A DNA stretch of 57,220 nucleotides, filler included, from Dugesia japonica (Eukaryota), in assembly GCA_001938525.1 (NCBI GenBank). It is 4 parts of 4 records of this genome, joined end to end, with 100 filler letters (N's around TTAATTAATTAA, not from the genome) between each part and the next. Parts side by side here need not be neighbours in the genome. Positions count along the whole stretch, not along the records: positions 1 to 14,462 come from MQRL01564058.1; 3 more parts are not named here. The stretch is one strand, 5' to 3'. Position 1 is the stretch's first letter. The number at the start of each line of letters is the position of its first letter. Below, piece by piece: positions 1-57,220 of the stretch. The notes under the pieces are model-generated. The model did not search any database, was not told where the DNA came from, and was given only the letters and a program-made list of their open reading frames with translations. The position numbers were made by a program, and so were the translations under genes.

Positions 1-613
1 TTTGTAAAAAAGCGCTGTTTGTTTTGAAATACCATATACATGTGTGTATACACATTTTTTGAGATATTCAAAAGAAGAAAATAAGACAAGCACACCTAGC
101 CATAAAATAAAGAAATGGTCAGTTTCGTGGTGCACAAGAAGTCTGCTGACGATGACAGACATAGTAGTTAATACATTGAAGGACTAACTTCCAATGTCAA
201 GGGTAGCTTCTGATAATTTAGTACTTGAAGTACAGTTGACAAGTATGAATAAGAATAATGGCCTTGATTGATATGCAGTTATCGTGTATTATGTTACATA
301 TTACATTATTGACAAATTTGAGTATATCTTTGAAGATGTTTTCCCGTATCTCTTGAAAAGAAGAGATGAATTCAAATTAAATTAGAGTTGTACGCCAATG
401 ACATCTGGTAAAATTCATTTGGATTGTAAGGATTGTCCATAGAGAGCCCAAGGTTAATTTAAAGGCTTAATATCTTCTCTGGGAATCCAGCGAAATTAAA
501 TGAAATATTTCAGCATCTTTAAATGGATTTCATTTCAGAAATTAAAGTTTTCATTTCAAAATTTATTTTCTGAAAATCAACTTTTCCAAAAATCAACTTT
601 TGATCTGTAAATT

Positions 614-743
614 AAACCAATATTTTGAAAAACAAATTTCAATAAGTAAAATTCATTTTTAATTGCAAAGATCAAAACGATTTGATCTTTGTAATTGAAA
701 ATAAATTTTACTTATTGAAATGTGTTTTTCGAAATATTTGTTT
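614..743. repeat. Imperfect palindrome / foldback MITE-like hairpin
   Basis: Arms of about 60 nt (…ttcaataagtaaaatt…ttgcaaagatcaaa / tttgatctttgtaa…aattttacttattgaa…) around a short loop. Confidence 0.75.
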
Positions 744-1153
744 ATCTTTAAATAGGTTCTATTGAATATGGAAAATGTTGTTGATATTCAGTTATATATC
801 AGCCTTTAATTTTACATTGAATGACCAGAAATTAAATAAATAAATATATTTATTCCATAGTGCAAGTTTCCTGAAGATAACTTAAGCAGAATTAAAATAT
901 TTCAGTGGAAAATATCATAAATAGTTTTATATTTCTAAGCACATGGTATACAATACTGATACAAAAGTAAGAAACTACCAAATCAATTATTTTAATGACA
1001 ATGATAATAATAATTATTATTATCGAAAAATATTTCAAATAATTTTCAAAGTATACTGACTAAAATGAATTCTATGGTATTAAATCTGTTGAAAATTTAT
1101 TTATAAATTCTATGAAACACAAATTTAGGACATTAAGTTTAAAGAAATTTCAC

Positions 1154-1225
1154 CTGCATCTTTCCTGCAATATTTCTTGAATCGTATTCGTTTTCTTTTA
1201 TTGTTACACTGTTGACATTTATTTT
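1154..1225 (-). CDS. netrin: Netrin exon 5: start of the NTR/C345C domain (gene incomplete)
   Basis: tttag|..|gtgaaa, 72 nt. Translates (E)NKCQQCNNKRKRIRFKKYCRKDA, matching the netrin KKYCKKDY motif. Later exons were not found in the window. Confidence 0.88.
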
Positions 1226-1228
1226 CTA

Positions 1229-1278
<50 letters not shown>

Positions 1279-1423
1279 GAATAATAAATTATAAATTATA
1301 AAAACGATGGTAAATCATTGATAAAAAATAAATATAAATTTATTAAATACTAAAAATTATTATTATTATTATTNNNNNNNNNNNNNNNNNNNNNNNNNNN
1401 NNNNNNNNNNNNNNNNNNNNNNN

Positions 1424-1491
<68 letters not shown>
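1229..1491. repeat. (TAA)n/(ATT)n microsatellites
   Basis: Direct inspection; partly N. Confidence 0.9.
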
Positions 1492-1764
1492 GTCAAGCGT
1501 TGCTAAATTATCAATTTCGTTTTCCATAAATAGTGAAAATAATTTTTATTAAAATAATTAAATTAATTGGTGAAAATTCATTACTTAAAAAAGTACACCT
1601 TGCAGATTTTCAATTCTCAATAATAAAACAAAAATGTTTCCTAAGGCTAAATTACCTTAATACTGACAAAACATATCGGCTATAACAATCAATATAAACT
1701 TTATTAAAAATATTTAGGAAATGATGATTTCGATGATTTACAAATAGGAGTTTCTATTTAAACT

Positions 1765-2160
1765 CCTAATATCCTCCCTTTTTAAAATCTTTAATCTGCT
1801 CTATATTTCTTATCACTGTTTTTCCGTCATATACTCTTAGTAAATAACTGTTTTCATGTATTTTCTTGATCACAGTATATGATTAACTACTTGTACACTC
1901 ATTCTCTTTGATTTTTCTTCTCCAAGGATGGTTCTTTCATATTCTATTATCTTTACTAATATTTGATTTCTGATCTTCGAAGTTATTGCCCTAAGTTTCT
2001 ATTTCTGAGCTTGCCTGATTTATTTTTGAGGTTCATTAGTAATGTGTTTTGCCAAACTAATTTTTCTACAAAGCTTCTCTCGGATAGGTTCTTCAGCGCA
2101 CAATTTCTTTCTTAATCGTTTTACCTATTCTCTCCGTATGAGTCAATTATTTGATCATTT
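1765..2160 (-). mobile_element. Ty3/gypsy 3' fragment with PPT in a netrin intron
   Basis: Minus strand reads YTVIKKIHENSYLLRVYDGKTVIRNIEQIKDFKKGG followed by AAAAAGGGAGGA. The same tail type ends the elements at 40680 and 42090. Confidence 0.65.
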
Positions 2161-2680
2161 CTGCATCTAAATGATGAAGCGATTATCCTTCACTATAAAC
2201 ATTTATTATTAATAATTATAAAATTGTTTAATAATTATGAATAGAAAAATGAACGTGAACTTACATTACTAATATTGCCGGTTATCATTATAATAAATTA
2301 TCGATTCATAGTTTATGAAGACAGAATTACACTTCGTAAATTATCAACCCGTTTAATAATTTAGAAAGAGATTTCTAACTAATAGGTTATTAATTCTCTT
2401 AATAATTTAGTTGCTATCTTTATTAATTACTTTACTTTTACAAGATACGGTTGTTTAGTTCTATTATGAATTCATTTTAAACTCCTAATAACAACCTCAC
2501 AAATACTAAGCTTAAAGGAACTTAATTATGTTAATATTAATGAGTGTCGTCATGATATAGAGTGGAACCTCTCAAAAGTGACCTTCTTCACGGCTGTGCT
2601 CATATTTTTGATGTTATGTTCAAGTAACTGAAAATAATCACTAAAAACAGAACAAAAACGATTATTAAAATATTTATTTG

Positions 2681-2953
2681 ATTTCATTTAAAATAAAATC
2701 TCCGATCAAAATTTGTTTATTTTGGGTTTTATGATAACAATTCTATATTTCGACTTTGTCTTCGTCAGAAATTAACTTTTTAGTCACTTTAGTCAAAAAG
2801 TCAAAAACTGACGAAGACAAAGTCAAAATATAGAATTGTTATCAAATAACCAAAACAACAAATTTTGATCGAAGCTTTAATTTTAAATGAAATCTGAAAA
2901 ACGATCAATGGTTACGTCCAACAATTAATCTCGCAATAATTGCATTTGTAAAC
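2681..2953. repeat. Inverted pair of Penelope-like terminal repeats nested in the pogo element
   Basis: 2681-2893 is a long palindrome with a hammerhead motif in each arm. The downstream tail (gatcaatggttacgtccaacaatt…ctcgcaataatt) recurs near 45500-45590 and 46780-46890. Confidence 0.65.
2739..2773 (-). ncRNA. Minimal type I hammerhead ribozyme motif (Penelope-type)
   Basis: Minus strand AAUUU-CUGACGA-A-GAC(AAA)GUC-GAAA-UA-UA-GAAUU: core boxes, helix II, palindromic AUAU helix III and helix I pairing. Confidence 0.65.
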
Positions 2954-3563
2954 TATTTATTTGAACAAATATTTAAGAATATTTTTTTCGGATGCCTTAA
3001 TGACTGAATCAGTTTATTTTCTCAAAAATATGTTTCTTAACTTATCAGGTTAGTTCTCAGCAGAGTATTTTTTTTAAAATCAAACGTAATTTTATAAATA
3101 TCATTCGCCTGCATGAGTTGTACCATCATCAGATTTAGAACTATTTAGTTCGTCACAATTGCACATTTGCTGATCATAGATAATAATCATTTTATTCATT
3201 ATTAATAATTTGTTTTTTTAAATCTTCGTCTATATAATTATGGGATCTTGTTTTATGTCCTGGTGAAAGTTTATTATTGTTTCAAAACAATTTGTAATTG
3301 TAGTCACCTTTATTTAATCTATTTATCAATTTCGACCGTGTATTTTTTTATATCACCATTATCAAAATTAAGTAAAAAATTATTAAAAACTTTTTTTTAT
3401 CAGTGGTCACTTCTTTTGCCAAATGTTGACTTTTCAAAACAAAAAATAAAAGGGGTCACTTTAATAAAATCAGTCACTTTTGAGAGGTTCCACTGTAAAT
3501 TATAAATATTTTTATTAAAATAATTTTTAATACTTTTATGGAGAATCATAAAAATTAGTTAAC

Positions 3564-3602
3564 CTGGAGCTTGGGCCATTGGAATTTTGTGAAGGTCATA
3601 AG
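3564..3602 (-). CDS. netrin: Netrin exon 4: 39-nt linker microexon
   Basis: Follows a 45-nt GT..AG intron (3603-3647); tttag|CT TAT GAC CTT CAC AAA ATT CCA ATG GCC CAA GCT CCA G|gt keeps frame and phase (TYDLHKIPMAQAP). Confidence 0.7.
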
Positions 3603-3647
3603 CTAAACATTGCACCATAATATAATACTATAATTATTAATGTTTAC

Positions 3648-3803
3648 TTTCTACACATGGATGGATTGGAGATCTAGTTTGCTGAAAACCTTTTTGACAA
3701 CGATTACATGAAAGTCCGGTTACACCAGGTTTGCACATACATTGACTGTTTCGTTGATCACACTTGTCTGGATATACAGACCCAATTGGATGGCATCGGC
3801 ATT
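3648..3803 (-). CDS. netrin: Netrin exon 3: laminin EGF3
   Basis: tttag|..|gtaaac, 156 nt. Translates (K)CRCHPIGSVYPDKCDQRNSQCMCKPGVTGLSCNRCQKGFQQTRSPIHPCVE. Confidence 0.95.
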
Positions 3804-4436
3804 CTAAAGTGTATATTATATAAATTCAAAAGAATGTCCAAGTATTCGAATTACTTATTACTTATTTTCAGATATTTATTGAATTAGCATTTAAAGAATC
3901 ATATTCTTATATATAATTCTTATATCAATCTTATTTTTGCAACTTTATATCTTTCTGCAACCGAAATAATTTTCTTATATATTCTTGTTTATTTTAGTTT
4001 GTATATATTAATCAATTAATGATGCTATTTATTTAAATTAAAAATCTGCTTTAAACTCAATACTTAGCCAACACATTAGAATTTAAATAGTAAAAAATTT
4101 CGTCAAAATTTCAAAATACGTAAATGTAATGATAAAATTTTTATTTCAAAGTTGTTTAAATTATTGCGATTAATCAAATTAAACATTTATCTACCAAATT
4201 AATATTCTCCACAATAAAAACGTTACACTGACAAGTAAAAGTTGACCCTTTACTTATTTTGAATACACAAATAATATTAATAATTTAAGCATAATGAATA
4301 ATAATTTAATAACAATAAAGGATAATTTAATAATAATAAATAATAATTTAATTTTTAAGAAAATTTACAAATCTATCAATTAGTTACTTTCAATTTATCA
4401 GATAATATTTTAATATTGAATTTGATTTTAACTTAC

Positions 4437-4625
4437 TTAAACACACGTGCTGATGACTAAGAGGTTTGCTCCAGTCTCTGTGGTATCCCTTTTTGCAAAC
4501 ATGACAATAACGACCATCAGTGTTATGCTCACAATCTACACATACACCACCACTTTGTCGGTTAGATAGTATGTATAGTTTTTCATCAAATGAACATTTC
4601 TTTGAATGTAAATTACAATTACATC
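4437..4625 (-). CDS. netrin: Netrin exon 2: laminin EGF2
   Basis: ttcag|..|gtaagt, 189 nt, phase 1-1. Translates (R)CNCNLHSKKCSFDEKLYILSNRQSGGVCVDCEHNTDGRYCHVCKKGYHRDWSKPLSHQHVCL, the characteristic netrin EGF2. Confidence 0.95.
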
Positions 4626-7600
4626 CTGAATAAAATAATTATATAATTATCATAAATTCAGATGGCATTGATTGACGTTTACATAAAGTAATTTCCATGT
4701 AAAAATATCAATAATATATAGTTATAAATATATTCATGTTAATTTTAGAGAAATTCCAATAGTTAAATAATGACAATAATTATTAATGGTCACAAGTTTC
4801 CCCAACTAATTAATTAGTATTCAACACAGTTTTGCTGATGTAATAGAAGAAACACGCTACAGAAGAATCTAATAAAACATTGGCAAATGTGTTAAGAATA
4901 TAATTTCAATGTCTCCACATGTTAGATTATCAGAATATTGATAGATATAGTTTGTTGATAAATCTTTACTACGGATTGAAATTATTATTATTTCTCTTCT
5001 GACACTATTGAAAAAAAATGTTATAGGGCAATTACGTAAAATGCGTCTTTACACACTATTTGTTGAAGTTGAAAATTAATTAATACTCCATAATCAAAGT
5101 TAAATGTCGATTGAATATAATTAATTTTCCTGTTGTTGGATATTGATATTAAATTAAAACAATAGTATATTGTTTTATTATTAAAATTCGAAATATTTAA
5201 TTTATAATTTTGTTTAAGTGTTTTAATCTGAATATTATCAACTTATTTTTAAAATCAATAAAATGAAATCAACAATCAATTATTAAAATTATGAATATAT
5301 AATCTTTAAAAACAAAATAAAACATATTAAGATAGATTCTTCGTTTTTTTTTTAAAGCTAAAATTCTAATATATTTTAAAATCTTGTTTTAGAAAATTCA
5401 TTTTTTTTATTTTATTTAAAAAAAAAAATTAAGAATATTATGAAAAATGATATTTTGAGTTTTCATTCAGTATTTTTAAATTTAATATCATTTTACCATT
5501 TTCTACAAATGATTCACATTATTTCACAGTTTTTATTTTTGCCAAATTAATTTTATAAATTTATTAAAAAGTATCAAATCAAAAATTCTACAAAATTGTA
5601 TGATAATTCAATTTTAATTCACCACATACAAAATTATTTGCCTTTCAATTTTTATAATAAAAAATATTTTATTAATTTGTTATCTTAAATGTTTGGAAAC
5701 TTTCATTTGATTGTGGTGAAATAAAATACCAATGTTTTGGCGAATACGACCAATTGTATAATTGTTCTTTTTGTAGTGAATCAAAATTGAAGTAACAAAT
5801 GTATCTTTAAACTCAGCAAAAGTTAGTTTTGAAAATCCACGTAATTAGTAAATTGGTTATTCAAATTTAATTAAAAATAAAAAAATCAACACATTATAAT
5901 AATTCTACAATCAAAATTATTGGTTAATTTAGTCTAATCTTATAAAGAAACTGATTTCATTCTTTTCAATGGAAGAAATCTTTTAAGTTGATAATATTTC
6001 GTTTTTAAAGATATANNNNNNNNNNNNNNNNNNNNNNNNNNNNNNNNTTCTTTATAATTTTTATGAATAAATTTATAAATTTCGTTAATGCTTAATTTAG
6101 TATAACACAAACAAATTAATCTTTCAAACTTATTACTTTGTATTAACAGAACCTTACATGTCTGCGAACTTTTTACCAATGAAGTGGTTGGAAAATGGTG
6201 TGTCGCGAAAAATTTGTAAAATTAAAATAACTGTTCACAATGCCAAACACATACATGTCATTGATTTTCAATTTTACATAAAGAATAATAATATTTTTTA
6301 TTGTTATTCTTTCTATCATTTCGTATGTTTTCTAACATTTTCTAAAATAATTTAAATAAATGTTTTCGTACTGCTCTAAATTGCAAAGAAGAAATTGTTG
6401 TGTCTCGAAAAAAAGATTTACTTAGGTGTATNNNNNNNNNNNNNNNNNNNNNNNNNNNNNNNNNNNNNNNNNNNNNNNNNNNNNNNNNNNNNNNNNNNNN
6501 NNNNNNNNNNNNNNNNNNNNNNNNNNNNNNNNNNNNNNNNNNNNNNNNNNNNNNNNNNNNNNNNNNNNNNNNNNNNNNNNNNNNNNNNNNNNNNNNNNNN
6601 NAATTATTTATATTATTATTATGTATTATTGATATTGACTGTAATTATATTAAATTTACTTATCAAGGTAAAGTCTTTACGTTGAAAATATCAACATATT
6701 TTAATACATCAATATTTTAATTTAAATGAAAGGAATCTTCAAAACTCATTAATTTTTATTGAAAACTGGAAGCCTTGTTTCCATGTTTTATTTCTTATCT
6801 GTTTGTTAAATAAATTTGAATATGAAGCTTATCTTCAACATTTATGGAAATTTTATTGCAATGTGAACAAAACCAAATTATAGCCAAAACTAATTTTTTA
6901 AAATAATTATTTTATAAAGCTTTGACTTTGGGTACTTTATCTAAGGCAATTATGAATTGATTTTGTTAATTTCGTTATGTAAGATAATGATTTTCTCCTA
7001 TAAATCTGCATTATAAAATACTTCATTTTTAATTTTTATCTTTTTTAAAAATTCTTTCTGATATTGAGTATATTGGAATCATAATTTCAATTTAAACAAA
7101 TGAAATTTACAACTTATCAGGTTGAGTCAAACGTTATTAACGTTTTTCAAATATATTAAATTGGTTTTTCTATTTTATCGATAAAAAAAAATTCACCGAC
7201 ATATATGGTACCATTTTGAAACTACTGAAAAAGTATTGTTATTTTATTTATATATTTTATTTTTGAGAAATATTTTTTGAGAAAGTAGAGTGATAAACGA
7301 AAAAAATTGTAATTCGAGTCATTACTGGAAAAATTGCTCAAGATAGCAGCTGTGATTCGTGAAATTTGTAATATTGAACGCAAANNNNNNNNNNNNNNNN
7401 NNNNNNNNNNNNNNNNNNNNNNNNNNNNNNNNNNNNNNNNNNNNNNNNNNNNNNNNNNNNNNNNNNNNNNNNNNNNNNNNNNNNNNNNNNNNNNNNNNNN
7501 NNNNNNNNNNNNNNNNNNNNNNNNNNNNNNNNNNNNNNNNNNNNNNNNNNNNNNNNNNNNNNNNNNNNNNNNNNNNNNNNNTGTGTGTGTGAATTTGTAG

Positions 7601-8078
7601 GGGTAATAAATTTGTATGTAATAGATTCTATTAAAAAGAATGTGTCCAAAGGACACACCTTAACCGAATAAAGGTTAAGAAAATATAAATTTCCACATAC
7701 TTATTTTTACTTTCTGTTTGTTTATTGAAAACTTATAAAATTAGATTGTTTTTTTTAAAAAAAACATTCATTCTGATCATTGGTTTCTATACTATAATTA
7801 TTAAGTATATATTAAACAATAAAATCTATGAAGAAATTAAAAATCTCTATTTCTTTGTTTTTTTTGAATAAGTTTCAGATTTTTCAAGAATATTGGAAAT
7901 TTGATTAATAAAAATTGATGAAATGAATTTTTTTCAAATTATTTTATGATAAACTTTATAATAAAATACATTATCTAATTATAACTTTACTTCTCAAAAG
8001 ATATTAAACCAATTTAATTAACATCTCTTTAAAGAATGTTAAATATTATTAAGTAGTCTATTAAAACAAATAGCTCAC

Positions 8079-9171
8079 GTTTACATTCTCCGGCTGAATT
8101 AATTGCAGCAATTGTCCAGCGTTTATCCACGAATCCAATTCTACAAACTTCACAATTTTTTCCTGCCGTATTATGCTGACAATCACAATAAAAAGTGTTG
8201 TCAGCAGGACTTTTCAAACAACGACCTGCATGCCCGTAGCATTGACAACGCCCTCCAACTGAGATATCAGCTAATGCAAAATAATCAGAATTTCTTAAAA
8301 CACTTGGAGAATTTTTATTTTTTTGCTTATTTTTCTTTTTATAAGTCGAAGACGAGGAATTGTTTTTTCTATAAATTCTATTAAAATATTGTTTTAATAG
8401 TGGGGGATAAGTAAATCCATCCAAATGAGAATTGATAAAATTAATATCAAATTTACGAAGTGTTATTCGAATATTTGTAGCACTCATCCAAGAATTATTT
8501 TGTCCAGATGTACGAGAGAATGAATTTGGATTATTTGTTGTAAATGCCAACACAAAAGGAGAATTAATTAAATTCGGCTGTTTTGAATCGGGAATATTTG
8601 TGCAACTTAAAGATTGATCAAATTGACTATGGGTGATTTTAATGTCTGAATCGTGATTAATAAAATCTGTCGGCGGTATTCCAAATGAATTTTGACAATC
8701 TTTAGAAAAATAATGCCAAATCACCCATGAGTTTCCATTATCCATACTTTTATAAATTACAATAGCATCTGGATCCAATGATGGAATGAGTACTAAAGAA
8801 ATGTAGTAAATTTCAAACAACTGCCCAAAAGAAAAAGTAATATTAACACTATCTCCATGTTGTACATAATCAGATGCCCAATACGTAATGTTATTATTTA
8901 AGTGTTGGTCTGTTAAGTAGTTTATTGAATGTGTATCATTCATACAACTATGACAATTGTTATTAATACAAATCCTCTGTTTTTTAGTTTGACCACAAGT
9001 GCTTGTAATTTCATCTGGTAGAATATTTTCGATAATATTTGTGAATGGCGGAACACATCGGAATGCTTTTCCTTCACTATAACAAAACGAATTTGATCCA
9101 CCATAAAGCCAATGTTGAGCTTGACTTTGAGTTAATATTGAAAAAATTATAAAAGTATACAACTCATTCAT
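8079..9171 (-). CDS. netrin: Netrin exon 1: signal peptide, laminin N-terminal (VI) domain and EGF1
   Basis: Hydrophobic N-terminus; LamNT motifs (CVPPFTN, YLTD, IYKSMDNGNSW, WMSATNIRITL, ALADISVGGRCQCYGHA, CDCQHNTAGKNCEVC). Donor C|GTGAG at 8079/8078, phase 1; the ORF-track tail after ECK is intronic. Confidence 0.95.
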
Positions 9172-12100
9172 TAAAGATTGGTTTGTTCTAATTTGAATAT
9201 TTTAATAGAACGAATGTAATTAAAAAATAACAAATGCAATTTCTCAATTTTGGCTTGTTATTAAAATTGAAATAGAAACGCAGCTCGTCATTGATTGACC
9301 ATTCTACGAACGAGCTGCCAGATTTGCTTCGGACACACTGACACAAGTCTGAAGGCAAGATATCGCTAATTGAATTTCATTTCTTGAATATTTGCAGTTT
9401 GTTTTCTATAGTGGAAATAATACTGAATAATTTTCTGATTTAATTATCTAAGAATTCTATTGGGTGGGGTCTAGTGTTATTAAATTTAGAATTAATTATA
9501 GATGCATATAAAAATAAACTAAGGTTTTATAAAAGTTAGTAATAAGTTTAGCAAGTAAACTTATTATGAATGAAATATTTTTTTAAAAAAATTTGAAACT
9601 TTTTCTACTTAAAAATGTATCCCTTTAAGAAATGTTTCAATAGTATTTGTGAAAAATTAATGAAGTAATATATCTATTGAAAATTTATTTAACAGTTGTT
9701 TATTTAACATTATAATTAAATTAACATTTTTAATTTATTTATAAAATTAAAAATTTCTGTTTATTATTAATAAATTACACATAATTCTGTTTTTGCAAGA
9801 ATTTGATTTAACATGATTTAATGTACATAATGTATATTTAAAATTGCGTTATAATTAATAAGCGTTAAAACAGAATTAGATGTATTCAATTTAAGTAGAA
9901 AAATTGAAACACAAATATAGAAATATTATAAATAATAATTATTATAGTATATAATTAAAATATATTTAGTATTGAGTTGATNNNNNNNNNNNNNNNNNNN
10001 NNNNNNNNNNNNNNNNNNNNNNNNNNNNNNNNNNNNNNNNNNNNNNNNNNNNNNNNNNNNNNNNNNNNNNNNNNNNNNNNNNNNNNNNNNNNNNNNNNNN
10101 NNNNNNNNNNNNNNNNNNNNNNNNNNNNNNNNNNNNNNNNNNNNNNNNNNNNNNNNNNNNNNNNTCCCCCTTTTTATCATTCGAATTCCCCGAATCTTGT
10201 TGGTTTTGCGTCTTCTCTCTTAGAATTATTTTTTCCTTGTATGTTTGTAATTAGTTATTCCAGTTTGATTATTGAACTCTTTTGATTTGCTTGTTATTAT
10301 TGTGTTGAGATGTCTTTGGGATTTCGCAAAGGCAAATCAACGATTTTAACGTGAGCTCTAATAGTTTACTTTTAAGAAACGAAATCCTATAAATTTTTCA
10401 CTTATAAATATCGTTATCAATGTTTTCTATATCTTAATATGTTTAATATATATAATGATATATTTGTTAATAAACTATATAGTCACCTTAAGTATCAAAA
10501 ATTTAAAGTTTACTTTTAAAAAATTTTATTGTCAACTATATTACAATTTTAAAACTTCACATTGATAAATTAAAGAGAAATGACAAGATTCAATTATAAT
10601 CAAACAATTAATTACTAAAGTTGTAAGCAATAATAACAACAGGAACTAATCGCTAATTAAAAGTAATGACATAGAAGATAATAAAGTGCAATTTCAACAA
10701 GGAGTAAAATAATAACAAGAAAACTTCAAGGCTAAGAATGTTGCCGACGATAATACTGAAATAATCTAGTTTAAAATTCATTGGTTCCAAGTTTAAATGA
10801 AGGTTATATTCAGATTGATCATACTAATAACCATCCTAATAATAATAATAATACTAACATACATAATAAAATTCAAATTAACAATACTAACAATAATAAT
10901 ACTAATAATAATATCAATAATAATCATAATAATAATAATGTTGTTGTAAAACACCTGACTGTAGAAGAAAATCTAGGCCCAAGGCCGAAATCAGAACCTA
11001 ATAAAGAAGGGGGGGACAAGAAGGAGGCAAATAAGAATTTATCATCGGTTTGGCAAAGAAATTACAAATATAATTAATTAAAAATCGGATTAAGAAGGGA
11101 AACAAGAAGAAGGATGTCAGATGGCTGAAATATTATTCTAAAAGTCAGGTTNAATAATTAAAAGAAAATAAAATATTGTTAAAAAACCAGAAAATTATCA
11201 TCACAACGAATATTTAATTATCAAGAAATAATTAATTAATTGCAACGAAAAAAGAAAATAAATTAAGCCAAAATCGTTTTTCTGAAGATAACCCCGCTCA
11301 GGAAAATCATGGAGACTTGGGGCAAGAAAATCTGAGAAGGAAATGATGCAGGGCAATAGGTTTTCATAACAAGAAAAGTTTATCATTACCAGGAGGGTCT
11401 TGAGAAGGCTTTTAAATTTCCACCAATTGTAATCCATAAAACAAAAATAAAACAAAGAGCAGAAAATCACATGGTGACTTAAAAATAGTCACCAATGGAA
11501 GTTCTAAAAACCTCTGAAAAAATCTGAAAACTGGCACCATCACGAATCAGAAACAAGAGATTCAAATTAAAAATAGAAAGCCAATGGCGATGGCGCCGAG
11601 ATGCATCGGAAAATCATATAAAACAATTTTAGACGAAAATAAAATATAAAATTTTTATTAAATAAATGTCATTAATTGCGTAAACTAGCACATCAACTTT
11701 CGTGGAGTAAATTATAGTGGAAAAAAAATTGGATTATCTTGAAAAGGAAACGAAAACAACCAACATTTTCAGTGGTCTTATTATTAGTTAAAACCTACTA
11801 AATTAACGATCAAATTTTAGACGAGTAAAGCAGTAATTAATAAACAAGCAGGAGAAATTTGTCAATTGAACTCAGCTATTATCATTATTCACGTTGCAAG
11901 AAGAAAATTTCAGTTACGAGTAAGCATGCGTTATTTTATATTTATTACTGTAGTAAATGTGTTTAATTTTTTACCNATTAATAAAANTATATCTATAATT
12001 GCTTATTTGTTTAATTCTACATATATTGTGATAAATAGATATTTACAGTTGACAATAACCGGATTGGCAATCGCCCAGCGTACAGTAAATTGTAACCACA

Positions 12101-13562
12101 TTGATTTTATATTGTCGGTAATGTCATCTAATAAATTTGAACAGTTAGAGTCTGATGCTTAGAAACATCTAACAGACCATCTGAGTACTATTCCAATTTT
12201 TAATTACATACAAAATTTCCTCTCCAGATGAAACACCATTGCGATCTCAGTACTTGATCGTACTCACTATTCGCGAACGAACCTAAAATCACTTAAATTG
12301 ATGGCATTACCACTCTACAATGTGAAAGACACACTCCCCATACATCGGGCTGAAAAAAGTACATGTCTATATACGACAGGAGGCATTCGTGTAATTACAA
12401 AGTTTTGCTTAACTGACATCATAACACACAGGCACGAATTCTTCCCAACGATTATGACTAACACATCGTTAAGGCACGCAATGATAACATCGGACCATAT
12501 CTCTACTTTATTAATAAATTGATAATCCATTCATGATTATATGAATCCGTAGTAGTCAGACCACGTTAGTATCTCGATAACTACCGCTATTAGCATGATT
12601 TTTCTTGATATCCATTATTATTGTAATGCTCGGTTGTTGCACATGGATAGTGGGAGTGTGTCGCTTAATGTTATTGGCATGGATATTATCATGAGGCTTT
12701 AATTAAAATTAATCTTATGATAAAAGTTGAAGGTTTATTATCTTTATTATTATAATTGAAGATACTATCGAGGATACAATATTATCAATGATTTCATCAA
12801 CTATTCCTCACACAAGTTTTAATAGGATATATTGTGGCATACTCAATGTGTTATTTAAGAAAATTGCTGTCTGATTAGACGCTCAGAGTGTTATGAAAGC
12901 ACCAATGAGGAACACTATAGTCACTATCCCTAATTTTTTCACCTAAGGACATCTGTCATCTACTAACATTAGTACTAATAGTTTTATGGTTATTATTATT
13001 AACACTGATTATCATTATTGTTATTAATATTATTACTAATAACATTGTTGTGGTAATTGTTATGATTAGTATTATAATTAATATTATTAACATGATTATT
13101 TTAACAAGCGTCATTGTCATATTTGTTCTGGTATATTACTACCAATTACTGTTTTGTCGATAACTAAGAATTAACTTTATATATTCAACATGTTACATTA
13201 TTACCGCTAACATTATCAGTAACTATATGATTTTTCATGATTTCTTTAAAATTACGACTACCGATTTTAATAGTACTTACATAGTATTGGTTAAATATTG
13301 CTGTTATGTTCACGATTATTCCCATTGGTTTTCCACAATATTATTGCCATCTGGAATTTGGTTATAATAAATAATAGTACTAATATTAATAAAATCATTT
13401 GTCAATGCAAGCACCGATTAATGTACTTTAGCGTCCTTTTTACCGGTACTGAAGTCGGGGAACTGACTCCATGTCTAGCATAGGTCCTTTTTATGTATGC
13501 TTCCATTTAGTAAAGAATCCAGTACGTTATAAAATAGTGATAAACTTTAATTCAGATTATTC

Positions 13563-13748
13563 ATGTCCGGCTAACTGTCAAAAACAATAAAGCTGATTTG
13601 GCAGGAGAGGCGTAAGGTCCGAAGAAAACAGCTATTAGCTTACATCCTCTCCCAAGGCGTAACGGAACATCCTGACGAAACTGACTTGCAATGTTTCGTT
13701 GAGATGTTCCCCTTGGAGTATCCAGTTGATATAGATGACGATAAATAA
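13563..13748 (+). pseudogene. Small ORF with one premature stop (MSG*LSKTIKLIWQERRKVRRKQLLAYILSQGVTEHPDETDLQCFVEMFPLEYPVDIDDDK)
   Basis: GC-richer than background, protein-like composition, preceded by TTCAG + 7 nt. Confidence 0.4.
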
Positions 13749-13857
13749 CTTCTAATANGTTTTCACTGTACATTGAATTAAATATACATTGCTTGACAAT
13801 TTTGGTTTATGTAATTAATAACTTATTGTCGTTATTTTCTTTTATTTCAGTATACAA

Positions 13858-14052
13858 ATGGAATATAAGTGGGAGATTTTTTTGGATAGGCACACTGGTA
13901 GGTTGATCTTCAAAAGATATAGGAACCCCCATGACCGAGATGCCGGGGTGTTCGCGGATTATGCTAACCTGTCCAAGGAAGATGCCGATAATGAACGAGA
14001 ATGGGACGCGGCCAAGCGGCGTGCATATTACGAGTGGAATGGACCCAATTGA
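13858..14052 (+). CDS. Unknown 64-aa protein, probably retroelement-associated
   Basis: Intact ATG..TGA, GC-rich for this window, preceded by a polypyrimidine tract, TTCAG and 7 nt. Confidence 0.45.
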   Translation: MEYKWEIFLDRHTGRLIFKRYRNPHDRDAGVFADYANLSKEDADNEREWDAAKRRAYYEWNGPN

Positions 14053-14462
14053 ACGCGAGACCGCCCCTCAGTAGTGCCTATATCGTCGGTTCATCTACTA
14101 CCTTTATCCGGGTTAAGGGAGTTCATAACGAATATTCTACGGGAGTTGCAAAATAATGCAGATGGTGGCGCCTCCAAAAATGCCCCTTCGGATTGACAAT
14201 TAATTATCCTACTAAATCTTATCATTATTAGTTGTGTTTATGATATTAATAATAAAGCTTAAGGTGTTTAATTAAGTAGTCGTTCACTCGTGTTGTTTCC
14301 GGCATTACGAGCGTAGTTTGTTATTTATTAAATACTATATTAGTGTCAAACTAGGAACTATAAACTACCTTATTTATTTCTATTTTTATAGTGCATTCCT
14401 CTTTGAATCGTTTAGTAGCACCCACTAAAAAAGATACGCGAGTCGAGCGATGATCAAGCGAC

Positions 14463-14562
14463 NNNNNNNNNNNNNNNNNNNNNNNNNNNNNNNNNNNNNN
14501 NNNNNNTTAATTAATTAANNNNNNNNNNNNNNNNNNNNNNNNNNNNNNNNNNNNNNNNNNNN
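14463..14562. other. Assembly linker N44-TTAATTAATTAA-N44
   Basis: Exactly 100 nt; the 12-mer has stops in all six frames. Confidence 0.95.
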
Positions 14563-17500
14563 TTTTTTTTTTAATAATAAGTATAATAATATTAACAATA
14601 ATAATTTATTCTCTGGATATTATTTGTTTCTGTTTATATAATAAATGACTCCTACTTCAACTTCGACTTAAAATATTTTACAAAAGTTTGATAAAACGAT
14701 AAACACTATTTATTTATTTAATATTTACATGTATTTATTTCTTAAATTTTAAATTGCTTTTAATGGAATCTAGCCTCTAATTTATTTTTATGCTAATTTA
14801 AGCTAAGTTTTGAAGATGATTTGAAGTAGGTACACTGATACAAATGAATTTATTAGAAATATTACAATTCATTAAAATTTTTAAATTAAGTTGGTATAAT
14901 AGGTACCGTGTTCCTCTATATCGTAGGCTACTTATTGCAATCTTTGTTTTTAACAAACCATGTTTACATTAGAATACAAATTTATGGATATATAATAAAA
15001 AGCAGCAGTTTTTAGTAAAAATTATATTATAAAAAAATTTATTTATTTACTACATAACTACATGATTACAATTCGATCTTTTAAACAACAATGCTACTAT
15101 AAAATCTGAATTCAAAGGAAAAATATCATAATGTTGTTGGTATATCTTGAGAACATTGAGTGTAAAGCATACTGAATCGCAAGTTAGCGATTAAAATTTT
15201 TGCCATTAAAATTTTCAATTAAGAAAATTTTTAAATACTTGATATGATAGCTGAAAAATAAATGAACATATAAATACAAAATAAATAAATTATAAGGTAA
15301 TTTTTATTCAATAAATTTATTGTTTACATCATTGATTATGTTACAGAAATTTTCATAGTAACATGAAAAATCTTTTAAATCATAGCACTAATTAATAATT
15401 ATATTCTTTTAACAGTCAGAGGCGTACTAGGGTTCAATCGAGTCTTGACGCAAGAAAAATCTGTCTATCAAAAGCCCCATCTAAAATCATGTTATGTTCG
15501 TTTCCTGTTATGGAAATTCTGAACAATGTCATAATTTTGCCCCTTGATGCTTAGTTGATACAATACTCCTTTAGTATTAACTGGTGAATAGTTATAATTG
15601 ATTGAAGTATAGCAATTAAACTTAGTTTCATTCATAATAACATTTTTGAAGAAAATAAATAAATGAACAATATTATCCGACTCCAGCTTTTTATAGCCTC
15701 TTTCTAGTAATTTCGGCGGATTTAACTTCATGTTTATTTGAACTAAAGTTTTTCTTGAACGCTACTTGAGTTTAGGAATTATCTCCAAGAATATATTTTT
15801 TCGGTGTGTGATCTACACAGTTGTTTGATCTTTTTTTTCTACTTGGGAAAATTTTGGATTTCTTAATGCACTTTCCTCAATTCTTTAAATGCATCGGTTT
15901 AGTGATGATTTGCTCATTAGAGTATTTTTTACTAAATCTATTTGTTATAGATGTATAAAAATTTTTGATTACATTAAACATGTTTTTATCGAAAAAAATA
16001 TTATTTTCACTGTTTGGATATCAATTTGCCATTTTTGTTTTTCATAAAGTCTAACGAAAATAAAAGAAAATAAGATAAATCAATACTAGAGATATTATCA
16101 ACTGAATTATTTTAATGTTAATTTTTGTTTATAATTGCCTTATTTTTGTTTTAAAGTATAATTTCTACCGATAGTTTATGAAAATTGAACCATTATTTAT
16201 GAAATATGTGTCTACATTTATGAAATTGAAGATAGCGTTACTTTCCATTTTTATTGACCTTGACTTGACTAACGGATGCTGATTCTGATTGATCGAGTAT
16301 GTGTATTTTTTCTTGAACACGCCTAACAACCGATTATCTGGTTTAGTGTATTTTAATAATTAAAAAAATAATTTTTATAATTATTGTCTATTATTCATTA
16401 GTTTAGTATTGATGGTTTCTGTTATTTTAATGTTTCGTAGTTTGATTTATCGATCTATTATTTTTTAATTTGATTGGTTTTATTAGATGTTTCCACATTT
16501 TAATTGTTTTACTTCATAATATTCGACATTCTAGTTCTTTTTTTTGGGAACAAAGTATATAAAATACTTACAAAACACCGTGAATATACATAAAATACCT
16601 TACATATGCATACAGAACACGAACAGTCACAATCAGAACTTTAATGATAAGTAGCCAAATTACGAACTGATGTGAAGTAATGATAAATTACTTTAACTCT
16701 TCATTTCATAATTTAAATTTCATTCATAAAAATATTTTTAGTTATAGTTCAATGTTAAACATGGGGAAAATAATAAAAAGAATACAATTTTTTATGTTCA
16801 ATTATTTAAAAATGGGTTTGTAGCGAATTTGCTTTCTTTAATCTTTAACCAATTAGAATTCTTTAATAAATACACTGTAAAATTTATTTTAATTATAATT
16901 AGTTGCAGCTGCGGTACCACATTTTGTTGGTATTTGCGACACTAGTAAAAATTCATTGAAACTCGGCCGCAATTATTTTATCGACAACTGTTCCAGGATT
17001 TGGATTAATTTTATATTGATTGATTAGCTTGGTTCTAATTCACTATTTGAGGAACTGGATAAACAGTGCTTTCGTAAAATTTTCGACACTGTCTCTAAAT
17101 ATTATGATTCTTTGTGGGGAAAACTTTGTGAGCCTTGATGTTACTTCACCCTCATTATTACATCTGTTTCGTTCTGATTCGATTTATACCAACTTGATTA
17201 ATCCACCGAAAACTTTCTGTTGTTTAATAATCATTTTGTTGTGTTCTATCGGTTCATTATTTGCTGCATACTATTCCAATTTCATCCTTTTCTGCTCTAT
17301 TAATATAGTAAGATTATTAAAGATATTGCTATTAAATATAGATTATTAAATATGCGCAGTTAAATGAAAACGAACATTAATAAATTAATTCACGAAATTA
17401 AAGCGAATATAAAACAATGCACAAATGCTTATGTAATCAGAGTGCCATTCAATTCATTTAAAATCCCATTAATTTAAAATCAATAATATTAAACAATATT

Positions 17501-17678
17501 CATTATCGCATATACATCCTATTCCTAATGAAAATAGTTATGGTTTTCGGCCCAGCACTCGTTTTATTCATCTTTCCCCTTTCTTATTCTCGATCTTTTA
17601 CATTGTTCTCTTTATGCCGTGATTAACGAATTTTATTCTTTTGTATAATGTCTCCCGTGCTTCTGTGTTCTAGCCCAA

Positions 17679-17679
<1 letters not shown>

Positions 17680-17735
<56 letters not shown>

Positions 17736-17785
17736 NNNNNNNNNNNNNNNNNNNNNNNNNNNNNNNNNNNNNNNNNNNNNNNNNN

Positions 17786-17852
<67 letters not shown>
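17680..17852. repeat. (ATT)n microsatellite
   Basis: Direct inspection; explains the poly-L/poly-Y ORF. Confidence 0.95.
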
Positions 17853-19739
17853 CTAATTTCTTCGTTCGTTTCTTTCGCTGCGGTTAACATTGCTACACTT
17901 GCTGCGCGTTTGTCCTATTTTATCAAATCAGAAAAAAATAAAATAAAAAATCAATTTATTTTAAATAAATTAAAAACTTTTGAACCTAAATGCATTAATC
18001 ACGATTAATCACATTTTTAGTGAAAGTTCTATCACTATTTTCCATAAATTTCCATTGGTATAGATCATTAACTATAATAACCGTTATTCTAGTTCTCACC
18101 ACTCTTATATAATGTTCTACACGCCGAGCATTGTGGTTTTCTTGGTATTATAAATCTTTCCATCTTAATTCTAAAATATTAAATAAAATATTTATTAAAA
18201 TTTAAATAGAAAAATCATAAAATAATTTAATTAAAATAAAAAATTAAATTTGATAATTTTTAATATTTAAACCATCATTCATAAAAATCATTATAAATAT
18301 TATCAAATAATTATAAAGTATTATAAATAATTATAATGCGAAAATTACCAATAATTAATTAATTAATAAAAAATTACTATTATCTGACCTGATTGGAGAT
18401 CCTCTTTTCGCATTTACATCCGAATTGGTTAAATGTTTACTTTATTTTAAATATAAAGGTATTAAATGCTAATTTATATACTTTAGTGCTAGTAGCCACA
18501 ATAAATGACTTCAAAAACATCAAATATTTCATAATAAATTTTAAGAATCATGTATATCAAGTTGTTTTAAAAATTAAATTAGTTTAACCATTAACAAATC
18601 CAATTTTAAAATAAATAGCGCTAGATTTTAGGAGTAAGAAAATAGGTTAAAGGTCATTAAAATATATTTTTATTGACATTTAAATTTAGATGCTTTAAAA
18701 TGATGTTTAATTTTAATTCCACCAATCATGAAAAAAGTAACTAAGATAAATTATGAAAGATTGAATTGTAAATAAGTTATATAAATGTTTGTTTGTTTGT
18801 GCCATATGCGTTTCTATGCCATTCATCCGATTGCGATAACATTTTGTTGAAATGTGAGCACACACACGAAGGTTTCTGAATTAGTGCAACCATAAATCTT
18901 GTACTTTTTAAAATTTAAAACGTTAATAATCGAAATACATTGGCATATAAAATGTCGATATTAAAAATTGAATTTCATTATCAACAACAGTTTGCATTTT
19001 TAAAANNNNNNNNNNNNNNNNNNNNNNNNNNNNNNNNNNNNNNNNNNNNNNNNNNNNNNAATAATAATAATAATAATAAATAAATATTACTTATAATAAT
19101 CTTATCATGCAACAGGAGGCTAATAACAGCATATAAAACCATAATTTTTACAAATCAAATTCTTTCCTTCTGGTAATCTGATTTCTGATAAATTCGGCTG
19201 TTTTAGTAATTCGGTTTACTTTTTTTATGAATTTGATTATATTTGATGATATCTTTCTAAGTTCGATTTTTTATTTGCTATCACAGTTAGTGCATACAGA
19301 GGATGCGATTTCGCTTTCTCATTTTTATTCGTGAATATTTATTGAAAGTTTACTGTTGATCTTCTTTCACAGAGGTNAAAAATTCGCATTATGTGCAAAT
19401 CTTTAAGTTCTCAATTTCAAACTTTAATTAGTTTGAACTTTCATCAACAGGTCACAGATAATTAAAAATATAAAATTATTGATTATGTATATTTTAATAT
19501 TGTATTAATATTATATTTTAATATTGTGTATTATATATTATAAAGTAAATTAAAAATCAAATTTTTAAAGAGAAAATAATTTTCAAAAACGCCATTATTT
19601 TTTGTAATATCATCTATCATCGACATTATGAGCTGAGCAGTTTATTTGTTAAAACAGCAATTATAAGGATCTTTAAAATAAATNNNNNNNNNNNNNNNNN
19701 NNNNNNNATAAATCACTTACTTTTTTGCTCTAGGCATGA

Positions 19740-20370
19740 TAATGAACGTTTTTGCTTTATTGTAAATATCTGGTAGTTGATTGATCAGAAGCAGCTTCGT
19801 ATAACTTTCATTGGCGCTCCAGCTTCTTCATTACTGTATTTATTTAGATAGTTTTGATGTTGAATATCAGTTTACTTTGAACTTATTCCTATCGCCCTCA
19901 TTATGATGGTGGAGTATTTCTTTCAACTCTAAAATTCTTGTCCTTCGTCCTTGAATAAACCTATCTTGTTGGTATCGTTACTCGAGTAGAGTATATAATA
20001 TTTTTGATAATTACCAGTATCCAATAGATCATCTGATTTCCTGTGTGCCAGAAGTCGATTGTTATTCACTCAATACATAAAAAGAAATAGCTATCTGTTT
20101 CACCAGCAATAATATCAATTTTGTATTCAAACTTTTACAGATACTATTTCAACTCTTCATATTGGAGCTGGCATATTTTTAATTAGCTCAAATTCTGCTC
20201 CACCTCATCAATATAGCTTGGACGATTTAGACACTACGGTTTTTTTTACAAGACAATGCCAACCATATTCTTAAATATAACCTTGCTTGTATAAGTTACA
20301 AATTTCTTGTTGTACAGCAGAGATTCATTCGTTTCTTCAAAGTTTTCCGAAAGTTCGTGTGGTTTTTCCT
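19740..20370 (-). mobile_element. Highly decayed non-LTR retrotransposon remnant (post-RT region)
   Basis: Stop-ridden frame with WHCLVKKTVVSKSSKLY**GG, resembling the RLY..R..GGRGL region of R4/RTE-type RTs. Confidence 0.3.
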
Positions 20371-20429
20371 TATCGAACTATTAAAGTCTAATAAAATGTA
20401 AAATATAAATCAAACAAAAAGATCTTATT

Positions 20430-21330
20430 CAATAAAATGAACAGCACTATCNCAACGGGATAGAAGTTTGTAAATTCCATTTATATAAAAAGCTGCGTCT
20501 TGTGGCGAGAAACCTGCTAACTTCCACTAAAATGTCCAATATATATATAACTAAAACAGATGATAGTCCGTTGGAGAAATATCGTTGAATAAGATGGATG
20601 TGGAGTGATTAAATTTTGTGCAATATGAAATCTTGTATTGTCATGTAACAGTAGCACTTAATATCTATTCATTAGCATAGGTTGTTTCTGAAACAACATT
20701 TCTTTGGAACGTTGAAGTTCTGCATAAATCTTTGCAGTTACTGTTTAATTATTGTTCAAAAACTCAGTGAACAATAACAACTGCAGTTCACCATACACCA
20801 TGTAGGACTTTGGTGACATGAATAGGGGTTCTTAGAGAGTGGTATGGTGACTTAGCTTGTTATTGTTTAAATATATATATTTTTCATCATAAGTCAACAA
20901 GCGATTCAAAAATGGCGAGATTTTATGACGCGAATGGGACGGAGCTTGTTCTTATTGGACAAATTATGTGGGACCCACTTGCCGAGGTTCCATAACTTTC
21001 CCAATTTAAATGTACACGACATGTTTCCTTTCATAACATCAAATATTTTTGATAACTCTACATCATAAATTTGAATGTTCTTCAGTAGATTTTTAAGTCA
21101 TTTTTTCAGATCACTAAAAGTTTTCCGGGTCGTTCTATATCTTCCACTGACCTGTAACCTTTGAAGAATCTGGAGAACCATTTTTGGGCAGTTCCTTCTC
21201 TTAATGTATTCGGTACAAACGCTAAACAGATCCTACGCCATGCATCTGTAGCGCTTGACTACAGTTTATACTCATAAAGCAAGCATGTTCGTATTTTAAC
21301 AAAATTGGTAGATATTTTGAAATTAAAAAA
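20430..21330 (-). mobile_element. Mariner transposase pseudogene
   Basis: IRTCLLYEYKL..ATDAWRRICLAF...AQKWFSRF...ED.ERPGK (HTH), GKWVPHNL, FLNRLLTYDEK, HPSYS.DISPTDYHLF. Confidence 0.85.
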
Positions 21331-22269
21331 AGACAAATTATTACAGAAAATGATTCATTGTAACAAAATTAATAAAATCTATATATTAACTTTCATTAAA
21401 TATATATTTTTGTGTTTACTTTGATGCAGTGGTTTATGTGGCATATTTAAAAACTTTCAGATTTACCTTATATAAAAATTCTTTTGCATTGAATACGCTC
21501 TTGTTGAATACGTGGTAATATAATTAGCAAATATTTTCCTCTCCTGGAATTTGACTACCCTGTGAACAGCTGTTACACAAATCCCTTGCAGTTATTTGTT
21601 TGTCATCAATATTAGCATGTGATGATAATCTAATTAACATTTTAATTTTTTGCTACACACACTTATAAAACATGGGAATTATAATAATTATGAGCAGCAT
21701 TTAGTAAGGTTTAGTAGATCCTCTACTACTAATCTGCCGTTTACAATTGATAATACAGATAGTATTTTTGTAATTTTGATTCTTCAAATTCTGGAAAGAA
21801 TAATAAATATTTTAAATTCTGCAATTGTAAAACTATTATAAAATGAATAAAATACAAAATAGACAAAGCAAAAATTGAAATATTTATTCTTTAATATGTA
21901 CTAACCCAAACTACTTAAATTATGTTCATCATATTATTCAGTTGAATCTCACACAAGAAGTCAATCAGTTCCTAACTATTTTTATTTAATCAACCAGCTG
22001 AATTTACCTCAGAGTATGGTTTATTATTTGTCTTATTCGGATGTGTGGCCTTCTTGGAACAGAAAAGAAACAAAACCATATAGAGGAAGACCAAGAATTC
22101 CTGAAATTATTGATTGGATAGAAATACCTTTCATTTGACTGCATTAATGACTACTTTAAATATCAACTTTTCTTAAAATATTTTTGTATTGCATAATCAC
22201 ATATAACATTTATCAGTTATTACTATCCATTGTATTTTATTAGCATTGCATTTCAACCAGATATTAATA

Positions 22270-22415
22270 AAACTTTTTAATAATATTATCCAATCAAAAT
22301 CAGGATAAAAAGATTTTATTAAAAAAAAATTAATATTTACCTTCAAATTAAATAAATTAATCAAAACTCTTGAAGAAGATAAAATCGTAAATTTGTGAAA
22401 AAATAAAGTTTTTAT
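22270..22415 (+). repeat. Penelope-like terminal-repeat fragment with a decayed hammerhead core
   Basis: Homologous to the reverse complement of 54560-54700; TTGAAGAAGATAAAATCGTAAA. Confidence 0.5.
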
Positions 22416-23599
22416 TTAAATTTTTTTAAACATTAATAAAAATTAAAAAAAACATTTTTTTTGAAACTTTTTCATCTAGTTTATTTTCCTCTTTGATCTG
22501 CTTACAAAGCTTTTTAATTTCCGAGTGACAGATTTGTTGTTCGACTAATTATATCACCACGATTGGGGTTTCCTATTGTCGATGCCATTTTAAATTATTT
22601 AACATGTTCAAATAAACTTTAATAAAATCTATATATTAACTTTCATTAACTATATATTTTTGTGTTTACTTTGATAAAATAAAACAAATAAACTTTTATA
22701 ACTACATTCAACGTTAATAATCATTTAACAAATAACATGAAAAAGTCTTCTCTAATCGTATTAGTCTTATAATAATGATATTACTATCGATAGGAAACCC
22801 AATTCATGATCGTTAATATTCAACGTATTACAACAAAAGAAACACCTTTACAGAAATTATATTCACTTTATATAATAGCAATAATAGTAACAAAATAATA
22901 TGAAAATTAAAAATAATAAAAAAAACCATACTTTATCATCATTTGTGTCTTTTGAATTCATTTTGCTATGGTAATTTTAAATAATAAAATATATTTAAAG
23001 AAAAAATACTCTTTTCCTCTTTATCTTTAATCATTCTTTCCATTTTTAAAAGTCTGTCTGATATAGAAAATCTTAAAACGATAAATTATAATTTTTAAAA
23101 CATTCCCTTTTCCTACTTCTTCTTTGCATCTTTCCGATTCTTTAATGATTCCTTTTGATGTTGGTAATCTTAATATAATTCAAATTTAAAATAACGAATA
23201 AAATAAATTAAAAAACACCTCCTTTAAATTCATCAATATTGGTTGTCATTTTTATTGAAATAAATATTAAATTATGAAAACTTTCCATAAAGGATAAGCC
23301 AATGAAAAGCCATAGAAAAATCAAAAGATAAAGACTTAAAAATCATGTGGTACCTATAATTANNNNNNNNNNNNNNNNNNNNNNNNNNNNNNNNNNNNNN
23401 NNNNNNNNNNNNNNNNNNNNNNNNNNNNNNNNNNNNNNNNNNNNNNNNNNNNNNNNNNNNNNNNNNNNNNNNNNNNNNNNNNNNNNNNNNNNNNNNNNNN
23501 NNNNNNNNNNNNNNNNNNNNNNNNNNNNNNNNNNNNNNNNNNNNNNNNNNNNNNNNNNNNNNNNNNNNAAATTTCGAAGGTCACAATACACTCATCTCG

Positions 23600-24240
23600 T
23601 TTGCCCATTGCTGGAAACTCGCTAACTATTAAGCATGCATTTTGATTGTTGTATCTTTAATTTGATAAGTATGTAAAATATAAATCATTAGTTTGTTATG
23701 TAATCTTCTCATAGTAATGATATAACAACACAGTAGAAATGTTATATTAAATTCCAATTAATCCGTCATCCTAGATAGGAGAGATTAGTGCAGGGAAGTC
23801 GAATTGAATTACGAATTATTTTATTCCACCAACATGCTGTATGTAAACACCGGGATCTCATTGAATTCAACTTGTTTCCCTATCTCCCATTATCCTTTCA
23901 GCATATTGCTCATCTCCGGATTACTGGGAGATCTTTTATTTATGAAATAGTAATCACATATGCCATGATGTAGTTTGACAAAGCTGAAAAATTGATACTG
24001 AACAGAATTGAAACATTATCTAGCTAGTCACTAATCTGGATTTCAGCTCATGTTAATCAGCACATTAGATACTCCCTGCCTGCAAATCGATATAAATTCT
24101 AAAATGACACAGTAATAGAGACTTACCAATTATTATTACTTCCCATTGAGAAAACGAATTAAGCCATTAGAAATGCTGGGTATTTCTACTCAACAAAGGA
24201 TTTTATGGTTCGATAAATTGAAACAATATTTTAACGTGTG
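23600..24240 (-). mobile_element. Possible upstream part of the decayed non-LTR element
   Basis: …RSRCLHTACWWNK resembles the SPG.D.I...WWK motif preceding such RTs; heavily degraded. Confidence 0.25.
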
Positions 24241-25439
24241 AATTGTGTAGATACTTTTACTATATAGATGTAATATAGTTATGACAAATTTATAAATATA
24301 GTAATGTGTAAATGTCCTTATATCAATTATAGAAAAGCACTTTTTTCAAATATAATATTTTGGGTATATAGCAATATAGTAAAAAGTCAAGAGCTTATAG
24401 CGCTTTATTTTATTTAAAGAAAGGAAGCCGCTCAAAGAGATCGGTTCCTTTAATTAAATTTTGTCAAAAAACTACAGAAATACATCAGTATTTATACAAT
24501 TTTTTGTACAGGCCACGTTTTTCAACCCGCATCAAACAAACATACAAATTTTTCATAAAAATATTGATTTATTTTACACTTTTTTACAATAAGGATATTA
24601 TGCGTAATAATAATCAATCAATTCTGATAATAAATTTTCATTAAAAATAAAATATAAATTAGTAAAATAAAATGATATAGCAATAATGATTAATAAAAAT
24701 TTAAAATAAAATTCTAAATTAACGACAATGATCAATAAAATTCAAATCAATAAAGTCTATATAAATAAGGATAATAAAATCAATAAAGTCAGATTGTTCA
24801 ACAAAATTATTGNNNNNNNNNNNNNNNNNNNNNNNNNNNNNNNNNNNNNNNNNNNNNNNNNNNNNNNNNNNNNNNNNNNNNNNNNNNNNNNNNNNNNNNN
24901 NNNGTTTATGTATGTGTGTATTGTTTTTACTCAAACCTCAACATACATATCGGTGAGTTAATTTTAATTTCAGCTAGTTATGATATTGTCAAACTATCAA
25001 TTAGATAAAAAATGATTGGTAAACGATATTATTCCATGATTCCTCGCCAAGAGTGTGGTTGAGTGTAAATAGTTAAATTTTCACTACCAACATCATTCTG
25101 TCGTGTTGTGAATCATCACGGTAGAGAAATAAAGTGAAATTCACTCACTGAGATTCTTGAGTACTCCGATTAGAAATTTTCTAACTTTGTATTTAGCGTC
25201 ACTCCGGTGAGTGCTGCTATGGTTTCCACAACAGTCCTGCCATTTTCATTGATAAGTCTCTCATAGCGTGGTGTTCATTTCTACCACGAATAATAATAGG
25301 CGGCACATTAATTTCCACTAGCATTATGACGTGGTTTATTTATTACTCCATCGCAAGCTGGTGTGTTTAACAACTGACATAGATTACGTGCGTAGTAGAA
25401 TTATTACTGATATTAAATCTTACGTCTGTTAAATTATCA

Positions 25440-25870
25440 CTTTATCAAATTATATTGGGCTATTTGTTTTATCGATTCCTTATTCTGAAGGTTTTAAAAA
25501 GTTTAAGAATTCGATTCTGAAAGCTTCTAAGGATCTTCCTTTATTGAAAATTGTCTCTACTTCACATAAAATTGTTAATAGCTTTGTTAATAAATCCCAG
25601 ACATCAATTGGTTTGTGTTCTAACCTTGTTTATCAATTTAAATGTATTGGGTGTGATGCCAGATACATTAGAGAGACTGCTCGTCATCTATGTTCAAGAG
25701 CATAATCGTTTTGGTAGTGGTAGTAATATTGCTGAGCATAAAAATAAGTCATTAGAATTCGAATGTAGAAATTTCAAATTTTAAAATTTTGTCTAAGCAA
25801 TTTAAGAATTACTGGGGAGTGTTGTATGAGGCGTTGATGATTAGATTTCATAATCTAATTATTAATGTAC
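25440..25870 (+). mobile_element. Penelope-like element GIY-YIG endonuclease remnant
   Basis: SNLVYQFKCIGCDARYIRETARHL..VQEH...SNIAEH...YEALMI, with frameshifts. Confidence 0.75.
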
Positions 25871-26574
25871 CTTTCGACTAAATTAATTAAAATTTTTTAG
25901 ATATAAATAATTTTTCAATTTTTTCAATTTCACTTAATTTAGAGAAAAAAGCATATTTTACTAATAAAGTTAAGCAAAAATTGTATTAAATCGTTTTATT
26001 TAAACAAGAAACCATTAATTTTAGTTAGTTTAAAGAGAAAATCGTTAAAGTGACTTCATTTAAACAAGAATATGTATTTCCTCACGATTGTATAATGGTT
26101 ATGTAATTATTACGTGGCAATAAATTATTATTTAACTATGTATGCATGATTCTGTTGGCACACATCGATTACCTAATAAACTAATAAAATTCTAACTCAC
26201 TTACATAACTAAATCTTATCGTCTGTCGTTTGGGGGGTTCTGTTCCAGCGAATATATATCTACTTACTATAGATGACAACGAAAATGTCTAGGAACGACA
26301 AGAGATAAACCAGAAATATCAGATTTAAGAATGATGATAAAATTACCAAATATGAGAGGAACGATTGCATCACGAAGACTCATTCTGTGGTGAATGCTAG
26401 AAGACAGAATTAGCAGTGACATTATTTTCGTATTTTCATATATATATATATATATTAATAATAATAAAAATAATATACTTTATAAATTATAATTAAAAAT
26501 TAACCCAGAAATTTTACTTAAAAATTGTAATTCGATATGACTGCAACAAAATTTATTTCAGTCTTTATAAAATA

Positions 26575-26870
26575 TTGGATTGGCTCAAAAATAATTATAA
26601 TAATGAAAAAAATGAATTAATACAACCTTACTTTTCATGTATAACATTTTCTGGTTACTTTGAACAAAATCCCCAACAAAGCCACGTAGACTGTGGAAAC
26701 TTTTATTCTATCTTTTGTATATATGTCAGTGCACAAGAGGAAAAACTAACCATATCTATTGTAGATGTAACATTACATTTAACAAAAGACAGCCTTCAAC
26801 AATGTTATATTAAAGTTCTTTAAAAATAAACACGTAGAAATGCATCTTAGCGGTGAAAAAATATCATTAA
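26575..26870 (+). mobile_element. Possible Tc1-like transposase C-terminal remnant
   Basis: PQQSHVDCGNFYSIF is weakly like WPPxSPDLNPIENxW; RKCILSGE-like end. Confidence 0.3.
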
Positions 26871-26915
26871 TAAAAAAATATTAAAGAACAAACTACGTAA
26901 ACGTGAGTAGTATTG

Positions 26916-26917
<2 letters not shown>

Positions 26918-26956
<39 letters not shown>
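26918..26956. repeat. (TA)n microsatellite
   Basis: Direct inspection. Confidence 0.9.
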
Positions 26957-26961
<5 letters not shown>

Positions 26962-28137
26962 AAATGTTATCTTGTAAAAATAAAATAGACACTCTAGTCA
27001 TGGCAGAATAAATGTTAAATAACTCTAATTTCTCTTAAACATTTTACTGACGAAAAATATATTAGTAAAAAACATCTTTTTAAACATAGCCATGCTAAAA
27101 TTGTAATTAAAATTGACTAGAGCTATTTTATTTCTAGAATAAATATTTTCCAATTTATTTTTCATTTTATTACATAAACAATTTGAAAAGTTAATATTTC
27201 ATTTACCCATATATTATATCTTTCGTATTCTCTATTTTATTGTGAAAGATAACTACAATAATATTTACATCTTTGTTTTTACCAAACATTTTACCGTTTC
27301 CTTCTATATTTTTCAAAATTTGAAATTAAATTAGTTTAAATGCTGTTATTTCAAGCATGTGAAGTGTAATTAATGAGGGATGTGGTCAGAGTACACCCAA
27401 ATATCAATCCGTATATAAAAATTAATTCATTTGATTTATTCTCATATTATAGAATTTATTTTCGAAGTAGAATTATTTTTAAAAACAAAGAAATAAAAAT
27501 AAGTTTATTAACTTTATTTGAAATAATTTCTAACCATTATTGTATCGAGAAATTTTTACATTGCATTATTTTTTCTTTTTATATATACACTACATGAATT
27601 TAGTGTGTTGGAATTCGTTATTACGTTACGAATGTCAGTTATCAACTTTACACAACCTCATTTATCTACTTCAAATAACTTTGAGAGGCTATTCGTAGTA
27701 AATTATCACATAGTAGACAACCACATGAAATTCAATAAGGCGTTATATTAGAAATTTATATAAATAACAAGAAATATATGAAATCTGAAGAACAACTTTT
27801 ATTTATCAAAAAACATTTTTTAACAAAAATTCATAAAAAACCTGTCTAGAAATCAATATAAAAATCACGCCACTTATAATATAATAATAATAATAATTCA
27901 TAAAAAATTACAAAAATAAATTTGAAAATAAAAAGTTAAACGCAAAAGTTAATCAAAAAATATGATATAATAGAGTTTCAGTACCTATTGGCAAGTACAA
28001 GAAACAATATGTGAATTCAATTATAGTAATCTCAGCGATGAATATAAAGGGGAATCTTTTTTTACGAGGAGCAAATTCAAGGTTCAAATGTTCGTTAATC
28101 TGCATATTCTGAAGATTTCTTATTTTTACTACTTTTT

Positions 28138-28237
28138 NNNNNNNNNNNNNNNNNNNNNNNNNNNNNNNNNNNNNNNNNNNNTTAATTAATTAANNNNNNN
28201 NNNNNNNNNNNNNNNNNNNNNNNNNNNNNNNNNNNNN
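28138..28237. other. Assembly linker N44-TTAATTAATTAA-N44
   Basis: Exactly 100 nt. Confidence 0.95.
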
Positions 28238-29918
28238 AAAAAAAATTATACTATTCACTAGTCTTCAATCATCAATGTTCTGCTTACTGTGTTCTGCCCA
28301 CTAGATTTCAGTCATTCATACTCTGCTCAATGGACACTGATTTTTAGTTATCAATGATTTTCTCAGTCTGAAGGTTTTTACTCTTCACTATTGGTAAAAT
28401 CAGTCAAAAAAATTAGCATTTAATTATTTAACCTATTCTATATTTTTGTAATTTTGAAATGAAATTGGATTTCATGTATTTTTAATAAACTGTTCTATTT
28501 CTTATCGTAAAAATCTAATTAAAGTTTAATTTATAATATGAATTATTTTATTAAGATAGATTCATTGAAATTATTTCTAATCATTTATTGAAAATAATCA
28601 ATATAATTGATTGAGTAAATTAAGCATGAATTGATTAATTTTCAATGTGTAATTTGATTCAAACTATGGTTTTGTGGACAAATTGAATTATGTTTTGAAT
28701 AAATTTGTAATCGTGTTTTGAAAATAAATTAGATTTCATGTATGGTTAAATTAAAATTATAATAGCAAATTCTTCAAATCTCCTTTACAAAAACCTTTAA
28801 TGTATATACTAAAGACAAATCTGCAGAGATTTTCCCATGAAATAAAATTTTCCTGACACCATGTCGCCCTTTAGTATTTCTTGAACTAAAGAAAACTTGC
28901 TTTGAAATTTGAATTTCCAATTAGTCTAGTATTTAAAAATATCGCTTTTCAACAAAATTATGGTCAAAATTTTGACTGGTGCTAAACACAATTAATGGAA
29001 TAACCGTAATATTTTTCTCTAATATAAATAATCCAAAATTCATTTAAAATGTAGAAAAAATTTTTAATTAAAAAATTCTACATAATACAAATTAGAATAC
29101 TTAAAAATATTAAGCAAAGATTTAAAAAAGCAAATTTCAATTAATATTGAATAAAAATGATTACGTTAATTTTTCATTAAAAAATGTTGAACTTTCAGAA
29201 AATTTTCAATATTATCCGAGTTATTCAAAAAAAACCAAGATAAACGTCGAGTCGACTAGTTATAAAATCAAAAATTCAATAACATTAAGTAATCATATAA
29301 AGTCATAGTATGAGTAAATTGTTATTTAATTTAATCTTATTTGAAACAAATATGATTATTTACTGCAAAATTTAAAAAGAAATAAAATGCCGACATCAAC
29401 ATTTATTAAATCAAAATTCCAAATTAAAACATCCGAGTTCTTAAGTTCCTGTTTCCTAAAATGCAATTCTTTAAACCTGAATTTTTTCTTAATTTCAATA
29501 CTATTAAAAAAAATTCTAATATTTCGTTTACATAAAATTTGTATATTGAAATCATTGGTGTACCTAATTATAATAATAAATGAGAACATCAGAGAAAAAA
29601 ATTCCAATCCGCTATTGCTTATAATAAAAAAAACAATTTAAAACACACACACACATACACGCTCGCAGACAAGCAATATGAACGAATATATTGATTATTA
29701 AATTATTGTGTAGAAAACGGAACCGTAACCGCCAGTCAATAACAAAAAAGTCAAGTCAAAAGCAACTATTATTAAAATATATGATACATTAAACCAAAGT
29801 AGTAGTAACGATAGCTGAAAGAACTGCATCTTTACAATGCTTGTTATAATAATTTATCTGGAAAATATCGAAATAACATTATGAAAGAATCGGTTTTGCA
29901 CTTTTCTTCTTTTCGTTT

Positions 29919-31364
29919 CTAAAATTTAGATTTCATTTTTATTTTTTTCTGTGTAGCTCTTTCAAGCTCTTTGAGTTCCAGCATGTCTTCTTCACGCCCG
30001 ATTCTCGAACTACGGATTTCCTCTTTACAAATATCATCGAAACGCGACACCATATTCGTGCAATCATCGTATTTGCTGACTTTAGCGTACTTTTTCGGAT
30101 CGAAATTGAGAGATTTATAGATTTCATTCTTTATTTTGTCATCAACAACGAATTCTGTGTCATCGATAAAATCATCCAATTCAGAATCGTACTCGTCGTA
30201 ATCACTGTCGGATTTGTAACTGTCACCCATGGGTAATCTGTTGCCGGATTGTGCGAGAATTCCACGTGCGGTATTGCTATTATTTTGTGCTGCAATTCCT
30301 CGAGCTGGAGGGACAGATGAAAATCTTTTCTCATTTTGATAATTCCTATTTGGATTACCCGCGTTTTGTGCAGCTATCCCCCTAGCTGGTGCTCCAGAAG
30401 AATGAGCATTTCGTTGGGGCATTTTATTGATTGAATTAATTCCATTTTGTGCGGTAATACCTCTATTATTACCTGATGAAGATGTGGGATTTAATCGACT
30501 TTTATGTTGAGAAATACTCTTAGAATTATTATTATTATTATTCTGAGACTGATTTCTTATTGCACAATTCGATTTATTTTCATTCTGTTTATTAGACACA
30601 GATGTATTTTTCGACGAAATTTTTGAACTCGATTCTTGCAAAACTTTGTTTACTGATTTAGATGAATTTTGTATGGAAGAACAACTTTTCGATTTATTAT
30701 TTATTTTATCTTTACTGTTTGAGTGATTTGAAATTGAACTGGTATTTCTAGAGGAAGACTGTGCTAATATTCCAGATTGTGAAGGCTTTAAAATCTGAGA
30801 ATTTGTACTAATATTCTTGGCAGGCGGATAATTTGACGAGTTCTGAGTATTATTTTGCTTACTATTTATTTTAGCTGCAGTTATAGGGTTATGATTTTGT
30901 TTTGCTAAAGAATTAATTGGCATAAGAGATTTTGGCTTAGATTTTTCCGACTGAACTTTTGATTCATTTAATTTAATTTTTTTATTTGAAATTCCTGATT
31001 GATTTGTGTCAATATTGTTAGATAACTTTCGTTTTATCGGCATTGGTGGGAGCGAAGATTCGTTTGATTTGATTTTTTTAGTTGGCGGTATTTCAGAAAC
31101 GTTATTATTATGTTTAGCTCGATTTTCTGCTTCTTTCATAATCTCTGCAAAACTTTTAGATTCTACTCTGATTTTTTTAACCGGTGGAGTTTTTTCTTTA
31201 ACTTTTTCCGTAAATACAACCGGTGGAGGAGCAGCTTTGATCTTTTTTTGTTCTACTTCTCTAAACTTTCTTCGTTTTTGTTCTTCCATGTCACGCAAAA
31301 TTTTTTCTTTCTGTTTCTGAAGATCCGACAAAACATCACCTTTTCCTGAACCTGGAACATTACG
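29919..31364 (-). CDS. SPT2: SPT2 homolog (histone H3/H4 chaperone), exon 2
   Basis: Long open frame. The C-terminal EYDSELDDFIDD...FDPKKY...M.SRFDDICKEEIRSSRIGREED is the SPT2 domain; charged N-terminus and S/N/K-rich disordered middle. Acceptor catag| at 31365. Confidence 0.9.
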   Translation of the reverse strand, partial: RNVPGSGKGDVLSDLQKQKEKILRDMEEQKRRKFREVEQKKIKAAPPPVVFTEKVKEKTPPVKKIRVESKSFAEIMKEAENRAKHNNNVSEIPPTKKIKSNESSLPPMPIKRKLSNNIDTNQSGISNKKIKLNESKVQSEKSKPKSLMPINSLAKQNHNPITAAKINSKQNNTQNSSNYPPAKNISTNSQILKPSQSGILAQSSSRNTSSISNHSNSKDKINNKSKSCSSIQNSSKSVNKVLQESSSKISSKNTSVSNKQNENKSNCAIRNQSQNNNNNNSKSISQHKSRLNPTSSSGNNRGITAQNGINSINKMPQRNAHSSGAPARGIAAQNAGNPNRNYQNEKRFSSVPPARGIAAQNNSNTARGILAQSGNRLPMGDSYKSDSDYDEYDSELDDFIDDTEFVVDDKIKNEIYKSLNFDPKKYAKVSKYDDCTNMVSRFDDICKEEIRSSRIGREEDMLELKELERATQKKIKMKSKF

Positions 31365-31409
31365 CTATGATTATTGAAATGGCATTTTATTTTAATATTA
31401 AAAACGTAC

Positions 31410-31430
31410 CTTAAAATTAGAATTATTCAT
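31410..31430 (-). CDS. SPT2: SPT2 exon 1 (MNNSNFK)
   Basis: ATG AAT AAT TCT AAT TTT AAG|gtacgt; a 45-nt intron (31365-31409) joins it in frame to exon 2, giving about 488 aa. Confidence 0.7.
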
Positions 31431-34019
31431 TTACTTCACAGTGTAAAATTCCAATTAAATAAACTGAAATATACGAATCATGTTAAAATTTAAACAAATA
31501 TTGTTTTAAAAAAGTTCTATTTAATATTATTTAATCATTTTAATTTACATTTACTAAAATATTTTAAATAAATCTAACAAAATTTAACCTAAAATTTAAA
31601 AATTCACTTTTAAAAATAAAGAAATTAACATAATTGTATTATATTTATAACTTTGAATATATTTATGTTTGCATTACATGGATGTTATACATAATAATAA
31701 TTAGACCATATTCAAAAAAGACTAAACTACATTATTTGGAGTAATCTTACTATACTACATTATTNGGAGTAATCTCACTATTTTTACAATGTTTTTTAAT
31801 TAAAAATATTTTAAAATTAAATATGATTAGAAAACATTTATTTTATTGCAAATGCAAACTGTGATTATTTCAGAAAAAAATTATTAGTGAAAAATTTTGT
31901 ATTTATAACAATATCAAGTATTATATCAAGTACAATATTAACGTATCAATTGAAAAATACATTACATATTTTTTTTAATCTAAATTGATAGCATCATTAA
32001 AAATTGTAAAAATTCATCAATTTTTTGGAATTAGTTTTTATCAATTCGACTTTTTCAATGAAATTTTAAATTAAATATTTTATTTTCTTATAAAAAATTT
32101 CAAATTATCAAAAAAATGAATATTTTGATTAAATAAAAAATTTCTGACTTATTTAGCCCTTTCGCTGCTCCAACCGTATATACCCGTTCCGAGCATGTTA
32201 ACGTTTGGTACCAGTTATTTACGACCACATTAAATGCGAAGGAAGTGATATTGCTCTTTTAGTGAAGTAAAATTGGAATTTTGTGGACAACAAGCACGAA
32301 GTCTCAAAACGTATTGCACAATGAATTGGTAGTTACTTAAATAAAGTATTAAAAATTATGATTATTATTTAACAATATGATATAGGGCTTATAATGATAT
32401 AAATCAAGAATATGAAAGATAATATGTTAAACCAGTGATTAAATTGCCATAAAATCGTTTNTAATAAAGTTGTTAATGATCCGTTTAAAGTACTTTTACT
32501 TGTTCAATTATGATAAACCAGAATACAACAGTTGACAATTTATTTTCAAAATTATCAACCAAATGTCTCTGCGATACTTCAAATTTTCTTGGTAGATGTT
32601 TTACAATTTAGTAAATCTTGCTTATTAGCACTTTGATAAGTACAGCACAATAGATTATTAGTGTATAAAAATATTTTTTTTCAATAAATATTTTATTAAA
32701 TTTCTAAAAAATTAATTCTTAAATTTGTATTAAATCAAAACTTGGTATATATTGTTAGATTTCTTGTGGGCTAAAGGTTTTTCTGACAAGAATTATTTTG
32801 ACTATAATAATAGGCGTGTGGGTAATTTATTCAATAAAACTTTTATAAAATATGAACAATATCAACACATTTTATAAGCAAAGTTAAAATAACTATTTAA
32901 AAAATCTGAATTAGAATTGAGGTCGCACTCAAACTAACACGCTTTTATTTAATTTTATAAGACACGCAGTAATACTTACTACACTCACAGGTTAATTCAG
33001 GTGGTGGTAGTACCTAATTTTTGCAACACAACATTTTAATTTTCAAAACACTAGAAATGAAATATCTGGGATCGCTAATTTTATATTGATTTTATGACAG
33101 TTGGATGTGAGCAGAGTATGAGCAGTATCATCGAGTTAATTTTTGAATTTTTAAAAATATTTTAGAGAAATACACTGATTGCAACCTAATAAAACTGCCA
33201 TCAGAACTTTCAAATTGATTATTAATTCAATAATTTTTACAAAGAATAATATCAACAAGCAAAGGTTTGTAAAATCTGGAGTTTAAAATACTGAAATTAA
33301 AGTAATGAAAACTGTATTAATCAATTTAACTAGTATCCAACAATGAATTTTATCTTTTGTTCATTATATATTTTTATGTGGTTCGACATTTACTTATTTA
33401 CCACTTTGAACAAATCCGTAGTGAAACTGTATTTTAGATGAACCCACATTAATAGTAATGTATCGTTGCTAGATTTGGTATCAAAAGTTTTATAATTATA
33501 AAAAATTAAAGTTTAATGATTTATAACATTAATTTAGCAAAATTTTATTTATCTGAATTATCCAAGTTAAATATATCGTCAGGAAATATATCGGCAGCTG
33601 ATCAAGAATCATCAATTGGAATAAGAGGCTAAAATTATTATTATTACTATTTTCAGAAATTTCCTAATTACCTCAAAATCAAAAAAATATTAAAATTAAA
33701 ACAAATTTCATAAAACTTAATTATATATGTTATCATCAGAATATTACAAAAAATATTTGATTGTTTAAATGTATTGATTGAAAAAAAACGAACATGTAAA
33801 TAAAGCATAAGTGTGTGGGTGTTGAGGTGCCGAGTTTTTATAAGTTAATTGTTAGGAATAAGTCTATATAGAGAATCTTTAGGTTGCGTTTTATTAAGCT
33901 TTTGAGATAGTTTTCTTTATTTATTCGAAAAACAATTCAATAGTTGTGTGAGTTTATATAGGTAGTTTAATTAGACAAAATGTGATTATATGCATCGCGA
34001 TAATGCTTTGACCGAAAAT

Positions 34020-36540
34020 AAACAAAAACCTGAGATAATGGTAAATATTAATTTTCCTTCCATAGATAACTTTCATCGGAGAGAATCCTGTGGCCCTTGA
34101 TATCGTGCAATTAAATGAAAACTCAACTTTTGGAAGGATTTTATCCTAACACTTCTCCTCTCCTCCAAGTTTCAAGGATGTTACTATCATATCTGTGACA
34201 GTTCTAATTATGCGTTCTGCGAAACCATTTGACTAAAAAGTCATGGGTGTAAATATCCACGAAATATGAAATCTTGAAGCAAACTCTTGTAAAACCTTTC
34301 CATCAAACACTCTACCTCGATCAGAAACAATGTGTTTAGGTTTTCCATATTTGTAAATCCAGTTATTTAACAATGCACTTTTGATCGTGTTTTCGTTTTG
34401 ATTTGTGGTTGAATAAAGACTAACTAACTTGCTCAACTGATCAATTATGACTATCATGTATTTTTTGTTGGATTTACTGTTATTCATATATGCCTATATA
34501 TCACGATTTGTTCCATCGGTTTAGCTGCGTATCTAGGTATAAATGTTTTCTTAACTTTATCACTACTACCCTTCCTGTGCATACAAAAATGACATTCTCT
34601 GATGGCATTCTGAATATCCGTAATCATATTCGGCCAGAAAAAATAATCAGATACATATTTTTTGTTTTCTTTATTCCAACATTTCATAAATCTCTATGAA
34701 TTTTGTTCCCAAAATTAGTTACGCATCTTTTTGGAACCACTATCTTTTTCTCATCATCTGACGCAATTGACAGCATATCGTCTTCAATTAAAAACCTATC
34801 TAAATATTTAAAATACTGGGAGGTTTTTACTGTTTCTGATAATTTAACAGATTTGTACATCAAATGAATTTCGATTTTCTTAAATAACTCGTCTTCTTTA
34901 AATTCCTTTATGTAATTGTACGAATCACTTCTGAAAACATTCATAACATTTAAAAATTTTACCTTAGACGATTTAGACTTGNTATTTTCATGTTCAGTTT
35001 GGCATTGTGAACAATAACTAGACATCAATCTTTACATACCATCAGCATTGGAATGATATTTCTCTTTTCTATACTTCAATACGAAATCATATTTTGATAA
35101 CTCGTTTATCCAAGTCTAAAACTGCGGCGTAATCGGTTTCTTTATAAACTTCAAAGCTTTGTAATCTGTTCTTGCGACAAAACTTTTTCCATTATAGATC
35201 ATGCTGAAAATGTCGAATAAATTCATAAAGAGCCAATAACCCCTTCCTGGTCGCACAATATCTTTTTTCATGTGCGTTCAACAACTTTGACGACTTCTAT
35301 ACCGTTTTTGGATTGGCTCAGTACAGCACAATTTCCCGAAAAACTGGCATTAGTATCTAGAATAAATTGACCTTCTGAATTAGGATACCCCATTACTGGA
35401 TAATTACAAAGAGCTTCCTTGATTTTCCTGAAACTCGTTGTCCAGATTATCTCGTGCTTTTGACCTTCGGTATTAGCATATAAAGGTGTAGCAAGTTGCG
35501 AAAAATTCTTTATAAATTTCCTGTAATAGTTCGCCATTCCAAGAAAAAATTGCAATTGTTTAGTACATTTTGCAATTCCAGTATTAAAATTGATACAATT
35601 CACAATTCCAGATACAGTTTACATTTGGCTGGATTAACTTTAAGACCTGATGCTTGAATTCTTTGAAATACTTCTGATAGAATGCAATCCGATTTTTCTC
35701 AAAGATTAAAATATCATTGATATAAACTACAACGCCTTTAAATAGAATACCTGACAAAATTGTATGGATTAATTTTTGAAACGTAGCCGGAGCAGNNNNN
35801 NNNNNNNNNNNNNNNNNNNNNNNNNNNNNNNNNNNNNNNNNNNNNNNNNNNNNNNNNNNNNNNNNNNNNNNNNNNNNNNNNNNNNNNNNNNNNNNNNNNN
35901 NNNNNNNNNNNNNNNNNNNNNNNNNNNTACACTCACTAAGATTATCGAATAAAATTTGAGAATCTGGCATAGGCAATGAAAATTTATCAGTTGCATCATT
36001 TATTAATCTGAAATCCTGACACATATGAATAGCTCCATTCTTTTTGTTAACAATCACCATAGGTGAATTCCACGGGCTACTACATTCTTTTATAATGCCG
36101 CTTTTGATAAGTGTTTCAATCAACTCATCAATCTTGCTTTCTAGATGCCTCGGTTGTCGTCTTGACTGTTGTAAGACATGATTCCCCGTTGTTTGGATTG
36201 GATGTTTAACTAGGTTTGTTTTACCCAGGTCAAACGTATGCATTATAAATACCGAGGCGAAACGCGTTAACAATTTTTTCAAGGTATCATCTCTTGGTTT
36301 GAAAACATCCATAGTGACTTTTAAACGATGCTCATCAGAAGCATCACACATTACATTATCTGACTCGATTAATCCAATCATCTTTAACTGATTATTAAAA
36401 ACGTTGAACATGTCTATTCCACCAATAAACTCTAGGCATATACTCTGTACTACCACCAAGTTGACAGTTTTGTTCATATTATGGTATTAAAGTTTCATTT
36501 TTCCGACGCCTAAAAATTTAACAGCTTCCTTCGAAAATGC
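34020..36540 (-). mobile_element. Ty3/gypsy retrotransposon A, degenerate pol (end of PR, RT, RNase H, IN)
   Basis: SSPWNSPMVIVNKKNG..MCQDFRLIN, APATFQ, VVVYINDILIF, FLGMANYYRKFI, FILDTNAS, FFWPNM...CHFC, IVSDRGRVF, SNGFAER; RT-RH-IN order. Confidence 0.92.
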
Positions 36541-36639
36541 TCCACTAAATTTCTTCTATGAATTTTCCAATGGAAACGAACCACATCTTTTCCAAGNATT
36601 CATATCCATTACTGAAATNAATGCACCTGTATTTCATAA

Positions 36640-39600
36640 TAGTAGGGGATAGTAGCGATAAAATCTTTGCAAACAAACTAGATAAAACAGAGATGACAAA
36701 AGAATTAATATTCAATAGTTGCCCCGATAAAAGAATGCAAATAAAGATTAAAGGAGGCAAACTAGCTAACTCGGAAGAGATACTTGAAACAATAAAAGTA
36801 AATGATGAACTAAAAGAGGACCTGAAAGAAACAGATAATATAAATACGGTGGAGAGTTACAGCAATGCAGAAAAATGAGGCATGACAAAAGAACGCTTCT
36901 CAAGAGTTAACGGAACTCAAAGGTAAGATAAAAAAAGAAATTACATGTTGGTCATGTCAGAAGATAGGTCATATCAGCAAAAATTGTCCGGAAAAGAAAA
37001 CAATGTGTTACGCATGCGGATCAGAGAATCATATAAGAAGGAATTGTGACAAAATTAGATGTGCAAGATGTGGAAAAAATGGACATCGTACAGAACAATG
37101 TTATACTNNNNNNNNNNNNNNNNNNNNNNNNNNNNNNNNNNNNNNNNNNNNNNNNNNNNAATAAAGAAACGAAGCAGCACAATACAACCGAATAGAGGAA
37201 ACAAACAGAAGATATGACGATAATAACAGATTCCCAACGCAAATAGGGAGGACATGAGCCAATAACGGATTCAGGAAAAGAGACGGCAATAGATATGTAA
37301 ACACAATTGTAGAGAAGGATAAGGAGGACATAAATAAAGACGATAATATTTATTATTACGACGAGGAGACAAAGAAGTATAGAGAAGAGACCCCAAACAG
37401 ACAAGCTCCATCAAAAGTCGAGGTGATTGGAGCAATGAACTGAAAAAGATCGTGATATACATATGTATAGTAAAAGTAGTTTAATTAATAGTATAAAAGA
37501 TGAAACTAAAGAGGAAAGAGTCGACAGAAAGGTTTATGCGTTTTTAAAGAAAGATTTCAAAGATATGTATAATGCCGATTTCAATATAATGAAAGAAACG
37601 AGAAATGGTGATAACAAAATAATGGTATTAAAAGAGAATAAACAAGTAAACATAAATTATGATAGAATGCAAGGTAGGCCCAGTGTAGAAATTAGAATTC
37701 AAGGAAAGTATATGGACTGCCTTTTTGATACAGGTGCAAAGATAAACGTGATGCGCCTCAATATTTTTAGAAGTCTGCCAAATGTGGAGCTGATAGGAAC
37801 TGGTGACGTGTTAAAATNTGCAAATAATAGCAGAATGAACATTGCGGGTAAGACATATGTAGAAGTGGAGATCGGAAACAATAATAAAACAGTAAAATTC
37901 ACCGTAGTGGAAGAAATAAGTCCGAATCTAGTCGGAGGAACAGACATGCAAGCCAGTTTGGATACCGATTAACGAAAGAAACAAATGATTATGAGGATGA
38001 ACAGTGGATCTGCAACATAGATGCAAGGTTTGGCCGTAAAATTNAGGATGCTGAAAGAGAACAGAGAGATTTGAAAATTTTGATGACAAAACGAGACAAA
38101 AAACTGGAAAAGGTAATAGTAAAACATCGAGGAGTATTCATGACAGAAAACTGGGATGTCGGATGCACAACGTTGGCGAAACACAAGATAGTGACAAAGG
38201 GTAACCCAATAAATACGAAGCCTTGGAGACAACCCATGAATCTCGAAGAAAAAATNNNNNNNNNNNNNNNNNNNNNNNNNNNNNNNNNNNNNNNNNNNNN
38301 NNNNNAATTTAGCGGACGCTAATATTATAAGAAAATGTAATTCGAAGTGGAACACACCACTGATATGCGTCTGGAAGAAAGAAAGAAATGATGTGAGACT
38401 TTTCAGAAAACTAAATACAGTTACGGAACGACAGGCTTTCCCTATGCCAAACGTAGAAGAAATGTTAGACAATTTGTATGGAGCCAAATACTTCAGTACC
38501 ATAGACTTGGGAAACGCGTATCACCAGGTACCATTAGGAAAAGAGTCAGAAGAGAAAANNNNNNNNNNNNNNNNNNNNNNNNNNNNNNNNNNNNNNNNNN
38601 NNNNNNNNNNNNNNNNNNNNNNNNNNNNNNNNNNNNNNNNNNNNNNNNNNNNNNNNNNNNNNNNNNNNNNNNNNNNNNNNNNNNNNNNNNNNNNNNNNNN
38701 NNNNNNNNNNNNNNNNNNNNNNNNACATTATATAACTCTGGGTCAGGTATTAGAGCGGATCCAAACGGTAGGGTTGCGAATGAATCCAGAAAATGCCACT
38801 TATTACGCAAAGAAGTGAAATTTCTTGGCCACATAATAAATAAAAAAGGAATTCGAACAGATCCAATGAAAATCGAAGCTATCAAAAATTTTGAGAAATC
38901 ACAATGAGTAAAGAACCTGAGAAGCTTCCTCGGAATATGTAATTATTACAGAAGATTCATCAAGAATTATTCAAAGAAATCAAGAGCCCTAGAAGAATTA
39001 TGTGGAAGTAACAGCATGAAGCTAATATGGTCAGATGGATGTGAGAAAGCTTTCGTAGAAATGAAAAAAGCACTGATAGAAGCACCTATTTTAGGATTTC
39101 CTGATAAAAAGAAGACATTTATTTTAGATACTGACGCTTGCTTCGACGCNNNNNNNNNNNNNNNNNNNNNNNNNNNNNNNNNNNNNNNNNNNNNNNNNNN
39201 NNNNNNNNNNNNNNNNNNNNNNNNNNNNNNNNAGAATGGTTACTGTATCACACGGAAGGAATTACTAGCAATCTACTACTTCTGCAACCACTTTAAGCAT
39301 TATTTATATGGAAGAAAATTCATAACGAGAACAGATCACAAAGCCATCGTATTCATGAAAAAACGAACAAACCGATAACACGTCAATTCCAGGCATGGAT
39401 GAATTACCTTAGCAGCTTAGACATGGAACTAATATATAGACAAGGCGAAAAACACACAAANNNNNNNNNNNNNNNNNNNNNNNNNNNNNNNNNNNNNNNN
39501 NNNNNNNNNNNNNNNNNNNAAGATCCAAAGATGGGGAAGATGAAAACAAGACAGATAAATCAGATGATAAAGATAGAGAGATGTAAATGGCAAGAAGAAA

Positions 39601-40684
39601 TAGAGAAAATCAAACTAATCAAACGAGATATTCGAGAAGGAAAGAACTCAAAGTATAGAGTAAAAAGTAAAATAGTGAAAACAAGTGATGGGAAAATTTG
39701 GATTCCAAAAGAGAAAATATTATCAATAATCAAAGAGATACATACATGGTTAATACATGCAGGGACAGAGAAAATGATCAGCTATATAATCAGCAACTAC
39801 AACATGGAATAACTGAAGAAAACAATCACAGAAGTGATAAGACAGTGTAAAGCGTGCCAAAAGAACAAAGTTAATACGGTGACAACAAAAGAGACAACAT
39901 TGAAATTAAGCGCAAATTGTCCATTTGAAAAGATATATGTGGACACATGTGTGCTTTTTTGAGAAACTGTGAACAGCCAAATATAAATATAAATATATAT
40001 AAAAAANNNATATAAATATATATAAAAAAATAATAGACCAATACAGTCGATACCTAAGCCTAACGGCAATCAGCAAGCAGGATGACGAGACAATTAAAAA
40101 AGTGATAATTGAAAAATGGAACCTGAAATTTGGAGCACCAAGAGAAGTTCACTTAGACAGCGGTAAGACATTTGAATCGAAAAACTTCAAGAATCTGAAG
40201 GAATCGATGAATATAGAAATACACTTTTCAAGTCTGTACGATCGCAATACAAACATAATTATAGAGAGATAATTCCGCATAATTAGAGACTGTATTAACG
40301 CAGTTGCAGATGAAGATAGAAGAAACGATTGGAGTAACAGGATACTGGAAATTGAATACATGATGAATGCGACAAGGCAAAAGACATTGGGGATATCTCC
40401 AGCAGAATTAGTATTTGATATGAGAATTCACAGAGAATTATGGTTTGACAGCCAAAAAGATGACAAAGAGTTAATGTAAGAAACACCTACAAAAAGATCA
40501 TTTCAAGTGGGAGACGAAGTATTAATTAAACTAGAAACTAGAACAAAAGACAATGAAAGATACGTTGATCCATACAAGATCACAGATAAGGTACATGTGA
40601 GAAGATATCGTATACGAAATACAAAGTGAAAAGTGATAGAAAGGAACGTAGAAAAGCTTCAAAAATTCTTTTAATCGAGGGGGA
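36640..40684 (+). mobile_element. Ty3/gypsy retrotransposon B (gag with three CCHC knuckles, PR, RT, RH, IN, PPT), degenerate
   Basis: CWSCQKIGHISKNC, CYACGSENHIRRNC, CARCGKNGHRTEQC; LFDTGA; YFSTIDLGNAYHQV; FILDTDA; RTDHKA; H..LIH...CKAC; VHLDSGKTF; PPT GAGGGGGA at 40677-40684. Confidence 0.95.
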
Positions 40685-40976
40685 TGTAAGTGTTAAAAAT
40701 TGAAAATCGCAATTTAAAGTTTGAAGAAAATGTTTCAAAAGATTTCAAGAAATTTTAAAAATATTTAAGGATTAAAAATTGAAAATCGCAATTTAAATTT
40801 TGAAGAAAATGTTATGAAAGATTTCAAGAATTTTTTAAAATATTTAAAATGTTTGTTTTAATATTCAGCTTTTAAAAACATAGTTTTTTGAAGATTTGAA
40901 GATTTGGAATTTTGTGTTATAAATAAAAATTTATTGAATTTAATGGACTTTTCAGAAAGTTTATCAGTAACTAACA
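40685..40976 (+). repeat. LTR (TG...CA, 292 nt) between elements B and C, with an internal ~78-nt tandem duplication
   Basis: Starts TGT right after the PPT, ends AACA, and is followed immediately by PBS-like TGGCGACC; contains AATAAA. Confidence 0.8.
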
Positions 40977-42100
40977 TGGCGACCAACGTATTAATGGATC
41001 TGCTTAACGAAGCAATATTTCCTGGAATCTTCAAGAAAGGGGACGATGTTGAAATGTTTATTAAGAAGATTACAAAATATTGTGATGTGACCGGAATATT
41101 TACAAGTTTTAGAAGCGAATTCATAGTAGTTTTTCTTGATAAAGAACTACGTGAAATTTATGAAAACGAAAATAAAGCTCTAGAATATGAAGAAAGATTG
41201 AGAAAGGTTTTCTTAAAGCCATCATCTATGATTAAAGACATAAAAGAAGCTCTAAGTTACTGAAGGAATAGAAAGCACGTCATTATATATAAAAAAGGAT
41301 TGAGGAAATGGTAGATAAGATAATGTCTTACAAATGGAACAAGTAATCTTTAACAAAGGAATTAATAATAAACAATTGCGATGATAATAAGATAAGGCTT
41401 AAAATTAAGTCTGGAAAAAGGATAAAGTAGANGAGATATTTCAAACAATAAAAGACTGTGACAACTTAAAAGAAGAAATGAAAATAGATGATGTCAATGT
41501 AGTACAAATCAATAAAGATTCAAAAGAGAGAATACCAAAACAAATAGAAATATATATTGGGCACAAGGAGAAAACAGATCAAATTATGAATAAAAAAAGA
41601 CGAGAAATTACGTGTTGGACCTGTGACAAGATAAGTCACGTTAGCAGACTCTGCCCAGTGAAGAAGAAGAGATGTTATGCATGCGGATCAGAACAGGATT
41701 TATGACGGGACTGTAATAAAGTCAGTGGTTAAAGGTGTATGGGAAAAGGACACCGTACTGAAGATTGTTATACAAATATAAATAAACAAACAAGTTACCA
41801 GAATGTTCGAGAACCTGAAAGACGAAAAAGTGAAAACAGAAAACAGAATCATTGTACAAACGATCGAGATGACAATATGCAACAAAATTCAAGATATGTT
41901 AATAAATTATATGATGAAAAAGATGATCTATGCAAATGTGATAAAATATACTATTTCGATGAGAAGATGAACAAGTTTTATGAAGAACAAGAAGAAGATG
42001 AAGCTTTGAACAAAAACAAAATTGTCGAAATATTGAAGATGTTAGAACTAAACGTTGAAAAAATTCAAAAATTTCTAAAAAGGGGGAATGTTAGGTAATT
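40977..42100 (+). mobile_element. Gag-only gypsy derivative C (PBS-gag-integrase tail-PPT)
   Basis: Gag N-terminus FKKGDDVEMFIK; three decayed knuckles homologous to element B; then directly ...LNVEKIQKFLKRG with PPT AAAAGGGGGAA and TGT at 42089; no PR/RT. Confidence 0.8.
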
Positions 42101-42217
42101 TTAAAAACTTTTAAATATTTTTAAAATTTAATGCAATGTTTATTAGTTTAAATTTTTTAATGTAAATNNNNNNNNNNNNNNNNNNNNNNNNNNNNNNNNN
42201 NNNNNNNNNNNNNNNNN

Positions 42218-42333
42218 AAGAACAAGAAGAAGATGAAGCTTTGAACAAAAACAAAATTGCCGAAATATTTAAGATGTTAGAATTAAACGTTGAAAAAATT
42301 AAAAGAATTTCTAAAAAAGTGGAATTTTAGGTA
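42218..42333 (+). repeat. Diverged direct duplicate of 41983-42098
   Basis: aagaacaagaagaagatgaagctttgaacaaaaacaaaattg… is repeated with a few substitutions. Confidence 0.85.
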
Positions 42334-42369
42334 ATAATAATAATATTTATTAAATATTAATAAATAATA

Positions 42370-42746
42370 TCGATTGCACCATTGCAATATATTTCACCAT
42401 TTAATATTAAGTGCCTGTACAATTATTTATTGATTTTGACTTTAGTATAAAGACTAATGAAAAATTAACAGGTAAAGAAATAATTTCAGTAGTTACAGAA
42501 AACAATGATTTGTTATCTGAATCTGGAAAAGAAAACGAAGATATTGCACAAAAAACTATTTGTCCAAGAGTTTGTCAGTTAAATGAAGCATTGGATACTA
42601 TTAATAAATTCTTATTTATTTTCTTAATTTATTACGTAATCACTTTATTAAAAAAAATCTACAAAACCACAATAAAACGTAAAACTTGATATTGCGTACA
42701 TTTTTTCGTTGCACCGATATTTCATTATATTGAGATTTATCGGTAT
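42370..42746 (+). mobile_element. pogo/Tigger transposase C-terminal remnant
   Basis: FIDFDFSIKTNEKLTGKEIISVV…acidic…LNEALDTINKF is typical of Tigger tails. Confidence 0.5.
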
Positions 42747-45244
42747 AATTAATTAAGATAAATACTCATAAAAGTATAATTATTATTTATATGAGGCATC
42801 TCGGTGACTCTAAAAATAAGTGAAGTTTTGGTTAATCCTGAGTCACTGCCTGGGATTTGAGTTGATGTTTCTACGGGTAACCAAGGAAAATAGCTCTGGA
42901 AATCTCACAAAAGTCTAAAAGAGCATTGGTAACTCTGTCTTTGAAATTCCAAAACAATTCACTCGTACCTCGCATGTAAACACCCTACTATAAAAGCAGT
43001 AGCAGAATTTTAGACTTATTATCTCAGTTTTACTCATTTTTTAAATTACTAAAATTATTTTGAGACATATTTTCATCTTACTATTGTGGATTCTATGGCT
43101 ATCGCCGTTATTAACTACAGTTATTCGAATCAACATATTCACAAGTAAATATTATTTCTTGCCATTCATAATTAACTGTTTTTACACATGATGAATCGTC
43201 CTGCCAGCCATCCCTCCCTAACATAAAGTTGAAAAGATTTAGGCAGTGAATCAAGATTTCTTCATGCCACCCTCTAGTTTTTGTTATTTATTTCTATTCC
43301 TTCCTCCAGTATGTGGGATATTATGTCTATTGTTATGAACTTTCATTTATTGTTTTAATGTTGGATGTATTAACAATATTTTTTCCTCCTAAATATATTT
43401 CATAAAATTATTAATATGATAGACAGTAATAATTATAGTTTTCTTGTTAACAAAATTTTGTTTTAACAGCACAAATTAACCAAGTAATAGTAAAATGAAG
43501 TTTCTCCCTTAACAAAAATTTATTTAATTTCTAGTAAGAATTATTAAATTAACAAATAGTAATAATAAAGACTCCTCTCTTAATTTTAACCTATTTTAAT
43601 TTTCCTCACTATTTAATAATCAGCAGCCGTCAGAATCTTCTTCTCATAATAATAACTTATAATGACTACAGTAAAATAAAGACAACAGTATTAATGAATA
43701 GCAATAAAAATCGCTCTCTTAAATATATTATGAATATAATGAACTAATAACAATAATTATCATAAAACTAGTTATCATAATAATACCTTTCAGATGTTAA
43801 TGAATAACAAAAATAAAATCGTTGGATTTCATGTAAAGAAATAGCCAACAAATAANTAATTAAAATTTCATAAGAATAACAACAGGAATGTCCAACTTAA
43901 CCTCATCGATAGGAAGCATTAGAAGTCCATCCTGAATCGAAATATAATAGCACGAAACATAAGGATGCAATAAACTCCACGGCGATACATGCAGCATCGT
44001 GAAAACACAATAACATGTCCAGCATCGTTGTAATAATAGAAATTTTAATTAGGACACAGAAAATTCTGCGAATAAGTAAATAACTTATCTAACCATATCA
44101 GTGTGTGACGCTTCTTACCTTCTATTAATACGAAAAATCGTGATAAGATGCCACCATACCAGGAGATGTGCGATGCAATAGATGCTCCAGTTAAGGATTA
44201 CTATGAGTAAGCCTCGATAACAGAAATTATATATCTAGAGCAAAGCACCATAAATGGATTTTGCATGCCATCTGACCTGTATAATCCGAGTAAAATCATA
44301 AATGTGATGCAATTAAATCCAATTTCGCATAATCACTGACAGAGGTGCTTCTGATCATTATGACGACTGAGAAAAGATCATATAAATGTATGCACACACC
44401 GACACACCCTTTGTAGAGGAAGTAAACCCGTGTGGTTCGACCATGAGTTGTCTTTACTGTAAATTGAAACTTAAAATTTTTTTTTTACTAATAAAATGCA
44501 CTTTCAATCTCATTTCGGTAGTTACATGTTGGTGATAATTTACGACCCTTTGCTCCCTTAAATTATTTCATTATCTCTGGTTAACTCGGATTATTAAATA
44601 AAGTTAAAATTATAATGGTCATTTAATGCGATATGTATATTTTTCCTTTAGGTTATTATAGCAAACAATATACAAGATATACAATGCAAAAATCTTACGT
44701 ACTCAAGATAATCAAATCTGTTTTTCTGAATAAATTTCAATACAAAATATTTTAGGTCCAAAGTCGAAAATTAATTATCAAATAATAACAAGTTCCGAAT
44801 ATGATCTAATATCATTCGCACATTATTCTTTCTCAATAACCATTAAAATTTCTGCACAAAATTTTGAAATTATTAATATTTATAAGGTCTCCACGGGCCC
44901 GATGAAAGGGTCTCGCAAACCGTAGTTCTAAGGAATTGATGAAGTATCTGGTTTTTTATGTATTATTCGCGATTTTTAAATTTAGGATGTAATTCTTGTA
45001 TTTTTATACATGCTTAATCTCAGATTTGAAAATTTGGCAGTATCTGAACCATAATGAGAAAATTTGTTAGAGATTTACGAAATCCTACTTCGGACACCAA
45101 GTTAAAAAATTAATTAGCAACATATATTTTTTTAATTACACAAATCCAATATAATCCAATTATCGAAAATTAAAATAATAAAAGAAATATTAAAGGATTG
45201 TTCCAAATCAGACATAGCTTATTCAGTAGAAATATGAAAGTTCC

Positions 45245-45344
45245 NNNNNNNNNNNNNNNNNNNNNNNNNNNNNNNNNNNNNNNNNNNNTTAATTAATTAA
45301 NNNNNNNNNNNNNNNNNNNNNNNNNNNNNNNNNNNNNNNNNNNN
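45245..45344. other. Assembly linker N44-TTAATTAATTAA-N44
   Basis: Exactly 100 nt. Confidence 0.95.
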
Positions 45345-46959
45345 TATTGGGATCAGGTATAGTAATTACCCAATTGACCTTGTTGGTAATTATATCATCA
45401 AACAGTCAAACATATCAGCTTTTTCAGGCATACATGCAAACATACAATTACATAACATAAAATATTTAATTATCATTGATATAATTAATCACATCTCACA
45501 TTGATCAAAGCTTTTATATTAAATGAATTCTTTAAAATGATCAACGGTTATGTCCAACAATTATTCTCGCAATAATTGCAATTGTAAAACGACTTCTAAA
45601 TAATTTAAAATATATTTCATCAACTTCTAGCTAATTTTTAAAATATTTTAACGACATCTAATTAATACAGTTGAAATTTCTATTTAAGATAACATAAAAG
45701 ACAATTATTGGAAAAAATTTAATTAAATCACACACATGTTCCTTATTACACACTTAAAAACTCAATAAACATATTTTCATCAATCATCTCTTTATAATTT
45801 ATTTCCTCATTAGACTGTGAATCAGTCATTTCCTCACCAATCATATCCTTATTTGTACTTGTGTCAGGCATCAATTCATCAGAAATATCATCATTTGGAG
45901 GCATATCGATTATTTCCTCATCAATAATGACATTATTTGGTTATGCATCAATCATTTTCTCTCATCATTTGGTTGAGTATTGTTCATCTCTTCCCCCGTT
46001 GATACATCTATTTCATCTATCTCTCCACCATTTTCTTGAAAATCATCTACTATTAAATAATTATTTAGATTAAAATTAGTTATTATTATTACCTTGATCC
46101 GANNNNNNNNNNNNNNNNNNNNNNNNNNNNNNNNNNNNNNNNNNNNNNNNNNNNNNNNNNNNNNNNNNNNNNNNNNNNNNNNNNNNNNNNNNNNNNNNNN
46201 NNNNNNNNNNNNNNNNNNNNNNNNNNNNNNNNNNNNNNNNNNNNNNNNNNNNNNNNNNNNNNNNNNNNNNAATAAATTTTTTTATAAGAAATTAATATTA
46301 ATTTATTAATAATGTTTTAGATCCAAATAAATTAAGTTACCAATGTTTTGATTGTCGATGGTTGGATAACAAAATCGTTTGTAATGAATCATGTATAGTA
46401 AGTTAATTGAAATGAATTCATCTAGATTTTACTGAGAAATTTTAAATGTTAAATCATTAATATGTAGTCAGATCATCATTTTAGTGAGGCAGTCAATTTG
46501 TACAACGTTTATCTGTTGTATCTATTTCTCCATTTTATCCGTCACATTTATTGTCTTCTTTATTTCTTCTATGCTTTTTATTATCCGTTGTACTAATTAT
46601 TTTTCTACATCTTTATTCGAGCATACTATCATTTTTTCAAGTCATCTCGAAATTCTTTCAATGATTTATCTGTACTTATTGATTCCACCATGTTAGATTA
46701 AACGTCGTGTACGTTTCAGTATTTAACTCATCAAGACTAAGTGAATTTAAGTGAAAAGTCTGTTTCGGAAATTCAAATTATTATCAAAAACAAAAACTGT
46801 GATCGAAGCATTTATTTTAATGAATTCTGAAAAACGATCAATGGTTACGTCCAACAATTATTCTCGCAATAATTTTAGTTGTAAAATATTATTATTTCTA
46901 CTTCTAATTATTTTTTTGCTGATAATTTTGTTTTAATCTAAAGTCAAACAATTATTGCA

Positions 46960-47210
46960 ATTTGTACACGCTTAGGCCGTTGCTTACGACTTTGTTTAGC
47001 ATGAAAATATCAGCCGTTGCTGTCTGTGATCTGATATTATTTCATGACGAACGTCATCCATCAAGCAATATTTCGAAATTCACTATAACGAAATTGCCGA
47101 TTAAAATATCGAGGAAAGAATAAAGAATGTTTTATTGGGACGGCATACACAAATTACAATAAAGGTGAAGAATTGTGTTGCTAGCGGTGAAAGTTTCTTT
47201 GAATAAAGTA
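46960..47210 (+). mobile_element. Mariner transposase C-terminal remnant
   Basis: FYWDGIHKLQ*R...CVASGESFFE* matches the mariner FF..GI.KL..RW.KCV..G.YFE end. Confidence 0.6.
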
Positions 47211-47299
47211 CTCTTGGATTTATCATATTTTTTTTCTATCATTTTGTAAAGAAAAAGTTCTATGTTTTTATCATTTTGTATAGAAAATTGTCACCATAT

Positions 47300-48985
47300 A
47301 TATGTTTTTTATAGAAAATTGCATGGCTAGTGAGGTTTTTATTAAAAATTGCATCGGTATTGAGATTTTTTATTAAAAATTGCATCGGTAATGAGATCTT
47401 TTATTAAAAATTGCAACGCAAATGAGATTATGTTTTAAAATTTCATCACTAATGATATTTTTGAGAGAAAATTGTTACTAGTAATATGTTTGTTTTATCA
47501 TTGAATATTTGCTTTTTGTTTTAATTTGAATATTTATCCATAGAAATATCACAAAGACTCCACTCTTTGAGGTTTTTTAATAAATATGTTTTATCATGTA
47601 AATATTGCAAAGACTTCCCTCTTTAGTTATTTTTAATGCACTGAAAATCATGTGCCTGAGAATGTTTATTAATAAATACAATAGGTATGCAACTCAGATG
47701 CCATTAGAATGCAACCCACTCATATGCACTGAAAATCAAGCGTTTTTTAAATAAATTTTGAACTAAAAAGAAATTTTTAAAACTCAACATGGCCGCAATT
47801 TTGATTTTTTATTGATTTTTTAATAAATGCAATAGGTATGCAACTCAGATGCAACACACATGCAATGAAAATCACATGCCTATGAATTTTAGACTGTTCC
47901 ATACCATGCAAAATATCAAGACTGTCCCATACCATGCAAAATATCAAGACTGCCCGATACCATGTAAAATATAGAAACTCCCCATGCTAAATATCAAGAC
48001 TGCTCCAATTCATACATAAATATAAAGTCTGCTCAAAAAAAATTTTAATTTCCCTTGCAAAAATAAATTTTTGAATTTCCCACTAAAATATTTTTTTGAA
48101 TTTCCCGTGCAAAAATATTATTTTGAATTTCCCACCAAAAAATATTTTTTCGAATTTCCAGATAAAAATTTTTTTAATTTTCCGCCAAAAAATAACAAGA
48201 CTCCCCTTTTCCCTGCTCGAAAAATATGAAAACACACACTTCCCAGTCAAAAAATACTCAAAAAATACATCAAATACTCAAAAATACCATTACTTTCAAT
48301 AAATTCATCAATTTAAGCAAATTGCAACATTTTTAATCAAAATAAAGATTTCAAAAGATTAACCAATCAAATTAAAGCTCTTTAAATAAAAATTCAAAGC
48401 AAATTCGACATAGAAAATCTTCTCCATTACATTACCTTTCCAACAACATATCTACCATTCAAATCCAATAACCCACAACAAACCTACAGCCTACCAAAAA
48501 ACACGCCACGATAACTCATATGACTGTTCCGTGGCGCCATTACCCTTCTAGCGAAAACCATCCATCACACACCATAAGTCGATTAAACAATGTATAGACC
48601 GGATTTTTGTCCAACAACAAACAAATCTTAAAAACTACAAAAAAATTATTTCCAAGATCTCCAGATACTCCTCGAATCCGAAACCATTCTTTCATACACA
48701 TACACACAACTACACACACAAACTCAACTTGACCTATTTTTGAAAAAAGCTCTTAACAACCCAAACACACACAAATTTTAAAATTTAAAAGTACACAAAC
48801 ACACTTTCAGGATCAAAAAAAATTATCCGATCAAAANNNNNNNNNNNNNNNNNNNNNNNNNNNNNNNNNNNNNNNNNNNNNNNNNNNNNNNNNNNNNNNN
48901 NNNNNNNNNNNNNNNNNNNCCCCCCCCCTGGGGAGGGGAGAGGGGTCCCAAAAATTGTGCTGAAAAAATGTTCTGATGCGCCACT
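47300..48985. mobile_element. Non-autonomous DNA-transposon end with subterminal minisatellites (hAT-like)
   Basis: Arrays of ~31 nt (tttttattaaaaattgcatcggtaatgaga), ~28 nt (aagactgtcccataccatgcaaaatatc) and ~28 nt (aaaatatttttttgaatttccc); C/G runs and a GCGCCACT end at 48985. Confidence 0.45.
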
Positions 48986-48999
48986 ATTTACCTACTTGT

Positions 49000-50380
49000 A
49001 CAGGCAACCAATGAACTTAGAATATAAAATTGAAGAAGCTGTCCAAAACCTTTATAATAAGATTATCCGGAAATGCAACTACTATGGAATACTCCACTGA
49101 TTTGTGTTTGGAAGAAGGAAAAGAAGGACATGAGAATATGTTTGGACTTCAGACAATTGAATGCAGTAACAAAAAGACAAGCCTTTTCGATATCTTATGA
49201 AATGCTAGATAAGTTAGATGGAGCTAAATATTTCAGTTCAATAGATTTTGAAAATGTGTATTATCAGGTAGAGCTTGAATAAGAATCTTAAGAAAAAACG
49301 GCGAATTCAACAAAAAATGGACAGTATTGTTTCACAAGAATGCCTTTTGGTATAGCTGCAGGACCTGGAACATTTCAAGAAATAATGACAAAAGTATTAG
49401 GAAAATTGAGAGGAACGATGGTATACATGGATGATATATTGATATTTTCAGAAAATCTAGAGCAGCACTATAGAATTTTAGACCAAGTTTTTAAAAGAAT
49501 TCAATAATCAAGATTGAGAATTAATCCGGAAAAATGTCATTTATTGCGAGCAGAAGTCAAATTTATAGGACATGTTTGGAGTTTGAACCGATCCAACAAA
49601 AATTGAAGCGATAAAAAATTTTGGAAGACCTTAATGTGTAAAGACCTTGAGAAGCTTTTTGGGAATATGCAATTACAATTGACGGTTTATAAATTATTAC
49701 TCAAAGAAAGCTAGAAGCTTGGAAGAGCTATGTGGAAGTAATAATACAAAACTTGTTTGGTCGGAAAGTTGTGATNNNNNNNNNNNNNNNNNNNNNNNNN
49801 NNNTAACAAAAGCACCGATATTGAGTTTTCCCGATATCAAAAGGATGTTTGTTCTAGATATATATGCGAGCTTTGATGCCATCCAATCAGTTTTATCGCA
49901 AATAGATGGAAGAGGTGTAGAACAAGTCGTTGCATATGGGTCACATGCAATGTCAGCTCATGAAAATGGATATTGCATAACAAAAAAAAGAATTATTAGC
50001 CATTTACTATTTTGTAAATATTTTAAACATTATCTGTATTGAAAAAGATTTTTATTGAGAACAGATCACAAGGCAATTGCATATATAAAAAAGACAAACA
50101 AGTTAATTACTTCGCAATTTCAGACTTGAATGAATTTTCTTAGTAGCCTGGATATGGTATTGGAATTTAGACAAGGTGCGAAACACACGAATGCAAATAT
50201 GCTGTCAAGAATAAATTGTGGTACGTGTGTACAATGCATAATAGATTATGAAAATTCAAACAAAGGAAAAATAAAGACAAGAACAATTAATAATATGTCA
50301 GGTTCAGATACATATAAATGGCAACGTAACGTAGAAGAAATTGAACAATAAAAGAATGATATAAAAAATGAAACATAAAA
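49000..50380 (+). mobile_element. Ty3/gypsy RT-RNase H fragment D (same family as B)
   Basis: RQPMNLE, WNTPLICVWKKE, CLDFRQLN, RMPFGIAAGPGTFQ, VYMDDILIF, RTDHKA; multiple stops. Confidence 0.92.
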
Positions 50381-51045
50381 AAATTATTTAGGAAACTCTG
50401 TATAATATTCCTACACTTCTAAAATAATATAGTAATTTATCCTTTGTCATTAACTTCTGCCTACATTTCTGCGTGTAACTTTGCTTACATCTCGTCAGCC
50501 TCACTGCTTGCACCTCTGCTTTCTCCCTTTCTAATTTCCTCTAAATATTAAAAGCAAACACTTTTTATAATTTTTAGAAATATTTCTTTTATTTCTACGT
50601 ATTTATGACTAATATGAATAAAATCCTAATGCCGGAGAATACTTTACTTATAGTTTTTAACAATTGGTTTATTGATTGTATTTAGTTTTATAGTTTTTAA
50701 TGAACATGAATAGTATAAGTATTAAATAAAATTTTTGAGATTAATATAGGTTTCATTATGTAAAATATAAATTTTATCTTGCGAAATATAGTTATTCCTT
50801 TCAATAAAATCTTTCACTATTTGCCTTCATTTTTGCTTGCTCATACGTTTCCGGCGTGAACTTTGGCAAACCTGTGTGCACCCTGGTTTTTTTAGATATA
50901 TTTATCTGTTAAATATCTTATTATCAGTTGGTAAAATCAATCATTTGATTTTAACTTATAGATTATTATATGGTTTCTGAATATTTTATAGCTTTTGGAT
51001 ACTCAATGGCTTTAGAATATTCAATGGTTTTCTAAGTATTTTTTA

Positions 51046-51233
51046 CAAATTTATACAAACAAGAAAAAAAGGAAAACATTTGAAATGGCGACTTTTCGAA
51101 CTTTCGATGCTGCAAATTTGTCCATTATGTTATGACAATCGAATAAATGCACCACATCATTTTCAAAAAATATCATCGATAAATTATTTAAATTGTTTTG
51201 ATTTAACGAATTAATTAAACGAACGTTCGCCAC
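51046..51233 (-). mobile_element. Inverted partial copy of the hAT 3' end
   Basis: Near-identical to 53172-53390 with an internal deletion. Confidence 0.85.
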
Positions 51234-51658
51234 TTTTTTTTTAAAAAATAAAATTTAGTATTCATTTAGTCTACAATATTTCAATGTATTAATTAGATAT
51301 TTATCAAGGTCTGCAGGCTCTCAAAATGCTTCTCTGCATCTTGCTTCGAAATCTTCAATCTTTGAATCGAATCCCTTATAATTTGACTGCATCGGTTGTC
51401 ATAAAAGCTTTTATAATTATTTTCTTTAACTGATTAATTTTTAGAAATATTTCCTTCATTTCTACGTATTTATGACTAATATGAATAAAATCCTAATGCC
51501 GGGGAAAACTTTACTTATAATTTTTAATTGGTTTATTGATTGTATTTAGTTTTATAGTGTTTAATGGACTTGGATAGTATAAGTATTAAATAAATTAAAT
51601 GTATGATGGTTAATTGTATTAAACATCTGCTTATATTTTTATGAAAGTACTGTATACG

Positions 51659-53615
51659 CAGAGGTGGATTATCGTACAGCAAAATTGGCGCATATCTGTG
51701 GCCTTTAAATTTAAGAGCCTTTAAAATTAAATCGTTCTATGAAAAATTATTATATTTTTGCAATTTCTATCCATTTTGCTATAAAATATTGGATTTTTAA
51801 ATAAGGTATCGTACAATTCAAATTATATTTTTCCATCTTTTTATGTATGTTATTTGTATATAAATTTTGATTTCGGTATTTTTCCTTTAAAAATTTTATT
51901 ATCAATTAATATTATGATAGAAAAATTTAAGTTTGTTTGTTTTTAACGAGTAATACGACGTTGGAAATATTAAGCCATTGAAAAAGAACAGTTAAATACT
52001 TCATTAAAGATATATAACGTATAGTATAAAAAAATCCATAACTTTGTCTTTTAACTTTCAAATTATCTAATTATATCAACTTGGTAAAATATGTAAGCTT
52101 AATTTAATTATTGACCTAATATTTTTAATTTCACACAATTTATATGATATTGTTAATCAAATTTTAAAAGCTTCAAACCGTTATTTAAGTNNNNNNNNNN
52201 NNNNNNNNNNNNNNNNNNNNNNNNNNNNNNNNNNNNNNNNNNNNNNNNNNNNNNNNNNNNNNNNNNNNNNNNNNNNNNNNNNNNNNNNNNNNNNNNNNNN
52301 NNNNNNNNNNTATTTTTTTATTCGAATATTATTCGTCTATATATTTTGCAATAGAAAAACCATAGAATAAAATTATTTTTTAAAAGATTTTAGAAACAAG
52401 TTATATTTCGCAATCTTTGGTGTTTGATTATTTAAAACTGGAGTATAAAGTTACATTAAATCTCTTTGATTTTTAATTTGATAATTTTATTAAAACTCAT
52501 TAAGAAAAATTTATGAGTTGTGGTACCGGTAATGTTAATTATTTGTCGCATAAAATATATGATGAATTTGTAAGTTTAATGAGTAGTGAAGTTAAAGAAT
52601 ATTTCATTGCTGAAGTTCGGGAAGCCATGTACTATTCAATTATAGTTGACTCAACTCATAAAATTTCCGGTATATCTTCGATATATCTTGGAATCATATT
52701 TCTGCTAATAATTTTTACTTTGATTTAAATTTCCGTTATATCTTGNTTTAAGTGAATTTGATGAAATTGAAAAAGATGCTAATATTTTAACTAAAAATCA
52801 TGAATATAAAGAAATTAGACTTAAAAAAAGAAAATTATAATTTGGAGAGATAGCGATGAAATTCAGTTTAGTCAAAAAGAAAACTTTAGAGTAAATATTT
52901 ATAACATTATCTGTGATGCATTAATTTCAGAAATATCAAGAAGAAGCTTAATTTAATGAATCTGTTGAAAGAATAATTTCAAAATATAATAACAATATTG
53001 ACCCAAAATATTTTAAAGATGAAGTTGTACATTTTATAGCAAATATCAAAATCGAAAACATTAAGAATCTTGTCGGTATTTATAAATTATTAATTTGAGG
53101 TTTGAAATCAACATTTTCAAATGTTGAAACAATTTTAAGAATATTTTTAACACTTCCTATAAGCAATGAAAGTGGTGAACGTTCGTTTACCGTTTTAAAA
53201 CGTGTTAAAAATAGTTTAAGGAATTCGTTAAATCAAAACAATTTAAATAATTTATCGATGATATTTTTTGAAAATGACGTGGTGCATTTATTCGATTGTA
53301 ATAACATAATGAACAAATTTGCAGCATCGAAAGCTCGAATAGTCGCAATTTAAAATGTTTTCCTTTTTTCCTTGTTTGTTTGTATAAATTTTTAATAGAT
53401 GTTTGTTTATAATATATTGTTTGTATAATATATAATATTTTGTTTGTATAAGTTGGTAAATAATTTTATATCATTTAATAAACAATTGTAAATATAAAAT
53501 AACACATGGTTTTTTATAATATACATATCTACAATTTACAATTGAAAAAATTGGTTACTTTATAATTAGTGGGGCCTCTTAATTACGTTGCTCCTGTGGC
53601 ATCCAAAATGCATGA
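51659..53615 (+). mobile_element. hAT transposon (ZMYM1-like/DUF4371 transposase), internally deleted pseudogene
   Basis: YLSHKIYDEFVSLMS...YYSIIVDST; dimerisation domain FSNVETILRIFLTLPISNESGERSFTVLKRVKNSLRNSL; 5' end CAGAGGTGGATT; subterminal GGGGCC. Ends are approximate. Confidence 0.85.
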
Positions 53616-54559
53616 TATTAGTACATTTTTTAGTAGACTTATTAAGATTTGCATAAAGCGAAAATATATATCCTATCGAAATGCATGCTTAATTCAATTA
53701 AAAAAGTAATACACTTAATGAAAATTCTGTTTACCTAATAAATCTGTGTATAATCTATTGACATATTACTTTTGAAAATTAAAATACTTATCAATAAAAC
53801 ATATAACAGAAAATAAAATACAGAAAAAATTAATAAAAACTTAATACATATTTTTGAAAATATTTATTCATGAAAATGGTCCATGATTTTCTGCTTATAT
53901 CCACTTATTCTCTATATAGTCACTTGTTTTCTGCATCTTCATCATATGGTGGTTACTGTTCCTTTATCACATCATCTTTAATAGTGAGATTGAACAGCTT
54001 TGTTAGTATTGATTCCATTTTAGTGATATAAGTATTAAAATTTAATCTACTTATATAAAGATTCAATCAATCATGTTATACTTCAATTTACCAATACATG
54101 TATACAAACCTAAAAGTATATATTAGTGTATGCTGTATTGAATATATTGTGTTACTGCTTAAATTTAAGTGATTTGTTATGAATTAATGAAAATCGGTCT
54201 ATTTCTATAAAATATGATTATACTTTGAAGAAATTGCTGTATAAAGACTGCGTATATTAGGTCAATAAGTAGTGAAATTGTTGTATGATTTATTGAAGTT
54301 GCTATTATTTATATGCTATCGATAAAGATTAATGAACGTAATGTATTTTTCTATATGAAACTCTTAATAAATTAGTAAAACTTATCATATTTAATGAAAA
54401 CAGTGTATCAAATACAACCTCGTACAACTCATGAAACCATTGAAACCTCTAAAATGCTATAAATACTTAGAAAACCATTCAATATTCTAAAGCCATTGAG
54501 TATCCAAAAGCTATAAAATATTCAGAAACCATATAATAATCTATTAAAATAACAAAAAC

Positions 54560-54700
54560 GTTTTTTATTTTTACCAAATTTTCGAATTTATCTTCTTCAG
54601 GAATTGTGATTGATTTATTCAATTTGAAGTTTAATATCAATTTTTTTAAAATTAAATCTTTTTATCCCGATTTTTATTGGATAATATTATTAAAAGTTAA
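54560..54700 (-). repeat. Penelope-like terminal-repeat fragment with a hammerhead-like core
   Basis: CTGAAGA-AGATAAATTC-GAAA on the minus strand; homologous to 22270-22415. Confidence 0.5.
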
Positions 54701-55245
54701 AAATTATATGGTTTAAATTTTTTGATTAAAATTTCTTCGTGTTTTTTTCTATGTAGTGCTGATATATAGTAGGAATCTATTATTTTTCATTTTATAATAT
54801 TGTAGTCAGCATGAATATTATAATCGTGCATGAAATTTTAATATACTTCACTCTCATTCTGTTTGATATGTTCTTTGTTTCTGGTTCTGATTGTTCTAAA
54901 GGGTTCGCCTATGTATGATTTGTTGCATATGGTACAAGTAATTTCATAAGTTACATTTTTTTATTACATATATTGCTGTTATTACATACGCATTTTGGCC
55001 CACATGAGTTATTTTATCATTTTAAATATATTTTGTTTAAATTCATTGTTTGCAATAAATGTAACCTTTTCAAATTTCCAAAATTTCCTTTTGTGTAAAT
55101 AAGCCAAATCGTTTAGAAATTGTTTAATATTATAAAGGGAAATGTGAAAACACTGTATATCATCTATCTAGATCAATAAAAATCATTAAATCTGATCGCA
55201 TTTCAATTTTTCGATCAACGGTAACCAGTAGCTCAGACGGTTAAT

Positions 55246-55415
55246 CTGAGCGTACTGGATTACTATGAGTTATCGAGAACCCCTCTTTACGATAATACAA
55301 AGTGAGTTAATATTTTGGATCAATAAATCCACAATAACCAGTAGAACAAATTAGTAACTTACTTTGAATTATCGCGAGGGAGGACTTGATAACTCATAGT
55401 GAGCTAGTGCGCTCA
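55246..55415. repeat. MITE-like inverted repeat (~65-nt arms)
   Basis: tgagcgtactggattactatgagttatcgag…gataatacaaagtgagtta versus taacttactttgaattatc…cttgataactcatagtgagctagtgcgctca. Confidence 0.75.
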
Positions 55416-55484
55416 CATATACCTACTTACGATAACTATATATACAACTAAGTGTTAGGATCGTTAAAATGCACAGAGCCGTTA

Positions 55485-57220
55485 AGTTTATTTTGATTTG
55501 TCTTCTTCAGGAATTGACTTTTTAGTTTATTAAATATTTATTCTTAAAATAGTAATTTTCTTTGAATTAATTTATTTTTACTAAATTTTAATTGGTTAAT
55601 TTTAATTTTTATTTAAATATAATTATTTAATTATTATAAATTCCATTTATTTTAGGATTGTCTTCTTTAATTAGTAGTTCTTCAGGTTTTTATGTAGTGT
55701 GGAAATGTAATGTTATGTTGTTCTGGTGAAATTTCATGTTTGTGTTGAAAGTGTTTGAAAAATTCACTTTCTTTTTGTTTCAAATGTTTCTTAATTTTTG
55801 TTCGTATAGTTCTGAACTCCTATACATGTTTCATGGCAAATGGTGCATGTTATTTGATAAGTGACATTTTTTATTGCATATATTCTTACCATCACAAATG
55901 CATTTGGGACCACAAAAGTTTTGTCTTGGTTTCTGAAATTGGATGCCCAAAGGTGCTTGCGATTTGAAAATAATTCTTGAATTGTGTTTGAGTTTAGCAT
56001 TTTTTATTATATTTTGCAAGATTTGACTACATTTTTCATGTTTTGTATTCAAAGATAAATATTTCGATATAATTTTATTTGGGTAGTTTTATTTTTTATC
56101 AGCTTGAGAGAAATCAATTTCATTTCTTCATTTAAAGATAGTCTCTCAGCTCGAATTCTTTCACTTTTAATTATACCGATTTTTTGGCTAATGGTCGTAT
56201 TACTACTCCAAGGTAATCTATGCCCACTGTGGAATGGTTTCATATATAATTAGGTAGTTAATATTTCACCAGATTTCTTTTGGATTAAAGTGTCCATAAA
56301 AGGAATTTGAAAGTCAATTGATTTCTCTAAAGTGAATTTAATGTTATCATTTATACTGTTCTAAAATGTTCTCCAAAGGAGAATTAGTTACAAAGAAAAT
56401 ATCATCTATGTATCTAAACCATAGATGAATTTTCTCGTTTGATTTAAGAATTATTTGATTTTCGATGAAGTTTATGAAAATTATCTCTAGAATTGGAGAT
56501 AAATTATTACCCATTGCAAGACCACCTTTTTGTTTAAAAAGTTGTTCACCGATGAAAATGCTATCAAAGAAGAGACACAAATTGATAAGACATTTGAAAT
56601 CATTTTTGCTAATCTCTGAAATATCTGTATGTTCTTTGTATATTTTAAAGAAAACCACTTACAATATCAATGACATTTTCAGGTCCTTCAATTGAGATTG
56701 ATCCATATAAATTTGTTACATCTAATGAATCAAATTCATCTTCACTCTTACATTCATAATTTTTAATTCGTTCGATAAGCGCATAACTATTCTTTAAATG
56801 TGCCAGAATGAAACTTAATATTGGTTTTAATATATCTTTCATAAGTTTGCACAATGCAGTAGAAGGAGTGTCAGAAGCGTTTGCAATAGTTCTTACTTTC
56901 AATATTTCTTTGTGATCTTTAGGAACACAGTACATCGAGAATGGAACTGGTTCATGACATTTAACTGTTGAACGTAAAGATTTTATTGAGTCTTCATATT
57001 TTTCTGCTATTTGATTTAATTGTTTGTTGAATTTAAGTTCTTCTGTAATTGGTAGTCCTTTGTAAGCTATTGTTTCATAATTATTTAAATTTTCCGAAAA
57101 GAATTCATTGTATGTTTGTTCTGAAAGAGCTACCAATTTATTTGTTTTATCTGCTTGTATAATGATAATTGATTTTAAATTTTTAATTTCTTTAATAATT
57201 TGATTTTCATTACATTTTTT
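55485..57220 (-). mobile_element. Penelope-like retroelement (RT + GIY-YIG), frameshifted; 5' part beyond the window
   Basis: SLDVTNLYGSI, KQKGGLAMGNNLSPIL, WFRYIDDIF, FTLEK..IPFMDTLI, KNVTYQITCTICHETCIG; decayed hammerhead core at 55490-55516 downstream of the ORF. Confidence 0.92.

Follow-up and report, generated by a model that had tools for sequence, protein, structure and literature searches.

LTR elements of the Burro type in the genome of Dugesia japonica carry a cassette of four genes (ORF1 to ORF4) inside the LTR itself. The window, i.e., the whole stretch of 57,220 nt analyzed here (filler included; assembly GCA_001938525.1), contains one such LTR on its plus strand, and the two small ORFs that an earlier note described there are, in our judgment, quite probably broken copies of the first two of the four LTR genes, expressed in intact elements by cis-splicing of one leader, with an A/TG start codon built at ORF3 and ORF4. 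Both ORFs lie near the end of the first of four joined parts (positions 1-14462), which corresponds to contig C564058 in the same numbering. The gypsy pol fragments of the window are located on other joined stretches and provide no evidence of linkage.

The claimed TTCAG acceptors, ATG positions, early TAA, GC contrast and AATAAA were all found as described. The first predicted acceptor (TTCAG, 13551..13555) precedes an ATG at 13563 and a frame of 61 codons up to TAA 13746-13748, in which an in-frame TAA forms codon 4 (13572-13574); this is ORF1 (13563..13748, +), which encodes ~ 60 aa whose N-terminal half is basic and whose core reads HPDExDLxCFxEMFPL. The second (TTCAG, 13846..13850) precedes an ATG at 13858 and 64 aa up to TGA 14050-14052. 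The GC content of these frames is 0.43 and 0.48, versus 0.23 in the spacer and 0.26 in the whole stretch. AATAAA, a candidate polyadenylation signal after ORF2, is present at 14251..14256, while the GT-rich tract said to follow it is weak.

Two other claims did not survive the comparison with further copies. According to the first, each ATG lies exactly 7 nt after its acceptor; when each ATG in the ORF1 and ORF2 copies was paired with the closest YAG that has a pyrimidine tract, the offset was 7 in 6/54 ORF1 and 14/57 ORF2 copies, with a range of 0-21, and the TTCAG-N7-ATG pattern occurs five times in the window against ~ 2.3 expected (129 TTCAG, ATG frequency 0.018). Judged across the copies, the 7-nt spacing is a trait of the window subfamily only and carries no signal. 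What does exceed chance is the presence of an acceptor at most 25 nt from the ATG (42/54 ORF1 and 48/57 ORF2 copies, compared with 215/1468 background ATGs); 12/54 and 9/57 copies, respectively, have no qualifying acceptor. The second claim was that of an intact ORF2 of 64 aa. Stop-free copies encode 130-143 aa, and the window ORF2 (13858..14196, +) is cut short by the premature TGA (14050-14052) and, compared with locus L006, has lost 72 bp after 14054; its reading frame runs on to 14196. Farther downstream, copy comparison identified the ORF3 acceptor (TAG 14389-14391) and the start of its exon (TG CAT TCC...; 14389..14462, +), which is out of frame after ~ 12 codons and stops short at the contig end. 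The ORF3 of other copies is a coiled coil with DKxTQT at its C-terminus, and ORF4 and the LTR end come after it. By its sequence, the window copy is a dead relic, with both of its ORFs broken.

The two ORFs had been placed in the 3′ region of a gypsy-like element, but they lie inside the LTR and not in the 3′ internal region. Homology to other copies begins at 10939, where relatives read TGTTGGGG, and the LTR extends over 10939..14462 (+), with its 5′ end present and its 3′ part lost at the contig end; the upstream flank is (AAT)n and not the internal purine tract, as would suit a solo or a 5′ LTR. Whole copies span TGTTGGGG to CCCCAACA and measure 4.4-5.0 kb (3.9 kb in L020, which has an internal deletion), and their TGTTG...CAACA ends are imperfect inverted repeats. 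Target duplications of 4 bp match in four of the five whole copies examined (CAAC, TTTT, CTAG and ATAA), and the fifth shows one mismatch (ATTT/ATTG). The order ORF1, ORF2, ORF3, ORF4 is fixed in the long copies; one of them, L287, has a second, diverged ORF2.

The primer site comprises 18 nt complementary to tRNA-Pro-like 3′ ends of the genome plus CCA, although ARAGORN found no whole tRNA in the six tRNA-Pro-like loci. It begins 7 nt beyond the LTR end, which is why a first look for TGG 0-4 nt from either LTR end revealed no common flank. A purine-rich tract, less pure than the classic polypurine tract, is the same at all seven LTR-start junctions found among 26 loci; no such tract was seen among the 100 listed of 2,890 ends in the 5′-flank listing because position -17, a C in the actual tract, had to be a purine in the search pattern. 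The region thus combines the TG...CA ends, target duplications, tRNA primer site, purine tract and PR-RT-RH-IN order (the last on contig C619908) of a gypsy-type LTR, and we regard its identity as an LTR as practically certain.

Most LTR ends stand alone with unrelated flanks; a common 3′ flank, with 155 exact matches, occurs in 21/100 listed ends under a listing pattern biased toward G/C flanks. Protein searches returned 10,021 first-look candidates for ORF1, 10,270 for ORF2, 1,624 for gag and 817 for a 3′ internal ORF, and these counts, which are rough, suggest that solo LTRs dominate. Solitary copies with unrelated flanks and imperfect inverted repeats at their ends could also be expected of a non-autonomous Ginger-type element that moves by cut-and-paste, has TGT ends and duplicates 4 bp of its target. 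Such an element, however, does not account for the tRNA primer site, the purine tract or the gag-env-pol linkage. Moreover, Ginger1 is described, in the available portion of PMC2836005, as having inverted repeats of 40-270 bp, CCGG/CCGT duplications and an integrase-type transposase, whereas the duplications found here are not CCGG/CCGT and there is no inverted repeat of 40-270 bp. Contigs that carry LTR, primer site and gag together rule out a Ginger-like DNA element, and we consider this origin extremely improbable.

The LTR is linked to the genes of a giant gypsy element. A gag-like frame starts ~ 1.7 kb behind the primer-site flank, and its relative at L327 has a weak Retrotrans_gag match and zinc knuckles. 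ORF1-4, the primer site and gag are present on one contig at L328, while C619908 contains gag, env, PR, RT, RH and IN, followed by ORF1 and ORF2. On the latter contig, no LTR start separates ORF1 from the internal region that precedes it, which may reflect a deletion or a variant layout. On contig C609115, which ends at an LTR start, we found, in order, zinc knuckles, a SUMO-like domain, Bcl-2, a Monjiviricetes fusion protein, PR, RH, IN and BIR. The Pfam matches include PF24664 (E 1.6e-53 and 4e-25) and PF00653 (E 8.8e-14), as well as PF11976 (E 0.0025) and a weak PF00452 match (Bcl-2, E 0.0046), both below their cut-offs; the 27 decayed frames yielded no match at E 0.01 to MATH/TRAF, dUTPase or ankyrin motifs, which also characterize Burro / GYPSM1. 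Accessory frames of the 3′ internal region, too, start 3 nt behind an acceptor, as read by eye.

Judged from these predicted domains, the internal region has the Burro layout of gag, SUMO-like, Bcl-2, env, pol and BIR. In the consulted part of PMC6431247, Burro / GYPSM1 is characterized by gag with CCHC knuckles, a SUMO-like domain (PF11976), Bcl-2, a mononegavirus-type fusion protein before the protease, pol and BIR. The window LTR is assigned to a Burro-type giant gypsy because its linkage order agrees with this description (PMC6431247, section 7), so the likeness is one of domain layout, by description. The thousands of copies are a further shared trait in that account, and the size, over 30 kb in Burro / GYPSM1, may be another: the internal part covers at least ~ 22 kb on C609115, to which two LTRs of 4.4-5 kb are added, and although no contig spans a whole element, the total length is probably ~ 30 kb or more.

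All four ORFs behave as protein genes. For pairs of copies 10-20% and 20-30% apart, dN/dS was 0.20 and 0.08 for ORF1, 0.32 and 0.10 for ORF2, 0.25 and 0.11 for ORF3, and 0.22 and 0.07 for ORF4, compared with 0.81-2.49 in shifted and antisense frames. The analysis used copies in register (60/69, 63/79, 50/73 and 57/75 for ORF1-4; out-of-register copies were dropped), which are related to one another, such that the counts are not independent events. Among the retained copies, 16, 31, 27 and 22, respectively, have internal stops, as is expected if selection acted on the active lineages of the element while its insertions decayed. The position of the stop is conserved in each of the four frames, and spacers of ~ 100-190 nt separate the stops from the next acceptors. 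We consider the coding status of the four frames, all of them under purifying selection, nearly certain. The proposal of an accessory-gene cassette in a large LTR element is thus borne out as far as a gypsy of the giant planarian type is concerned: both peptides have thousands of further genomic copies, their dN/dS is far below 1, gag, env and pol share contigs with ORF1 and ORF2, and no named homologue of either ORF was found in the databases searched. Its extent has to be revised, as there are four genes rather than two, and they lie inside the LTR.

How four genes could be expressed from one LTR is indicated by the starts of ORF3 and ORF4. Both frames start one base into a codon, directly after a conserved YAG, and the exon begins with TG in 64/68 ORF3 and 60/67 ORF4 in-register copies (of 73 and 75); no ATG was present near the ORF4 start in the copies compared. 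These TG starts and the lack of an ATG near ORF4 predict an upstream exon that ends in A. The same junctions could be explained differently if the four frames were exons of one or two multi-exon genes and G/TG were read as valine, and GT sites of compatible phase do occur inside ORF1 and ORF2 in some subfamilies. These internal sites, however, are not retained across subfamilies, each frame stops at its conserved position, and a valine would not fix G in the third position, since only 80/288 valine codons (28%) in the cassette genes end in G. We consequently give little credence to exons of this kind and return to an upstream leader exon.

A candidate for the predicted exon is present upstream of ORF1 in the window LTR. 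Its promoter would consist of a CCAAT box (11581-11585) and a TATA box (11617-11623), i.e., 11581..11623 (+); the CCAAT-TATAAAA pair recurs in several subfamilies at ~ +555 to +716 from the LTR start. The putative non-coding leader exon, 11645..11919 (+), ends in A; its start near 11645 is placed from the TATA box alone. Within it, a CGTTGCA(A)GAA motif (11892-11902) is conserved ~ 280-330 nt behind the CCAAT/TATA pair and is followed by a variable spacer and then by the predicted shared donor (A/GTAAGC, cut after A; 11920..11925, +). The base before the donor is A in 19/20 copies compared and, as counted by eye, in 99 of 100 genome matches, the first 100 in a list of 531, whereas A precedes other GTAAGT sites in 90/333 cases; unlike this A at -1, the base at -2 and the spacer length are variable. 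ATG is depleted in the last 250 nt before the donor (22 observed vs 96 expected in 23 rows; 11 of the 22 come from two rows that represent no LTR site), and CAT shows no such depletion.

An extra acceptor with an ATG directly after it was noted at 12213..12230 (+; G at 12227). Its AG is retained in 10/12 close copies, and it possibly marks a decayed further cassette; downstream of it, there was no codon periodicity, and the frames were broken in 8/8 rows translated. No codon periodicity was detected among close copies between 11920 and 13550. The internal leader, which follows the primer site, contains another donor; this was rejected, as its phase from the nearest ATG is wrong for ORF3 and ORF4 (by eye).

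We propose that the LTR promoter would drive a single non-coding leader RNA starting near 11645, whose donor at 11920 would be cis-spliced onto the own acceptor of each gene. ORF1 and ORF2 would then use their own ATG, and at ORF3 and ORF4 the last A of the leader would join the TG of the exon to create an A/TG start codon, with MHSSL (ORF3) and MPRI (ORF4) as predicted N-termini; each spliced exon would end at its own poly(A) site, and unspliced RNA would read through to become the element genome. Under this inferred scheme of start site, splices, poly(A) ends and read-through, a solo LTR would contain the complete four-gene unit. Sequence comparison supports this scheme through the conserved acceptor before each gene, the upstream donor fixed as A/GT and the ATG-poor leader, and we regard a common-leader mechanism as likely.

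Alternative splicing from a shared donor was one of two mechanisms suggested in the earlier note, and the conserved donor at 11920 agrees with it at the level of DNA; the other, spliced-leader trans-splicing, is disfavored. Under trans-splicing, the four genes would form an operon whose single precursor is resolved into four mRNAs capped with the host leader. ORF1 and ORF2, which have their own ATG, would fit such an operon, and the ~ 100-190 nt between each stop and the next acceptor resemble the spacing in nematode operons. Planarians use trans-splicing, as indicated by the reference list of PMC12582326. The flatworm spliced leaders reported in the available part of the same article, however, end in AUG, and if a leader AUG were spliced to the exon of ORF3 or ORF4, TG and what follows would fall outside the conserved, selected frame; ORF4 would then have neither an in-frame leader AUG nor its own ATG near the start. 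With a cis donor fixed as A/GT present upstream, this operon appears improbable, and the cis-spliced common leader remains our preferred reading.

Two positions come into question for the start of the genomic RNA. If the genomic RNA also began at the leader start site, R plus U5 would measure ~ 4 kb, which would be very unusual. The TATA box and leader might instead be an internal promoter in a very long U3 that serves the accessory genes only, with the genomic RNA starting close to the 3′ end of the LTR. Splicing would then follow an identical scheme on an LTR of different anatomy. Internal promoters are known from foamy viruses, and RNA coverage of L287 peaks at the 3′ end of the LTR and at the primer site. 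This 3′ end, however, is the most conserved part of the LTR, which by itself draws reads from diverged copies, and visual inspection of the final 250 bp of L287, L288 and L029 revealed no TATA box, although L020 has TATAAATA there. An internal promoter thus seems the less probable arrangement, albeit one of appreciable weight. Our fullest reading, to which we assign slightly less than even confidence, is that the LTR would be a virus-style four-gene unit with one promoter, one A-ending leader and four alternative terminal exons, two of them lacking a start codon before splicing, that the thousands of solo LTRs would be dispersed accessory modules able to act in trans, including through an LC8-binding protein, and that a first-strand intermediate of ~ 4 kb would arise.

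RNA reads mapped to the window or L287 included no junction reads, at a depth too low for a test of splicing; the mapping covered 6-26% of each run and yielded 67, 15 and 4 reads in three runs for the window and 311, 236 and 74 for L287. The former fall mostly on the AAT-rich low-complexity tract and the ORF1 core and come from diverged relatives, and the latter fall on ORF1, ORF3, the LTR end, the primer site and the internal leader. Depth is near zero at the acceptors of both loci and ~ 0 at the leader donor of L287. Joints from runs X1 and X2, which behave like DNA, were left out. There is no sign of abundant spliced RNA. With regard to poly(A) signals, AATAAA was compared with TTTATT at most 110 nt from the stop, and enrichment is clear only for ORF1 (25 vs 10 of 35), the values being 4 vs 3 of 9 for ORF2, 8 vs 5 of 14 for ORF3 and 9 vs 7 of 13 for ORF4.

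The cassette proteins are without named homologues in the databases searched, as far as sequence and profile comparisons can tell. Pfam gave nothing above cut-off for ORF1-4 and only weak coiled-coil matches, which are all that ORF4 shows; no protein of similar length was found in the protein database at E 0.001 for ORF2 or for the ORF3 and ORF1 alignments; the search of solved structures returned nothing meaningful; and the ORF3 and ORF4 profiles did not match each other. Against 1.84 billion representatives, the ORF2 profile had one match, an unnamed 94-aa protein (P0008, E 3e-21) on a 512-bp contig. ORF1 combines its basic N-terminal half with an invariant acidic core. The ORF2 model is not confidently folded (pLDDT 41), while ORF3 is modeled as one 87-residue helix (pLDDT 84).

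Among the 49/73 ORF3 copies readable at the C-terminus, the end is DKGTQT (17), DKSTQT (6) or a close variant, and most have ends of the DKx(T/V/I/S)Q type. Through this C-terminal DKxTQT, the ORF3 protein is predicted to bind LC8, a hub protein of the host. The model of the ORF3 tail with host LC8 (L370) scored 0.84, versus 0.31 for the best control, with 96% of contacts shared between runs and a partner pLDDT of at least 75; in benchmarks, the mark was reached by 51/78 solved and 2/108 mismatched microbial pairs and by 39/65 solved and 2/126 mismatched eukaryotic pairs. This pass indicates likeness and may reflect recall, because many LC8-TQT complexes are solved. According to the available part of PMC6607443, LC8 (DYNLL) clients with a TQT anchor share with the predicted ORF3 protein a C-terminal KxTQT and a flexible tail beside a coiled coil; many TQT peptides do not bind LC8, however, and the anchor alone guarantees no binding, so that the likeness of ORF3 is one of sequence and model (PMC6607443). 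By analogy with complex retroviruses, the cassette proteins are likely regulatory or trafficking accessories.

Several known systems share single traits with this arrangement. The MMTV sag gene, located in U3, is likewise a protein gene within an LTR; it is one gene upstream of the main promoter, whereas the four genes found here lie downstream of the predicted LTR promoter. In Drosophila gypsy and the env of springer-subclade errantiviruses, the start codon is also built by splicing, but according to the available parts of PMC2585583 and PMC12992720, the donor side supplies AT and env supplies G, and a single gene in the internal region is concerned, while the A/TG proposed here would serve two of four alternative genes, all of them in the LTR. 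The MDG1-group sORF1/sORF2, compared by description from part of bioRxiv 10.1101/2025.03.14.642691, are small accessory ORFs whose dN/dS is low and which have an alternative poly(A) site in between; they differ in that their RNAs show no splicing and the ORFs lie upstream of gag. For Burro / GYPSM1 itself, section 7 of PMC6431247 mentions accessory ORFs, and that section contains no LTR gene array, shared leader or split start. A search of the open-access full-text literature returned no description of a four-gene LTR cassette.

LTRs are normally short control regions. An LTR of 4.4-5 kb with four selected orphan proteins, a predicted promoter, a leader and splice-built starts would mean complex-retrovirus-style regulation in a gypsy lineage, and it offers exact, testable junctions for a major repeat family in genomes of the planarian type. 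Since the whole unit would be kept in solo LTRs, cassette proteins could be made long after an element has lost gag and pol. In a planarian, knockdown of a nuclear PIWI raises LTR-element RNA, as reported in the accessible portion of PMC8532177, and the arrangement described here would bear on what PIWI silencing in planarian tissues must suppress.

The LTR at the end of the first part of the window (10939..14462, plus strand) lies head to head with a host gene of the netrin/laminin type. The first large exon of this gene occupies positions 8029-9201 on the minus strand, with a Laminin_N domain (E 1.4e-34) and laminin EGF, and the 5' end of the LTR is located approximately 1.7 kb upstream of it. 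An ordinary host gene is represented at 29919-31364, also on the minus strand, by a frame of 481 aa in which an SPT2 chromatin domain was matched (E 2.7e-14). The regions 34684-42098, 48789-50042 and 56347-57220, in parts of the stretch other than the one carrying the LTR, contain degraded pieces of gypsy pol/gag together with an RT-like frame; compared by eye, their peptides displayed no resemblance to the Burro-type frames.

Elsewhere in the genome, the loci L084, L087, L102, L025 and L024 show LTR pairs in head-to-tail and tail-to-tail arrangement, and (AAT)n or (ATT)n tracts adjoin many LTR ends. The paired LTRs and the AT-rich flanks may indicate that the element favours insertion into AT-rich microsatellites or into its own ends. 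DNA polymerase B-like frames, assigned by eye to the Polinton type, adjoin or lie within element copies at L018 and L316.

With respect to the tRNA-Pro primer, two loci, L364 (G000:C27951) and L365 (G000:C327330), contain tRNA-Pro-like sequences without a 5' end. In both, the sequence is preceded by the same long, AT-rich region, which terminates in AG. ARAGORN called no tRNA at either locus; the sequences may represent relics, or else tRNA genes that are split or interrupted by an intron. At the LTR end in L367 (G000:C378538), the primer site continues into an almost complete tRNA-like sequence, which looks like a DNA copy of the primer tRNA.

Splice signals were also detected in the internal leader. 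In L286, L288 and L293, a strong donor (CTG|GTAAGT) and an additional acceptor followed by ATG are present 300-800 nt behind the primer site; both are conserved, flank GGAAGA-rich tandem repeats, and probably serve another round of splicing that concerns either gag or internal accessory genes. Accessory frames of the 3' internal region, each with an acceptor in front, were located on the minus strand at L318 (G000:C619908, 1069-2400) and L320 (C609115, 700-3000); one kind encodes a BIR protein whose end is RING-like, the other a coiled-coil protein whose tail is rich in proline, the latter with 817 candidates by a rough count. The LTR cassette of the copy L287 includes, at 3303-3714, a further ORF2 paralogue that has diverged and is preceded by an acceptor of its own, and thus the cassette number differs among subfamilies.
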